Of a stretch of DNA of 64,000 nucleotides, positions 1-64,000 are shown piece after piece. The notes under the pieces were generated by a model. That model saw nothing but the letters and a program-made list of their open reading frames with translations. It made no database searches and was not told where the DNA came from. Every line of letters begins with the position of its first letter. Position 1 is the stretch's first letter. This stretch comes from an uncultured Chloroflexia bacterium (GTDB lineage: Bacteria; Chloroflexota; Anaerolineae; CG2-30-64-16): contig CAWEMM010000013.1 of the NCBI GenBank assembly GCA_963810095.1, positions 116,355 through 180,354 on the forward strand, given 5' to 3'. The translations under genes were made by a program, and so were the position numbers.

Positions 1-1238
1 GCACGTGGGCCTTCTTCCTCGGGCTGTTGGCGGGGCTCCTGCTGATCGGCGGCTCGAACGCCTATACGACGGTGCTTGCGGCGCTCCTTGCGTTGGTGTG
101 GTTTGCGCGGGACGTGCGTCCCTGGTGGGCGGATGTGCGGCGGCAGGGCCGCTTCGTGCTGATCGGCTTGGGCGCGACGCTGCTGGTTGCCAGCTTCTTC
201 CTGTCCGAGCCCGCTGGGCTGGCGGCCGCGGCGGCCCTGCCCGGGCGCTGGCTGTCAGACCTGGTGCCCGGCGCCGGGGAGTATGCCACGCTGGAAATCG
301 GCTGGCGGCTGCTGCTGACGGAGTTGCTCGTGGTTGGCTTCGGCATCGCCGGCCTGATCCTGGCGATCCGGCGCAGGGATCGATTCGGCGCGTGGCTGGG
401 CGCGGCGACGGGCATCGCACTGCTGGTGGCACTGGTGGGCCGCGGCCGGCTGCCGGTCGACCTCGCACTCGTCGCGCTCGGATTGACCCTCCTGTCCGGT
501 CCGGCTATCGCCCGCGTCCTCCAGAACGCCTACGAGTACCGCCGCGACCGCGACCACTGGCTGCTGATCCTGGTGTCCATTGCGCTGCTGATCGCGGCCG
601 CGACGGCCATTCCCAGCGGCCTCAACCAGACGAACACGGCAGAGTGGCGCTCGCTTTACCTCGGTGTCGGCATCGCCTGCTTCATCATGGCGGTAATCGT
701 GCTGGTCGCGTATGGCGTCTGGGACTCCTGGCGCACGGTCGGGGCCGCGCTGCCGGTGGTTCTGCTTGTGTTCGGGCTGGCCTGGCAGATGGGGCAAATG
801 GTGTCGTTGGCCTACGACCGGGGCGCTTGGCGGCAAGCGGCCATGCTGCACGAGGCGCCGGCGACCGACTTGCAGGACCTCCAGAAGCTGCTGATCAACT
901 TTGGCGGGCTGACCGGCGGCGGCCGCGATGCGACGATCGACGTCGCGTGGCCGAACCTGGTCACCGATCCTGCGGTGCCCGTACTGCGGTGGCAGCTGCG
1001 CGATTTTGAGTCGGCGCGCTTCTCCGCTGCTCTGCCCACCGCGCCGGCCCGGGTGGTCATCACGCCTGCGGAGCAACAGGGGCGTCTCGACGGCTACTCG
1101 GGCGAGAGCTTCGGCGTGTTGCAGCGCTGGGCGCCAACGGAGTTGAACGACTGGCCCTCGATCCTGCGCTGGGTGCTGTACCGTGAGGCGCGCACCCCGG
1201 CCGACAAGACGCCGGCGATTTTCTGGGTCCGCTGGTAG
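1..1238 (+). CDS. Polytopic membrane protein, 5'-partial; probably GT-C/PMT-like, related to the downstream TIGR03663-type protein
   Basis: Many hydrophobic TM stretches, then a soluble C-terminal part (PVLRWQLRDF, PARVVITP) that parallels WPLEWYLRDY in the next gene; reading frame open to the window edge. Confidence 0.5.
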   Translation, partial: TWAFFLGLLAGLLLIGGSNAYTTVLAALLALVWFARDVRPWWADVRRQGRFVLIGLGATLLVASFFLSEPAGLAAAAALPGRWLSDLVPGAGEYATLEIGWRLLLTELLVVGFGIAGLILAIRRRDRFGAWLGAATGIALLVALVGRGRLPVDLALVALGLTLLSGPAIARVLQNAYEYRRDRDHWLLILVSIALLIAAATAIPSGLNQTNTAEWRSLYLGVGIACFIMAVIVLVAYGVWDSWRTVGAALPVVLLVFGLAWQMGQMVSLAYDRGAWRQAAMLHEAPATDLQDLQKLLINFGGLTGGGRDATIDVAWPNLVTDPAVPVLRWQLRDFESARFSAALPTAPARVVITPAEQQGRLDGYSGESFGVLQRWAPTELNDWPSILRWVLYREARTPADKTPAIFWVRW

Positions 1239-1258
1239 CGCTGAACGCTCATGGATCG

Positions 1259-1335
1259 TCACAGAAAGAACCAAAGAAACCAAGGCTCCACAAAGAGCTT
1301 TGTGCAACTTGTGTTCTCGGGTTCTTCGCGGTGAA
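1259..1335. repeat. Intergenic 9-nt-periodic imperfect palindrome, flavour A, copy 1
   Basis: TCACAGAAAGAACCAAAGAAACCAAGG..CACAAAG-AG-CTTTGTG..CTTGTGTTCTCGGGTTCTTCGCGGTGA; similar to 4779-4854 and to the reverse complement of 5164-5240. Confidence 0.75.
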
Positions 1336-1373
1336 CGAACGCTCCCGCAAAAGACATTATCACGGTGGTAACT

Positions 1374-4300
1374 ATGCAGAACGCCGAAACAAAGTCTCCC
1401 GGCTTTCTTGACCGGGCCTTTATCACATTCCTGAAACTCGACGGCGAGAAGATCGCGTGGATCGTTCTGATCCTGATCGCGCTGCTGTCGCGCACCATCA
1501 TGCTCGGCGCGCGGGCGATGACCCATGACGAGAGCCTGCACACGGTCTACTCGTTCCAGCTCTTCGACGGCCGCGGTTACCAGCACCAGCCGATGATGCA
1601 CGGGCCGCTCAAGTTCCTGCTGAACCCCGTCATGTACTTCCTGTTCGGGGTGAACGACTGGAGCGCACGCATCCAGGTCGCGCTCTTCGGCACGGTCATG
1701 GTCGCGGTCGTCTGGGTCATGCGCCGCTGGCTGGGCCGCACAGGCGCGTTCCTGACGGCCCTCATGTATACCGTTTCGCCTGCGCTCGTGTATCACAGCC
1801 GCTACATCCGCGACGAGGTCATGCTGACCAGCCTGCTGGTGATCCTCGTGATCTGCATGTTCCGCTACCTCGAGGAGCGGTCGCTGCCCTGGCTCGTCGG
1901 CACGGCGGTAACGCTGGCATTTGCGTTTCTGACGATGGAGGCCTCTTTCATCTTCGGCGGGGTGTTCGGCATCTTCCTCGTGCTTGCACTGGCCGCACAA
2001 CTGCTCACGGCGACGTGGCCGGGGCAGAACGGCGGCGCGCGGCGGGGCTCGTTCCGGGTTCTTGTCGCCGCGGCGCTGCCCCTGCTGTTTGTTGGCCTGC
2101 TCCTGGTAATCTTCAAGGCCAAGATTCCCGGCTTCGCGGCACTTGGCCTGGGCGGTCTGCTTGCACTCCTGGCGGTCGTGCTCGTCCTGAGCCAGTGGCG
2201 CTGGCGGCTGCGCATCTTCCGCGAGTTGGACCTGATCGTCTTGCTCCTCACGCTGGTGCTGCCGTTCCTGTCGGCCGTCGTGCTCAAGGCGGTGGGCTGG
2301 CAAATCAGTCAATTCAACAATCCGGGTCAGATCACGCTCCCGATGGTGTGGCAGGGGTTCCTCGTCCTGGGCATTCTGTTCGTGATCAGCGCCGTGCTCG
2401 GGTTCCTGTGGCTTCGTGAGCGATGGTTTGTCGCAGCGGGCGCGTTTTGGGCCATCGAGATCCTCTTCTTCACCACCTTCCTCACCAACGGCCAGGGCCT
2501 AGGCACGGGCTTGATCGGGTCGCTGGGCTACTGGATCGATCAGCAGGAGGTCATGCGTGGCGGTCAGCCGTGGTACTACTTCTACCTGATCGTGCCACTG
2601 TACGAGTTCATGCCGATGATCCTCAGCTTGATCGGCGGGGTCGCGGCCATCGTCTGGCTGGTCCGCCACGGCCGCGACGAGGCCCCGGTGACTGCCGAAC
2701 AGGCGCGGCAGACCGCCGCGGGTGCGGCGGCGGAAATGCCGGCCCTGGGCGCGCAGAAAGTGGCGCTTGCAGACGCAGCCGGTGCGGCTGACGACGGCGG
2801 TTCATCCGCTGCTCCGCTCTCGGTGCGGACGCTTTTCGTCGCCTTCCTCATATTCTGGCCCACGGCGACCTGGGCCATCTTCACGTATGTGGGCGAAAAG
2901 ATGCCGTGGCACACCGTCTACATGGCGACGTCGATGGCGCCGCTCGCGGGCTGGTGGCTCGGCCGGGTGATCGACGGCGTCGACTGGCGGGCGGGGCTGC
3001 GCAAGGGCATCGCCTGGCTCCTGTTGATGGTTCCGTTGTTCCTGGTCGCATTGAAAGCGGTTCTGCCGACCTCGACGCGGCGGCCGTTTGCGGATGTGAC
3101 GGTCGGTGGATTGAGCAACACAGCGCAATGGCTGCTCGGGCTTATCGCTGCGCTGGTGCTGATCTACTTCATTTACGACCGGATCGTGGCGCTGGGCTGG
3201 GATCAGAGCTGGCGCACGATCGTGGTGAGCCTGTCCGCGCTGCTGCTGATCTTTACCGTCAGCGTTTCCTATCGTTTCAACTTCATCAACTATGACTACG
3301 CGACCGAGCCCATGGTGTACGCCCATTCGACGCCCGACGTGAAGCTCGCCATGGCGCAGATCGAGGAGCTTTCGCGCAAGACCGCGGGCGACCACGCCAT
3401 TAAGGTGTCATACGACGACGACTCGACCTGGCCGCTCGAGTGGTACCTGCGTGACTACCCGAATAAGCTCTACTTCGGGGCAAATCCATCGCGTGACGCC
3501 GTCGACTCCCCCGTCGTGTTGGTGGGCGACAAGAACCTCACGAAGGTCAAGCCGTACCTGGGCGAGCGGTATTACGAGTTCCCCTACCGGCTGATCTGGT
3601 GGCCGCGCGAGACATACAAGGGGCTGACTCTGCAGCGCATCGTCGACGGCATTAAGGACCCGGTGCAGCGGGGCCAGTTCTGGGATATCGTGCTGCACCG
3701 CCGCTACACGACCAAGACCGCGCAGTGGGACCCGATCCACCGGTTCAGTATGTTTGTGCGGAAAGACATCGCGTCGCAGGTGTGGCAGTGGGGGGCGGCG
3801 CCGGCGACGGGTGGCGGCGAAGGCGTGCCTGCAGTGGACCCGTATGCAGCGGGCCAGAAGCAGATCGCGGCGGTCCAGCAGATCGGCGTGACCGGGCAGC
3901 CGGGGACCGGGCAGGGCCAGCTCAACTTCCCACGGGCCGTCACGGTCGACAAGGCCGGCAACGTCTACGTCGCCGACTCGGGCAACAACCGGATCGTCGT
4001 GTTCGGGCCGGACGGCACGTTCCTGCGCCAGTGGGGCTCGACGTGCAAGCTCGACACGGGCGAGGGCTGCGTGGACGGCGGCAAGGGGCAGTTCAACGAG
4101 CCGTGGGGCATCGCAGTGGGCGCCGACGGCAGCGTGTACGTCTCTGACACGTGGAACCATCGCATCCAGAAGTTCACGAACACGGGCGAGTTCGTCACCA
4201 TGTGGGGGAGCTTCGGGTCGACCGGAGGCGAGTTGGGGCAGGAGAACCTGCTCTACGGGCCGCGCACCGTGACCGTCGGACTGGATGGCAACGTCTCGGT

Positions 4301-4775
4301 CATGGACACGGGCAACAAGCGCGTCCAGGTCTTCACACCCGACGGCGCCTTCGTCCAGCAGTGGGGCGGCGGGGGTGTGGTCGAGGGACGCTTTGACGAG
4401 CCGGTCGGCCTGGCCCAGGACGGTGATGGCAACTGGTTCGTCGCCGACACCTGGAACAAGCGCATCCAGAAGTTCAACCCCGTGTTCGAGTACCAGGCCC
4501 AGTGGCCCGTGAACGGCTGGCCGAGCCAGTCCGTCGTGAACAAACCGGCGCTGGCAGTCGATCCCGAGCGAAAGCTCGTGTACGCAGTGGACCCGGACAA
4601 CTACCGGGTGCTGGCGTGGGACACGAACGGTGCGTTCAAGGCAACGTGGGGCATGTACGGCAACGACCAGCAGTCGTTCACCCTGCCGACCGGCATTGCC
4701 GTTGGGCCGGAGGGGAAGGTGTACGTGGCCGACGGGGACTCGCACCGGATCATGATCTTCCCGCCTCTGCAGTAG
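1374..4775 (+). CDS. TIGR03663-like GT-C membrane glycosyltransferase fused to a C-terminal NHL-repeat beta-propeller
   Basis: MTHDESLH and YQHQPMMHGP motifs, many TM segments, C-terminal NHL repeats (FPRAVTVD..VYVADSGNNRI, FNEPWGIAV..VYVSDTWNHRIQKF); alternative start GTG 1365. Confidence 0.75.
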   Translation: MQNAETKSPGFLDRAFITFLKLDGEKIAWIVLILIALLSRTIMLGARAMTHDESLHTVYSFQLFDGRGYQHQPMMHGPLKFLLNPVMYFLFGVNDWSARIQVALFGTVMVAVVWVMRRWLGRTGAFLTALMYTVSPALVYHSRYIRDEVMLTSLLVILVICMFRYLEERSLPWLVGTAVTLAFAFLTMEASFIFGGVFGIFLVLALAAQLLTATWPGQNGGARRGSFRVLVAAALPLLFVGLLLVIFKAKIPGFAALGLGGLLALLAVVLVLSQWRWRLRIFRELDLIVLLLTLVLPFLSAVVLKAVGWQISQFNNPGQITLPMVWQGFLVLGILFVISAVLGFLWLRERWFVAAGAFWAIEILFFTTFLTNGQGLGTGLIGSLGYWIDQQEVMRGGQPWYYFYLIVPLYEFMPMILSLIGGVAAIVWLVRHGRDEAPVTAEQARQTAAGAAAEMPALGAQKVALADAAGAADDGGSSAAPLSVRTLFVAFLIFWPTATWAIFTYVGEKMPWHTVYMATSMAPLAGWWLGRVIDGVDWRAGLRKGIAWLLLMVPLFLVALKAVLPTSTRRPFADVTVGGLSNTAQWLLGLIAALVLIYFIYDRIVALGWDQSWRTIVVSLSALLLIFTVSVSYRFNFINYDYATEPMVYAHSTPDVKLAMAQIEELSRKTAGDHAIKVSYDDDSTWPLEWYLRDYPNKLYFGANPSRDAVDSPVVLVGDKNLTKVKPYLGERYYEFPYRLIWWPRETYKGLTLQRIVDGIKDPVQRGQFWDIVLHRRYTTKTAQWDPIHRFSMFVRKDIASQVWQWGAAPATGGGEGVPAVDPYAAGQKQIAAVQQIGVTGQPGTGQGQLNFPRAVTVDKAGNVYVADSGNNRIVVFGPDGTFLRQWGSTCKLDTGEGCVDGGKGQFNEPWGIAVGADGSVYVSDTWNHRIQKFTNTGEFVTMWGSFGSTGGELGQENLLYGPRTVTVGLDGNVSVMDTGNKRVQVFTPDGAFVQQWGGGGVVEGRFDEPVGLAQDGDGNWFVADTWNKRIQKFNPVFEYQAQWPVNGWPSQSVVNKPALAVDPERKLVYAVDPDNYRVLAWDTNGAFKATWGMYGNDQQSFTLPTGIAVGPEGKVYVADGDSHRIMIFPPLQ

Positions 4776-4778
4776 CAG

Positions 4779-4854
4779 TCACAGTAAGAACCAAAGAAGA
4801 GAAGGTGCACAAAGAAAACTTCGTGCACCTTTTTCTCTTTGTGCCTTTGTGGTA
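4779..4854. repeat. Intergenic 9-nt-periodic palindrome, flavour A, copy 2
   Basis: TCACAGTAAGAACCAAAGAAGAGAAGGTGCACAAAG..CTTCGTGCACCTTTTTCTCTTTGTGCCTTTGTGG, right after a stop codon. Confidence 0.75.
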
Positions 4855-4895
4855 TATCATAGGTGACGTCATCCACTCACTCAAGGAGGCTTCGT

Positions 4896-5156
4896 ATGCC
4901 CGACTTGAAAACCCAGTTCGAGCAGGCCACTCAGGACGTCCAGAAGTTGCCCAAGAAGCCCGACGACAAGACCATGCTCAGCCTGTACGCGTTCTACAAA
5001 CAGGCGACCACCGGCGACGTGCAGGGCGCCAGGCCGACCGGGTTTGACATGGTGGGCAAGGCCAAGTATGACGCATGGGCGAAGGTCAAGGGCACATCCT
5101 CCGACATGGCGATGCAGGCGTACATCGAGCTGGTGAAGCGACTGCAAGGCAGCTAA
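4896..5156 (+). CDS. Acyl-CoA-binding protein (ACBP)
   Basis: LYAFYKQATTGD and KAKYDAW signatures; AAGGAGG RBS. Confidence 0.93.
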   Translation: MPDLKTQFEQATQDVQKLPKKPDDKTMLSLYAFYKQATTGDVQGARPTGFDMVGKAKYDAWAKVKGTSSDMAMQAYIELVKRLQGS

Positions 5157-5163
5157 TGACCAG

Positions 5164-5240
5164 ACACGAAGAACCCCAGAACCTAAGTCGCACTAAGCCG
5201 GCCTTAGTAAACCTTCGGGTTCTTCCGTTCTTTGTGTGAA
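5164..5240. repeat. Intergenic 9-nt-periodic palindrome, flavour A, copy 3 (reverse orientation)
   Basis: Reverse complement TCACACAAAGAACGGAAGAACCCGAAGG..CTTAGTGCGACTTAGGTTCTGGGGTTCTTCGTG aligns with copy 1. Confidence 0.75.
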
Positions 5241-5333
5241 GACAGTGATCCCAACTGCGACACCTTCCAGGTGACACAATGACGTGTCACCCTTTGCATT
5301 TCCCTTGGCAGCTTTGACATCAGGAGGCGCGCG

Positions 5334-6506
5334 TTGAAACTGCAGGAATTCCAGGCAAAACGCATCTTTGGACAGTATGGCATTCCTGTGCCCTCGGGCG
5401 ATGTGGCGACGACCCCGGCCGAGGCCCGGGCCATTGCCGAGAAGCTCGGGGGCGCGGTCGTGGTGAAGTCGCAGGTGCTGGTGGGCGGCCGCGGCAAGGC
5501 CGGGGGCATCAAGCTGGCCAAAACGCCCGATGAGGCGGAGCAGGCGGCCGGCCGTATCCTCGGGATGGACATCAAGGGACTGACCGTCAAGAAGGTGCTC
5601 GTCGACCCCGCCGCCGACATCAAGAATGAGATTTACCTCGGCATGATCCTCGACCGGGGCCGCCGGCGTGTGATCCTGATGGCCTCGGCCGCGGGCGGCA
5701 TGGACATCGAGGAAGTGGCGGCGACCACGCCTGAGAAGATTATTACGGTGCCGATCGACCCGTGCCTGGGGCTGCGCGAGTACCAGACGCGCGATGTGGC
5801 GCTCGCCATGGGCCTGCCGCGTGAGCAAATGGCCCAGTTTACCCAGATTTGCCAGGGTCTCTACAACTGTTACATGGGCATCGACGCGAGCCTGGCCGAG
5901 ATCAACCCCCTGGCGGTGCTCGGCGATGGCACGCTCAAGGCGCTCGACGGCAAGATCGTTCTCGACGACAGCGCCCTGTTCCGGCACGCTGACCTGGCGG
6001 CTATGCGCGACGAGGATGAGGAGACGGCAGAGGAGAAGGAAGCGCGACTGGCGGGGCTGAGCTACATCCAGCTCGACGGGGAAATCGGCTGCATGGTCAA
6101 TGGGGCCGGCCTCGCGATGGCGACCATGGATATCATCAAGCTGTACGGGGGCGAGCCGGCGAACTTCCTCGACGTGGGCGGCGGCGCCAAGGCCGACAAG
6201 GTGGCCACCGCGCTGCGCATTATCCTGCGCGATCCAAAGGTCAAGGCCGTTCTGTTCAACATTTTCGGCGGCATCACGCGGGGCGACGAAGTGGCCCGGG
6301 GCATTCTGCAGGCCCTCCAAGAGGTGCCGACCGAGGTGCCGATGGTCGTCCGTCTGGTTGGCACGAACGCCGAGGAAGGCCGGGCAATCCTGGCCGACGC
6401 CCAGATGATGACGGCAGAAACGCTTGCCGAGGCCGCACAGAAGGCCGTCGCGGCGGCTCTAGGCGCCGGCGCACAGGGGCCTGTCGCACAGGGAGGGCAC
6501 GTATGA
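5334..6506 (+). CDS. sucC: Succinyl-CoA ligase beta subunit
   Basis: [36 protein letters not shown] motifs; CAGGAGG RBS, TTG start. Confidence 0.97.
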
Positions 6507-7372
6507 GCATCCTGGTCAACAAAGATACCCGCCTCGTCGTGCAGGGCATCACCGGCCGCGAGGGCGCGTTCCACACCGAGCAGATGATCGCCTACGGCAC
6601 TAACGTGGTCGCCGGGGTAACCCCAGGGAAGGGTGGCGGCTGGGCGGTCGGCAATGTGCCCATCTTCGACAGCTGCGCCGAGGCGGTGAACGCAACCGGC
6701 GCCAACGTGAGCATTATCTATGTTCCGGCCAAGGCCGCGCCGGATTCGATCCTCGAAGCGGCCGACGCGCGGATCCCGCTGGTTATCTGCATCACCGAGG
6801 GCATCCCCGCGCTCGATATGCTGCGGGTCCGGGCGTACCTCGACGGCGTGAAGTCGCGCCTGATCGGGCCGAACTGCCCGGGCTTGATCACGCCGAACGA
6901 GGCAAAGGTGGGCATCATGCCCGGGTACATCCACTCCCGCGGCAACGTGGGCCTGGTCAGCCGGTCGGGCACGCTGACGTATGAAGTGGTGTACGCGCTC
7001 ACGCAGCGTGGCATCGGCCAGTCGACGGCGGTGGGCATTGGCGGCGACCCGATCAACGGCTCCAGTTTTGTCGACGTCCTGCGGCTGTTTGAAGACGACC
7101 CCGAAACCCGCCAGGTCGTGATGATCGGCGAGATCGGCGGCACCGACGAGGAGAAGGCCGCAGAGTTCATCGCGACCGAGATGACCAAGCCGGTCACCGC
7201 GTTCATTGCCGGGCAGACTGCGCCGCCGGGCAAACGGATGGGGCACGCGGGCGCGATTATCAGCGGCGGCAAGGGCACGGCCGCAGACAAAATCCATGCG
7301 CTCGAGGGCGCCGGCGTGCGTGTGGCCCGGCATCCTGGCGAGATCGCCGAGCTGGTCGCTGCTCTGATGTGA
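6503..7372 (+). CDS. sucD: Succinyl-CoA ligase alpha subunit
   Basis: VQGITG, GPNCPG, RMGHAGA phospho-His motif; ATGA overlap with sucC. Confidence 0.97.
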
Positions 7373-7382
7373 ACCAGTCGAG

Positions 7383-7472
7383 GCCGCCACGAATTATGCG
7401 AATTGCACGAATTTGGCGAATTCCGGCTACAAGGTTCGTTCGATTCGTCGGATTCGGGTAATTCGTGGCGGC
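7383..7472. repeat. Intergenic 9-nt-periodic palindrome, flavour B (CGAAT units)
   Basis: 14-bp perfect terminal IR GCCGCCACGAATTA/TAATTCGTGGCGGC; four CGAATT units at 9-nt spacing mirrored by TTCG units. Confidence 0.8.
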
Positions 7473-7488
7473 GCCGCAGGCAGACAGC

Positions 7489-9006
7489 ATGATCGATCAA
7501 GTCATCGAGTTTGTACGACGTGAGGGGCGACCGGCGTGGCTGGTCGGCGGGTATGTGCGCGACCGGCTGATGGAACGCGAGACCCACGACCTGGACGTCA
7601 TCGTTCCCGACGGCGGTATTCGATTGGCGCGCCGGCTGGCCGATGCGCTGCACGGGGCGTCCTTCATCCTCGACGCCGCCCGCGACGTCGGGCGCGCTAT
7701 CATCCCACTCCCGGGCGGCGACTCGCTTGAGGTCGACGTCGCGCGGCTGCGCGAGCCGGACCTTGCCGACGACCTTGCCCTGCGCGATTTCACCGTCAAT
7801 GCGATGGCGCGGGACCTGACGCGTGCGGACCTCGCCCTCGTCGACCCGTTCGACGGCCAGGCCGACCTCGGGCGCAGGCTGCTGCGAGCCGTCACCGAGG
7901 GCGCGTTTGTCGACGATCCACTGCGCATTCTGCGCGGGGTGCGCATGGTAGCCGAGATGGGCTTCCGGATCGAAGGCGCGACGTTCAACCTGATGCGCCG
8001 GGACGCCTATTTGCTGCCTTCTGCCGCGCCCGAGCGCGGGCGCGAAGAACTGATGCGAATCATTGTCGCGCCTTCGGGCTGGCAACACCTGCGCCTGCTG
8101 TCTGAGTTGGCGCTGCTGCAGTACGTGCTGCCTGAGTCGGCCGCGCAGGTGGGGGTGGCGCAATCGCCGCCGCATTACCAGGATGTTTTCGACCACAGCC
8201 GGAGCGTGCTGGGTCACCTGTCCGGCCTCTACGCACTCATTTGGCCCGGTGGACCGTTCGGCCTGCCCGTTCCGGGCGATGACGCGACAGTCGTCGCGAG
8301 CGGGGGCCAGTGGGAGCAGGTAAGCGAGCTTCTGGCGCCCTACCAGGCAGAATTGCGCGGGCACCTGCAACTGCCCCTGGCGGCCGGCCGCACGCGGCGG
8401 GACCTGCTGTGTTGGGCCGCGGTCGCGCACGACTGGGGCAAGCCGGCCAAGCGGACGTTGGAAGGCGAGACGGGGCGCATCCGGTTCTTCGATCACGATC
8501 ACTGGGGGGCGCTGTTGGTCGAGGCGCGGCTGGGCGCACTGCGGTTTTCAGGCGACGAGATCGCCTACGTGGCGCGGCTGACCGACCTCCACATGCGGCC
8601 CGGCGAGTTGGCGCACGAATACCCGTTCACCCGCCGAGCGGAGTACCGCTTCTTCAGGGATGCGGAGAGCGCGGGGCCCGACGTGGTGCTGCTGAGCCTG
8701 GCTGACCATTTGGCCACCCATGCCCGCGCTCCCGAGGCGGGGCGGTGGGAGACGCGGCTGAAGACCAGCGCCCAACTGCTCGAATCGTTCTTTCGCGCCC
8801 ATGCGCAGCGTGTGGCGCCTGCCCCGCTCCTCAACGGCCGGCAGGTCATGGCCGAACTGGACCTGCCGCCCGGTCCGCAGATCGGGCAGTTGCTCGACGG
8901 ACTCCGCGAGGCCCAGGCAACCGGCGAGGTGCGCTCTGAAGCGGAAGCGTGGGCGTGGCTGGCGGCGCAGGCCGAGCCGCAGCGGGCGGTGCGAGGACAG
9001 GACTGA
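7489..9006 (+). CDS. CCA-adding enzyme/poly(A) polymerase family nucleotidyltransferase with HD domain
   Basis: [28 protein letters not shown] and HDWGK motifs. Confidence 0.9.
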
Positions 9007-9744
9007 TGCTGGCCGTCGAGATTGCGGTCGCCAAGGTTGCCAAGTACGCGGTGCGCGAGAGCGGCGACTCGGTGGAAGTGATCGAGCGGCCCAACGGCGG
9101 GCTTTCCGTCGTGATGGTGGATGGGCAGCGGAGCGGGCTCTCGGCCAAGGCGATCAGCAATCTCGCGGTGCGGAAGGCGATCAGCCTGCTGGCGGAGGGG
9201 GTGCGGGACGGCGCCGTCGCGCGCGACGCACGACTTCCTGCGGACGCAGCGCGGCGGACAGGTCTCTGCCGAGCTGACTATCCTGTCGGTTGATCTTGAA
9301 TCGCGCACGATCGTCGTGTCTCGGAACTCCCAATGTCCGGTGATGATCTGGGAGGCGCCGTGCGAGGGCGCGGAGCCCAAGTGGACCGCGCTGGACGAGC
9401 CGGCCAGCACCGTGGGCGTGGGCAGCCGGGTCAAGCCGGTGATTTCCGAGCGGGCGCTGGCAGCCGAGCAGGTATTCGTGGCCTTCACCGACGGCGTCCT
9501 GCACGCCGGCATGCGCAGTGGGATGCCGCTGAACGTGTCGGCCGTCCTCGAGGGTCTCTGTGGAGGCGCCCTACCTGCGGCGCAGTTCCTGGCCGATTGC
9601 TTGCTAAACGCAGCCCTGCACGCGGATGCGAACCGGCCGGGCGACGACACGACCGTCGTCGTCCTTCGGGTCTTCGAACGCCAGCCGGAAGATCCTCTAC
9701 AGGTCCGGCGAATGACGGTTTCATTCCCCGTGCCGGCGGTTTAG
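9006..9744 (+). CDS. PP2C/SpoIIE-family phosphatase, frameshifted near 9222
   Basis: ESGDSVE and VDGQRSG in one frame; FTDGV and GDDTTV in another, joined at a GCGCGCG run. Confidence 0.8.
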
Positions 9745-9745
9745 A

Positions 9746-9820
9746 AACCACAAAGACACGAAGGCTCGAAGGCGCCCCAAGCTGCTCCGCATGCCTTTGG
9801 TTCTTCGGTCCTTTGTGGTG
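9746..9820. repeat. Intergenic 9-nt-periodic palindrome, flavour A, copy 4
   Basis: ACCACAAAGACACGAAGGCTCGAAGGC..GCCTTTGGTTCTTCGGTCCTTTGTGGT, just after the stop codon. Confidence 0.8.
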
Positions 9821-9829
9821 AGGTGGTGT

Positions 9830-10189
9830 TTGGACGAGCGAAGGCCTCTCATCGCCGTCGTTGGGGTGTGCGCATCGGGCAAGTCGACGCTGGTAGCCGG
9901 GCTGCGGGCGCATGGGTTCAACGCGCGGCAGGTGCTCCAGGAGCACTCCTATGTCCCCTACATGTGGCAGCGCATCACCAATCCCGACCTTCTGATCTAC
10001 CTGGATTGCACCATCGAGACGACACGCGCGCGCCGTCATGACCGGAACTTCGAGCGCTGGATTCTGGACGAGGAGCGCCGGCGGCTCGAGCATGCCCGCG
10101 AGCACTGTCACCTGTATTTGTCCACGGATCGATTAACGCCCGACGAGATTCTTTCACGGGCGGTGGCGTTCCTGCGTTCGAATGCATAG
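9830..10189 (+). CDS. Small P-loop, NMP-kinase-like protein of unknown function
   Basis: Walker A GVCASGKST; PDLLIYLD strand; GAGGTG RBS, TTG start. Confidence 0.7.
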   Translation: MDERRPLIAVVGVCASGKSTLVAGLRAHGFNARQVLQEHSYVPYMWQRITNPDLLIYLDCTIETTRARRHDRNFERWILDEERRRLEHAREHCHLYLSTDRLTPDEILSRAVAFLRSNA

Positions 10190-10191
10190 TG

Positions 10192-10318
10192 TTTTGTCGG
10201 GGGCGGGCGGGCCCGGTTGCCCCTGCACGGCAGGGATCTCGTCGTCGGGCCGGCGGGCCCCGTTGCCCCTTGCACAGCAGGGCTCTCGTCGTCGGGGGCC
10301 GGCCGGCCCCCAACAAAA
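10192..10318. repeat. About 2.5 tandem copies of a 47-48 bp GC-rich unit, bounded by an imperfect inverted repeat
   Basis: Units at 10196-10243, 10244-10290 and partial 10291-10310; ends TTTTGTCGGGGG / CCCCCAACAAAA. Confidence 0.75.
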
Positions 10319-10357
10319 GAAGCATCATTGTCCCGGTGTAAAAACTCCGTATCCTTT

Positions 10358-10386
10358 TTGACACTGCGCGACCGCGGCGGTATAAT
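10358..10386 (+). promoter_or_regulatory. Consensus sigma70/sigmaA promoter for secDF
   Basis: TTGACA-17 bp-TATAAT. Confidence 0.85.
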
Positions 10387-10476
10387 CATTCTGTTGTGCC
10401 CCGCAAGGACCTTGCGGGGCTACTTACGCCCACGTCATTCATTCGTCGGGCCCGAGCTCATTTGCGGGAGAAGAGC

Positions 10477-11874
10477 ATGCGCCATCGCAACACATATGTG
10501 TTGATCGCCCTCATCGTGCTAGCCGCGGTGCTGTTGGCGATCGTTGTGCCGGTGAGCTATCCGAGCAACAGCTTCATCACGAAGCTGATGTTCTGGCAGC
10601 AGCCGGCCGAGTACCGTGATCTGTCCTTCAAGCAGGGCCTCGATCTGCAAGGTGGCACGCAGGTCTTGCTCGAAGCCAAGCCGCCCGTCGGCCAGACCGT
10701 CACGGAAGAAGATATGACGGCCGCGAAGACCATCGTGGAGCGCCGCGTGAATGGCCTGGGCGTGACCGAGCCACTCGTGCAGCTGCAGGGCCAGAACCGC
10801 ATCATCGTGGAACTGCCCGGCATCAGCAACCCCGAGGCCGCAGTGCAGACGCTGCGGAGCACTGGCCAGCTTGAATTTGTCGAAATCCCTGACGGCACGA
10901 CCGTGCAGCAGGGCGACTATATTCGCACGACCAACAACGCGACAGCGCCCGATGCGACCAAACTGGGGTCAACCCGTAACCCGTATCCTGAGCAGACCTT
11001 CACGACAATCATGACGGGTCGTGATCTCGAGACGGCCGGTGTCAACCGCGACCAGTTGGGCGCGCCGGTCATCACGTTCACTCTGAAGGATTCGGGCAAG
11101 CAGCTGTTCAGCGATTACACGGGCTCGCACATCGGCAAGGTGCTCGCGATCGTGCTGGACAACCAGGTGCTGTCCGCCCCCTCGATCAACGGCCAGATCC
11201 CCCAGGGCAGCGGCGAGATCACCGGCAAGTTCACGCTGGAAGAGGCGAATAACCTGGCCGTACAGATGCGCTACGGCTCGCTGCCGGTCCCACTTGAAGT
11301 TGTCAACCGCAGCACGATCGGCGCAACCCTCGGCGCGGACTCGGTGCGCAAGAGCATGATTGCGGGCCTCATCGGCCTCCTGGCCGTCCTGGTCTTCATG
11401 ATGGTGTACTACCGGCTGCCCGGCCTGCTGGCCTCGATCGCCCTCGTGCTGTACGCGTTGATCAACCTGGCGATCTACAAGGTCGTGCCGGTGACGCTGA
11501 CGCTGCCCGGCATCATGGGCTTCCTGTTATCAACAGGTATGGCCGTTGATGCGAACATCCTGATCTTCGAGCGCATGAAGGAAGAGCTCCGATGGGGCAA
11601 GTCGATGCGCCAGGCCGTCGAGGCCGGCTTCGACCGGGCCTGGACCTCCATCCTGGACTCGAACCTGTCGACGATCATCATCTGCTTCATCCTGATGATC
11701 TTCGGCCGCACGTTTGGCGCCCAGCCGGTCTTCGGGTTCGCGTTGAACCTGTTCATCGGTGTGTTGGTCAGCATGTTCACCGCCGTCGTCGTGACGCGCA
11801 GCCTCATGCGATTCGTGTTCGAGCGCTCCTCGGGTGAGACGCTGCGCGAGCGCGAGTGGCTGATGGGGATTTGA
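10477..11874 (+). CDS. secD: Protein translocase subunit SecD
   Basis: GLDLQGG, RVNGLGVTEP, RIIVELPG, GMAVDANILIFERMKEE. Confidence 0.97.
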   Translation: MRHRNTYVLIALIVLAAVLLAIVVPVSYPSNSFITKLMFWQQPAEYRDLSFKQGLDLQGGTQVLLEAKPPVGQTVTEEDMTAAKTIVERRVNGLGVTEPLVQLQGQNRIIVELPGISNPEAAVQTLRSTGQLEFVEIPDGTTVQQGDYIRTTNNATAPDATKLGSTRNPYPEQTFTTIMTGRDLETAGVNRDQLGAPVITFTLKDSGKQLFSDYTGSHIGKVLAIVLDNQVLSAPSINGQIPQGSGEITGKFTLEEANNLAVQMRYGSLPVPLEVVNRSTIGATLGADSVRKSMIAGLIGLLAVLVFMMVYYRLPGLLASIALVLYALINLAIYKVVPVTLTLPGIMGFLLSTGMAVDANILIFERMKEELRWGKSMRQAVEAGFDRAWTSILDSNLSTIIICFILMIFGRTFGAQPVFGFALNLFIGVLVSMFTAVVVTRSLMRFVFERSSGETLREREWLMGI

Positions 11875-11884
11875 GGGTAGCGCC

Positions 11885-12850
11885 ATGTTTCAATTTGTAG
11901 AAAAGCGCAAGTGGTACTTTCTCCTGTCGTCGCTGATTATCATCCCGGGGCTGCTCGCGATGATCTACCTGACCGCGACGACCGGGCTTCCCGTCAAGCC
12001 GGCCATCGACTTCACGGGCGGCACGCTCTGGCAGATGCGGTTCGCCAACCCGGTCGCACCTGCGGAGCTGCGCCAGGTCTTTATCGACAACGGCGCGGCG
12101 GGTGATCCCGCGGTAACGACGCTGGGGAATAACGGCACCGACCTCCAGGTGCGCCTCAAGCCTATCGACGATGCAGTTAAGCTGAAGCTGGCCGATGCCG
12201 TCAAGGCCAAGTTCGGCGATTTCCAGGAGTTGCAGTACAGCCAGGTCGGTCCGGCCATTGGTAACGAAGTTACCCGGGCCGCGGTTATCGCCATCGCGGC
12301 GGCTTCGATCGTGATCCTCGGGTTCATGATCTTCGCCTTCCGCAAGGTGCCGAACCCGTTCCGTTACGGCCTGGCGGCCATCATCGCCATGCTGCACGAC
12401 CTGCTGCTGACCTTGGGCCTGATCGCCCTCGCCGGCCTGTTCCTGGGTTGGGAAGCGGACGCGTTGTACCTCACGGCGATCCTGACGGTCATCAGCTTCT
12501 CGATGCAGGACACGATCGTCGTGTTCGACCGCATCCGCGAGAACACGCCCAAGTACCGCGGCGACACGTTCTCCAGCATCGCGGACCGCAGCCTGATGGA
12601 GACCATCCACCGGTCGCTGGCGACGCAGCTCAACGCGATCTTCATCATGGTGGCCGTCTTGCTCTTCGGCGGCGCGACGATGAAGCAGTTCATCGCGGTC
12701 ATGCTGATCGGCTTGATCTCGGGATCCTACTCGTCCATCTTCATCGCCGTGCCGCTTTTGGCCGGCTGGGTGGACAAGGACATCCTGGGGCTGCGGGTCG
12801 GCAAGAATGGGAAGCAAGGGCTCCCCGCACCTCAGCAGCCGACTGCGTAA
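11885..12850 (+). CDS. secF: Protein translocase subunit SecF
   Basis: IDFTGG, LHD, DTIVVFDRIREN, GSYSSIFIA. Confidence 0.97.
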   Translation: MFQFVEKRKWYFLLSSLIIIPGLLAMIYLTATTGLPVKPAIDFTGGTLWQMRFANPVAPAELRQVFIDNGAAGDPAVTTLGNNGTDLQVRLKPIDDAVKLKLADAVKAKFGDFQELQYSQVGPAIGNEVTRAAVIAIAAASIVILGFMIFAFRKVPNPFRYGLAAIIAMLHDLLLTLGLIALAGLFLGWEADALYLTAILTVISFSMQDTIVVFDRIRENTPKYRGDTFSSIADRSLMETIHRSLATQLNAIFIMVAVLLFGGATMKQFIAVMLIGLISGSYSSIFIAVPLLAGWVDKDILGLRVGKNGKQGLPAPQQPTA

Positions 12851-12863
12851 TCAAGGCTTAATC

Positions 12864-12949
12864 GGCCGCAGATTCAACTGGTCAGACTGATCTTCCTGAT
12901 CTCCGTGCGGAGATCATAGGAATCTGTTCAATCAGTTCAATCTGCGGCC
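12864..12949. repeat. Intergenic 9-nt-periodic palindrome, flavour C (GATT/AATC units)
   Basis: 11-bp terminal IR GGCCGCAGATT/AATCTGCGGCC; AATC/GATC recurring every 9 nt. Confidence 0.8.
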
Positions 12950-12970
12950 TGTCTATTTGAGTGACCACAC

Positions 12971-13949
12971 ATGCGCGCGCTTTTCTCGGACGGCTCTCTG
13001 CGAGCGAACTACCCCGATCCAATCCGCACGGGCGACGAGGCCCTGATTAAGCTGCGCCTCGCCGGCATCTGCAACACCGATCTCGAGTTGGTTGCCGGGT
13101 ACATGGATTACCGGGGCGTGCTCGGGCACGAGTTCGTCGGGGAAGTTCTGGACGCGCCCGACCGCGCGTGGATCGGTCAGCGGGTGGTGGGCGACATCAA
13201 CGCGGCCTGTCACGCCTGCTCGACGTGCCGCGCGGGCCGGCATACCCACTGCCCCCACCGCACCACGCTGGGCATCGCAGGTCGCGACGGCTGCTTCAGC
13301 GACACGTTCCTGCTGCCCCAGGCGAACCTCTACCCCGTTCCCGACAGCGTTTCCGACGAACAGGCCGTGTTCACCGAGCCGCTCGCCGCCGCGTGTGAGA
13401 TCCTCGAGCAGGTGCACGTTGCGCCAACCGACCAGGTCGTCGTCCTGGGCGATGGCAAGCTGGGTCTGCTGGTGGCCTCCGTCTTGCGGCTGACCGGTGC
13501 AGATCTGCTGATGGTGGGCAAGCACCCCGAAAAGCTGGCACTGGCAGCCGCTTGGGGCATTCCGACCCGCCTGGTCACCGAGCTTGCCGCGGTCCCTCCC
13601 CGGGCGCCTAATGGGGCAGACCTCGTCGTCGAGTGCACGGGCAACGCCGATGGGTTTGCGCTTCGCGCGCTCATTTTTGCGAGCGCGCGGCAGGCTAATC
13701 CTCAAGAGTACTTATCATTCGAGTATCCAGGCAGGCACTGGTGCGTTTAACCTGAGTGAGTGGGTTGTGGACGAAGTCACAATCCAGGGCTCCCGGTGCG
13801 GACCGTTCGCTCCAGCCCTGCGGCTCATGGCCGCGGGTCTTGTGGATCCTCGCCCGCTCATTTCGGCCACGTACTCGATGGAGGATGCCCCGGCCGCGAT
13901 GGAACACGCGACGGGCCGCGGCGTTCTTAAAGTGCTGTTGCAGACGTAG
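12971..13949 (+). CDS. Zinc-dependent MDR-family alcohol dehydrogenase, frameshifted near 13663
   Basis: GICNTD, GHEFVG, CxxCxxC..C, GDGKLG; C-terminus (ARGRLILKST..GSRCGPF..LKVLL) in another frame. Confidence 0.85.
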
Positions 13950-13977
13950 CTTGAACAAGCACGACCCTAACGGCGCT

Positions 13978-14006
13978 TTGACTATTCTGCCTGCTGCGAG
14001 TATTAT
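13978..14006 (+). promoter_or_regulatory. Putative sigma70 promoter giving a near-leaderless transcript
   Basis: TTGACT-17 bp-TATTAT, 9 bp before ATG 14016. Confidence 0.6.
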
Positions 14007-14015
14007 CCGATGGCT

Positions 14016-14546
14016 ATGACCTTAACCGCGTTGTTACCGGCCGGCGTGCTCCTCTTTCGCCGGAGCTTGCCCTTACTTGTTCTGCTCGTAACGTCAGTGG
14101 CCCTGTTAGGCTGTCAGCCGTCCATCGAGGTTTTCGAGCCAACATCGCCCTTGCCGCCGCCGACCGTCGCGCCTGACGAGCGCGGGCTGGCAATCATGGG
14201 GGTCGATTTTGACCCCCCGCTGGAAGCCGGCCAGATCCTGACCAACGGCGGTGTGACCCTCCTGGTGGCGCTGGAGAACCAGGGGCGCAAGACCGAGCCG
14301 GCAGCGAGGGTGACGGCACGCTTGTACGATGCGCAATCGCATCCGGGCGCTGACCTGGCAAGCGAGACGATTACCGTGCGTGCGCTGGCGCCCGGAGAAC
14401 TGCGGGTCGTGCGTTTCACGCAAGTGAACGCGCTGCCGGTGCGGTCGCGCTACAAGCTGGCCGTTGAGGTGTCTCCCGTGCCTGGCGAACGGGAACTGGA
14501 CGATAATGTCCGGCTTCTGGACATTATCGTGCACCCGGCAGAGTAG
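14016..14546 (+). CDS. Putative lipoprotein with CARDB/Ig-like domain
   Basis: Hydrophobic signal ending LLGC; VALENQG and VPGERELDDN resemble CARDB. Confidence 0.6.
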   Translation: MTLTALLPAGVLLFRRSLPLLVLLVTSVALLGCQPSIEVFEPTSPLPPPTVAPDERGLAIMGVDFDPPLEAGQILTNGGVTLLVALENQGRKTEPAARVTARLYDAQSHPGADLASETITVRALAPGELRVVRFTQVNALPVRSRYKLAVEVSPVPGERELDDNVRLLDIIVHPAE

Positions 14547-14566
14547 GGGCGGAAATCACAAATGGC

Positions 14567-14598
14567 AAGGGGCAACCGTTAATGGTTGCCCCTTTTTC
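14567..14598 (+). terminator. Intrinsic terminator between convergent genes
   Basis: AAGGGGCAACC-loop-GGTTGCCCCTTTTT. Confidence 0.85.
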
Positions 14599-14638
14599 GT
14601 TCCTGTGCGCTATGCGGTTATAATGATGCGTAACCTGC

Positions 14639-14881
14639 TCAGTGGCCGCAGCTCGCACAATTGCCGCCTGCGCAGCCACCGCAGCCGCCAGGCGTGCTGC
14701 TGGCGACCATCCGGCTGCCGCCGCCGGCCTCCCGGCTGATGGCTGCGAAAACAGAGATGGCGCGGCGCACGTGGGTGGCCTGACAGCGTGGGCAGGCGAT
14801 TGGCGCATCAATCTGGCTCATCGGCCGCAAGGCTTCGAACCGCTTGTCGCACTCCTGGCACTGGTATTCATAAACCGGCAT
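14639..14881 (-). CDS. FmdB-family zinc-ribbon protein
   Basis: MPVYEYQCQEC..CPRC and C-terminal CGGCAGGNCASC. Confidence 0.9.
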   Translation of the reverse strand: MPVYEYQCQECDKRFEALRPMSQIDAPIACPRCQATHVRRAISVFAAISREAGGGSRMVASSTPGGCGGCAGGNCASCGH

Positions 14882-14970
14882 GGGAACCTCGGAACGTTAA
14901 CGTGTGAGCTGTAGTGAGGTAGGAACCGTCACATATGAGCAGCGCCGTGCATTTTAGCGCAAAGAGGGAC

Positions 14971-16149
14971 ATGCGTCAACCTCTCGCCACATCCGCCACC
15001 CCTGCACGGGACAACCGTGGCCCGGCCGGGTTGGCGCGGGGTGGGCGCGCCGTTCTGCTGCTGGCTCCCTTGCTGCTCTTCGTTTTTCTGTGCACGGGCT
15101 TCGGGCCGCCCATTCTCACGGACGGTGGCTACCCACCCATCCGGCTGGCGCCCGAGCACATCGACGCGCTCGTACGCGCGCAGACGGTGCCTACGGTCAC
15201 GGCGACGTCGGCGCTCGTCCTTGACCTGGAGAGCGGCCAGACGCTGTTCGAGAAAGATTCGACCCGGGGCTTGCCGCCCGCGTCGACTGCCAAGCTCATG
15301 ACCGCGCTCGTCGTCGTGGACCAGGTGCCGCTGGACGAAGCCGTGCTCGTGACGCAGCACGCGGCGGAGACGGAAGGCAGCCGCATGGGGCTGGCGCCGG
15401 GCGAGCAACTGACCGTGGCCGAGCTGTTGAAGGGACTTCTGATCCCCTCGGGAAACGACGCGGCGGTGGCGCTTGCCGAACACGTGGCGGGCAGCGAAGC
15501 GGATTTCGTGGCGATGATGAATGCCCGCGCCCGCGCCCTGGGGCTAACGGCGACGAACTTCGTCAACGTTCACGGCCTTGACGCGCCGGGGCAGACGACG
15601 AGTGCCGCGGACCTGGCCGTTATCGCCAAAGCAGCACTCCAGAATCCGGTGATCGAGCGTATCGTTGCGACCCCATCGGCGAATGTCGCGGGCCATGCGC
15701 TCCAGAACACGAACGAGTTGTTGGGCACCTATGAGGGCGCGGACGGCGTCAAGACCGGCACGACAGACGAAGCGGGCCAGTGCCTCGTGGCGTCGGTGAC
15801 GCGCGATGGCCGGCGCACGCTGCTCGTGGAACTGGGGAGCCGGGAGCGTTTTGTGGACGCGCGAAAGCTCTTCGATTACGCCCGCGACGCGTTCGTGTGG
15901 CGCGACCCGGCCTTGCCCGCCACGTCGCTCTCGTGGCTCAACGGCGCAAATGGCAAGGCTTACCGTTTGCGGTCCGAGCAAACCTCTGCTATCTTTGTCC
16001 CGGCTTGGCAGCGGCCGTTCTTGCTGCCCACCATAGCAATTGCACCAGGAGCGGTTATGACCGGGACCGCGCCGGTCGGCGAATTGCGTTGGATGTTTGG
16101 GGCGGAGGCGGTTGCAACGGCGCCGCTATCCGTTTGGCAAGGTCCGTGA
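14971..16149 (+). CDS. D-alanyl-D-alanine carboxypeptidase (peptidase S11)
   Basis: SxxK (ASTAK), SxN (SGND), KTG motifs; N-terminal TM. Confidence 0.92.
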   Translation: MRQPLATSATPARDNRGPAGLARGGRAVLLLAPLLLFVFLCTGFGPPILTDGGYPPIRLAPEHIDALVRAQTVPTVTATSALVLDLESGQTLFEKDSTRGLPPASTAKLMTALVVVDQVPLDEAVLVTQHAAETEGSRMGLAPGEQLTVAELLKGLLIPSGNDAAVALAEHVAGSEADFVAMMNARARALGLTATNFVNVHGLDAPGQTTSAADLAVIAKAALQNPVIERIVATPSANVAGHALQNTNELLGTYEGADGVKTGTTDEAGQCLVASVTRDGRRTLLVELGSRERFVDARKLFDYARDAFVWRDPALPATSLSWLNGANGKAYRLRSEQTSAIFVPAWQRPFLLPTIAIAPGAVMTGTAPVGELRWMFGAEAVATAPLSVWQGP

Positions 16150-16178
16150 TCCCCCGGTCTGGCGACCGATAGGTCGGA

Positions 16179-17858
16179 GTGATGACAGAAGAGAGACTGC
16201 AAAAGCTGCTGGCACGTGCGGGCGTAGGGTCGCGGCGCGCCTGCGAGGAACTGATCCTGGCGGGCCGCGTCACGGTCGACGGCCGGGTGGTGACAGAGCT
16301 GGGGACGCGGGTCGACCCCGACCGGACACAGGTGCAGGTGGACGGCAAGCCGATCCGGCTGGAAGGCCTGCGCTACGTGATGCTGCACAAGCCGCAGGGC
16401 GTATTGTCAGGTACTGACCCAAAGGCTGAGTATCCATCCTGGGAGACGCTGGTCAAGGTGCCTGAGCGCCTGTATGCAGTTGGCCGGCTCGACCAGGACA
16501 GTGAGGGCCTGCTCCTGCTGACCAACGACGGTGAGATGGCCCTGCGCTTGTCGCATCCCAGGTACGAGCATCCCAAGACGTATTTCGTCCAGGTCGAGGG
16601 CGTGCCGAACCCGCGGAAGCTGCGCCGGCTGCAGCACGGCGTGATGCTGGACGACGGGCCGACCTTGCCCGCGCGGGTCGCTCTCTTCCGCGAGTTGCCG
16701 GCCGAGTACGCTGGCAAGCCCGCGCCGCGACCCGATGCTGCGAAAGCCAAGGGGAACATGGAGCGGCCGCCCGCCCGGCCCGCGGCGCCACCCGAGCGGC
16801 GCACGAGCTGGCTGAAGATCACGCTGCGCGAAGGACGCAAGCGGCAGGTGCGCCGGATGGTGAGCTTGCTCGGGCACCCCGCGTTGCGCGTCATTCGCGT
16901 GGGTCTTGGCCCGCTCGCCCTGGCCGACCTAAAGCCCGGGAAGTGGCGCGACCTGACTGCGGGCGAGGTGCGTGCGCTGCGTGAGGCCGCTTTCCACGGC
17001 GAGCCAGAATCCCAGGGTGCAGCGGCGCCGCAAGCCGCTCCTGCACCATCCGCCGCCCGCGAAAGGAAACGCAGGCCATTGTCCCCCAACACGATCGCCA
17101 TCGACGGCCCCTCCGCCTCGGGAAAGAGCACCATCGGCGGGCTGCTGGCCGAAGACCTGAATTATCTCTATTTCGACACGGGCGTGATGTACCGGGCGGT
17201 CGCAGCAGTGGCTCTGGCGCGCAATGTCTCACCCCACGACGAAGACGCAGTCACTGCGATGGCCGAGGCGCTGCGGATCGACGTGCAGCCGCCGACCATC
17301 GACGACGGCCGCGATGTGACGGTGGTGGCCGACGGGCGAGATGTCAGCTGGGACATTCGGCGCATGGAGGTGGAGAAGGCGGTGACGCCCATCTCCTCGT
17401 ATGCGGGCGTGCGCGAGGCGATGCGCAAGGAGCAACGCCGGATCGGCGAAGCGGGCAAAGTCGTCATGGTGGGCCGGGATATTGGCACGGTCGTTCTGCC
17501 CGATGCCGACCTGAAGATCTACCTGGATGCGACCCTCCACGAACGCGCACGGCGCCGCTATTTGGAGCGGCAGGAGCGCGGGGAGAAAGTGACGTTCGAG
17601 CAGGTGCTTGCGGACGTCGAACGCCGGGACCGGGGCGATTCGTCGCGACAGCACGCGCCGTTGAAGGCTGCGGACGACGCGATCCTGGTGGAAACAACCG
17701 GGCTAGACATCGACCAGGTCATGGAGCGGGTCGGCATCCTGCTCGAGCATTGGCGCCATGAGCGCACGAAGCGCGCGAACCAACAGGCGGCCCGGGCCGG
17801 GAAAGCGCCCGGCCGGCGCACGGCTGGCCAGTCTGTCTCGCGCCGCGGCCATTCCTGA
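16179..17858 (+). CDS. cmk: In-frame fusion of RluB/RsuA-family pseudouridine synthase and cytidylate kinase
   Basis: ERLQKLLA S4 domain, VGRLDQDSEGLLLLTNDG, EGRKRQVRRM; then IAIDGPSASGKST, DTGVMYRA, GRDIGTVV. Confidence 0.88.
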   Translation: MMTEERLQKLLARAGVGSRRACEELILAGRVTVDGRVVTELGTRVDPDRTQVQVDGKPIRLEGLRYVMLHKPQGVLSGTDPKAEYPSWETLVKVPERLYAVGRLDQDSEGLLLLTNDGEMALRLSHPRYEHPKTYFVQVEGVPNPRKLRRLQHGVMLDDGPTLPARVALFRELPAEYAGKPAPRPDAAKAKGNMERPPARPAAPPERRTSWLKITLREGRKRQVRRMVSLLGHPALRVIRVGLGPLALADLKPGKWRDLTAGEVRALREAAFHGEPESQGAAAPQAAPAPSAARERKRRPLSPNTIAIDGPSASGKSTIGGLLAEDLNYLYFDTGVMYRAVAAVALARNVSPHDEDAVTAMAEALRIDVQPPTIDDGRDVTVVADGRDVSWDIRRMEVEKAVTPISSYAGVREAMRKEQRRIGEAGKVVMVGRDIGTVVLPDADLKIYLDATLHERARRRYLERQERGEKVTFEQVLADVERRDRGDSSRQHAPLKAADDAILVETTGLDIDQVMERVGILLEHWRHERTKRANQQAARAGKAPGRRTAGQSVSRRGHS

Positions 17859-17953
17859 AGGCGCGGGCGCAATGGGTAATCATCGATCTAGGTACTAATC
17901 GCTCTGCGTCTACAGAGCTCCGTGTCTTGACAGCTCTCCCAAGGGGTGCGGGC

Positions 17954-18763
17954 ATGAACGCGACCGGTGCAAACGCGACAGGTGCAAACCCGGCAGGTGA
18001 ACCAGGCGGCTCAGCGCAGAACCAGGCTGGCGCGCCGCGACGGCCCTCGCCTCCGCTTGGGCGCCGCCTGCTGAACCCTATCCTCCGCCTGCTGCTCTGG
18101 CTGTTCCTTGATGTGAAGGTGACCGGCGGGCGCGCGGTGCCCCCAGCCGGGGCCGGTATCGTGTATTATAACCATATTCACTGGCTGGACCCCGTGCTGA
18201 TCACCGGCCGGTTGCACCGTTTCGGCGTGCCTCTGACGAAGATCGAGGCCAGCCGTTGGCCGGTGCTGGGCTGGGTTCTGAAGGTCTACCACGTCATCTT
18301 CATCACCCGCGGGGTGGTCGACCGGGCGGCGCTCAAGGCGACCTGGGAAGTGTTGGCGGAAGGCGGCGTGTCCATCATCTCGCCCGAGGGCACCCGCAGC
18401 CATGACGGCAAGATGCAAACCGCCAAGGAAGGGCTGGCGTACGTGGCGCAGCGGGCGCCTGACTGCTGGCTCATCCCCGCGGCAGTGACCGGCACGCCTG
18501 ACTTCCGGGTTAAGCTGCCTCTGATTAACCGGCCCAAGGCGAGCATCACCTATGGCAGGCCGTTCCGGTTCGCGTGGCCGCGGGCTGCCGACGGCTCGCT
18601 GGCCCTGCCCGAAGGCCGGGCCGGCCGCGAGGTCATGCGCGAGATGACGGAGCAGGCCATGGGCGAGATGGCAGCGCGTTTGCCAGACGAGATGCGCGGC
18701 GCGTATGCCGACCAGGTGGGAACAAATCGGAGTTGGCTAGAGTTTATGGATGAAGGGAGGTAA
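17954..18763 (+). CDS. plsC: Lysophospholipid acyltransferase (PlsC family)
   Basis: NHxxxxD (NHIHWLD) and PEGTRS motifs; follows cmk. Confidence 0.85.
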   Translation: MNATGANATGANPAGEPGGSAQNQAGAPRRPSPPLGRRLLNPILRLLLWLFLDVKVTGGRAVPPAGAGIVYYNHIHWLDPVLITGRLHRFGVPLTKIEASRWPVLGWVLKVYHVIFITRGVVDRAALKATWEVLAEGGVSIISPEGTRSHDGKMQTAKEGLAYVAQRAPDCWLIPAAVTGTPDFRVKLPLINRPKASITYGRPFRFAWPRAADGSLALPEGRAGREVMREMTEQAMGEMAARLPDEMRGAYADQVGTNRSWLEFMDEGR

Positions 18764-18794
18764 GAGAGCACAGGCTGATCAAGTGATAGGGAGA

Positions 18795-19050
18795 GTAACA
18801 GCGCCTGGGCGCATCACCTTTCGGTGATGTTAGCTGACGAGGAGGAGGTTCCTCACCGCGAGGTGAGTGCTAAGCCTTTCTTGGGCCATCACAACCTCGA
18901 GACCGCGTGTGATGGCAGAAGAGGGCGAAAATCGATCAGATCGGCGGAAGCCTCCAGGGATTGCACGGACACAACCCCCGTCGCCCCTAACTTTCAAGAA
19001 TTGTTTCTTGAAAGCCCTCTCCCCTCCAAAACTGCCTAAGGGTTGGTGCA
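18795..19050 (+). ncRNA. glmS ribozyme-riboswitch with an 80-nt core insertion
   Basis: A/GCGCC cleavage site at 18800/18801, P1 GCATCACC/GGTGATGT, GACGAGG, GGAGG/CCTCC, ATCG..TCGGCGGA, P3-like GGGATTG/CAACCCC, TGCAC/GTGCA pairing; directly upstream of glmS. Confidence 0.88.
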
Positions 19051-19135
19051 GGCAGCCGGCCGGCACGCGAGTTCACGCGTGCTCGAGCGCGGCCGCGGCT
19101 GCCACTGTTCACGAACACAATCGGAGGGGTTACCC

Positions 19136-20983
19136 ATGTGTGGGATCGTAGGTTATATCGGGCCGCGCAACGCTGCCGAAATCATCCTGGAGGGCTTGCG
19201 CCGGTTGGAATATCGCGGGTACGACTCAGCCGGGATTGCAGTGATCAGCGACGGCGAGATCGAGGTGCGCCGCGATGTCGGCAAGCTGAGCAACCTGGCG
19301 CGCTGCCTGGACGAGAGCCCGATCGCCGGGCATATTGGCGTGGGCCATACTCGCTGGGCGACGCACGGCAAGCCGAGCGAACGCAACGCACACCCGCATG
19401 CCGACTACTCGGGGCAGTTGGTCGTCGTGCAGAACGGCATCGTCGAGAACTTCCGCGAGCTGCGAGCGGAGCTGGAAGCCGAGGGCATTCCGTTCCAGTC
19501 CGAGACGGACACCGAGGTCATCGCCCACCTGATCGGGCTGCATTACCAGGCCGATACGACACTCGAGCAGGCGGTCCGGCTGGCGCTGGCCCAGCTGCGG
19601 GGACCGAGCGCAATTGTGGCTTTGTCGAAGCGCGAGCCCGGGACCTTGGTGAGCGCGCGGCTGGGCAACGCAGGCGGTGTCGCCGTCGGCTACGGCGAGG
19701 GCGAGATGTTCATCGCGTCCGACATGCCTGCCATCCTCGAGCACACCCGGCGGATGGTCTTCCTCGAAAGCCGCCAGATGGCGGTCGTGACGCAGGAGGG
19801 CGCAACCTTCTCCACGCTCGACGGCAAGGAACTGACGCCCAAGCTCCACAACATCCCCTGGGACCCGATTTCTGCTGCGAAGGGCGAGTACAAGCACTTC
19901 ATGCAGAAGGAAATCTTCGAGCAGGCGAATTCGCTTACGGACACAATTCGGGGCCGGGTGGACCTGGGCCGCGGGGAAGTGCACCTGGAGCAGTTGACCT
20001 TGGGCGAGGTCGAGGCGCGGGGGCTGACCCAGTTGGTGAGCGTTGCGTGCGGAACGAGCATGCACTCCGAACTGGTCGGCGCATTCATGTTCGAGCAACT
20101 GGCCCGGCTGCCCGTGCGGGTGGAGTACGCCTCCGAGTTTCGCTACCGGGACCCGGTGCTTGACCAGCACACGCTGATGCTGGCAATCACGCAGTCGGGC
20201 GAGACGGTGGACACGCTGGCCGCCATGGAGGAAGGCAAGGCGCACGGCGCGCACCTGGTATCGATCGTCAACGTGATCGGGAGTCAGGCGGCTCGGGTCA
20301 GCGACAGCGTCGTGTACATGCACACCGGGCCCGAGATCGGCGTCGCGTCGACCAAAGCCTTCACTGCATCTCTGGTCGACCAGTACCTGCTCGCGGTCCA
20401 GCTGGGCACGCTGCGCGGGACGCTGGACGCCGACCAGCGGCGCCGGCTGCTCGACGACCTCGCGCAGCTCCCCAACCTGGTGGGGAAGGTGCTCGACCCG
20501 GCGAATGTGGCCCAGTACGAGAAGCTGGCCCAAACGTTCTTCCACTACACCAACTTCCTCTATCTCGGCCGGGGGATAAACTTCCCCATCGCGCTGGAGG
20601 GTGCGCTGAAGCTCAAGGAGATCAGCTACATCCATGCGGAGGGCTATCCGGCGGGAGAAATGAAGCATGGACCAATCGCGCTGATCGACGAGAACATGCC
20701 GGTGGTGGTCGTGGCCCCGCAGGACCGGGTGTACGACAAGATGATCAGCCAGGTGGAGCAGGTGCGGGCTCGTGGCGGCATCGTGATCGCCGTTGCCACC
20801 GAGGGCGACGACTTCATCGCCACCAAGGCCCAGCACGTGATCACCGTACCGAAGACGTCGGAGATGCTGACGCCGGTGCTGACCGTGATCCCGCTGCAGC
20901 TGCTGGCGTACTACATGGCCGTGCGGCGGGGCGCGGATGTGGATCAGCCGCGGAACCTGGCGAAGAGCGTGACGGTGGAGTAG
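19136..20983 (+). CDS. glmS: Glutamine--fructose-6-phosphate transaminase
   Basis: MCGIVG N-terminus, LEYRGYDSAG, HTRWATHG, PRNLAKSVTVE C-terminus. Confidence 0.98.
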   Translation: MCGIVGYIGPRNAAEIILEGLRRLEYRGYDSAGIAVISDGEIEVRRDVGKLSNLARCLDESPIAGHIGVGHTRWATHGKPSERNAHPHADYSGQLVVVQNGIVENFRELRAELEAEGIPFQSETDTEVIAHLIGLHYQADTTLEQAVRLALAQLRGPSAIVALSKREPGTLVSARLGNAGGVAVGYGEGEMFIASDMPAILEHTRRMVFLESRQMAVVTQEGATFSTLDGKELTPKLHNIPWDPISAAKGEYKHFMQKEIFEQANSLTDTIRGRVDLGRGEVHLEQLTLGEVEARGLTQLVSVACGTSMHSELVGAFMFEQLARLPVRVEYASEFRYRDPVLDQHTLMLAITQSGETVDTLAAMEEGKAHGAHLVSIVNVIGSQAARVSDSVVYMHTGPEIGVASTKAFTASLVDQYLLAVQLGTLRGTLDADQRRRLLDDLAQLPNLVGKVLDPANVAQYEKLAQTFFHYTNFLYLGRGINFPIALEGALKLKEISYIHAEGYPAGEMKHGPIALIDENMPVVVVAPQDRVYDKMISQVEQVRARGGIVIAVATEGDDFIATKAQHVITVPKTSEMLTPVLTVIPLQLLAYYMAVRRGADVDQPRNLAKSVTVE

Positions 20984-21083
20984 GGGCCGGCCGGCTCCGC
21001 TCTTCAGAACCGGCCCGTGGAGACGGGACGGAACCCAGCCCGGCGCACGGCGCGTTGCGGCTGTTCATTCTTCAGTCAGTGAT

Positions 21084-21117
21084 CTCCTGGCGACACGGGG
21101 AGCTGTGTCGCCAGGAG
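21084..21117. terminator. Strong hairpin between convergent genes (probable terminator)
   Basis: Perfect 13-bp stem CTCCTGGCGACAC/GTGTCGCCAGGAG, no clear U tract. Confidence 0.55.
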
Positions 21118-21143
21118 CAGGCTGTTGTGATTCCCGACCCGCG

Positions 21144-22673
21144 CTACTCCACCACGAACACCGCGTCCGACATGCTGGCGATGCATGCCGCGTCGGGCGC
21201 GCGGTATGGGTCCTGGAGGAATTGCGATTGGATCGAGGTCCAACAGCGGCTGAGGAAGCCATCCGTGTGCCCCATGCTCGGAAACACGTACCGGAAAGCA
21301 TGCGGCAAGCCCCGGGCGGCGACCTCGCCGAACGCGGGTGGTGTGCCCGAGTCGAGTTCACCCGACAGGATCAGCACCGGAACCTCAGTCTGCACATGCC
21401 CTTCCAGGGCGACGTGCGGCACCTTCCATACTCCGCACACGTCGCCCATATCCATGAACTCGTCGAGGACGTCTGAGGCGATGCTTTCGGGTAGCTCGCG
21501 GGCCGCGGCGATCATTCCCGCCCGCGTCGGATTGGACCACTCCTCCGCGCATTCCACAGAGTAGTGCATGCCCCAGCTCGTGGTTTCGCCCGGCTCGCCC
21601 GCCGACTGCACTTCGCCCAGCTTCTGCAGCAGCCGATAGTCACGGCGGTAAGTGTTGTGAATCAGCATGGGCAGCCAGCGGATGGTCGAAACGTCGAACA
21701 TTGCATTCCAGGTCAGCTCAAGGAAGTCGCCGCCGTCGAAATGGCCGCCCCCGGGCACGGGGAGCGGCGTCCGGTCGAGCTGCTCGATCAGCCCGTAGAA
21801 GTCCGCCTTGATGTCCGGATAGGACCTCCGACACGCCGGGTCCGTCTCGCAGTGGGCGAAGAGGGCATCGAGTTGGTGCGCGTACTCTCGCACAGTGTCG
21901 ACGTACCAGTTCAGTTCAGGCGGAACGACGCTGTCGAGGACGACCGCCCGCACGTGGTCGCCGTAACCCCGCAGCACCTCGTAAGCGAGGCGGGTGCCGT
22001 ATGAGCCGCCGACCAGGTTGATCTGTTCGAAGCCCAGGGCCCGGCGGACGTCGTCCACGTCCGCGGCATTTTCCAACGTGTTGTACGCCGAGAGGTCTCT
22101 TCCCGCTTTGACCAGCCGTTCGTAGCAATCCTCATAATCCTCGCCATGACACTTCAGCGACGGCTCGGAGTACCCCGCCCCTCGTTGATCGAACAGGACC
22201 AGGGGGCGCTGTGCCAGGTCGCCGACCCAGAGGTCCATGGCCGCTCGAAACTCCAGCCGGTCCCGCAACTGCCCCTCATACTCGGGCGGGGGATAGCCTT
22301 GTGTTTTCAGCTTGTCATAATCTTGAAACAGGGCCACCATGAGGCTGATCACATCCTGGCCCGGGCCCCCGCCGAGTAGGAACGTTGGCTCGCCGCGCGG
22401 CCCACTGCCGGCTTGCCGCAGCACCATCACTGCGAGGCGGATAGAGCCGCTATCGGGTTTGCTACGGTTTTCCGGCACCGAGACGAAGCCGCAGCTGGCA
22501 GTTAGGCCGGTCGGGAGCGAGCCCCAGCACGGCGCCGGTTGACAGGCGGCAGAGGTCGTCCCGGCCGGAGCAGGCTGCAGAGTCGTGGCGACGGCAGCTT
22601 TCGGCACGGCAGCCGGCTGGCAGCCCGCGAGCAAAACGAGGACGAGAGCAGCAAAGCAAGGGAAACGATGCAC
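21144..22673 (-). CDS. Lipoprotein alpha/beta hydrolase with TAP-like C-terminus
   Basis: Lipobox LLAGC, GGGPG, DQRGAG, GGSYGT nucleophile, late D and H residues; AAGGAG RBS before GTG. Confidence 0.85.
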   Translation of the reverse strand: MHRFPCFAALVLVLLAGCQPAAVPKAAVATTLQPAPAGTTSAACQPAPCWGSLPTGLTASCGFVSVPENRSKPDSGSIRLAVMVLRQAGSGPRGEPTFLLGGGPGQDVISLMVALFQDYDKLKTQGYPPPEYEGQLRDRLEFRAAMDLWVGDLAQRPLVLFDQRGAGYSEPSLKCHGEDYEDCYERLVKAGRDLSAYNTLENAADVDDVRRALGFEQINLVGGSYGTRLAYEVLRGYGDHVRAVVLDSVVPPELNWYVDTVREYAHQLDALFAHCETDPACRRSYPDIKADFYGLIEQLDRTPLPVPGGGHFDGGDFLELTWNAMFDVSTIRWLPMLIHNTYRRDYRLLQKLGEVQSAGEPGETTSWGMHYSVECAEEWSNPTRAGMIAAARELPESIASDVLDEFMDMGDVCGVWKVPHVALEGHVQTEVPVLILSGELDSGTPPAFGEVAARGLPHAFRYVFPSMGHTDGFLSRCWTSIQSQFLQDPYRAPDAACIASMSDAVFVVE

Positions 22674-22887
22674 ACGTTCTCCTTGCACGACGGCGCGGCG
22701 CTTCTCCACCAACTCCTGGCGGAGATCGAACCGCCGTCGCTAACCGGCGTGCTGAACGTCACTACGTCAAAGCCCACCGCTCGGTAGCGGGCAGGCGTCG
22801 AATGTGACCTGGAACGTGCGCGCTGCGTCCACCGCTAGCACGCCGTGCTCGACGCGAGTTGCGGGGCGGCGAGGTCCGGCGCCGGTT

Positions 22888-24031
22888 CTAGTGGACCGCC
22901 GGCTCGATGTAGGTTTCGATCAGGTAGTAGATCGGGTCGTGGTTGGGCAGGTTCGCGCGGATCGCGACCACGAGGTCCTTCTCCGGGTTGACGTAGATTG
23001 TCTGGCCAAAGCGCCCCAGGGCCATGTACGCGGGGAACTTGGGGTGCGTCCACCACTGGTAGCCATAACCGTTGGCGTTGTCCGTCGTAGTGTGCTTCGC
23101 GGTGGCCGCCTGCACCCACTCGGGCGTCGCGATCTGCTCCCCATCCCATACGCCCCCGCGGAGGAACAGGTACCCCAGCTTGGCCATTTCCCGGGCCGTC
23201 AACTGGAGCCCCCAGCCACCCAGCGCAACCCCGTCGCGGCCAGGCATCCAGTACGCCTCGGTGATCCCCAAGGGGCTCAACAGCTCCTGCTGGGCAAAAT
23301 CCTGCGCCTTCATGCCCGTCACCTTACTCACAAGCGTGGTCAGCAGGTGCGAGCACCCCGAGCAATAGTTGAAGTCGGTGCCCGGCGCCGCCGCCATCGG
23401 ACGATCGAGCATGAACTTCATCGGGTCGCTTGACGAGTAGAACGCGCTCAGTGTGGCATCATCATCTGTCCATACCAGCCCCGTCCGCATGGTCAGCACG
23501 TCTTCCAGCGTCATCGCCCGTTTGCGGTCGTCCACGTTTTCGTAAGCGCCCGGCAGCAAGTCCAGGATCTTGGCATGCAGGTCGGTGAGGAAGCCTTTGC
23601 GCTGTGCGATGCCAACCAGGGTGGATGCGAAGCTTTTGGTCACCGAGTACACCTCGCCGCGGCTCGTGGGACCCTGGCCCACCGCGTACTGCTCGAACAC
23701 GATGTATCCGTCACGCACCACGACCACGCTCTTGACGTCCAATCCCTTCAGCCGGACGTAATCCATCATCGCGGACAGCCGCCCCGCATCGACATGCATG
23801 CGCTGCGGGTCCGTCGGTCTGCCAGCCCTGCGTCGGCCAGTAGCCGGCCTGGGGCCGCGGCGCTCCGGGCTGAAGGGTCACGGCCGGCGCGGGCTGGGCT
23901 GCGTCAGGTGCGGGGGGAGCGAGCGGGGCTGTGCGATTCGCCTGGCATGCGGCGAGTAACGCAAGCACCAGCAGGATCAGCACGGCGAGTAAGGCGGCGC
24001 GGACGAGTGGGCTGGGCGTAATGGCTGGCAT
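22888..24031 (-). CDS. Lipoprotein serine hydrolase (beta-lactamase class C-like family), frameshifted near 23800
   Basis: Lipobox LLAAC and YWPTQGW in one frame; SVTKS, FNYCSG, YGYQWW, ALGRFGQ in another. Confidence 0.85.
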
Positions 24032-24161
24032 GGTGTCGCTCCGTGAGGTTAGCATCTATCTGTAAAAGCTCTGGCCGATTTCCGACGGCCGCGAGGCCCC
24101 GCCAACGAGTGTACTCCATTCTACCACCAGAATGGTGGCTCGCCTCAACCAATAAATGCTA

Positions 24162-24191
24162 TTGACTATTGGGGATAAGTTCGGCTACAAT
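24162..24191 (+). promoter_or_regulatory. Putative sigma70 promoter for the clostripain-CHAT operon
   Basis: TTGACT-18 bp-TACAAT; GGAGG RBS downstream. Confidence 0.6.
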
Positions 24192-24223
24192 AACGTGGTG
24201 TGGCAACCCGAATGGAGGAAGAG

Positions 24224-25516
24224 ATGAGCGCGCCCAAATCTCGCTCTTGGACGATCATGGTCTACATGGCCGGCGACAACGGCAAGGTGTTCCATACGAC
24301 TGCCGGTCCAATCCGGCTGATGGCCGAAATGACCAGCGCGGGCTACAAGGATATCTGGAAGATGGGCCAGGTGGGTTCGACCCCCGCGGCCGCAGTGACG
24401 TGCCTGTTTGACACGCTGCACGGTTCCTACCTGGTGGAGGTGCGCAAGGGCAACGGCATGGCCAACAGCGTGGTCCAGGCGCTGCCTGCGGTTAACATGG
24501 GCGACCCTGAGAACCTGCGCGATTTCATCATCCGTTCGATGACGAGCTATCCTGCCGAGCGCTATGCGCTGGTGTTGTGGAACCACGGGCTCGGCTGGCT
24601 CGACGTGGACATCTACGCGCATGTCAGGCACGAGCCGGGGATGACCCCGAAGAGCGCTTCCGGTCATGCCCCAGTGTTCCGCTCGACGCCCGCCCGCATG
24701 AGCGGCGGCGAGCAGACGCGACCGATCGCGTTCGACGACACGAGCAAGGACTTCCTGGACACCGAAGGGCTGCGCCGGGCGCTCTCCGAGGCGGCGACTG
24801 CAACCGGCCACCGTCTCGACCTCATCGGCATGGACGCCTGCCTGATGGCGATGATCGAAGGCGCCCGCGAGCTCCAGCCCTTTGCCGATTATTTCGTCGC
24901 CTCACAGGAAGTGGAACCGATGGACGGCTGGCCCTATGCAGCCATCCTCAAGGCGATCAATGCGCGGCCGCTCATGGCGCCCGCGGAGTTGGCGCAGGTG
25001 GTTGTGGACGAGTACGCCGCGGGTTATAATGGCAAGACACGCGCGGCTGAGGAAGACCCGGTTACCCAGTCGGCCATCGTGACGGCCAACACCGAGGTGA
25101 CCGAACAGCTGGCGCGCGAGGTGGTCGACGCGTTGATGTACGATCCGGCCCCGGCCCTCCGGACGATGGCGCAAAGGGCAGTCGACCGCACGTTGACCTT
25201 CCAGGACCGCAACTACAAGGACCTGGGCTGCTTTGCGGCCGCGCTGGCGGTCGAAGCGGCGCAGGTAACGCACCGCAGCGGGCCGCGCATCAAGGCGGCT
25301 GCGGAGGCGTTGGCGAGCCACCTTGCCTCACGAGGCGAGGGCGCGCCCGTGCTGCGGCTGGGCTTTCTGCCCACTTATCAGGGGGCCACCGGCCTATCCG
25401 TCTTCCTGCCCCGGATGCTGAGCATGGGACGGCGGGAAGAGACGATGCGGGTGTATCGGAAGCTGGTCTTCCCACAGCGGACGGGCTGGGACCGGCTGGT
25501 GGAGTGGCTCCTCTAA
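24224..25516 (+). CDS. Clostripain-family (C11) cysteine peptidase without signal peptide
   Basis: WTIMVYMAGDN, NMGDPENL, LWNHGLGW (catalytic His), GMDACLMA (catalytic Cys), ASQEVEP..GWPY, GLSVFLP. Confidence 0.92.
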   Translation: MSAPKSRSWTIMVYMAGDNGKVFHTTAGPIRLMAEMTSAGYKDIWKMGQVGSTPAAAVTCLFDTLHGSYLVEVRKGNGMANSVVQALPAVNMGDPENLRDFIIRSMTSYPAERYALVLWNHGLGWLDVDIYAHVRHEPGMTPKSASGHAPVFRSTPARMSGGEQTRPIAFDDTSKDFLDTEGLRRALSEAATATGHRLDLIGMDACLMAMIEGARELQPFADYFVASQEVEPMDGWPYAAILKAINARPLMAPAELAQVVVDEYAAGYNGKTRAAEEDPVTQSAIVTANTEVTEQLAREVVDALMYDPAPALRTMAQRAVDRTLTFQDRNYKDLGCFAAALAVEAAQVTHRSGPRIKAAAEALASHLASRGEGAPVLRLGFLPTYQGATGLSVFLPRMLSMGRREETMRVYRKLVFPQRTGWDRLVEWLL

Positions 25517-25534
25517 CAGGAACCGGGAGGCTGT

Positions 25535-27772
25535 ATGCCCTTTCGACGTGATCTCGCCGCTGCCACGCTCACTAATGTCGCGGCAGCGCTCCATGCGAAC
25601 TGGGCGCAGCTGCCGCAGACCGGGCAGGACCAGGTCAAGCGCCTGATCGACCAATACGGTCACGAGATTTTCCAGAAGAATGCGGCCAATCGCGCCGTAA
25701 GTATGGTGCGGCTGCTGGACGAAGTCGCGGTGGTTCCCGGCCTGCCGCCGTCTGTGACGGCCGCGTTAGCCGCAGGGAACGGCGAAACGACCTCAGGGTT
25801 CGTCCGCATCTCCGACGAGCAGCGCGATCAGGTATTGGACGCGTTGGTGCAGGTGTACGACGCCCGGCGGTACGACGAGCCGTACGAGCTGGCCGAACAG
25901 GTGCGCGGCCAGCTGCAGGCTGCGGCGGGGCAGTTAGATGCGAAGACGCGGCTACGTTGGCACGAACTGGACCTGGTGTACCAGGCCGGCGGGAACCCCG
26001 CCGATTATCTGGACGTGCTCACGGCCGTCCTGGGCGACCAGGCGCCGGCAGTGCGGGATATGATCAATGCGGGCAAGAGTTGGGGCGCCGTTCCCAAGTT
26101 GAGCGCAGCCAAACCGCCGCCGGCGGGCGGTGCGAAGGGCCTGGAGACGGGTGGGGATTTTGCGCTCGCCGGCCCATCCACGGGAGGCGGCCGCGGCCTC
26201 GACGAGCCATCGCCCACGCCCGTGCAGCCGGGCCCCGTCCAGGTGCAGCGCTCGGCCAACGTCTACTTCCCCAAGACCGTGCAACTCAGCCAGAAGATGA
26301 TCCCGTTGATCGTCCACATCGCCCGGGAGCAAGCCGAGCAAACCGTAAAAATCCAGCAGGGGTCAAGCGGGCTGTCGCTGACCGTGGGCGATATGAAGAT
26401 CTTCGTGCTGACCGCCGACTTCACCGTCGAGCGCGCGATCGGCGGGCGCGAGATCGAGGACGTGGAGTACGGGCGTATCGTGCGGGTGAGCCCGGAGGCC
26501 GACTCGGAGCCTCTTGTCTTCTTCCTCTCGCCCACCTCCGCAGGCGAGAAGCGCATCAGCATCGAATTCAAGCAGTCAGGCAAGCGCATCGGGTCCCTGG
26601 CGTTCGACGTTGCCGTGATCGAAGAGGCTGTGCCCGCGACCCGACTGGCCGGCGTCATGGACGGTCAGCCGCCGTTCCTCGTCTCTGCGGCCGGAACGAC
26701 CGGCGCGGCTCCTATCGCCGTGCCCGACCTTGACCTGCGCGTGCTTGTGGAAGGCAAGACGCTGAGCTACGTCCTGAGCTCGGCCGACGGCAAGTACGAC
26801 GAGAAGAAGCTCGGCTCGAAGGTGCTCCTGATCGACCCCGCGCCGTTCTTTGCGAACATCACGCAGCAGCTGAGCGACCTGGCCGCCCGGAGGCCCGAGT
26901 ATCGCACCGGCGACGACAAGGCTCTCCCGGGCCAGTTGGGCGCCCAGCTTTGGGATCAACTGGCTTCCGACGAGTTGCGCGGGGTCTACAAGGACGACCT
27001 GCGGGTGAACTACTCTGGGAAGAGCCTCAAAATTACCACCGACGAGCCGTGGATTCCGTGGGAGATGCTGCGGCCGGTGGAGCTCGAGAACGGGGCCTTC
27101 GTCGTCGACGATTCGCCCCTCTGCGAGACGTTCCGCCTCACCCGCTGGCTGGACGGCCGGGGCGCGCCCGAGCGTGTGCAGGTGAAGGCGGGAGTCATCG
27201 TGGCGCCCCCCGAGGACACGCTGCCCTCCGTCCTAGAGGAACTGGCCTACTTCAAAGCCTTGCCCTGGTTTGCCGCACTTCGTACCAAGGATGAGGTCAA
27301 CCGGGCGCTGAGTGCCGGCGCGGGAGACCTCTTCCACTTCTCGTGTCACGGTGGGGTGGATCCAAACGATGCCTGGCTCAAGCTTGGCGACGACTATCTA
27401 AAGGCAAGCAGCATCTTGTACGGCCGGGACGTGAATCTCTCGATGGCGTTCATTTTCCTCAACGCCTGCGAGGCAGGGCAGGCCAACCTGACCATCACCG
27501 GGCTGGGCGGCTGGGCACAGGCTTTCCTCCGCCGCTATGCGAGCGTCTTCATCGGGTCGCTCTGGTCGATCAACGATGCGCTGGCCTCGCGCTTCGCGCG
27601 CGCCTTCTACGATGCGCTGCTGGGGCTGAACGGGCAGGAGGCTCAGACGGTCGGCGTGGCGTTTCAGGCCGCCCGGCAGGCGATCAAGGCGCTGGACCCC
27701 GACAATCCCACATGGCTGGCGTACGTCCTCTACGGCGACCCCAACGGCCGGGTGGTCGTGGAGACGAAATAG
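25535..27772 (+). CDS. CHAT-domain (caspase-like) protein with uncharacterised N-terminal domains
   Basis: IPWEML, FHFSCHG (His), FLNACEAG (Cys), IGSLWSIND, WLAYVLYGDP; 18 bp after clostripain with GGGAGG RBS. Confidence 0.9.
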   Translation: MPFRRDLAAATLTNVAAALHANWAQLPQTGQDQVKRLIDQYGHEIFQKNAANRAVSMVRLLDEVAVVPGLPPSVTAALAAGNGETTSGFVRISDEQRDQVLDALVQVYDARRYDEPYELAEQVRGQLQAAAGQLDAKTRLRWHELDLVYQAGGNPADYLDVLTAVLGDQAPAVRDMINAGKSWGAVPKLSAAKPPPAGGAKGLETGGDFALAGPSTGGGRGLDEPSPTPVQPGPVQVQRSANVYFPKTVQLSQKMIPLIVHIAREQAEQTVKIQQGSSGLSLTVGDMKIFVLTADFTVERAIGGREIEDVEYGRIVRVSPEADSEPLVFFLSPTSAGEKRISIEFKQSGKRIGSLAFDVAVIEEAVPATRLAGVMDGQPPFLVSAAGTTGAAPIAVPDLDLRVLVEGKTLSYVLSSADGKYDEKKLGSKVLLIDPAPFFANITQQLSDLAARRPEYRTGDDKALPGQLGAQLWDQLASDELRGVYKDDLRVNYSGKSLKITTDEPWIPWEMLRPVELENGAFVVDDSPLCETFRLTRWLDGRGAPERVQVKAGVIVAPPEDTLPSVLEELAYFKALPWFAALRTKDEVNRALSAGAGDLFHFSCHGGVDPNDAWLKLGDDYLKASSILYGRDVNLSMAFIFLNACEAGQANLTITGLGGWAQAFLRRYASVFIGSLWSINDALASRFARAFYDALLGLNGQEAQTVGVAFQAARQAIKALDPDNPTWLAYVLYGDPNGRVVVETK

Positions 27773-27778
27773 GGGCGT

Positions 27779-27872
27779 TCACCACTAAGGCACAAAGACA
27801 CAAAGGCGCGGAGGCGGCGAGTGTGAGAAGCGGCTCTTCGTGAATCTTGGCGTCTTCGTGTCTTGGTGGTAA
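27779..27872. repeat. Intergenic 9-nt-periodic palindrome, flavour A, copy 5
   Basis: ACCACTAAGGCACAAAGACACAAAG..CTTGGCGTCTTCGTGTCTTGGTGGT. Confidence 0.8.
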
Positions 27873-27919
27873 GGGGTTGCCTTCGCTCCCCGGCCAATTC
27901 TCCGGTATAATACCGCCCC

Positions 27920-30550
27920 ATGACCACACCTATGCGCAGCCAGTACCTGGCGCTCAAGAAACAGTATCCCGACATCATCCTGCTCTTCCGCCTCGGCGAT
28001 TTCTACGAGACCTTCGACGACGACGCCAAGATCGTTTCCAGCGTGTGTGATGTCGTCCTCACGTCGCGGCCGGTGGGCAACGACGAGCGCGTGCCCTTGG
28101 CGGGGGTGCCCTACCACGCCGTCGACAACTACATCGCCAAGCTCATTGGTGCCGGTTATCGTGTAGCCATCGCAGAGCAGATCGGGACGGAGCCGCCGAA
28201 GGGTGAGAAGATCGTCCCCCGGGTCGTGCGGCGGGTGGTCACCGCGGGCACGCTGGTCGAGCCGGCACTGCTGCCCGAGAAGCGTAACAACTACGTGGCG
28301 GCGCTGGTGCTGGCGCCCAACCCGGCGGCGCCCGCTGCTGCGGGGGTGGCGTTTGCCGACATCAGCACCGGCGAGTTCGCGGTCTGCGAGCTTGCGGATG
28401 GTGGCGACGTGCTGCGGCAGGCGGCCGAAGAGTTGAGCCGCTTGAGCCCGGCCGAGGTGCTGCATCCGGCCAAGGACCCGCGTTGGGCCAAGCGCACGTC
28501 AGACGGGCAGGGCAGCCCACCGGGCGACGCCATCCCGGCCTTCCTGGATGCCTACCATGTCACGCCCTACGCGGCCTGGCGCTTCGAGGAGAGCACCGGG
28601 CGGGCGGCACTCCTCGAGCACTTTCGGGCAGCTACACTGGACGGGTTCGGCTGCGAGGGGAAGCCGCTGGCGGTGCGGGCAGCAGGCGCGCTGCTGCAGT
28701 ACCTGCAGGAGACGCAGAAGGAGGGCCTGCCCCAGCTTGCCGGCCTGCGCACCTACACCCTCGGCGAGTTCATGACGCTGGACGAGGCCACCCGGCGCAA
28801 CCTGGAGCTGACCGAGACAATCCGGGGCGGCTCGGCGCAGGGGTCGCTGCTCGGCGTGCTTGACGCTACGCTGACCCCAATGGGTGGGCGCCTGCTGCGG
28901 CGCTGGCTGGGGCAGCCCCTGCTGGACGCCGCGGCACTCGAAAGGCGGCTGGACGGGGTCGAATCCTGGCACGCGGATGCCATCCGCCGTGCCGAGCTGC
29001 GCGAGCTGCTGCGCGGGTTGGGCGACCTGGAGCGGTGGACGAACCGCTGCGTGCAGGGCATTGCGCTGCCCCGTGACCTGGTCGGCATCCGGGAGGCGCT
29101 GGGACGGGTAGAGCGCGTGGGCGGCCTCCTCGATGCGGAGACTGACCCGCTCGACGCCTGCCCGACCCTCGCTCGCCTCCTCTCTGAAGCCATCGGCGAC
29201 GATCCACCCGCCACGCTGTCGACGTCTGGCGTGATCCGGCCAGGTTTTTCCGCCGAGCTGGACGGCATTCACCTCGCGACGCGCGACGCGAAAAGCTGGA
29301 TCGCCAACCTCGAATCCGTCGAGCGCGCACGGACCGGCATTAGGTCGCTCAAGGTGGGGTACAACCGGGTCTTTGGCTATTATATCGAGGTGACGCAGGC
29401 CAATTCTGCGCTGGTCCCGGCGGACTACATCCGTAAGCAAACCCTCGTCAATGCCGAGCGCTACATCACGCCCGATCTCAAGGAGTACGAGGCGCTGGTG
29501 TTGAACGCCGAGGAGAGGGTGCTCGAGCTGGAGGGTCAGCTCTACCGCGACGTGTTGGCTCAAGTTGCAGCCGGGGCCAGCCAGCTCCTGCACACGGCGG
29601 GCCGGCTCGCCGAACTCGACGTACACTCCAGCCTTGCCGAGGTCGCCGAGGCTAACAAGTACGTGCGCCCGACCCTGGCCGAGGACGGGGCCATAGACAT
29701 CCGCGGGGGGCGGCACCCGGTGGTGGAGCGGATGCTGGCGGACGGCGCGTCCTTCACGCCAAACGACGCGCATCTGTCGCCCGAGCAGGCGATCGTCGTG
29801 CTCACCGGGCCGAACATGGCCGGCAAGTCGACGTGGATTCGCCAGGTGGCGATGATCGTGCTGATGGCGCAAATTGGGTCGTTCGTCCCGGCCGACTCCG
29901 CGCGGATCGGGCTCGTGGATCGCATCTTCACCCGCATCGGCGCGTCGGATGAGATCGCGCGCGGCCAATCCACATTCATGGTGGAGATGGTGGAAACCGC
30001 CAATATCCTCCACCACGCTACCAGCCAGTCCCTGCTGATCCTGGACGAGATCGGCCGGGGCACGAGCACGTACGACGGGCTTGCGATCGCGTGGGCGGTC
30101 GTCGAGTACATCCACAACCACCCGGGCCTGCGCGCCAAGACGCTTTTCGCCACGCACTACCACGAGTTGACCGACCTGGCCGAGCGGCTGCCCCACGTGG
30201 TGAACTTCAACGTGGCCGTGGCCGAGCAGGGGGATACGGTGGCCTTCCTGCACAAGATCGTTCCCGGCGCGGCCGATCGTTCCTACGGGGTCCACGTGGC
30301 CCAACTGGCGGGGATGCCGCGGCCGGTGGTCACCCGCGCACAGGAGATCCTGGCCGACCTGGAGGCATCCGGCGCGGCGGGCCCGCGGCGTTCCACGCTG
30401 GGCCAGCCGGTGCTCTTCCAACTCCCGCTCTTCTCGTCCGAGGACCCGGTCATCGCGGAACTGAAGGTGCTCGACGTCAATGCGCTGAGCCCGCTCGCCG
30501 CGCTGAACAAGCTCTACGAGCTGCAGCAGCGGGCCAAGAAGGGGGAGTAA
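27920..30550 (+). CDS. mutS: DNA mismatch repair protein MutS
   Basis: TPMRSQY, GDFYETF, TGPNMAGKST, STFMVEM, DEIGRGTST, FATHYHEL; TATAAT 8 bp upstream and no SD, suggesting leaderless mRNA. Confidence 0.98.
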   Translation: MTTPMRSQYLALKKQYPDIILLFRLGDFYETFDDDAKIVSSVCDVVLTSRPVGNDERVPLAGVPYHAVDNYIAKLIGAGYRVAIAEQIGTEPPKGEKIVPRVVRRVVTAGTLVEPALLPEKRNNYVAALVLAPNPAAPAAAGVAFADISTGEFAVCELADGGDVLRQAAEELSRLSPAEVLHPAKDPRWAKRTSDGQGSPPGDAIPAFLDAYHVTPYAAWRFEESTGRAALLEHFRAATLDGFGCEGKPLAVRAAGALLQYLQETQKEGLPQLAGLRTYTLGEFMTLDEATRRNLELTETIRGGSAQGSLLGVLDATLTPMGGRLLRRWLGQPLLDAAALERRLDGVESWHADAIRRAELRELLRGLGDLERWTNRCVQGIALPRDLVGIREALGRVERVGGLLDAETDPLDACPTLARLLSEAIGDDPPATLSTSGVIRPGFSAELDGIHLATRDAKSWIANLESVERARTGIRSLKVGYNRVFGYYIEVTQANSALVPADYIRKQTLVNAERYITPDLKEYEALVLNAEERVLELEGQLYRDVLAQVAAGASQLLHTAGRLAELDVHSSLAEVAEANKYVRPTLAEDGAIDIRGGRHPVVERMLADGASFTPNDAHLSPEQAIVVLTGPNMAGKSTWIRQVAMIVLMAQIGSFVPADSARIGLVDRIFTRIGASDEIARGQSTFMVEMVETANILHHATSQSLLILDEIGRGTSTYDGLAIAWAVVEYIHNHPGLRAKTLFATHYHELTDLAERLPHVVNFNVAVAEQGDTVAFLHKIVPGAADRSYGVHVAQLAGMPRPVVTRAQEILADLEASGAAGPRRSTLGQPVLFQLPLFSSEDPVIAELKVLDVNALSPLAALNKLYELQQRAKKGE

Positions 30551-30611
30551 CGCATTTGTTCTATTGGCGCGACGGCGACCGGATGGTATAATTCACCCAC
30601 GAGGTGATGCC

Positions 30612-31184
30612 ATGCTGCGGGCGAGAAAGACAAAGTTTTCCCAGGAAGAGTACCTCGCGATGGAAGAGGTCGCACAGTACAAGAGCGAGTTTCACCGGGG
30701 CGAGATCTTCGCGGTGTCTGGGGGCACCTACAATCACAGCGTAATTCAAGGCAATCTTGTTCGGCAACTCGGCAATCTGCTGGACTCGAAACCGTGCACG
30801 GTTGTAACGGCGGACCTGCGCATCCATATTGAAGCCGGGGACCTTTTCACGTATCCCGATGCGGCCGTGGTGTGCGGGAAGGCCCGGTTCTTTCCGAGAC
30901 GAACCGATACGATTGTGAATCCTTCGCTTATCATTGAGGTTTTGTCACCTTCGACACGTGACTATGATCGGGGTGCGAAGTTCGAGATGTACAAGCACAT
31001 CCAGAGCTTACAGGAGTATGTCCTGGTCGAAGGCGAGAAGGCGCACGTCGAGTGCTTCCGCCGTCGCGCAGGCGGCTGGACGCTGGCCGCCTTCAGCGGT
31101 ATGGATGCAAGCTGCCGTCTCGAGTCACTTGACTGTGAAATCCCGTTGAGCCGGATTTATCAGAAGGTCACCTGGCTCGAATGA
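30612..31184 (+). CDS. Uma2-family (DUF820) endonuclease-like protein
   Basis: EEYLAMEE, TYPDAAVVC, IIEVLSPSTRDYDRGAKF, LQEYVLV. Confidence 0.92.
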   Translation: MLRARKTKFSQEEYLAMEEVAQYKSEFHRGEIFAVSGGTYNHSVIQGNLVRQLGNLLDSKPCTVVTADLRIHIEAGDLFTYPDAAVVCGKARFFPRRTDTIVNPSLIIEVLSPSTRDYDRGAKFEMYKHIQSLQEYVLVEGEKAHVECFRRRAGGWTLAAFSGMDASCRLESLDCEIPLSRIYQKVTWLE

Positions 31185-31260
31185 CCCGACGCCTCGTACT
31201 TGACCGCCACGGCCCGGCACTCGTCGGGCCATTTATTTGTGTTTACGTGAGGTTCGCTTC

Positions 31261-33453
31261 TTGACCGACTCCTTTGCCCCCATCATCGCCAAAGAGCTGG
31301 GACTCTCAGCCCACTCGGTCGGCGCCACCGTCGAGCTGCTCGACGGCGGCAACACCATTCCCTTCATCGCACGCTACCGCAAGGAGGCCACGGGCGGGTT
31401 GGATGAAGTCCAGCTGCGCCAGGTGGAGGCGCGGCTGGCGTACTTGCGCAAGCTGGCCGAACGCCGAGAGGCCATCGCGACCGAGATCACGTCGCAGGGC
31501 AAGCTGACCGACGAGCTGGCGGGACAACTCGGCGCCGCGGCCACGCTCCAGGCGCTGGAAGACCTGTATCGCCCCTACAAGCCCAAGCGGCAGACCCGGG
31601 CGGCCATCGCGCGCGAGCGCGGGCTGGAACCCCTGGCCCTGGCCGTTTTGGAGCAGGATGCCAAGGCCGATCCGGCCGCGCTGGCGGGGGCGTATCTGAG
31701 CGATCAGGTGCCCGACGTGGCCGCGGCGCTGGCCGGTGCACGCGACATCATTGCGGAGCAGGTGAGCGACGATCCGAACGCCCGGCTGCTGGTGCGCCAG
31801 CGGTTCGCGGCGGACGGGTTTGTTGCCAGCCGGCGAGCAAGCGAGACGGCCGACGAGGCGGGCCGGTATCGCGTCTATTACGAGTTCCGCTGCGCGCTCC
31901 GGGCGGTGCAGCCGCACCAGTGGCTGGCCCTGACGCGGGGGGCCGCGGATGGCAGCTTGAAGGTGGAGATTACGACCCCGGACGCGGAGATGGCCGGCCA
32001 GTTGGTGCGCCGGTGGACCCGCAGCCCGGGCAGCCGTTCTGCCGAGCAGGTGCGCCTTGCGATCGAGGACGGTTACGATCGCCTCCTGCGTCCGTCGGTC
32101 GAGCGGGAGGTGAGCGGACAACTGGGTGAGTTCGCGGACGACCACGCGATCCAGGTCTTTGCCGCCAACCTGCGAAACCTGCTGCTCCAGCCGCCCCTGC
32201 ACGAGCGTGCGGTACTGGGGATCGATCCGGGCTTTCGCACCGGCTGCAAGGCTGCAACTGTAAGTCCCACCGGCAAGCTGCTGCACACCGTCACGATCTA
32301 TCCGCACGCCCCGCAGCATGAGGCTGAGAAGGCCAAAGCCGCGCTGGCCAAGCTGATCGAAATGGATGGGGTGAGCGTCATCGCGATTGGCAATGGCACG
32401 GCAAGCCGCGAGACTGAGGCCCTGGTGGCCGAGTTGATCCAGGGCGGCGGTGAGAAATCTGCCTTCTCCCACGTGGCCTATGTGATGGTGAGCGAGGCGG
32501 GCGCGTCGGTTTACTCCGCGTCGGACGTGGCGCGCGCTGAGTTCCCCGAGCTGGACGTCTCCATGCGCGGCGCAGTCTCGATCGCGCGTCGCTTGCAGGA
32601 CCCGCTTGCAGAATTGGTCAAGATCGACCCGAAGAGCATCGGCGTCGGCCTGTATCAGCACGACGTGGATCAGGGGAAGCTGGCGGCCACGCTGGACGCA
32701 GTGGTCGAATCGGTGGTGAACTACGTCGGCGTGGACGCGAACACGTCCTCTGCCCAGTTGTTGGGGTATGTCTCGGGGATCAGCAGGCGCCTGGCCGGCG
32801 CCATTGTCGGCCACCGGGACGAGAACGGGTCATTCGAGTCGCGCACCGACCTGAAGAAGGTCAAGGGGCTCGGGCCGAAGGCGTTCGAACAGGCCGCCGG
32901 CTTTCTCCGCGTGCCCGGCAGCCGAAATCCCCTGGACAACACGACGATTCACCCCGAGTCGTACAACGCGACGAAAGCGCTGCTCGAGCTTGCCGGGCTC
33001 AATCTGCGAATGAAAGACTTGCCCAATTCGCTTCGGCGGTGGTTGGCGAGCGAAGGGCTGAACCTCGATGCGCAGGGGGGCAAATGGGCGGACGTGGCAG
33101 CCTTGCTCGGGATAGGGGAACCGACGCTGCGAGACATCGTCGGTGCGCTGCTCAGGCCGGGCCGCGACCCCCGCGACGATCTGCCGCCCATGGTGCTCCG
33201 CCGCGATGTGCTGAGCATCGAAGATCTGCGCGAGGGCATGGTGCTGAAGGGCACGGTGCGCAACGTGGTCGACTTCGGCGCGTTTGTGGATATTGGCGTG
33301 AAGCAGGACGGACTCGTGCACATCAGCAAGATGGGCAAGAAGTTCGTGCGTAACCCGCATGAAGTGCTCGGGGTCGGCGATGTAGTTGACGTAACCGTCG
33401 TGGGCATCGACCGTGAGCGCGGGCGGATCGGGCTGGCGATGGTGCAGGAGTAG
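31261..33453 (+). CDS. tex: Tex transcription accessory protein (YqgF-like, HhH, S1)
   Basis: TIPFIARYRKE, GIDPGFRTGCK, SEAGASVYS, DFGAFVDIG. Confidence 0.96.
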   Translation: MTDSFAPIIAKELGLSAHSVGATVELLDGGNTIPFIARYRKEATGGLDEVQLRQVEARLAYLRKLAERREAIATEITSQGKLTDELAGQLGAAATLQALEDLYRPYKPKRQTRAAIARERGLEPLALAVLEQDAKADPAALAGAYLSDQVPDVAAALAGARDIIAEQVSDDPNARLLVRQRFAADGFVASRRASETADEAGRYRVYYEFRCALRAVQPHQWLALTRGAADGSLKVEITTPDAEMAGQLVRRWTRSPGSRSAEQVRLAIEDGYDRLLRPSVEREVSGQLGEFADDHAIQVFAANLRNLLLQPPLHERAVLGIDPGFRTGCKAATVSPTGKLLHTVTIYPHAPQHEAEKAKAALAKLIEMDGVSVIAIGNGTASRETEALVAELIQGGGEKSAFSHVAYVMVSEAGASVYSASDVARAEFPELDVSMRGAVSIARRLQDPLAELVKIDPKSIGVGLYQHDVDQGKLAATLDAVVESVVNYVGVDANTSSAQLLGYVSGISRRLAGAIVGHRDENGSFESRTDLKKVKGLGPKAFEQAAGFLRVPGSRNPLDNTTIHPESYNATKALLELAGLNLRMKDLPNSLRRWLASEGLNLDAQGGKWADVAALLGIGEPTLRDIVGALLRPGRDPRDDLPPMVLRRDVLSIEDLREGMVLKGTVRNVVDFGAFVDIGVKQDGLVHISKMGKKFVRNPHEVLGVGDVVDVTVVGIDRERGRIGLAMVQE

Positions 33454-33463
33454 GGGGCCCGCG

Positions 33464-34204
33464 ATGAGCGTGATCGAAAGGTTGCTCGAGGAGCCTACGC
33501 CGGACGGAGTGCTGTGCGATCTCCGGGTGGGAACCCACTGGACGCTGGCGGTGCTCGAGACGCCGCAAGGCGAACGCGCGGGCCTGGCATCCACGCAGAT
33601 GGTGCACGACCTCGAACATGGGACTCCGGCAGTGCGTGACGCCGGGTTGCTGCTGGGCCGGGCGGGGCAGGCTTTGGCGCAATGGGCGCTGTCGGCCAGC
33701 CTGACCGAGCGCAGTATCGGGTTCGCGGTGCTCAACGCGCTGCTGCCCGTCGACGAGGCGCGCTGCAGGCCGCTCAACGCGGAGTCATTGATCCTCGAAC
33801 GTGGCCAGGGCAAGCACGTAGCGATCGTCGGCCACTTCCCGTTCGTGGATAAGGTGCGAGCGGCGGCTGGCCGCTGCTCCGTGCTCGAGCTAAACCCGCA
33901 GGCGGGCGACCTCCCGGCCTCCGAGGCTCCCCGGGTGATCCCCGAAGCCGACGTGGTGGCCATCACGGGGATGACCCTTGTAAACGGCACCTTCGAGTCG
34001 CTCGCGGCGCTGTGCCGTCCGGATGCCTATGTCCTGCTGCTTGGCGCGACGGCGCCACTTGTCCCGCTGTTATTTGATTACGGCGTGGACGCCATTTCGG
34101 GGACGGTGATCGACGACATCCCGCTGGCGGCCGCAGCGGTCAGCCAGGGCGCGAACTTCAGGCAGATCAAGGGGAAGCGGCTGCTTACCCTGATGCGGGA
34201 CTAG
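33464..34204 (+). CDS. DUF364 Rossmann-like protein
   Basis: AIVGHFP, ADVVAITGMTLVNGT, LFDYGVD. Confidence 0.8.
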   Translation: MSVIERLLEEPTPDGVLCDLRVGTHWTLAVLETPQGERAGLASTQMVHDLEHGTPAVRDAGLLLGRAGQALAQWALSASLTERSIGFAVLNALLPVDEARCRPLNAESLILERGQGKHVAIVGHFPFVDKVRAAAGRCSVLELNPQAGDLPASEAPRVIPEADVVAITGMTLVNGTFESLAALCRPDAYVLLLGATAPLVPLLFDYGVDAISGTVIDDIPLAAAAVSQGANFRQIKGKRLLTLMRD

Positions 34205-34251
34205 CTTCCCTTCGACCTCTCCTACGTGCCACGGCCCGGGCAGCCTCGGCG

Positions 34252-34899
34252 CTAAGGCGCGATATAGACCTGGTCGAACAGGCCCAGCCCGTTGAGCGTG
34301 TCGTAGGCGTGGGTGCGCACGAGGCGGTTGGTGTCGTTGAGGGCCGCGTACAGGGCCGTTAGCGCTGGCAGGTACTCACGGCCATACTCGTTGAGCGTTT
34401 TGCCGGCCAGCGCCGGGCCAGCGATGCGGCCGATCGCGCGGGAGGCACGAACGCGAACGCCGTCCCGGCGGTCCGCCATTGCGGCGACGAGGGCAGGCAG
34501 CGCCGGGACGCCGATCAACGCAAGCGCGTCGGCCGCGGAGTCACGGACCCAACCGCTATCGTCGGTCAGGGCCGCCAGGAGGGCAGGAATGGCGGCTGCC
34601 GCGCGGAGCTCACCGAGCCCCAGCGCGGCCGCACAACGGGTCGGCTCATCCGGATCGGCGAGGTGCTCCACGAGGAGGCGCTGGGCGAGTGAGCGTTCCT
34701 CTGGGTCGGCGCCGAGCAGCGCAAGGGTGCGCACGGCCCACCAGCGGCGGTTCTCGTCCGGGTCGCTCAGCAGGGGCCGCAGGGCGGGTAAAACGCCGGG
34801 GATGGCGCCCAAAGCCCGGACCACTCGTTCGGCCTGTTCGTCGTCGTCCGCTGCGATGGCGTCCAGGAGTGCCTCGATCAGATCAGTTGTATCGGGCAT
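34252..34899 (-). CDS. HEAT-repeat protein
   Basis: Repeated LxDxDxxxRxxAAxALG units. Confidence 0.85.
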   Translation of the reverse strand: MPDTTDLIEALLDAIAADDDEQAERVVRALGAIPGVLPALRPLLSDPDENRRWWAVRTLALLGADPEERSLAQRLLVEHLADPDEPTRCAAALGLGELRAAAAIPALLAALTDDSGWVRDSAADALALIGVPALPALVAAMADRRDGVRVRASRAIGRIAGPALAGKTLNEYGREYLPALTALYAALNDTNRLVRTHAYDTLNGLGLFDQVYIAP

Positions 34900-35336
34900 T
34901 GCGTCAACGCATCCTCAATCCAAAATAGCGGCAGACCGTCGGGAAGGCGCCACAGGTGTGCGCCGCAGCCGCTCCGGCAATCGCTGCTGCCAAAGCCAAA
35001 GATGGGCGCCGAAGCGCCGGCAAGGGCCCGCAGGGTGTGTGACCAGGCGCACTCGCGGCGTTCCGGTCCGTACACGCCGGCTGCAGCGACCACGGGAGCG
35101 ACGGCCGCGAGATAGTCGATGTGCCAGTGCCTTCGTTTATCGGGCCGCAGGTGGCGGTTCAGGCGCGCCGCCACGCCGCCCGGGCCCAAGGCGCTGCCCA
35201 GGTAGACATAGCGGCCCTGTTCGATCACCACTCGTCCGAGCCGGCCGACGTCGAGCACCGTGCCGGCGGGCAGATCGAGCACGAGCACGTAGGAGCCCGG
35301 CTCGCTGCGCCACCGGGACCCCGGATCCACCTGCAT
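34878..35336 (-). CDS. DUF123 / GIY-YIG-like nuclease
   Basis: GSYVL, YVYLGSA, HWHIDYL, GFGSSDC..C..HL. Confidence 0.85.
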   Translation of the reverse strand: MQVDPGSRWRSEPGSYVLVLDLPAGTVLDVGRLGRVVIEQGRYVYLGSALGPGGVAARLNRHLRPDKRRHWHIDYLAAVAPVVAAAGVYGPERRECAWSHTLRALAGASAPIFGFGSSDCRSGCGAHLWRLPDGLPLFWIEDALTQCPIQLI

Positions 35337-35356
35337 CTTCACGAGGATATGATAGC

Positions 35357-35929
35357 ATGGAGTCGGTCGGAACGCGAAGAGAGCGGCTGTTTGACGATAA
35401 GTGGCGAAAGGTGGCAGCAGTGCGGCAGATCCTATCGGGCGTGCTGGGCGATCCGGCGTTTGCCGGCGATCACCGGCTGGAATTGCTCGGCGACGTCTTG
35501 GTGGAGCGAGTGGTGTGGCAGGAACTACCAGGGCCGCGCACGCTCGCGGGTGCGATCGTCGCTCAGACGGGCGCGATCTGGTTTCGGTTCTGGCTGCCGC
35601 GTTACGACCAGGTGGTCGAACGGTACTTTCTGCCCGACGGGACGACACTGGGCACGCACATCGACGTCTGCGGGCCGTTGTCGTGCGACGAACACGGCTG
35701 CCGGGCCGAGGACTATATCATGGACATCTGGATTGACTCGCAGGGCCGGGTGACCGTACAGAACGAGGACGAGTTCGAGCGGGCGGTGCTGCTCGGCGAA
35801 CTGGGCGCGGAGCAGGCGCAGTGGGCGGAGCAGCATCTGCGCGACCTCACGGCAGCGATCGCGCGCAACCGTTTCCCGCCTCCTCTCGTGCGCAACTGGC
35901 AAATCGACCCGACGCGCTTCAAGCGGTAG
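35357..35929 (+). CDS. DUF402-like protein
   Basis: DYIMDIWI..VQNEDEFERA pattern. Confidence 0.65.
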   Translation: MESVGTRRERLFDDKWRKVAAVRQILSGVLGDPAFAGDHRLELLGDVLVERVVWQELPGPRTLAGAIVAQTGAIWFRFWLPRYDQVVERYFLPDGTTLGTHIDVCGPLSCDEHGCRAEDYIMDIWIDSQGRVTVQNEDEFERAVLLGELGAEQAQWAEQHLRDLTAAIARNRFPPPLVRNWQIDPTRFKR

Positions 35930-35942
35930 CAGGGCGGGGAGC

Positions 35943-36605
35943 TCAGCGGCGAGGACGCCTTGGGAAAACTCCCGCAATGGCGAAGAGCGCGGTCAGGAGG
36001 AAGCCGAGGGTCGAGAGCCAGAAGCCCCATCCGGGGTGGACCGTCTGCCGGTAGAGCGCCTCGACCGAGGGTAGAATCGGCAGAAAGCTGGACAGCGGCC
36101 AGATCGCGGCCGCAAGCGCGAGCGCGGCGATAAGCGGCAGCACGACGGCATCGGGCAGGAAGCGGGTGACCAAGAGCAGCACGAGCGCGGCAATGCACCC
36201 GACCATGACGATCGTCTGCAGGCGGAACTCCGGGAGGGTTAGCAGCACCGGGCTCCACGCCGGCGGCAGCATGGCGAGCGCCAGTGGGATCGCCAGCAGC
36301 CCACTGACCCACCGCAGCCAGAGCGGCAGGACGCGCCGGCTGGCGATTAACCCCGCGATGAGGCTGCCCGCGGCCAGGGGCATGTAGAAGGACTCGCGCA
36401 GCATCTGCAGCTGGCCGGCACGGTATGCGGGCAGGAACTTCACGTACTCGGCCAGGTCGACGCCGGTCACTACAAGGCCGGCCGCCCGGTGCCAGACCCA
36501 CGCGCCGAAATAGCCAGCCAACGCGACGGCAAATGCTGCGAGCACGGGCCACCACTTCAGGCGCGGACGGGGCGGCGCAGGCCGAGGGGCGATGGAAGTG
36601 TTCAT
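35943..36605 (-). CDS. Hypothetical membrane protein
   Basis: About 6 TM segments; DLAEYVKFLP; abuts the GT4 gene. Confidence 0.7.
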   Translation of the reverse strand: MNTSIAPRPAPPRPRLKWWPVLAAFAVALAGYFGAWVWHRAAGLVVTGVDLAEYVKFLPAYRAGQLQMLRESFYMPLAAGSLIAGLIASRRVLPLWLRWVSGLLAIPLALAMLPPAWSPVLLTLPEFRLQTIVMVGCIAALVLLLVTRFLPDAVVLPLIAALALAAAIWPLSSFLPILPSVEALYRQTVHPGWGFWLSTLGFLLTALFAIAGVFPRRPRR

Positions 36606-36606
36606 C

Positions 36607-37731
36607 TTAGCGTCTGACGGCCTCGTAAGCGTTGACCAACTGCCGGGCGGCGTCGTCCCACGTAAAGCGTGCCGCCTGAGCCCGGCCCAGATCTGCCAGA
36701 CGAGCGCGAAGCGTGGCATCTCCCAAGATGCGGGCCATCGCGTCGGCCAGGCCGGTCACATCCTCTGCCTCGGCATAGAGTGCCGCGGTTCCCAGCACCT
36801 CAGGCAGGCTCGAGTTGTTGCTGGCCACGACGGGCGTCCCGCACGCCATCGCCTCCAGCGGGGGCAGGCCAAATCCTTCGTATAGCGACGGAAAAGCGAA
36901 CAGGTCTGCGAGCGTGTAGAGCGCCGGTAGATCCTCGTCCGCGACGAAGCCGGGAAATAGCACGTCCTCCGTGAGTCCCTCGCTCGTCACCTGCGTGAAT
37001 ATGTCTTCGTATAGCCAACCCTTTGATCCGCTTAGCACGAGTGCGTGGGGCAGCCCCGTCTGCCGGCGCATCTCGGCATAGGCCGAAATCAGGCGGGCAA
37101 GGTTCTTGCGGGGCTCGATCGTGCCTACAAATAGAACGAAGAACTCGGGCAAATGGTAACGCTCGCGTACGGCTGCCAGCCGGGCCGGGTCGCGGACCGG
37201 ACGAAAGCGCGGTTCGACGCCGGCGTAGACCACGGCAACCTTGTCCTCAGGCACAGCAAGCAGTTCGAGAATATCGCGGCGGGTGTTTTCGGAATCGGCA
37301 AGCACCCGGGCGGCCCGTGCCACGGAAGCCGGCACGCGCTCGGTCAGGTAGGCGCGCAGGCCGGGATCCGCACATTCGGGTGCCTTGAGGAACGACAGGT
37401 CGTGAACGGTCACGACGCCGGCCGCGCTTGATAGGGGTGGCAGCGTGAAGTCGGGGGAGTGGAAGATATCTGCCGCGCCGGCAATGCGCTCAGCGGGCAG
37501 CGGCAGCCTCAGCTTATGCCAGCCGGCCGTCAGGAAGCGCTCGGGCACGGGCGTGGTGCGCACGCTGAAATTCGGCGGCCAATCGTGGTGCGCGGGCGCG
37601 TCACCGGCACAGAAGAGCGTATAGGTATTCTCGCGATCAAGCTGCGCGAGGGCGCTGACCAGGTTGCGGGTATACCGTCCGACGCCAGCACGCTGCCGTA
37701 CAGCAGAGGTGTAGTCGATCGTGATGCGCAT
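36607..37731 (-). CDS. Family 4 glycosyltransferase
   Basis: [29 protein letters not shown]. Confidence 0.93.
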
Positions 37732-37733
37732 CG

Positions 37734-38219
37734 TCAGGCGATGCCCTTATACGTCCATCTCCGGTTGACGAAGTAGTTCCAGAACAGGACAATGCCGATC
37801 GCGACGATCTTGGCGGCGATATACGCGGGTGGGTCCTGCAGGAACCGGCCAAAGAGCGGGTGCAGAGCGGCGACCACGACCTCATTGATGCCCAGACCAA
37901 TCGCGTTGATGATGAAGAACTGCAGCAGTTGGCTGCTGATGGCCCGCTGGCGGCTCTCGGGGAAGGTCCATAGCCGGTTCCAGGTGAAGTTGCTCACCAC
38001 GGCGACCGTGAACCCGACGGCAACTGCGAGGGTGAGCGGCAGGCCCAGCCACTCGTGCGCGATGGTCATGGTTGTGAGATCGACGACCATGCCGATGGCG
38101 CCGACGATGGCAAACTTTAGAAAGCGCTCGAACTCACGCGGCTTCTGAGCAAAACCCGTCCGGTTGATCACCGGCAGGCGCAGGAGAGCCATCACGATCG
38201 GGGATGCCTCATTTGACAT
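37734..38219 (-). CDS. GtrA-family membrane protein
   Basis: RFLKFAIVG, NFTWNRLWTF, WNYFVNRRWTY; start uncertain (38219 or 38249). Confidence 0.88.
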   Translation of the reverse strand: MSNEASPIVMALLRLPVINRTGFAQKPREFERFLKFAIVGAIGMVVDLTTMTIAHEWLGLPLTLAVAVGFTVAVVSNFTWNRLWTFPESRQRAISSQLLQFFIINAIGLGINEVVVAALHPLFGRFLQDPPAYIAAKIVAIGIVLFWNYFVNRRWTYKGIA

Positions 38220-39702
38220 GAGCGATCCCAACGGTACATCTTGAGTCATGCATCGTTCCAGAAAGAGATTGAGTTGACTGGGCCGCGACAGCGGGCCAGG
38301 CAATGACTGCCAGCAGCAGCGCCAGCTGCAGCTGCATGTGCTGGACAAACAGGTTGTCGAACAGTCCGTGCACGGTCAGGTAGGTCCATGCTCCAAGAAC
38401 GCCGATCGCCACGGCGCCGATCCATCCGGACCTCGCCCACCCCAGACGGAGTGCGGTGACGGCAACACCGAACCAAAGGAGCAAGAAGGCGGCCAGGCCC
38501 AAGACGCCCGTTTCCGCCGCGAAGTTGATGAACACGTTGTGTGCGTGGCCGAGCGGGTCGTACCAGTGCGGCTGCGGGTAACTGGCGTAACTCGCCCCAT
38601 AGTTGCCGATGCCCACGCCCAGCCACGGATGCTCGTCAAACATGCGAATCCCGGCTTGCCAGTGAGCCAGCCGCTCGAGCACGGAGAAGTTCTCATCCGT
38701 AATCTCGGTCCGGGCGGGGTCTGGCCCACCCACATAGCTCCCCAAGTCCTGCACCCGGCCGGCGATGGCCGATGGCAGCCACGATGTTCCCGAGAGTGCC
38801 ACGGCCGCAACGAGGAGCGCGACGACCGCGGCCATGACGATCGCTGTGCGCCAGCTGCGCAGGCCGGCCACGACGACCAAGGCCGCAACCAAGCCGAGCC
38901 AGCCGCCCCGCGACCAACTCATGATGATGCCCGCGATGAGGGCAAGCGTGACCCCCGCCAGGAGTACGGTCAAGGCGAAGTCTTTGCTCTGGCGCCCTCG
39001 CCACCAGCGCCATCCGGCCCACAGGGCCAAGCTGGCTGCAACGGGCGCCAGGTAGCCCAGGTAGCCGGCGTAGGGATTCGGCTGGTTGAAGCTGCCGTAG
39101 GCCCGCAGGAACCCGCCCGGGAGAATGAACGCCTCCGGGCCCGCCTGGCGAACGAACTGGTACGCGCCTAGGGCCACCTGGCTCAGCCCGCCGGCCAGCA
39201 GCCCGGCGACCACCCACTTGCTCGACCTCGGCCCAAGCATCTGCGCGGCCACGATGTACAGCAGCGCAAACTCCACCCACTTGAACCACTCGGTGACGCC
39301 ATCCCGCCACGAGAGTGCCTGCGAAAGACTCAGGCCGGCCACCCAGACAAACAGCAGGAGCACCCCGGTCAGAACTGGGAGGCTCAACATAATCTTGCGC
39401 TCGGCAACGCCCCGCGCGAGCCAGAGCCCGACGACCAGGCCAACGAGGATGTCGGCCAGCCCGATGGCCGGCAGCGGCAGAGCCACGGAGTTGCTCCAGG
39501 GCAGAGCGACCGCGAGGACGAACAACGCGGCCGCGGGCTTGATCAGAAACCCGATGGCGAAGCCTGCCGCCGCCAGGGCAACCACTGCCAGCCGCAACGG
39601 CGCGGCGGCGAGAAAGGTGGCCAATAGCAGGAGGGCGACGACTGCGGCAAACGCTTTCAGGTGTTTGCGGGGCAGGCCGGGCGCCGCAGGTGCGACGCTC
39701 AT
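38209..39702 (-). CDS. O-antigen ligase family (Wzy_C) membrane protein
   Basis: RAYGSFNQPN, SWSRGGW, ERLAHW, GVGIGN, HAHN. Confidence 0.88.
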   Translation of the reverse strand: MSVAPAAPGLPRKHLKAFAAVVALLLLATFLAAAPLRLAVVALAAAGFAIGFLIKPAAALFVLAVALPWSNSVALPLPAIGLADILVGLVVGLWLARGVAERKIMLSLPVLTGVLLLFVWVAGLSLSQALSWRDGVTEWFKWVEFALLYIVAAQMLGPRSSKWVVAGLLAGGLSQVALGAYQFVRQAGPEAFILPGGFLRAYGSFNQPNPYAGYLGYLAPVAASLALWAGWRWWRGRQSKDFALTVLLAGVTLALIAGIIMSWSRGGWLGLVAALVVVAGLRSWRTAIVMAAVVALLVAAVALSGTSWLPSAIAGRVQDLGSYVGGPDPARTEITDENFSVLERLAHWQAGIRMFDEHPWLGVGIGNYGASYASYPQPHWYDPLGHAHNVFINFAAETGVLGLAAFLLLWFGVAVTALRLGWARSGWIGAVAIGVLGAWTYLTVHGLFDNLFVQHMQLQLALLLAVIAWPAVAAQSTQSLSGTMHDSRCTVGIAHVK

Positions 39703-39789
39703 CCGAATAACATCCTCGGGGATATCCTGGGCTCCATAGACGGCTAGCAGAACCGGCTTCCGGCCGCGTGAAGCCGGCTAATCTTGCGC

Positions 39790-39850
39790 ATCATAGTGCA
39801 AAGAGGGTGCTTTGTCAATTAATTGACGCGCTTGTGGGCTATGGTATACT
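39790..39850. promoter_or_regulatory. Back-to-back divergent sigma70 promoters
   Basis: Minus: TTGACA-17-TATGAT (39818-39790); plus: TTGACG-16-TATACT with TG extension (39823-39850). Confidence 0.7.
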
Positions 39851-39926
39851 GTGTGGCTAATGCCACATCCGGAGTTGCCCGGGCAGCCCGCTCGCGCTCC
39901 GAACCACGTTTGAGGAGAAGTTCCAC

Positions 39927-40640
39927 ATGGCGAAGCAGGCGCAGAAGCCAAAATCTGCGTATTCGAATCCCGGCAAGCCGAAATCTGCACCTAAGAAGAG
40001 CACTCTCTCGCCGGCAGTGCTCCTGGGCGTGATCGCCGCGGCCATACTTGTCGTGGCGGGTGTTATCATCCTTGCCAGCCGAGCCAACAGCCAGCCCCTG
40101 GCCGCGACAGACCGTGTAGGGGAGGGGGCAGCTTGGGGGCCGGTGGGCGCGCCGGTGCAGGTGGTGGCCTATTCGGACTTCGGCTGCTCGCATTGCCGAG
40201 ACTGGGCGAATGTCCAGGAGAAGCAGCTGCGTGCGGACTATGAGGCATCGGGCAAGGTGCGCTACGAGTACAAGAGCCAGAACATCGGCGGCACGCCGAC
40301 GCGGGACGCAGCAAACGCGGCGGAATGCGCGGCGGATCAGGGCAAGTTCTGGGACTACCACGATGCGCTGTTCGCCCGGCAGGGCACGGCCGCGAACCCG
40401 TTCACAAAGCCCTTGTTGAAGCGCTATGCTGCGGAGCTGGGCCTGGATGCGGCCAAATTCGATCCGTGCGTCGACCAGAACGCGCATTACGACACCGTGC
40501 GCGCTCAGGAGCGCGAGGCAAGCAGCAAGGGCGTCGACTCGACCCCGACCTTCTTCGTGAACGACAAGAAGGTCATGGGTGCGGTGCCTTACGATCAGTT
40601 TAAGGCCGAGGTGGAAGCAGCCATCGAGTCGGCGAAGTAG
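39927..40640 (+). CDS. DsbA/BdbD-family thiol-disulfide oxidoreductase
   Basis: N-terminal TM, SDFGCSHC, QGKFWDYHD, GVDSTPTFFVN. Confidence 0.9.
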   Translation: MAKQAQKPKSAYSNPGKPKSAPKKSTLSPAVLLGVIAAAILVVAGVIILASRANSQPLAATDRVGEGAAWGPVGAPVQVVAYSDFGCSHCRDWANVQEKQLRADYEASGKVRYEYKSQNIGGTPTRDAANAAECAADQGKFWDYHDALFARQGTAANPFTKPLLKRYAAELGLDAAKFDPCVDQNAHYDTVRAQEREASSKGVDSTPTFFVNDKKVMGAVPYDQFKAEVEAAIESAK

Positions 40641-40962
40641 CCCGATAAGGCCACAAAGCCAAATCAAAGGCCTCTGCGCCCTTGTTCCCCAAGGATTGCA
40701 GAGGCCTATATTGTATCCTGATATTTCGTGTAGCCAACGAAATGAGAACGTGTGTTGCGTGAGCGGGCGGAGGAGGGGCTCAATTAGGCTATGCGAAGCA
40801 GAACGGGGTGGAGCGCAAAGACGCGTGGCAGCTCGAAAGCGTGAAGCGCAAGGTGTGCCATCGCGAAACCACGGAGCCGGCCTTGCGACTCCGTGGCGGG
40901 CATCTCTTCTTGCCTCAGAAGGTTTGGCGCGCCGAACTCCTACCGGTAGGGCAGGAGGTGGC

Positions 40963-41841
40963 TTACAAGTAGCGGCCGATCAACGGCTCGAGGCGGACGG
41001 CCACGTCGGGCGGGATGGCCGACTTGTGGGTCATAATGGCATCCCGCAAGGCATCCGCGTAGGGGGAGGGGCCTGCGCCTTTCAGCCTGCGCACCGCGTT
41101 GACCACCGACGCCTTCGCGACCTCGGCGTTGGCCAGCAGCTGGCGCACCACCATTTCGACGGTTACGGGTTCCTCGGTCTCGTGCCATACATCATAGTCC
41201 GTGACGCTCGCCATCGTCGCGTAGCTCATGCCGGCTTCCCGGGCCAGAAACGCCTCTGGGATGGCGGTCATGCCGATGATTGCAAAGCCGAGGGACTGAT
41301 ATACCCTGCTTTCAGCCTTCGTGCTGAAGCGAGGACCCTCGATCGTGACCAGCACGCCACCGCGCTGCACTTCGTGGCCTGTCTCGGCCACCGCATCCGC
41401 GCAAATTTGGCCGAGAGTGGGGCAGAACGGATCGGCGACCGAGATGTGGGCGACGACTCCGCCCGTGCCGGCACTTGGATCGTCGAAGAAGCTCGATACC
41501 CGGCCTCGAGTGCGGTCGAAGAGCTGGTCGGGCACCACGATGTCGCCGGGTTTGTGTGCCGGCTGCAGACTGCCGCATGCGCTGATCGAAATGAGATACT
41601 CGACGCCGAGCTTTTTGAAACCGAAGATGTTCGCGCGGGCATTGAGCCTGCCTGGGCTAACCCGGTGTCCCCGGCCGTGGCGGGGGAGAAACGCGACGGG
41701 TTGGCCCTCGATTGTCCCGACAATGTAAGAGTCAGATGGGGCGCCGAAGGGCGTGTCTAGCCGGACCTCCCGGACGTCCTTCAGCTGGCTCATGTCGTAG
41801 ACGCCGCTGCCGCCGATTACGCCGATCCGAACTTGCTCCAT
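40963..41841 (-). CDS. mtnP: S-methyl-5'-thioadenosine phosphorylase
   Basis: IGGSG, TPFGAPS, RHGRGH, EGPRFST, GMTAIPE, VTDYD. Confidence 0.95.
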   Translation of the reverse strand: MEQVRIGVIGGSGVYDMSQLKDVREVRLDTPFGAPSDSYIVGTIEGQPVAFLPRHGRGHRVSPGRLNARANIFGFKKLGVEYLISISACGSLQPAHKPGDIVVPDQLFDRTRGRVSSFFDDPSAGTGGVVAHISVADPFCPTLGQICADAVAETGHEVQRGGVLVTIEGPRFSTKAESRVYQSLGFAIIGMTAIPEAFLAREAGMSYATMASVTDYDVWHETEEPVTVEMVVRQLLANAEVAKASVVNAVRRLKGAGPSPYADALRDAIMTHKSAIPPDVAVRLEPLIGRYL

Positions 41842-41862
41842 GGGGACATGCTCCTTAAAGAA

Positions 41863-42729
41863 CTACCAGATGACTCCGGGGGCCGTAGAAATGTGGGCCT
41901 GGACGCCCAGCCGCTTGACCATGCGCACCCGGTCCCAGCGGTCGCCCATCACGCCATCGTGGATTGCCCACGAGCGACCCCGCACCGTGTCTGCCAGGAC
42001 GCGCCGCCGGAAGGGGCTGGATTCATCAAGCCGGGCGTAGTACTCGCCGCCGGGCTGGAAGCCGTTTTGGACCTCTTCCATTAGCGCTTTGCCCTGGATA
42101 TAGCTGAAGCCGTAGCGCTCAAACAAGACTGCCGTGTGGTAGAAGAGGGGCTGGGCCACGTATTCATGCTGGTTCAGGCAGAGCATGAGCGTTTCGATGC
42201 GCTCGGCCAGCCAGCCAAACGCGTGTAGACCCCGCCGCACCTGGCCGGGCGAAAGCCCCGCCATCATCGCCCCTTCTTCGGCCACCACGTTTCGGCCCAC
42301 GGTGCCGCGCATCGTCGAGCTGCCGCCCGGCAAGATGTCTGTGTCATAGCGATGGGCCAAGGGGTCCTGCAGCGTCACCCACACGACCTCGATCTGGTTG
42401 AACTGCGTGTCGGCCAACTCGAGCTCGGCGATGGGCTCGGGAAAGCCCCCTTCATGGAACAACTCGAACTTGTAGCTGCCCTCGGCCAGCCCCTGGCGCG
42501 CAAAGAACACGGGATTGCCGGCCGGATCGGTGCCCAGGACGGGGTCGATGTGATACCTGGCGAGCACGTGGAGCGGGACCAGGATGCGGAACAGCATTCG
42601 CTGCCGCTCCAAGTCCCACTCTGTGACCTCACGCAGCGCAACGGGTTCCTTGCGCCCTTGCGTCAGGTCGACCCTCGTGCCGGCCTCCCGCTCCGCGGAT
42701 GGGATGGATTTGAGCCAGGCGGGTAGCAT
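41863..42729 (-). CDS. Conserved-looking hypothetical protein
   Basis: Good ORF coupled to neighbours; motifs GLSPGQVRRGL, PLFYHTA, RGRSWAIHDG. Confidence 0.7.
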   Translation of the reverse strand: MLPAWLKSIPSAEREAGTRVDLTQGRKEPVALREVTEWDLERQRMLFRILVPLHVLARYHIDPVLGTDPAGNPVFFARQGLAEGSYKFELFHEGGFPEPIAELELADTQFNQIEVVWVTLQDPLAHRYDTDILPGGSSTMRGTVGRNVVAEEGAMMAGLSPGQVRRGLHAFGWLAERIETLMLCLNQHEYVAQPLFYHTAVLFERYGFSYIQGKALMEEVQNGFQPGGEYYARLDESSPFRRRVLADTVRGRSWAIHDGVMGDRWDRVRMVKRLGVQAHISTAPGVIW

Positions 42730-43613
42730 TATGCAAAACCAAAATCAGGATCGAGGCCCGCTTCGTCGAGGATGTCGCAAAGCAGGTCGGCAATCTGCCC
42801 ATGCCGCACTCCGTTGCTCGCCAGGACGCCAAACCGGTTTTTGACGTTCTCCCGGTTGTACCGGATGGGGCGATTCCAGCAGTCGGTCATGAGGCCGCCG
42901 GCCTCGGAGACGATGATATCCGGCGCGCACGTGTCCCATTCCTTCGTGCCCGGGTTAGGGTGCACGTAGAACTCGGCCTGGCCACGCGCAATGAGGCCGA
43001 TCTTCAGGCCCACGCTGCCGATGCTGCGCTCGCGCTGCAGACCCATGCTTTTGATAATCGTATCGATCAGTGGCGGGCGGTGCGAGCGGCTGACCACGAG
43101 CCGGAAGCGTGCGACATCTCCCTCGTCGGACACGCGCAGCGGGTGGCGCTCGCCGAACTCTTCCACGTACGCGCCCTGGCCCTTGCTGGCGGCGAAAAGC
43201 ACTTCGTTGATCGGCTGATACACCACGCCGGCCACCGGCTCGCCGTCGACTGCGAGCCCAATCATGATGACGAATTCTCCGTTGTGCGCGATGAACTCTG
43301 CCGTGCCGTCAAGCGGGTCCATGATCCATACCCGGCGCTTCTGCAGGCGGGTGAAATCGTCCTTCGACTCCTCTGCCAGGATGCCGTCTTGGGGGTAGAG
43401 CTGGTTAATCTGCTTGACGAGGTAGGCGTTTACGGCCCGGTCGGCTTCGGTTACGGGCTCGGTCGGATCCTTCCAACGTACGGTGGTCGGCACCTCGTAG
43501 AAAGTCTTGACGATTTCGCCCGCCTCGCGCGCGAGGCGGATGGCGGTGCGCAGTTCCTCGTCGTATTCCGGGCTGGGGCTGGCACTGGGTTGGGACATGG
43601 AAGTAGACGTCAC
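42729..43613 (-). CDS. CysQ/inositol monophosphatase family protein
   Basis: VTEAD, EE, DPLDGT, SRSH, EWDTCA. Confidence 0.9.
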   Translation of the reverse strand: MTSTSMSQPSASPSPEYDEELRTAIRLAREAGEIVKTFYEVPTTVRWKDPTEPVTEADRAVNAYLVKQINQLYPQDGILAEESKDDFTRLQKRRVWIMDPLDGTAEFIAHNGEFVIMIGLAVDGEPVAGVVYQPINEVLFAASKGQGAYVEEFGERHPLRVSDEGDVARFRLVVSRSHRPPLIDTIIKSMGLQRERSIGSVGLKIGLIARGQAEFYVHPNPGTKEWDTCAPDIIVSEAGGLMTDCWNRPIRYNRENVKNRFGVLASNGVRHGQIADLLCDILDEAGLDPDFGFA

Positions 43614-43811
43614 GGCTGTGTCCTTCTCGGATGCAGAGTATGCAGCAGCGCCTCGGCCTTCTGAGCGCAATTACCGGGGCGACGTACTTAACTTGTAACG
43701 GCAAGGAACGAAATTACGGTCCCCGACGATGCGGCATGATAGCATGCGGTGATGGGGTAGGGCAAGTTCGCATCGGCTGGAACACACTGCTGTGAGGCGA
43801 GGAGTAGACAT

Positions 43812-43848
43812 AAAAAGTGCCGGCCACATTCATGTGACCGGCACTTTT
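43812..43848 (-). terminator. Intrinsic terminator of tmRNA
   Basis: AAAAAGTGCCGG..CCGGCACTTTT hairpin just past the tmRNA 3' end. Confidence 0.85.
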
Positions 43849-43854
43849 CTGGGA

Positions 43855-44266
43855 TGGTGGAGATGCCGGGAGTCGAACCCGGGTCCGAAACAAACGACCG
43901 CCAGCGCCTACAAGCTTAGCCCCTGATTTGATCTCGCCGGACGGTCCGGCAGTGACCACCGTCCATTAGCCCGGCCAGCCGATGATCTTAATTCCGCTTA
44001 TCGGTATGGGCGGAAAGCACCTTACGGTATCTGACGATGCGTCCTACCGCCGCGAGGACCCAGTAGGGGCACCGTCGTCGCTGGTTAGGCGACGATTTGG
44101 TCCACGTATCCCTTAGGCCGCGAGCGCCATAGCGCTGTTGCGAGCCATCGGGAAGGTGAACGCCTTGCCGTTGTTGGCATTTGTAAGTTTGCTCTGGATT
44201 TACGAGGTGAGAGCACCTCGGCTTGCAGCTAACGACCCATTTGCCCCGTCGAAACCAGTCATCCCC
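43855..44266 (-). ncRNA. ssrA: tmRNA; tag peptide (A)ANNGKAFTFPMARNSAMALAA at 44178-44113
   Basis: 5' GGGGATGACTGGTTTCGAC, 3' GGGTTCGACTCCCGGCATCTCCACCA, G-U in the acceptor stem, tag ends ALAA-stop; adjacent to smpB; TTGATC-17-TATAAT promoter at 44306-44278. Confidence 0.96.
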
Positions 44267-44308
44267 CTGTGAGACGTATTATAGCAGGTTTTGTGAATGG
44301 GATCAAGT

Positions 44309-44785
44309 CTAGTCCCAGTCCTGGTCTTTGATCTGCCGGCGGAGTTCGCGATCCGCGTCGCGCTCGGCCACGGCGTCCTTGCGATCGTACAAGCGCTTGC
44401 CGCGCACAAGGGCGACCTCCACCTTTGCGCGGCCCTTGACCAGGTGGATGTTTAACGGGACGACGGTCCAGCCGCGTTCGGACACCTTGCTGAGCATCTT
44501 GTGGATCTCCTGCTTGTGCAGGAGCAGCCGGCGTTCGCGCCGCGGCTCGTGGTTCTCCCGGTTGCCGAAGTCATAGGGCGAAATGTGGACGTTGACAAGC
44601 CACGCCTCGCCGTTGCGGATCAGCACGAACCCATCGCGCAGGTTGACGCGGCCCGCGCGCACGGATTTGATCTCCGTGCCGGTCAGTGCAACACCGGCTT
44701 CGAAGCGGTCTTCGATGAAGTATTCGTACAGCGCCTTGCGGTTGGTGGCAACCTGCTTGACTTCGCCGTCGGTATGCCTGCTCAA
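44309..44785 (-). CDS. smpB: SsrA-binding protein
   Basis: NRKA, EAGVALTGTEIKSVR, RLLLHKQEI, RGKRLYDRK. Confidence 0.97.
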   Translation of the reverse strand: MSRHTDGEVKQVATNRKALYEYFIEDRFEAGVALTGTEIKSVRAGRVNLRDGFVLIRNGEAWLVNVHISPYDFGNRENHEPRRERRLLLHKQEIHKMLSKVSERGWTVVPLNIHLVKGRAKVEVALVRGKRLYDRKDAVAERDADRELRRQIKDQDWD

Positions 44786-44855
44786 GAGCGGCCTCTCCCT
44801 GTGGGGCAGGGCCTTCGGCGCCGCCGCTGAAGGCCCTGCCTGATGTCGCGAATCC

Positions 44856-46319
44856 CTACTTACCCGTCAACAGGTATTCTACGGCCCGATCGAGCTGCGG
44901 GTCCTGCTGGGCTTTCATCTGTTCGGCGGTGGCGTCTTCTACCTGGATGTCTGGCGCCAGCCCCGTGCCGTCGATGCCGCGGTTCTTCGGCGTGTACCAC
45001 CGGGCGATGGTCACGCGCAGCTGCGACTTATCGCTCATCTCATTGGGCAGCTGGACCGAGCCCTTGCCGTAGCTCTGGGTGCCCAGCAGCTTGCCCACCC
45101 CGGTGTCCTGGATCGCGCCGGCCACGATCTCGGAGGCGCTTGCACTGCCGCCGTTCATCAGGACGACGAGCGGGATGTTGTTCAGCAGGTAGGCGCCCTG
45201 GCGTGCGTAGTCGGTCTCGCGGCCATCCGAGAAGCGCTCGATGACGATGTTCCCCTGCGGCACGAACATGCTTCCGATGCGAACGGCGGCATCGAGCAAG
45301 CCGCCCGGGTTATCGCGCAGGTCGAGGATGATCCCCTGCGGCTTCTTGTCGACCGCGGCTTTCAGCGCTTCCTGGACCCGCTGGGCGGCCGGCGCACTGA
45401 ACTCGCTGAGCTTGACATACTCCACCTTACCGTTGCCCACGGTTTTGGTTTCCACGACGGGAATCTCGATGCGGGCGCGGGTGATGGTGACGTCGAAAGG
45501 CGCTTCCTCCCCACGCTTAACCGTCAGGGTGACCTTGCTGCCCTTGGGGCCGCGGATCAGTGCGACGGCGTCGTTAAGTTCGAGCATCGTGATATCTCTG
45601 CCGTCCACCTTGAGGATCACGTCGCCGTCCTCGAGGCCCGCCTTCTGCGCCGGCTGCCCGGCAAACAGGTGCTGAAGCTTGACCCCACCGCCATCGGCCG
45701 TGTCGACCAGGGCGCCGATGCCTTCGAATTCGCCGGTCATCTCCTCGTTGGAGACCGCGGCCTGCTTGGGATCGAGGAAGGCGGTGTGCTTGTCGCCGAG
45801 GGACGCAATGATGCCCCGAATGGCGGCGTAAGTGACGTCCTCACCCGTCGGCAAGTTGCCGTAGTACTGCTCCTTCAGCAGCCGCCAGGCCTCGTTCATC
45901 AGCGCAGAGTCGATCGGTGCATCATCGGGCAGCTTGGACTTGTCCTGCCGGGTTGGCGTCGGCAGGGGCGCCGTTGGGGTGGGGGTCGCTCCAGGCGTCG
46001 CGGACGAAGCCGGGGCACCCTTGGCTGGGGTTGCCGCGGCGGCGATCACGGGGGCCATCGCCTCAGAGGGCGCCGGCGGGCTGGACGGCTGTGCAGCCTG
46101 CTCGACCGGGGCCGCGCTCGTCGGCTGCAGGGCCTGCTCGGCACGCTCGACCGGTGCAGCGGCAACCGGCGCGGCCATCGCCGACGCCCGGCCCTGGCCT
46201 ACACCGATGCCAACCCCGGCGCCGAATGCGGCCAGCACCAGGATCAAAACGACCACGGCGGCCACCATTACCTTCATGGCCGCCGTGAAGGTATTGTTCT
46301 GATTCGAATTATCCTTCAT
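44856..46319 (-). CDS. S41 C-terminal processing protease (PDZ) with long Pro/Ala/Thr linker
   Basis: TM anchor, FEGIG, DLRDNPGG, SASASE, GKGSVQ. Confidence 0.93.
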   Translation of the reverse strand: MKDNSNQNNTFTAAMKVMVAAVVVLILVLAAFGAGVGIGVGQGRASAMAAPVAAAPVERAEQALQPTSAAPVEQAAQPSSPPAPSEAMAPVIAAAATPAKGAPASSATPGATPTPTAPLPTPTRQDKSKLPDDAPIDSALMNEAWRLLKEQYYGNLPTGEDVTYAAIRGIIASLGDKHTAFLDPKQAAVSNEEMTGEFEGIGALVDTADGGGVKLQHLFAGQPAQKAGLEDGDVILKVDGRDITMLELNDAVALIRGPKGSKVTLTVKRGEEAPFDVTITRARIEIPVVETKTVGNGKVEYVKLSEFSAPAAQRVQEALKAAVDKKPQGIILDLRDNPGGLLDAAVRIGSMFVPQGNIVIERFSDGRETDYARQGAYLLNNIPLVVLMNGGSASASEIVAGAIQDTGVGKLLGTQSYGKGSVQLPNEMSDKSQLRVTIARWYTPKNRGIDGTGLAPDIQVEDATAEQMKAQQDPQLDRAVEYLLTGK

Positions 46320-46400
46320 CAATCGTTTCCTCAATCGCTCTGCGCCGAAGCCATCGATGCGAGCTCAGGCGCAATCATCTGGATTATACCAAAGCCGAGA

Positions 46401-47582
46401 CTAGCGCTCACCATTCAGCCACGCCTGGCCACGGGCCAGCTGTGGATCGCGGCCGTTTTGCCGGTCGTCGTCGCTCAGGCCGACCTGTACGTCGGGCTGT
46501 AAGCCGGTTCCGTCGATCTGGTTCCGATCGGGCGTCAGCCAGCGAGCCACCGTCACGTGCAGCGAAGACCCGTCGGGAAACTCGTGGACTTCCTGTACGG
46601 AGCCCTTGCCGTAGGTCTTCTCGCCGATCAGAACGGCCCGGCCGTGATCGCGGAGCGCACCGGACACAATCTCGGAGGCGCTGGCTGTGCCTCCATCCGT
46701 CAGCACCACCAATTCCCAATCCTGGGCGGCGCTCCGCATCGGCTTGACGGGGTAGTACCGCTCCTGGCCGCCGCGTTTCACTTCCAGCAGGACGTTACCG
46801 TCCCTGACGAACTGGCTGGCGATATCCGTCGCGGCGTCCACAAGCCCGCCGCCGTTGCCGCGCAGGTCGACGACCAGCTTGGTCACGCCCTGGTTATTCA
46901 GTTCCTCAATGCCCTTGCGCAATTCGTCGGCTGTGCGCTCGCCGAAGATGGCGATGCGGACGTAGCCGGTGTGCTTCGCCTCGTCCAGCACCCGCCATTC
47001 GACGCTCGGCGTGTCCACCCGCTCGCGCTTGACCTTCACGGTGAAGGGCTCGGTGGCGGGTGGGCGCAGCAGCTTGAGTTGCACCTCGGTGCCCTCGTCC
47101 CCGCGGATCAGGGCAACAACTTCCTCCACCGTCATCGCCGGCGTGATCTCGGTCTCGTCGACGGCAAGCAGCACGTCTTTATCCTGTACCCCGGCCTTCG
47201 CCGCGGGCCGGTCGCGCATGACGGTGATGGCCATGCGGCCCTGCTCGTCGCGGCCCAGGTACGCGCCGATCCCCCCGAAGTGCCCCGCCAGTTCGTCCCG
47301 CTCCATCTCGCGCGGGGCAGGCTCGACAAACACGGTGTATGGATCGCCGTAAGCCGCGACCATGCCGTGCGTGGCGCCCCAGGCCTGTTTCTGGTCGGTC
47401 GGCAATTCGCCGATAAAGGTGCGTTCAAGCATGCCGCGCACCGTCCAGAGCTCGTCGAAGGAGCCGGGACTCCCCGCGTTCACCGTCTGCCGCGAGCCAA
47501 AATAGTAGCCGCCGGCGAAAACGGCGGCAATGGCCGCGAACACCAGCAGGCCGGTCAGCGCGTTGCGGCCGAATTGACGCAT
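46401..47582 (-). CDS. S41 C-terminal processing protease (PDZ), paralog
   Basis: DPYT, FGGIG, DLRGNGGG, TASASE, GKGSVQ. Confidence 0.93.
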   Translation of the reverse strand: MRQFGRNALTGLLVFAAIAAVFAGGYYFGSRQTVNAGSPGSFDELWTVRGMLERTFIGELPTDQKQAWGATHGMVAAYGDPYTVFVEPAPREMERDELAGHFGGIGAYLGRDEQGRMAITVMRDRPAAKAGVQDKDVLLAVDETEITPAMTVEEVVALIRGDEGTEVQLKLLRPPATEPFTVKVKRERVDTPSVEWRVLDEAKHTGYVRIAIFGERTADELRKGIEELNNQGVTKLVVDLRGNGGGLVDAATDIASQFVRDGNVLLEVKRGGQERYYPVKPMRSAAQDWELVVLTDGGTASASEIVSGALRDHGRAVLIGEKTYGKGSVQEVHEFPDGSSLHVTVARWLTPDRNQIDGTGLQPDVQVGLSDDDRQNGRDPQLARGQAWLNGER

Positions 47583-47865
47583 CTTCGAAAGGCTCCTCTC
47601 GCCCGACAACCTGAAGGTGTGTTCGCCCTGGCCCGGAGATCGCGGGGAGTGGGTTCACCCAGGCGGACCAGGCATATTATGCCATGAGTTAATCGCTCGC
47701 CCTAACCCTCGTCCGTCTGCCGGACGGCGCGTACCTCCCGATTCACGGTTGGGGCACGCGGGATGCAGGCGGCGGGACCGTCCCGCTGGTCGCAGTGCAG
47801 GCCTATTTCCTTGGACGCAGACGGGAGGCGTGAGGTTGCAGCATTTTGCGGAGTCTCATCAAACT

Positions 47866-48781
47866 TTAACCATTCCCCGTCGGAGGGTTCGCATTCGGCG
47901 TCGTTTCCCCGCGTGGCAGGGCGGGGCTGCGACGGTCCAGCGCGGCCAGCCACGCGGCAAAGTAGCCGATCGTGAGCGCGGTGAAGACGGCCCCGCCCGG
48001 CAGCCACATGATCATACCGGCCAACTGCTGGTCCTGCAGCGGGGTCAGACCCCAGGCGGCAGTCAGGGGTGCATAGTAGGGATACCACAGCTGAGAACTG
48101 AACGTGATCAGCGCACCGAGGACGCCGCTTTGCAGGGTCGTGGTGAAGAGATACGCGACGGCAAACCCCAGGCGGACGTGGGCCGGCCGGGTCCGCTCGA
48201 GCAGCACCCACCAGAAGAGCAGGGCGCCGAGCAGCAGGGTGAGATGCTCGACGGCGTGCACCGTCTCGTTGCGCAGCGCGGCCTCGTAAAGTGCGGGCAG
48301 GTGCCAGCCCCACAGAACGACCGCGAAGATCAGCCACGCGACGGGCGGGCTGGACAGGGCACGCCACACCCGGCTCACGCCCCTGCCATGGGCCGCCCGG
48401 TCCGACGCGGCGGGCCCATGGGGCAGGCAATGCCCAGAGCACCGCCAGGGGGAGGGCAGCCATGAGGAGCAGCGGCGCGGCGAGAAGCATGAGCAGCAGG
48501 TGCTGGACCATGTGCGCGGCGAAGAGTGAACCGCTGAGAGCGTCGAGCGGCGACATGAGCGCCAGGGCCAGGACGAGCAACGCGGCGACAAACGCAAGGC
48601 ATTCGCGTAATCGTACGCCGTGCCCCCGTCCCGCCCGACGCCACACCCTGGCAGTTCCCCACCCGTAGAGAAGGATTGCCAGGGCCAGGGACACCACGAT
48701 CGCCGGCTCGAAGGTCCACGCGGCCCACAAATCGTGCGGCGCCAGGGGCTCGCCACCGTGCGGCAAGACAAAGTAGTTCAC
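47866..48781 (-). CDS. caa3-type cytochrome c oxidase assembly factor (CtaG family), frameshifted near 48401
   Basis: FAAHMVQHLLL in one frame; WHLPALY, HAVEH, DQQLAGMIMW in another. Confidence 0.85.
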
Positions 48782-48791
48782 GTCGCGTCCG

Positions 48792-50516
48792 TTACCGGCC
48801 CGAGGGCGTCATCACGGGCGTCCGCTGCTGCTCGGGCGTCGGTGTCGGCTGGTTGCTCCCCAGCCGCAGGGCAATGACGGCGGGACTGTCGCCCAGCCCA
48901 AACGGCCAGAGGATGGTATCGCCTGCGACGGCCGGCCAGGCATTGGTGCCGCCCGGCGCCTGCCACTGCCAGACGACAGAACCGTCTTTGCGGGCGAGCG
49001 CATAGATCATGCCGTCGAGCGTCGAAGTGAACACCAGGTCGTTGACGACCGTCGCGCCTGAGAAGTCCACCTTGTCGAACTGGTGCTTCCACAGGAGCTT
49101 CCCCGTGGCCGCGTCCAGTGCGACCATCTCGGAGTTGCCGCTGTCGTAGTGGGTGCCGCCTTCAGACCGGTTCAGCGCTTGCTCCGGTGTTTCCGCGTCA
49201 AAGGCCGTGGCATTGTAGGGCGACGCCAGGTTGGCGGTCAGCGCGTAGACCGTCCCGTCGGCAAAGGCCATGGGCGCTTCCACGCCCCCCCACGCGCCCG
49301 GATAGACCCATGTCGTCGAGGTATCCAGGGGCAGGGCTTGAAGATTGTCATTCTGGTGTACGCCGATGGGCGTGCTCCACAGCGTCTTGCCGGTGTCCTT
49401 ATCAAAGCCGTACACCACGCCCAGCTTGCCGGACCCGACGACGATCTTCGTGTCTTTGCCCTGCAATTTGACGGGGACCAGCATCGGCGAAACCTGGAAG
49501 TCCAAGTTGAACAGGTCGTGCGGCTTCACCTGGTTGTAGAAAAGCATCTTGCCTGTCCGGTGGTCGAGGGCAATGAGCGAATTGCTGTAGAGGTTGGGCC
49601 CGGGCCGGCTGGAACCGTTCGGGTAATCTTTCAAACCGGGCACGGGCGACGGGTTGCCGGTCGCCCAATAGCTGACGCCGGTCTCCGTGTCGATGGCCGG
49701 CGGGAACCAGATGCCCGCGCCGCTGTTGAGCTTCGGATTGCCCCAGAACCCCTCTTCGACCCCCGTCCAACTCCAGTATTCGGTGCCGTTCTGCGGGTCC
49801 ATCTGGAACACGGTGCCGCTCGTGCCGCCCGTATACGAGTGAATCGTGATCTGGCCGTGGCCCGACGAGGCGGCCTGCGCGGCCAGGTAGACCCGGTTGC
49901 CGAACACGTAGGGCTGGAATGCGCCCGACACCAGCTTCGAGCCGTGGCTCCAGTCCCATGCCTGGACCCCGGTCTTGAGGTCCAGCGCCGAGTAGAGGTC
50001 GATCCGCGAGTTGACGAACACCTTCCCGTACCCGATGCCCGGGCCGCTCGGGCCGAAGATCTGGTTGTCGAACGTGGTCTCCCAGATCGTCTTGCCCGAC
50101 TGGAAGTCGACGGCGTACACGTTCGCCGCCAGGTCCTGGAAGTACACGACGCCATCGGAGATGACGGGGTTGCCCGTGCCCCCGCCCCACTCGGACGTAC
50201 CCTTGAGCGAGGAGGTCCAGGCGAGCCCGAGGTTCTTCACGTTGCCCGAGTTGATGGCCGAGCCCACCGCTGCACGGGTGTTGCCGTAATCGTGGTTCGC
50301 AAGCGGCCACTCTGCCTCGTGCCCCTTCACCTCGGGTGGCACGTCAAATGACGCGCTGCTGTTAGGTGCGGCCGGCTGTGCGGCCGGCGTGCCGCAGGCT
50401 GCGAGCGCCAGCAGGGTTGCGGCGAGCGCGGCTGCGGCGAGCGGGGCGAAGGACCACCTCCCGCGTCGCTCCTGCAGTCGCCGGGTTCTATGCGGCAAAA
50501 AGCGTCTTCCCGACAT
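48792..50516 (-). CDS. Lipoprotein with PQQ-dehydrogenase-type beta-propeller
   Basis: Lipobox LALAAC; Trp-docking repeats (ALDAATGKLLW); GIWFPPAID..ATGNP..NLYSNSLIALD..HDLFNLD. Confidence 0.8.
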   Translation of the reverse strand: MSGRRFLPHRTRRLQERRGRWSFAPLAAAALAATLLALAACGTPAAQPAAPNSSASFDVPPEVKGHEAEWPLANHDYGNTRAAVGSAINSGNVKNLGLAWTSSLKGTSEWGGGTGNPVISDGVVYFQDLAANVYAVDFQSGKTIWETTFDNQIFGPSGPGIGYGKVFVNSRIDLYSALDLKTGVQAWDWSHGSKLVSGAFQPYVFGNRVYLAAQAASSGHGQITIHSYTGGTSGTVFQMDPQNGTEYWSWTGVEEGFWGNPKLNSGAGIWFPPAIDTETGVSYWATGNPSPVPGLKDYPNGSSRPGPNLYSNSLIALDHRTGKMLFYNQVKPHDLFNLDFQVSPMLVPVKLQGKDTKIVVGSGKLGVVYGFDKDTGKTLWSTPIGVHQNDNLQALPLDTSTTWVYPGAWGGVEAPMAFADGTVYALTANLASPYNATAFDAETPEQALNRSEGGTHYDSGNSEMVALDAATGKLLWKHQFDKVDFSGATVVNDLVFTSTLDGMIYALARKDGSVVWQWQAPGGTNAWPAVAGDTILWPFGLGDSPAVIALRLGSNQPTPTPEQQRTPVMTPSGR

Positions 50517-50530
50517 CACCTTTACCCTAC

Positions 50531-50920
50531 CTACTGTATCTGGTGCGTGGAGACCGCGGGCGCCTGGTTGCCCCACGCATTGCGGATATACGACAGCACG
50601 GAAGCGATATCGTCGCCCGTGATTTTGTTTCCAAACCCCATCATCGACCCCTGCCCGTACTTGACGGTCTCGATGATTGGGGCAGCGTCGTGCAGCGTGA
50701 CGATCGGGTTGCCGGCCAACCGCGGATAGAGCGTCGAGAAGCCCATGCCGTTCGTCTGGTGGCACTCGGCGCAGTATTCCAGGTAGATCTGTTGGCCGTG
50801 AGCAATCCATTGCTCCGGGTGGTCCGGACGTTCGGTATATGAATTGCATCCGGCGAGCGCGATGCCCCCGATAAGCACCAACCCGATCAGCAGACCCCTT
50901 GCTGCGATCTTTCCGTTCAC
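50531..50920 (-). CDS. Monoheme cytochrome c lipoprotein
   Basis: Lipobox LAGC, CAECH, MMGF, YIRNAWGN. Confidence 0.9.
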   Translation of the reverse strand: MNGKIAARGLLIGLVLIGGIALAGCNSYTERPDHPEQWIAHGQQIYLEYCAECHQTNGMGFSTLYPRLAGNPIVTLHDAAPIIETVKYGQGSMMGFGNKITGDDIASVLSYIRNAWGNQAPAVSTHQIQ

Positions 50921-50936
50921 GGTCGTCCTCCCCGCC

Positions 50937-51353
50937 TCAACGGCACGCTTGCAAGGTGAAGATGGGGACGAACAGCCCGATCACGAACAGCAGGAAGAAG
51001 CTGTTTGCCATCATCGCGATGAACGCCAGGAGCGGCTCCCGCGCCTTCTCGGTGTCTTGCAGCATGTGCGGATTCTCCGGCGGCTTTTCCGTCTGGTAGC
51101 GCCGCCAGTCGCGGAATGGGAGATAGACGGCAGTGAGCATGAGAAGCGCGGCGATCAGTGCAATGATCGCCTGGACGACCTGGAGCCCCGAGAGGGAACC
51201 GACTTTGAACGGAAACCAGTCCCACTTGCAGGCCAGCGAGGGGAGGGCGTATACCGTATTGAGTACGATGAACCAGACGGCGATGCCCAGAAACAGGCTT
51301 GCCTTCGTCTGGCGTTCTGCGGTATCTCCCAGCAACCTGGTCACGATGCTCAT
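50937..51353 (-). CDS. Small 3-TM membrane protein of the oxidase operon
   Basis: Hydrophobic segments; position within the cox cluster. Confidence 0.65.
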   Translation of the reverse strand: MSIVTRLLGDTAERQTKASLFLGIAVWFIVLNTVYALPSLACKWDWFPFKVGSLSGLQVVQAIIALIAALLMLTAVYLPFRDWRRYQTEKPPENPHMLQDTEKAREPLLAFIAMMANSFFLLFVIGLFVPIFTLQACR

Positions 51354-51372
51354 CGTCTCACAACCCCTATCC

Positions 51373-53931
51373 TCACTTGATCAGGTATGGTGACAGGAAC
51401 ACGGTGAAGAAGATCGCCACCCATGCCGCCACGATGAAGTAGGAGCTCAAGCCGTCTACTTCCACACCCCAGTGACGTTCCTCGTTGTAGAATCCCTGCC
51501 GCGCGTGCACCAGCATGTAGAGGTTCTCGAAGATCATAATCAGGGCGAAGAGCAGGTGCATCACGATCAACACCCAGTAAGCCGACGTATACGCGTTCTT
51601 GTCCCAGTTCCAATTCAGCGAGCGCAAGTGCAGGCCAATGAAGACAAGGAAACCAGTCTCCAGGATTACCGTCAGGATCATGTTACGAATGAGGCCCTTC
51701 TGGTCGCCCTTCTTGATCGCGTGGTCGCCCAGGTAAGTCGGCACTGCGCTCGCCAGCAGCAGCAGCGTCCCGATGATCGGCAGCAGCAGCTCGGGACGGG
51801 GCACGTCGCCCGGCGGCCAGTCATTGCTGCTGGAACGAAGGTAGAAGTAGCTCGCGATCAGCGCGAGGAACTCGGTCGACTCGATCGCAATGAACAGCAG
51901 CGTCCCGTAGTAGAAGGGCGGCTTCTTGCCCGGGCCCTGGACGACGGTGCTGACTTCCTCGGCGCCTTCCGGTCCTGCTTTGACCCATGCCATCGACTTC
52001 TCGTGATGTTTGGGCCAGTGCCAGACGGCCAGCAGCCCGAGGACGACTGCGGTCCAGATGATGACCGGCACGAGATTGAACATCGCGCTGATCAGCAGGA
52101 ATGTCGTCGCCGCTGCGAGGTAGAACGGCACGAGCGTATTGCCAGGCAGAATGCTGCGCTGCTCGGGTTGCGCGTCCAGCGCCGTCGTTACCAGCACCTC
52201 TCGGCGGGTCAGGTTTTCCTTGAAGATGTAGTCGTCGACCTGCTGCGGCGTGTCCCAGAGCGGGTACCGGCTTTCGACCAGCGGCAGCGTGGCGAAGTTA
52301 TACGGCTGGGGCGGTGAGGTCGTCGCCCACTCCAACCCGCCCGCGCCCCACGGATTGTCTCCTGCCCTCTCGCCCCGTACGAGGGCACGGACCACGTTAA
52401 TGGCGAACAGCAGCACGCCGAGCGCAAGCACGAACGAGCCGACCGTCGAGATGAAGTTGAGGGCGTCCCAGCCGAGTCCGGGCTGATAGGTATAGACGCG
52501 CCTCGGCATGCCCAGCAACCCGCTGATGTGCATGGGGAAGAAGGCCACGTTGAACCCGATGATCGTGAGCCAGAAATTCCACTTGCCCAGGCGATCGCTC
52601 AGCATCCTGCCCGTCATCTTGGGGAACCAGTAGTAGATGGCCCCGAGCAGCGGAAAGACCGCGCCGCCGATCAGGACATAATGCAGGTGGGCGACGACGA
52701 AGTAACTGTCGTGCGCCTGCAGGTCGAATGGGACGGACGCAACCATGACGCCGGTAATGCCGCCGATGACGAACGTGAAGATGAAGCCCAGCACATAGAG
52801 CAGCGGCGTCTTCATGTTCAGATGGCCTTCCCAGAGCGTCGCCAACGCCGAGAAGATCTGGATGCCGCTCGGAATGCTTACGACCATGCTGGCAATCGTG
52901 AACACGCTCAGGCCGAGCGCGGGCAGCCCGGTGGCAAACATGTGGTGCACCCACAGGCCGAAGCTAATGACGGCAATCGTCACGAGCGAGATGACAAGCA
53001 ACGCGTACCCAACGACCGCCCGCCGCGAAAAGGCGGCCAGGATTTCGCTGACCATGCCCAGTGCCGGGATGAAAATGATGTACACCTCGGGGTGGCCGAA
53101 GAACCAAAACAGGTGCTGCCACAAGAGCGGATTGCCGCCCAGGTTCGGGTTGAAGAAGTTGGTGTTGATGCCTCGATCCAGCATGAGCTCGAGCGTTGCG
53201 ATTACTATCGACGGCATGGCGAAGATCACCATGAACGACGTTACCAGCATGGCCCACACGAACACGGGGATCCGGTTGAGCGACATGCCCGGCGCGCGGA
53301 ACTTGAAGATGGTGATGATCAGCTCGGACGCCGCAATCAGCGCAGACAGCTCCGTGCCGGTAATCAGGGCCGTGTAGATATCCATGCCGTAGCTGGGCGA
53401 GAAGCGCGCCTCGGTCAGTGGGGTGTAGGCGAACCAGCCGCCGTCCGGCGCGAACCCGCCGAACAGGCTGATCCAGAGCACGACGCCGGCGAACAGGTAG
53501 GCGTAGTAGCCGAACGCATTGGCCTTTGGAAACGCAACGTCGCGAGTGCCGACCATTAGCGGCACGAAGTAGATGCCGACACCGAGCATGATGGGCACCG
53601 CAAACACGAACATCATAGTCAGCCCGTGGACCGTGAAGATCCGGTTGTACTGGTCGGCGTTCAGGAAGGTGTTTTCCGGATACGCCAGCTGGATACGCAT
53701 CAGCAGCGCCGCAATGCCGGCCAGCACGAAGAAAGCAAACCCGGTGAAGATGTAACGCTTGCCGAGCTCCTTGTGGTTCACGGCCGATAGCCACCCCAGG
53801 AACCCCGGCCGCAGGGTGGGCTTCCAAGCCTCGGACAGCGCAGCAATGCGCTCAGGATCGGCGGCGCGCCCGCCAATCACGACTGCTTCAGGGCTGGCTG
53901 GCCGGTCTTCCGGCGTAAGGCTGATGCTCAC
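51373..53931 (-). CDS. ctaD: Heme-copper oxidase subunit I fused to a subunit III-like domain
   Basis: HGLTMMF, WFFGHPEVY, WVHHMF, AHLHYV; C-terminal FIAIESTEF..YFYLR. Confidence 0.95.
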   Translation of the reverse strand: MSISLTPEDRPASPEAVVIGGRAADPERIAALSEAWKPTLRPGFLGWLSAVNHKELGKRYIFTGFAFFVLAGIAALLMRIQLAYPENTFLNADQYNRIFTVHGLTMMFVFAVPIMLGVGIYFVPLMVGTRDVAFPKANAFGYYAYLFAGVVLWISLFGGFAPDGGWFAYTPLTEARFSPSYGMDIYTALITGTELSALIAASELIITIFKFRAPGMSLNRIPVFVWAMLVTSFMVIFAMPSIVIATLELMLDRGINTNFFNPNLGGNPLLWQHLFWFFGHPEVYIIFIPALGMVSEILAAFSRRAVVGYALLVISLVTIAVISFGLWVHHMFATGLPALGLSVFTIASMVVSIPSGIQIFSALATLWEGHLNMKTPLLYVLGFIFTFVIGGITGVMVASVPFDLQAHDSYFVVAHLHYVLIGGAVFPLLGAIYYWFPKMTGRMLSDRLGKWNFWLTIIGFNVAFFPMHISGLLGMPRRVYTYQPGLGWDALNFISTVGSFVLALGVLLFAINVVRALVRGERAGDNPWGAGGLEWATTSPPQPYNFATLPLVESRYPLWDTPQQVDDYIFKENLTRREVLVTTALDAQPEQRSILPGNTLVPFYLAAATTFLLISAMFNLVPVIIWTAVVLGLLAVWHWPKHHEKSMAWVKAGPEGAEEVSTVVQGPGKKPPFYYGTLLFIAIESTEFLALIASYFYLRSSSNDWPPGDVPRPELLLPIIGTLLLLASAVPTYLGDHAIKKGDQKGLIRNMILTVILETGFLVFIGLHLRSLNWNWDKNAYTSAYWVLIVMHLLFALIMIFENLYMLVHARQGFYNEERHWGVEVDGLSSYFIVAAWVAIFFTVFLSPYLIK

Positions 53932-53944
53932 GGCTGCTTCTCAC

Positions 53945-54991
53945 TCACTTCAGGGTATCCAGGTACGCCAGGAGGTTCTGCAAGTCCTCCGAGTTGATGT
54001 ACTGGTTCGGCATCAATGCGCCGGGCTTGATGTGCTGCGGGTCGACGATCCAACCGGCAAGGTTGCCCGTGTTGCGCGTCAGCGTGCCGGCCGCAATGGT
54101 CAGGCGGCTGCTGAGATGGGTCAGGTCGGGGCCCAGGTCGACGCCGCTACGGTCGATGGGCTTGTCGTCCGTCCCGCGAATGGTGTGGCAGAAGACGCAG
54201 CGGGCGCCGGTGAAGACCTGGGCGCCGGCAGACGCAGCCGGGCTGGTCGGGGACGGCGCGGGCGCTTGCTGAGCCGTAATCCAGTTGTCGAAGTCGGTCT
54301 TGCTCTGCGCCACGACCATGAAGTCCATGTGAGCGTGTTGGAGCCCGCAGAACTCCGCACACTCCCCGCGATAGACGCCTGTCTCGTCGGCCTGGAGGGT
54401 AATGTTGTTGATGCGCGTCGGGATGAGGTCCAACTTGCCGTGCAGCTCGGGCACCCAGAAGCTGTGGATGACGTCGCCCGATTCCAGGTCGACTTGCACG
54501 GGGGCGTTTACGGGCATGTGGATCTCGTTCGCCGTGATCACCCCTGCGTCCGGGTACTGGACTTCCCACCACCAACGCCGGCCGATGACCTTGATGTGCA
54601 CCGTCTTCTGGTCCTTCTCGCGCTGAACGGCTGCCAGCGTATAGGTGCTGTAGCCGAAGACGATCGTCAGGACGATGAGCGGGAGGATCAGGCCGCCGCG
54701 GGTGATCCACTTGCGGCCGGTGTCTCCGCCGTGGCTTTCCGGCGTGGTGGTGTTGTCGCCGCGGCGGCGCCGGCTCAATGCCGCGAACAGCAGCCCGACG
54801 ACGAGGAGCCAGATCACCGCGCCCAATCCAAACATGACCCACCATAGGCTGGCCAGGTGGGCGGCCGCGGGACCTTGCGGCTGGAGCGCAGAAGGCGTTT
54901 TGGCAGGGCTGATCGGTGCAGCCGCACAGGCTGCCGAAAGCACCAGTACGATCACACCCGCAACGTAGCGAACAAGGCGCTTGGTCGTCAT
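53945..54991 (-). CDS. coxB: Cytochrome c oxidase subunit II with fused cytochrome c (caa3-type)
   Basis: DVIHSFW, CuA CAEFCGLQHAHM, CVFCH, KPGALMP. Confidence 0.95.
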   Translation of the reverse strand: MTTKRLVRYVAGVIVLVLSAACAAAPISPAKTPSALQPQGPAAAHLASLWWVMFGLGAVIWLLVVGLLFAALSRRRRGDNTTTPESHGGDTGRKWITRGGLILPLIVLTIVFGYSTYTLAAVQREKDQKTVHIKVIGRRWWWEVQYPDAGVITANEIHMPVNAPVQVDLESGDVIHSFWVPELHGKLDLIPTRINNITLQADETGVYRGECAEFCGLQHAHMDFMVVAQSKTDFDNWITAQQAPAPSPTSPAASAGAQVFTGARCVFCHTIRGTDDKPIDRSGVDLGPDLTHLSSRLTIAAGTLTRNTGNLAGWIVDPQHIKPGALMPNQYINSEDLQNLLAYLDTLK

Positions 54992-54999
54992 GCCGGGGC

Positions 55000-55416
55000 T
55001 CACTTTTTCAGCCTGAGCCAGTCGAACGGGCTCGGCTGATAATAGAGATAGGAGGCGATGGCGCGCGCCTGGTCCTCGCTCACCCCCAGGTTCGGCATGG
55101 CTGTGCCGGGCTCGACGCCTTGCGGGTCGTGAATCCACTGGGCCAGGTTGTCCTGCGTGTTGGCCAGGCGACCGGCGATATAGCTGCGCTGCCAGAAGTG
55201 ATCGAGGGGAGGCGCGGCCAGCGAGTGCGCCCCAGACACGCCGGGAACGGTGTGACACGCGCCGCAGCCGTAAGTGGCAATGAGCAGCCGGCCCGCTTCG
55301 ACCTGAGAGTTGTACGAGGTGCGCGGCTCAGGGACGCCGTTAACGCCCCCTGCGCACGCTGAGAGGAGCACGACAGTAAGCAATGCCAAACCGGTCAATA
55401 CGACGCGCGATCCCAT
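55000..55416 (-). CDS. Monoheme cytochrome c lipoprotein
   Basis: Lipobox LSAC, GCGACHTVPG, PGTAMP. Confidence 0.9.
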   Translation of the reverse strand: MGSRVVLTGLALLTVVLLSACAGGVNGVPEPRTSYNSQVEAGRLLIATYGCGACHTVPGVSGAHSLAAPPLDHFWQRSYIAGRLANTQDNLAQWIHDPQGVEPGTAMPNLGVSEDQARAIASYLYYQPSPFDWLRLKK

Positions 55417-56214
55417 TTCAGGCACCCACTCGCCCCGATGATCAATACGACTCACAGAACCGACTCTATCCTATTCATCTCCGTACATCTGCATAAACGC
55501 CCGAGTTGTATTGAATGTGCCAGTTCTGTTAAAGATCGTACTTATGGTGTAGAGGCACCAGAAAGACAGGCATTTCCGGGGGTGGTCAGCCGGGGGAGTG
55601 GTTCATGCTGCGCCGTGGGTTTCTCCCGGGGGAGTAGTTGCGCACCGTGGGAGCGGCTTGCTTGCCGCTCTGCCGTTCGGATGCGAGCGAGGAGCGCCTT
55701 TGGCCGCCGGGCAGCCACGATCACGCCTCAGGGTCCTGCCGGTGCGGGGTGTTTTCGTTGGCGAGCCCGGCGCGTGGCCGGTGTCGGACTACGGGCGCAA
55801 GGCGCGGCCGGCGCTCCCCTGGGTCAAGAATCGATGTCGTATACCACAGTACGTGAGAATGAGAACGCGTGGTTCCGGCACTATTCTGGAGTTATTGAGA
55901 ATCATGTTTCGAAGTTAGTGAGAATAGGTAGGCATTTGTACCGTAAGTCTTGAGAATTAGTAAAGGCAACTCCGTGGCGCGAAATGCAGTTGGCTCGCCT
56001 CTCTTACCCGGGACTGGGCAGCGCCAGGAGCGAGGCCGCAAGGACGAGGACCACGATTAGGACACGAGTTCTTCCTCGAATCAGAACTGCCCGGGGCAGC
56101 TTGAAGCAGCCTGCCCCGGGGGCGGCCTGCCACAGCAGTTCTGTCGAAAGCGAAGAACGCCGGCTCGCTTTGCGAGGCCTGTCTCGCTCTGCGGCGCAGC
56201 CTGGCCCTGTGACG

Positions 56215-56398
56215 CTAATGGATCGGAGCCAAACGCATCGGACTGGCCTCCAGTTGCAGCAACATCTCAGGCTCCCGCGCAGTCAACTTGCGCATCGACT
56301 CCACACTGAAGGGCCGGCGCTCGACCTCCCATTCGTCGGCCCGTTCCATCAGCACCGCACCGACTTAGCGCACCACCGACGACTCATCGGGGGAAGAC
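56215..56398 (-). pseudogene. C-terminal remnant of an IS256-family transposase
   Basis: Manual translation VFP/DESSVVR*VGAVLMERADEWEVERRPFSVESMRKL resembles the IS256 C-terminal pattern; internal stop and frameshift. Confidence 0.75.
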
Positions 56399-56541
56399 AG
56401 ACACAGGCGCAGCGGTGGAGTAGATCTACGCCCCGCTATGATTCTAGCCGAGATCGTCGGCGCCTGATATACTTACCAGTTGTGGATGCCAGTTTGAGCC
56501 CTTTTTGAAGCTTCGTAAGACCCGTCAGGAAAAGCAAGCCC

Positions 56542-59337
56542 ATGGCCGAATCTGCCGAAGAGTGGACGCAGCCACTTCAGATCAAGCTGCATATCCCCCG
56601 CTCCGGGCCCGGCGTGGTGGCACGCCCACGCTTGGTCGCCCGGCTGAACGAAGCCCTGGCCAATGGTGGCCGGCTGACGGTCGTCGTTGCGCCAGCCGGC
56701 TACGGCAAAAGTACGCTCCTGGCCGACTGGGTCAACGGCTGTGGGCGGACCGTGGCCTGGCTCTCGCTGGATCGACGCGATAACCATTTGCCTACTTTCT
56801 TGCGCTATTTCGTGGCCGCGGTCCGCACGCAGGATCCCAAGGCTTGCCCAATCACCTTACGCGCGCTGCAGGCACCCGCGCCGCCGGCTCCCGAGTACCT
56901 CGCCGAGTTGCTGGCCCACGATCTGGCGCTGCTATCCCAAGCTTTGATTCTGGTCCTGGACGACTATCACCTCGTACGCGATCCTGAGGTGCAGACGTGC
57001 ATGGGCCGCCTACTAGAGATCTTGCCCGAGAACGTGCATCTCGCGCTGGTCGGGCGCCTCGATTCGTCCCTGCCGCTGTCCCGTTTCGCGGCGCGCGGCC
57101 AGTTGTGCGAACTGCGCGGCGATGCCTTGCGGTTTACGTTGCCCGAAGCGACCGAGTTTCTCAGGCACAACCTTGGCTCAAGAATGACTCCCGAGGAGGT
57201 CAGCGCGCTTTATGCGCGTACCGAGGGGTGGATTGCCGCGCTGAGCCTGGCCGTCCAGTCCCTGTCTGGCCAGGCCGGTCTGGCTGGAACAGTGTCGCGA
57301 CTCGTGACCCGAGCAGATCGCCATGTGGCTGGCTACCTATTGCAGGAAGTTCTGGCACAGGAGCCTGCACCGACCCAGGACTTCCTCCTTTGCACGGCGA
57401 TCCTTGACCGTTTGTGCGCCCCGCTATGCGCCGCCGTCATCGGCGATGAGGACACTTATGCGGCGCACGTGTCCCTTGCTGGATTAAGCCAGTCGAACCC
57501 ATTGTTGCAGGCGCTGGACGACCAGGGAACCTGGTACCGGTACCACCAGTTGCTACAGGATTCACTGCGGGCGACCGTGGCCCAGCGCCTGAAGCCCGAG
57601 CGGATCGCCGAGCTGCACCGACGCGCCAGCGCCTGGTATGCAGCATCGGGCTTCACCGAAGAGGCTATAGAGCACGCGCTGGCCGCCGGAGACGTCCAGG
57701 CTGCGACACGGTTGACGGAGTGCTTCGTCCGGTCAGCGATCGAGCGCGTCCAGGCAACCGACATCGAACGTCGTTTGCGCCTCTTGCCAACAGAGGTACA
57801 GGAAACGAATCCGACCCTGGTGATGGGCCAGGCTTTCATCGCCCAGGTGCGGGATGAGCTCCAGAGGATGCCAGCGCTGTTGGAGGCCGCGGAGGCTGGT
57901 CTGCAGCGACCAGATTGGCAGGTCGACGATGACTTGCGCAGCTTCGTGCGCCGTTTGATCCACGTGGGTTGGAGTCTCTACTACTATTACATGGGGCAAG
58001 TCCAGCGCTGCCTGCAACACGCCGAATGCGCTCTCGAGCTCACCTCTCGGACAGATCAGTGGATCCACGCGGCCGCCATGCATCACTGGGCACGCGCCTG
58101 CCATGCTTTGGGCCGTCACCTGGAAGCGGTGACCAGGCTGCGGGACACTTTGGCGACGACCGCTCCCGACAACTTGGTTTATTCGCAGCAGGTATTGCTT
58201 GGCCTCGCACAAGTCTACCGTGCTTCCGGTGAAATGCGCCAGCTTGACGAGGTTGGCCGGCAAATGCTGGCAGAAACCCTTGAACTCGGGCTGGTAATCC
58301 GAGTCAGTTGGGCACGCATGCTGCAGGGCGTGGCCCGTTATCAGATGAACGACCTGGAAGATGCCATCCGGCACTTTGCGGCAGTGGTTGCTGAACCCAC
58401 TGCGGTCCACCATCTGGCGCTGCGTGACTCTGTCGCCGGCCTTGCGTTGGCTTATCAGGGCCAGGGTCTGTTCGAGCAAGCCAACGAAGTGGTGACAACG
58501 CACATTGAATTCTTGCGACGGACGCGGCGCATTCGGGAGCTGCCGTACGCGCACGCCTTGGCGGCGGTGCTTTGCCTGCGCCAGGGTAACCTCGACGCGG
58601 CTCAACAGGCGTTAGAACTGGCCGCCATCGGTCCCGATCCGGGTGTCATGGAGTGGCTCGTCGTGCCGCACTTGGTGCAGGCCAGGGTCTTGGTTGCACA
58701 GGGCGACAAGGAGGCTCTGCGCCAAGCGGCGGGCATTTGCGACGACCTGGCCGCCCGTGCGGCCACGATCCACAACATCCCAACGCTGATCCAAACGCAT
58801 GCCGTGCTGGCATTGGCCCATGAGGCCCAAGGGCACACCCCCGAGGCGATGGGTGCGCTGCGTAAGGCGCTGAAGCTTGCCCTCCCCGGCAGTTATATCA
58901 GGGGCATCGTCGACATGGACGCGCCCATGAGTCATGGCGCCTCAATGGCGCGCCTTTTGCTCCGAATGGTCGAGCAGTCCGCGCCGGACCGGTCGCACAC
59001 CGAACCGTTGGTCGATTTTGCCCGCCGTCTGTTGAGGGTCGCTCAAGACACGCCTCGATCTTCCGTCGCGGTCGACGCGGCGGCTGGCGGCCCCCCCTCG
59101 CCGAGTCTATCTGACGCAAGCGGCCTTGCATGCGTCGAGGTATTGACGGAGCGTGAGACTGAGGTCTTACGTTTGCTGGCGGAACACTATTCCAACAAGG
59201 AGATCGCGGCACAACTCGTCATTTCACTCGCCACGGTCAAGCGGCATACCACCAATATCTATGGCAAGCTGGGGGCTGGCAGCCGGAGAGTGGCAGTGGC
59301 GCGCGCCCGCCAACTCGGCATTCTGCCTGATCCGTAG
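56542..59337 (+). CDS. MalT-like STAND ATPase/TPR/LuxR transcriptional regulator
   Basis: [53 protein letters not shown]. Confidence 0.95.
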
Positions 59338-59620
59338 CCCATCAGGCCGGGTTGACAGTCCATCATGTGCGCGTAGCCCGGCTTGATCCGCGGCCACGCT
59401 CATTTCGCTGACCGCGTCGCCTGATCCATTTTCGTCTTCCTCTTTCCTCAATACCACCCTCGCAATGCGACTTTCGTGCGACTTCTAGGCCGATGCGTTC
59501 CGTCCACCTCAAATCTATACTCAAAGTCAGTGAGCATTCCAGGTGGGTATCCCTCGGACCCGAATAGACCAGACTTTGCCGAGCGAGGTTCTAAGGACCA
59601 GCGTGACTGAATCGCCTAAC

Positions 59621-59860
59621 ATGTGCCGGCCGGCAGCCTACGTGGTTCGGGTACTGGGAGTCCTGAACGACGTCCGGGTCGCTCAACACGCAGCTGTGAA
59701 CATCACAGTTTCCGCTGATTTGAGCAAGCCGGCCACGACAGCGCTGACAGTGACACTCAAAGATCAGGCGCACCTGATGGGCCTGATGATGGAGCTATAT
59801 GAGCTGGGTTATCCGATTCTTTCCCTAGAGTATCTGCCGACGCAGGGTGCGCCTGATTAG
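59621..59860 (+). CDS. Small hypothetical protein following the MalT-like gene
   Basis: YVVRVLGVL..DQAHLMGLM..LYELGYPILSL; pattern recalled near MalT-like genes, not verified. Confidence 0.55.
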   Translation: MCRPAAYVVRVLGVLNDVRVAQHAAVNITVSADLSKPATTALTVTLKDQAHLMGLMMELYELGYPILSLEYLPTQGAPD

Positions 59861-59928
59861 CGCGCAAACTCGGCTGTCGTGCGATGGTCAGGTCAATCCC
59901 ATTCGATTCAGGAGGAAAGAGAGGAAGT

Positions 59929-61587
59929 ATGAACATGGCCACAGAAGCCGCTGCGGTTCCCGCTGAAGTCCCATCTACGGCCCCTGCCAAGGCGGGACTC
60001 GTTCTTGCCACGCTTATCGTTGCTTCGGCGGTTGCCAACCTGCCCATGGCCATGGCGAACGTCGCGCTGCCGTCTATCGGCGCATACTTCAACGCCTCGC
60101 AGACGCAGCTCAACCTGGTCGCGGTCGGCTACTCTCTGGGCCTGGCCTGCTCGGTGCTGTGGTTGGGCGCGCTTGGGGACCGCTACGGCCGCAAGATGAT
60201 GCTGCTCCTTGGCCTGACGCTGGCCATACCCGCTGCGTTGGTCGCCGGCTTCGCGCCGTCGATCGAGATCCTCATCGCCGCACGCATTTTCGGCGGTTTC
60301 GCCGCCGGCATGGCCTTTCCCACCTGTCTCGCCTTGATTGCGGCGTTGTGGGGTGGCCCGGCCCGCACCCGGTCGATCGCACTGTGGGCGGCCACTGGCG
60401 GCGCCATCAACGCGTTGGGCCCCCTCATCTCCGGGACCCTGTTGTTGGCCCTGCCCTGGAGTGCCGTCTTCCTGGTGGTCATTCCGGTGGCGCTGGTCGC
60501 CCTCTTCCTGGTGCTGAAAAACATTCCAGCGCACGTCAACGAGTCGACGGAGTCGGTCGACAACTTCGGCGGCGTCCTCTCGATGGTGCTCGTCGGGTCG
60601 TTCATCCTGGGCATCAACTTCGCAGCGGTGCCCAGCATGCGCACCGAGGTGTTCGCATTGTTCGCCATCGCTGCGGTCGCCCTGGTGCTGTTCATCATCC
60701 GCCAGCGGCGGGCCGAGAACCCGCTGTACGACCTCAAGATCGCCGCACGGCCCACCTTCTGGGTGGCCGCGGTCGGGGGCATTATCGTGTTCGGCTCACT
60801 GATGGGCGCGATGTTTCTCGGCCAGCAGTTCATGCAGAACGTGCTCGGCTACTCGACCGTGGCTGCCGGCGCTGCGATCCTGCCGGCCGCGCTCTTCATG
60901 ATTCTGGTGGCGCCGCGTTCGGCCAAGTTAGTGCAGGCGCGGGGATCGCGATTTACGCTGCTACTCAGCTTTGCGTCTGTCTTGATCGCCTTCGTGCTCA
61001 TGTTGCTGCTGTGGAATGAAGGTATTCCGTACTGGATGGTTGCGATTGCGTATATCTTCCTCGGCATCGGGGTCGGGTTAGGAGGCACGCCTTCCTCGAA
61101 TTCCCTGACCGCGTCGGTCCCAGTGACACGGGTTGGCATGGCGTCGGGCACGGCCGACCTGCAGCGCGATCTGGGCGGTGCGTTGATGCAGTCGATCTTC
61201 GGCGCGCTGCTGGCGGCCGGATTCGCCGCGGCCATGGCGGCTTCCATTGCCGGCGCGCCCACCGCCGACCAGCAGGCTATGACGGCGTCCGTGCAGACTG
61301 AACTCACGATGTCCTACGCGAGCGCCGAGACAGTTGCGGCGCAATATCCGGCGTATTCAGATCAGATCACCGCCGCCGCCAAGAGCTCGTTTCTGGCGGG
61401 CGACGATTACGCCTACCTCGCCGGCATCATCGCGGTCATCCTGGGTGCAGCCATCATCTTCTTCAAGTACCCCAAACTTGAAGACGAGCACAAAAAGGAG
61501 GCCGAGTACCATGCCGAGGATATGGCGGCTTTAGCCGCTGCAGCCAAGGCTGCGCCTGCCCCGGTCATACCGAGCGCCGCGAAGTGA
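59929..61587 (+). CDS. MFS transporter (DHA2-like)
   Basis: GALGDRYGRK motif A; about 14 TM. Confidence 0.9.
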   Translation: MNMATEAAAVPAEVPSTAPAKAGLVLATLIVASAVANLPMAMANVALPSIGAYFNASQTQLNLVAVGYSLGLACSVLWLGALGDRYGRKMMLLLGLTLAIPAALVAGFAPSIEILIAARIFGGFAAGMAFPTCLALIAALWGGPARTRSIALWAATGGAINALGPLISGTLLLALPWSAVFLVVIPVALVALFLVLKNIPAHVNESTESVDNFGGVLSMVLVGSFILGINFAAVPSMRTEVFALFAIAAVALVLFIIRQRRAENPLYDLKIAARPTFWVAAVGGIIVFGSLMGAMFLGQQFMQNVLGYSTVAAGAAILPAALFMILVAPRSAKLVQARGSRFTLLLSFASVLIAFVLMLLLWNEGIPYWMVAIAYIFLGIGVGLGGTPSSNSLTASVPVTRVGMASGTADLQRDLGGALMQSIFGALLAAGFAAAMAASIAGAPTADQQAMTASVQTELTMSYASAETVAAQYPAYSDQITAAAKSSFLAGDDYAYLAGIIAVILGAAIIFFKYPKLEDEHKKEAEYHAEDMAALAAAAKAAPAPVIPSAAK

Positions 61588-61686
61588 GGGGATCACGCGC
61601 CCGCGGGTGCGCAAAGAGCGGATCTGATCGCCGGCACGCGCATCCGCCCGCCACATCACGTAGCGGTCAACCTGAACGGAGGTAAC

Positions 61687-62448
61687 ATGGACTTCAGGTC
61701 GTTCTATACCTTCCTGAATACTTTGGGGACGTGGACGTTCGGCAGTCTGGTGCTGATTGACCTGATCGCCGCGACGACGAACGCGTTCAACGGCGCGATC
61801 CTCGCCAGCCGTCGCGACCACCGCCGCAATTGGACCATCGTCGGCATCACCCTCATCGCGGTCATCGGCGGCATCGGCGGCGGCGTAACGCGTGATGTGC
61901 TGCTGAATACCATACCCGGTGCGCTGACGAATCCATGGTACCTGATCTTATGCTTGGCCGCAGTCGGCCTGGCATTCCTCGCGATGGGCCGCCTGTCGGG
62001 TCACGGCATCCGGCGCCTGTTCGATTTCATGGCGGCATTCTCTCTGCCTTGGTATGCGATCATCGGCACCCAGAAAGCGCTGGCCGATCATCTCCCACTG
62101 CTGGCAGTGGTCCTGATCGGGGTGGTCGGCCCGACCGCCGGCCGCTACTTCATCGACCTGACATCTGGGGTCACGCCGCAGCAGTTCACAAAGGGCGAGT
62201 GGTTCGTGGGCACCGCCGTGCTGACGAGCGTGACCTACATCATCCTGGATGGCTTGGGCCTGGCGAGCCCGTCGATCTGGCCGGCCACGATTATCGCCTG
62301 GCTCGTCGGCTTCTTGTTCCGCAACCTCGCGCTGCACTTCAAGTGGGAGGAGCCGGAGCCGTGGAGCCAGGAACAACTCCACGTTAGCCAAGGGCAGCCG
62401 ATCCACCGAGATGAGGGGCCGCTGCAGCCCGCGCTGACCGCCAAATAA
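61687..62448 (+). CDS. TRIC channel / UPF0126 family membrane protein
   Basis: GGIGGGVTRDVLL and a second repeat GPTAGRYFID. Confidence 0.85.
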   Translation: MDFRSFYTFLNTLGTWTFGSLVLIDLIAATTNAFNGAILASRRDHRRNWTIVGITLIAVIGGIGGGVTRDVLLNTIPGALTNPWYLILCLAAVGLAFLAMGRLSGHGIRRLFDFMAAFSLPWYAIIGTQKALADHLPLLAVVLIGVVGPTAGRYFIDLTSGVTPQQFTKGEWFVGTAVLTSVTYIILDGLGLASPSIWPATIIAWLVGFLFRNLALHFKWEEPEPWSQEQLHVSQGQPIHRDEGPLQPALTAK

Positions 62449-62460
62449 GGAGCACATTCG

Positions 62461-63340
62461 ATGACTGCCGCAGAATTCTTCGAAGCCATTGGCAAGATCT
62501 CAGGTCTGCTGTTCGTTGTCAGCAGCATGCTGGCGATGGGCCTGAGCCTGACCGTGCCGATGATTCTGCAGCCGCTCAAGAACGTGCGGCTGGTGATCCT
62601 GGCGCTGCTGGCCAACTTCGTGCTGGTGCCGCTGTTGGCCTACCTCATCATCGCTGATCATCCCTCTCGAACAATCGTTCGAGGTCGGCTTGGTTGTGCT
62701 GGCCACGGCCGCGGGCGCGCCCTTTCTTCCCAAGCTGGTGCAAGGCGCCAAAGGGAATGTCGCCTTCGGCGTCGGGCTGATGGTGCTGCTGATGGTGGTC
62801 ACCATCATCTACATGCCGATCGTGCTGCCGCTCCTACTGCCGGGCGTGTCGGTGAATCCGTGGGACATCGCCAAATCGCTGATCGTGCTGATGCTCGTGC
62901 CGCTGGCGCTCGGCCTGCTGATCAAATCGCACTCGGCCGACACCGCGGCCCATTGGCAGCCGGTGATGGCCAAGATTTCCAGCCTGGCCATCCTCGTCCT
63001 GCTCGTGGTGGGGCTGGGGTTGAACGCTTCCAATCTCATCGCTCTGATCGGCACGGGCGGCCTCGTGGCGCTGCTGCTGTTCATCGTCGGATCACTGCTG
63101 ATCGGGCTCCTGCTGGGAGGGCGTGATGCGGACAACCGCAGCGTGATGGGCCTGGGCACGGCCCAGCGCAACGTGTCGGCCGCGCTCGTCGTGACCGCGC
63201 AGAACTTCGCGGGCACGATGACGCTGCCGTTCGTGCTGGTCGGCGCCATCCTCTTGCTGCTGATCTTGCTGCCGACCGCGAAGCGATTGGGCGCGCGTAC
63301 TCCGTCGGCCGCGCCGCCGACGCCAACTGGCGGCGCATAA
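62461..63340 (+). CDS. Bile acid:sodium symporter family protein, frameshifted near 62653
   Basis: MLAMGLSL, ANFVLVP in one frame; AGAPFLPKL, QRNVSAA in another. Confidence 0.85.
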
Positions 63341-63482
63341 CACGAATCAAACCTCCACTATTGGCTGGACCTCTTTTCCGGCAGAGGAAGGGGTCTGACG
63401 AAGAACAGAGGAGAGACCGAGCGCAGGCTCGGCTGGCAATTGAGCAGCGTCTACTCGACTCTCAAGACAAGGAGACAAGATC

Positions 63483-64000
63483 ATGGCCACCAAACCGTTC
63501 AAGGGCGTCATCAACCTTGACGTCCGCGATTCCGTTGTGGACTGGGAACCGTTCACCCCCACCAGAGCGCCTGAGGGCGCACCGAACGTTTTATTCATAC
63601 TGTACGATGACACTGGCCTGGCGATGTGGTCGCCGTTTGGCGGCCGGGTCAACATGCCGACGTTGCAGAAGCTGGCGGACGATGGGCTGATGTACACGCA
63701 GTGGCACACGACCGCGTTGTGCTCACCCACTCGCTCCACGATCCTCACCGGACGGAACCATCATCTCAACGGCATGGCCGCCATCACGGAAGGCGCCAAC
63801 GGCTTCCCGGGCGCGCATGGCCGCATCCCCGACAAGTGCGCGACGGTCGGGCAGATCCTCCAGGACGGCGGTTGGAGCACCTTCTGGTTGGGTAAGAACC
63901 ACGATGTCGCCGAGCAGGATGTTGCCCCGGGCGCGAGCCGCAAGCTGTGGCCGCTGCAAAAGGGCTTTGACCGCTTCTACGGCTTCCTGGGCGGCGAGAC
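63483..64000 (+). CDS. Arylsulfatase, 3'-partial (absent from the ORF track)
   Basis: Manual translation MATKPFKG..APNVLFILYDDTG..ALCSPTRSTILTGRNHH contains the CxPxR formylglycine motif; AAGGAG RBS. Confidence 0.93.
   Translation, partial: MATKPFKGVINLDVRDSVVDWEPFTPTRAPEGAPNVLFILYDDTGLAMWSPFGGRVNMPTLQKLADDGLMYTQWHTTALCSPTRSTILTGRNHHLNGMAAITEGANGFPGAHGRIPDKCATVGQILQDGGWSTFWLGKNHDVAEQDVAPGASRKLWPLQKGFDRFYGFLGGE

Follow-up and report, generated by a model that had tools for sequence, protein, structure and literature searches.

We describe here a locus of an Anaerolineae MAG that appears to hold a chromosomally fixed module of two genes, whose products, two cytoplasmic cysteine proteases of clan CD (a Peptidase_C11, or clostripain-family, protein and a CHAT protein), would act together in regulated intracellular proteolysis and not as part of a mobile anti-phage island. 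Taken as a whole, this reading has in our estimate a probability of roughly 45%. Within the coupled two-protease module the Arg-specific C11 enzyme probably stands upstream of CHAT, direction, trigger and substrates being those that we infer below. No published description of a C11–CHAT module was found in the literature. The relevant features of the window, i.e., the whole stretch of 64,000 nt analysed, are the following.

24162..24191, + strand: sigma-70-like promoter ahead of the C11 gene, TTGACT, 18 nt, TACAAT (10/12 matches)
24200..25516, + strand: Peptidase_C11 gene, 438 aa when read from GTG 24200 (ORF list, Pfam)
24584-24586, 24833-24835 and 24839-24841, + strand: C11 residues His121, Asp204 and Cys206, numbered from ATG 24224
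24626-24628 and 24719-24721, + strand: arginines R135 and R166 of the C11 loop, numbered likewise
25517..25534, + strand: 18-nt spacer between C11 and CHAT, with the ribosome-binding site GGGAGG (sequence)
25535..27772, + strand: CHAT gene, 745 aa, ATG at 25535 (ORF list, Pfam)
25535..26089, + strand: all-alpha N-domain of nine helices, CHAT residues 1-185 (AF2)
26090..26233, + strand: disordered Pro/Gly/Ala-rich linker, CHAT residues 186-233 (pLDDT 25-29)
26240..26620, + strand: beta-sandwich (macroglobulin/Ig-like) domain, CHAT residues 236-362 (structure model)
26249-26251, + strand: invariant Arg239 of CHAT, after the linker (orthologue alignment)
26729..27772, + strand: caspase-like CHAT protease domain, residues 399-745 and stop codon (Pfam, Foldseek)
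27347-27349 and 27467-27469, + strand: CHAT catalytic residues His605 and Cys645
27780..27870, no strand assigned: long imperfect hairpin of a dispersed palindromic repeat family (-69.6 kcal/mol, z -3.4)
27920..30550, + strand: mutS, the conserved downstream neighbour (ORF list, synteny of relatives)

The ORF list and the sequence agree with the initial annotation in placing two genes 18 nt apart behind one promoter, which is the only sigma-70-like site between 23700 and 28100 (0.3 ± 0.5 in shuffled sequences). The C11 gene closes with TAA at 25514-25516, and its likely start is the ATG at 24224, preceded by GGAGG, which gives a protein of 430 aa. The further description of the operon as self-contained is plausible only. 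No canonical terminator was found, and mutS carries its own TATAAT (27907-27912), 7 nt ahead of its ATG. A palindromic hairpin has been inserted outside the module, between the CHAT stop and mutS, within a gap of 147 nt that in relatives with mutS downstream measures only 1-41 nt in about half of the cases; a 100-nt query that covers it (27776-27875) has 43 matches in the genome, and it may form the end of the module transcript. Pfam identified C11, CHAT, an alpha/beta hydrolase, a beta-lactamase-family protein and Uma2 among five ORFs of 20000-32000, while glmS, mutS and tex were identified by sequence and orthologues. The neighbour first described as a divergent hydrolase gene is a gene for a beta-lactamase-family lipoprotein, frameshifted here.

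The C11 assignment is clear (Pfam PF03415, 136.1 bits against a cut-off of 25.8, E 2.8e-39), with 6n9j, 6mzo, 3uws and 9cip as relatives in the PDB. The NHG and DAC motifs of its dyad are intact, and H121, D204 and C206 are invariant in 18/18 orthologues, as well as in 7/7 sequences of an alignment that takes in four paralogues. Their counterparts in clostripain are His176, Asp229 and Cys231, and Asp204, the S1 residue, also matches Asp177 of PmC11, in the accessible text of the source (PMC11296011). The loop that leads from the catalytic His to the conserved strand is unusually long (45 residues) and has invariant arginines at what would be the canonical site of activation. One is R135, invariant among orthologues, and the other is R166, the Arg of the QTR-PIAFDD motif that had been pointed out before, invariant in the same 18/18 and 7/7 sequences. 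R166 directly precedes the conserved strand, the same place at which globupain is cleaved (K144/GVCWD, directly before that strand, in the accessible part of PMC10104074). As part of the main reading, and at the probability given for it, we predict from these residues that C11 is a clostripain-type zymogen specific for Arg/Lys; the S1 Asp itself is present, two positions ahead of Cys206. It does not qualify as clostripain proper (NCBIfam equivalog TIGR02806, 26.8 bits against a cut-off of 550), a secreted pre-pro-enzyme with a signal peptide.

Such an upstream signal peptide is impossible for either protein, since in-frame stops end at 24193, before C11, and at 25516, before CHAT; the possibility of one missed upstream of C11, raised as a ground for rejection when the pair was first noted, is thereby excluded. 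The C11 orthologues all start a few residues ahead of the first strand, WT[ILMF]MVYMAGDN. Maximum Kyte-Doolittle means over 19 residues are 1.08 for C11 and 1.25 for CHAT, so that neither has a transmembrane segment. Intact dyads and missing export signals thus bear out the view that both are cytoplasmic clan-CD proteases.

The CHAT protein matches Pfam PF12770 over residues 554-735 (50.7 bits against a cut-off of 24, E 2.3e-13) and keeps the CHG and NAC motifs, with H605 and C645 invariant in 11/11 family loci. In these loci CHAT proteins diverge faster, with identities of 36-48% versus 53-69% for C11. Its N-domain, folded alone, reaches an AF2 pLDDT of 94, had no match at E <= 0.001 in Foldseek against the PDB and is rare, with 45 representatives among 1.84 billion proteins. 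Eight matches to it were scanned, giving five CHAT proteins, one weak C14 match and two saposin-repeat proteins, and the full-length close ones (n=5) were all CHAT proteins; this all-alpha domain is specific to this CHAT protease family. An EAD- or Death-like adaptor (EAD1-EAD8, bDLD), of the kind that an effector has in common with a separate NTPase or sensor protein, was considered for it and rejected (Pfam EAD1, E 0.5, in 1/16 sequences), and an atlas comparison with EAD adaptors gave a lead only (cosine 0.84-0.87, below 0.9). The linker that follows varies in length among orthologues, and the beta-sandwich has partial Foldseek matches to the MG domains of complement C3/C5.

An argument for a joint function comes from other genomes, where we found the conservation that the initial annotation had made a test of its proposal. 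C11 lies directly upstream of CHAT, on the same strand, in 11/11 family loci and in 30/80 loci at species level (39 lack C11 and 11 could not be judged, i.e., 30/69 of the judgeable ones), related genomes in these counts not being independent observations. The helical N-domain was found in 25/30 C11-linked CHAT genes versus 2/39 unlinked ones, an association confounded by relatedness, since close orthologues went into making the profile. In one genome (L006/L017) both proteins are fused in a single frame, three metagenomic proteins (P0002, P0003 and P0008) are also C11–CHAT fusions, and the C11 half is N-terminal in the 6/6 fusions checked. A second clan-CD domain is present in 9/88 long relatives of C11 (three CHAT and six C14). 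Besides, small paralogous C11 genes adjoin CHAT in 5/6 judgeable loci, three of which, including one in this genome, have the order CHAT-C14-C11. These fusions and paralogous cassettes speak for a functional link and make a cascade a reasonable model, and a pair without export signals that is co-inherited and sometimes fused points to an intracellular protease relay.

The locus is vertically inherited among housekeeping genes, beside mutS, in filamentous Chloroflexota, in the fixed order glmS-C11-CHAT-mutS-tex. mutS is downstream in 9/11 family loci within 1.5 kb and in 58/80 loci within 4 kb, and the nearest relatives share the synteny of glmS, Uma2 and tex. This position contradicts the idea of a patchy, mobile conflict island. 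Judging from gene content, the coupling is not obligate. In four congeners (G002, G003, G005 and G006) CHAT has been deleted, which leaves glmS-C11-mutS. Their C11 remains intact with every key residue in place, and within two pairs of them its dN/dS is 0.09-0.10, indicative of purifying selection, so C11 must have a function independent of this CHAT protein. Conversely, Caldilineaceae have CHAT beside mutS with no C11, some cyanobacterial and archaeal homologues are sandwich-CHAT proteins without C11, and neither gene was found in three genomes (G010, G011 and G024). The cascade put forward earlier is partly supported, in that fusions and cassettes argue for a functional link; the pairing is not obligate, each gene persisting alone in some lineages.

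In the mechanism that we propose, cleavage within the C11 loop, in cis or in trans, would activate the enzyme, a step that may require Ca2+ or reducing conditions like that of clostripain and globupain. Activated C11 would then cut the CHAT protein within or beside the disordered linker, freeing the N-domain and turning on the second protease, which would in turn cut further substrates, and the module might have its role in the response to stress, in cell fate or in the turnover of the filament. Homologues without C11 (cyanobacteria, Methanosarcinaceae) also have Arg239, the residue where the linker ends; it is thus not a C11-specific site, which makes it a weak candidate for the proposed cleavage. 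The earlier suggestion that the clostripain replaces the usual sensor is purely conjectural.

One alternative, which we consider unlikely, is that both are independent, co-regulated cytoplasmic proteases of differing specificities, engaged in bulk or quality-control turnover with no cross-processing, and neighbours merely by descent. The retention of each gene without the other in some lineages, the purifying selection on C11 in the absence of this CHAT protein and the stable housekeeping neighbourhood all agree with it. However, inherited gene order alone predicts neither independent fusions nor the repeated adjacency of paralogues in differing orders, and both proteins have zymogen-like features, the long Arg-bearing loop in C11 and, in CHAT, a disordered linker next to an N-domain that could be removed.

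The view of the initial annotation, in which an infection cue would trigger C11, and this in turn CHAT, to destroy essential proteins in an anti-phage or abortive-infection response (programmed cell death), also seems improbable to us. It draws on the use of CHAT and caspase-like proteases by Craspase, SAVED-CHAT/PCaspase and gasdermin systems, and it would fit a dispensable module (CHAT missing in four congeners, both genes in the three genomes above), the fast evolution of CHAT and a genome rich in clan CD, with 10 CHAT matches, 7 C14 matches and 3 C11 genes, where a paralogous CHAT gene adjoining a C11 gene bears the conflict-system adaptor domain EAD7. Nevertheless, the housekeeping position is fixed and the synteny class-wide, with no variable island, and the ORF list and Pfam revealed no sensor, nuclease, CRISPR, SAVED, TIR, STAND or gasdermin gene among the neighbours. 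No effector gene was found near the pair, nor was a gasdermin candidate seen in the ORF list of 20000-32000 (with Pfam on five ORFs). PADLOC gave a weak match to the CHAT part only (E 8.4e-5) and none for C11, and the N-domain does not behave as a shared adaptor, having no second copy in the genome and no significant match to EAD1.

A bolder version of the coupled module, speculative and in our opinion quite doubtful, would be an ancient, chromosomally fixed, sensor-less clan-CD cascade of filamentous Chloroflexota, with cytoplasmic C11 plus CHAT and CHAT-C14-C11 as its sister cassette, which would decide cell death or fate within the filament, and not phage defence, in the manner of eukaryotic initiator and executioner caspases. 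Its cue could be, for instance, membrane damage and Ca2+ entry, or else DNA damage, suggested by the class-wide adjacency of CHAT and mutS.

A reversed direction, in which CHAT (or C14 in the sister cassette) initiates by cutting the long His-Cys loop of C11 and C11 is a broad Arg-specific executioner, looks very unlikely, as the invariant arginines of the putative activation site match the specificity of C11 itself and favour self-processing and C11 is N-terminal in all six fusions checked, even if C11 comes last in the CHAT-C14-C11 cassettes (so that gene order does not fix the direction), SAVED-CHAT acts upstream in the only characterised bacterial cascade, according to the accessible text of bioRxiv 10.1101/2023.06.23.546230, trans-activation of a C11 zymogen is known from the accessible part of PMC10104074, and C11 is kept after loss of CHAT, when other CHAT paralogues could serve it.

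New here is the repeated pairing or fusion of a C11 lacking a signal peptide with CHAT or C14, the focal pair being fixed and vertically inherited in a multicellular lineage. To our knowledge, characterised C11 peptidases all act outside the cytoplasm, and those bacterial CHAT proteases that have been characterised belong to immunity of the CRISPR, CBASS or gasdermin kind. If mutual processing were true, the module would add to bacteria a second type of caspase-like cascade, independent of the first, give a C11 peptidase its first role inside the cell and be a simple two-protein model for the origin of protease cascades before eukaryotic apoptosis.

In structure, the protease domain is best matched by Csx29, the TPR-CHAT protein of Craspase, type III-E CRISPR (Foldseek, E 3e-11). 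Identity with Csx29 was rejected, given 19.6 bits against 300 for NCBIfam NF041237 and no TPR. Unlike Csx29, the CHAT N-terminus consists of a non-TPR helical domain, a linker and a beta-sandwich, and where Craspase is accompanied by genes for Cas7-11 (gRAMP), Csx30 and Csx31, the neighbours here are glmS, hydrolases, mutS, Uma2 and tex, with no Cas7-11 or Csx30 genes. Separase and gingipains share the caspase-hemoglobinase fold with an adjoining beta-rich domain, as in CHAT (Foldseek E 7e-9 to 2e-7), a likeness of fold only (identity 12-15%), with nothing to tie their substrates. A bacterial gasdermin system was discarded too, with no gasdermin gene seen beside the pair. In filamentous cyanobacteria, heterocyst development and cell division require the CHAT protease HetF. 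With its chromosomal CHAT gene, multicellular filamentous host and developmental, not defensive, role, HetF may be an analogue of a CHAT gene inherited vertically, although its architecture is different and no C11 partner of it is known to us.

On the C11 side, the likeness to clostripain, PmC11, globupain and fragipain extends to the His/Cys dyad, the Asp-x-Cys S1 determinant and a basic residue at the activation site, here putative, after the catalytic His, as far as the accessible texts go (PMC11296011, PMC10104074). According to the same texts, clostripain and globupain have signal peptides of 27 and 21 aa and act outside the cytoplasm, whereas C11 here has none, and the loop from His to cleavage site has 12-14 residues in those enzymes versus 45 up to the putative site here. 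Fragipain, which processes the B. fragilis toxin, shows that a C11 enzyme can bring another protein to maturity, in the accessible parts of these sources (PMC11296011, PMC10104074, PMC8406203).

A close parallel is SAVED-CHAT/PCaspase, the proteolytic cascade of a type III-B CRISPR/CBASS hybrid in which, in the accessible text of Steens et al. (bioRxiv 10.1101/2023.06.23.546230), a second caspase-like protease becomes active when a CHAT protease cuts it. Identity with SAVED-CHAT, which has a SAVED sensor fused to CHAT and a cyclase or Cas10 nearby, was rejected, since the PADLOC match spans only residues 586-731, the CHAT part, and there is neither a SAVED domain nor a signalling gene nearby. 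As described there, that system differs in its SAVED domain, cyclic-oligonucleotide signalling genes and CRISPR context, all missing from our pair, in which the partner is C11 and not C14 and the locus is fixed and vertically inherited beside mutS. In common there are two side-by-side clan CD genes, one of them CHAT, and in the model proposed here one would activate the other by cleavage; the CHAT-C14 pairing recurs even in the sister cassettes CHAT-C14-C11.

The gene for a clostripain-like protease of the Peptidase_C11 family (C11 hereafter) and the gene for a caspase-like CHAT protein directly behind it are most economically read as a functionally coupled two-protease module. The source genome comprises 6.1 Mb in 16 contigs, with the window taken from contig C13, and the relatives used for comparison are Anaerolineae and Chloroflexota MAGs. 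The pair and its putative promoter are arranged as follows:

24162–24191, forward strand: sigma-70-like site TTGACT-18-TACAAT, the sole such site in 23700–28100 (shuffled sequences give 0.3)
24200–25516, forward strand: C11 ORF, 438 aa, Pfam Peptidase_C11 (E 2.8e-39)
25535–27772, forward strand: CHAT ORF, 745 aa, Pfam CHAT at residues 554–735 (E 2.3e-13)

The CHAT protein also gives a second, weaker Pfam match to Peptidase_C25. On the sequence, the TAA of C11 is followed by 18 nt that include GGGAGG and then by the ATG of CHAT, while the probable start of C11 is the ATG at 24224, preceded by GGAGG, from which its residues are numbered here. The initial annotation had described two adjacent protease genes lacking export signals, and this observation is solid, since both ORFs are immediately preceded by in-frame stops and neither protein contains a hydrophobic stretch suitable for a signal peptide or transmembrane segment, in agreement with the ORFs, Pfam families, spacing and promoter. 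Upstream of C11, the gene of a beta-lactamase-family serine hydrolase (22888–24055, reverse strand) is interrupted by a frameshift at about 23800, so that its lipoprotein signal-peptide part (ORF 23711–24055) and its catalytic part (22888–23799) lie in different frames. The same gene is a single continuous ORF in two fetched loci of relatives (L013 and L014), the split copy being a pseudogene or else an artifact of assembly.

Full-length CHAT orthologues turned up in the same family when 41 related genomes were searched, and in the 11 loci fetched C11 was always immediately upstream on the same strand (11/11), with mutS within 1.5 kb downstream in nine. Among 25 genomes of the family, including the source genome, 18 carry both genes and four C11 alone, whereas neither gene was found in three (G010, G011, and G024); these are counts over related genomes and thus not independent observations. 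Several of the assemblies are fragmented or error-prone, two of them (G001 and G008) with in-frame TGA stops and split genes. At a broader scale, the best 80 of 291 GTDB species-level CHAT loci had C11 upstream in 30 cases and lacked it in 39 (scored where the visible upstream sequence reached 1.5 kb or more), with 11 not judgeable. The adjacency of the two genes therefore recurs well outside the window, both in the fetched loci and in these 30. In the nearest relatives the shared neighborhood extends to glmS on the upstream side and to Uma2 and tex on the downstream side, and the C11–CHAT locus is a fixed, vertically inherited one and not a mobile island. The Uma2-family gene (putative restriction-endonuclease-like) lies at 30564–31184, between mutS and tex, and has the same place in L014.

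The pair is not obligate, because C11 stands alone in four members of the same genus and CHAT stands alone in Caldilineaceae and elsewhere. In the four congeners (G002, G003, G005, and G006) the locus reads glmS–C11–mutS, neither protein nor DNA comparison reveals any remnant of the CHAT gene, and their C11 is intact, retains all key residues and has dN/dS values of 0.09 and 0.10 within the two CHAT-less pairs. In Caldilineaceae a sandwich-CHAT gene directly precedes mutS, its upstream neighbors are unrelated genes of opposite orientation (ThiF/rhodanese, JAB), and further CHAT homologues without C11 occur in cyanobacteria, Methanosarcinaceae, and Gemmatales. Two independent proteases that are merely co-regulated are thus a live rival to the coupled module, to be weighed against the recurrent adjacency and the fusions described below.

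The linkage of CHAT to mutS holds also where C11 is absent, mutS following on the same strand in 58 of the best 80 of 291 loci, and a sandwich-CHAT gene lies directly upstream of mutS across Anaerolineales and Caldilineales (loci L013–L092, e.g., L044 5770–5797). Where relatives have mutS downstream, the gap is only 1–41 nt in roughly half of them, a point in favor of a C11–CHAT–mutS operon. Such an operon is not required, however, since mutS seems to have a leaderless promoter of its own and co-transcription would not be needed: a TATAAT stands 7–8 nt before the mutS ATG, with no Shine-Dalgarno sequence, in the window (27907–27922), in L014 (5341–5357), and in the CHAT-less locus L093 (around 2620–2640), which suggests a conserved leaderless mRNA. 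Between the CHAT stop and mutS, the window also holds a long imperfect hairpin (27780–27870; -69.6 kcal/mol, z -3.4). It is a dispersed palindromic (REP/MITE-like) repeat, for which a 100-nt query (27776–27875) gave 43 matches across the genome, and its spot is the one reduced to those few nucleotides in the relatives with short gaps.

Fusions and paralogous cassettes are further evidence that the two proteases work together. In one genome (L006, identical to L017) the C11 stop is missing and a single 1186-aa protein carries both dyads. Among 88 longer C11 relatives listed, three also contain CHAT (P0002, P0003, and P0008) and six also Peptidase_C14, another clan CD family, with C11 N-terminal in all six fusions whose coordinates were checked. 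Small C11 paralogues, separate from the orthologues linked to mutS, also occur in the 41 genomes, and five of the six that could be judged lie beside a CHAT gene:

G000:C9 (source genome, outside the window), 550639–553673 (locus L098, 3532–6980), on one strand: CHAT–C14–C11, the C14 member being C14-like
G007:C335 (L100): CHAT–C14–C11, the CHAT protein being a TPR-CHAT
G001:C21 (L103): CHAT–C14–C11
G015:C82: CHAT–C11
G017:C303 (L101), 1661–5903: C11, an ORF of 380 aa without a Pfam family, then a CHAT–Big_5–EAD7 protein

The exception lies on G017:C5, a contig without any CHAT match, and the paralogue on G030:C305 was left out of the count as not judgeable on a 2.7-kb contig. The G017:C303 arrangement is a C11/CHAT pairing that bears a conflict-system adaptor domain (EAD7). 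In L098 the CHAT and C14 ORFs overlap in different frames, possibly through a frameshift, and five ORFs upstream of this second cassette have no Pfam match. Overall, the source genome encodes three C11 genes and gives 10 CHAT matches, two of the three C11 genes having a CHAT gene no more than about 1 kb away. Large C11 genes (frames of at least 693 aa) have no CHAT nearby among the matches listed (150 of 228).

An alignment of 18 C11 orthologues shows invariant His121, Asp204-Ala-Cys206, Arg135, Phe152-Arg153, and Arg166, the last within TRPIA[FY]DD. The Asp-x-Cys corresponds to Asp229/Cys231 of clostripain and Asp177 of PmC11, which PMC11296011 gives as the P1 determinant, so that an Arg/Lys preference is expected from the sequence. 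Characterized C11 enzymes are described as zymogens whose activating cut follows a basic residue of the loop past the catalytic His (PMC11296011, PMC10104074): clostripain is cleaved at Arg181 and Arg190 (PMC11296011), globupain at K137 and at a second site, K144↓GVCWD (PMC10104074). The initial annotation had placed the activation site of the window's C11 at Arg166, which we retain as the best candidate: it immediately precedes the strand equivalent to that after globupain K144, by motif comparison, and is kept even in four C11 paralogues of 27–35% identity. Arg135 had been considered as the canonical site (His+14, equated by spacing with clostripain Arg190), but the globupain motif and the conservation in paralogues favor Arg166, and Arg135 is a possible second cleavage site. 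If it were also cut, some 31 residues would be removed as a peptide, much like the linker of clostripain. At 26.8 bits against TIGR02806, whose cut-off is 550, the protein is no clostripain in the strict sense; it lacks the signal peptide of clostripain and globupain, and its loop from His to Arg166 spans 45 residues compared to 12–14 in those enzymes.

In the CHAT protein, His605 and Cys645 are invariant among 11 orthologues, and an AlphaFold2 model (mean pLDDT 76) divides it into five regions:

residues 1–185: N-domain of nine helices (pLDDT 94 when folded alone)
residues 186–233: disordered Pro/Gly-rich linker
residues 236–362: beta-sandwich
residues 366–394: second disordered stretch
residues 399–745: CHAT domain

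By Foldseek, the protease part matches Csx29 (E 3e-11), separase, and gingipains, and the beta-sandwich matches macroglobulin domains, while the N-domain has no fold match in the PDB at E ≤ 0.001. No other copy of the N-domain is present in the genome, and a profile search of 1.84 billion proteins recovered only 45 representatives of it. It was detected in 25 of 30 C11-linked compared to two of 39 unlinked CHAT genes, a difference confounded by relatedness. Eight of its matches were scanned with Pfam, namely five CHAT proteins, one weak C14 match and two eukaryote-type saposin-repeat proteins. Positions ~9–47 of the profile match the long proteins P0107, P0125, and P0132 many times over, the first two having saposin B repeats by Pfam, and we regard this likeness as spurious, probably a chance resemblance of amphipathic helix hairpins. 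A reading of the N-domain as an EAD/Death-like adaptor came from an atlas lead (0.84–0.87) and is rejected as unsupported, because Pfam is not significant (EAD1, E 0.5 in one of 16 sequences), the genome lacks a second copy, the profile finds just those 45 representatives, with CHAT proteins making up five of the eight scanned, and no PDB fold matches at that threshold. Arg239, at the end of the linker, is invariant in the CHAT orthologues and was considered as a C11-specific cleavage site, a proposal downgraded because homologues without C11 carry it too. A complex prediction for C11 with CHAT residues 1–400 (score 0.00, mark 0.32) is neutral on binding either way.

Within the coupled module we infer direction, trigger, and substrates, and favor C11 acting on the CHAT protein, because the residues at the C11 activation site match the expected specificity of C11 itself, all fusions checked have C11 at the N-terminus, and a cut in the disordered CHAT linker would release the family-specific N-domain. 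The reverse direction, with CHAT activating C11, is a live rival to this order of events. A defense or cell-death role is possible, given that the module is dispensable, that the CHAT protein evolves fast and that a CHAT paralogue bears EAD7. The "conflict system" framing initially proposed finds no backing in the surroundings, as a typical defense island is hard to reconcile with a locus fixed among housekeeping genes and with no sensor or effector.

Our literature search, which did not extend to subscription journals or supplementary files, found no paper that places C11 or clostripain in a common system with CHAT, and an earlier mention is possible. The characterized precedent is that of SAVED-CHAT, which cleaves and activates PCaspase according to bioRxiv 10.1101/2023.06.23.546230. 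The defining parts of that system, the SAVED domain and cyclic-nucleotide or CRISPR genes, are absent here, and a coupled C11–CHAT module would join the bacterial caspase-like protease cascades, a kind already known.
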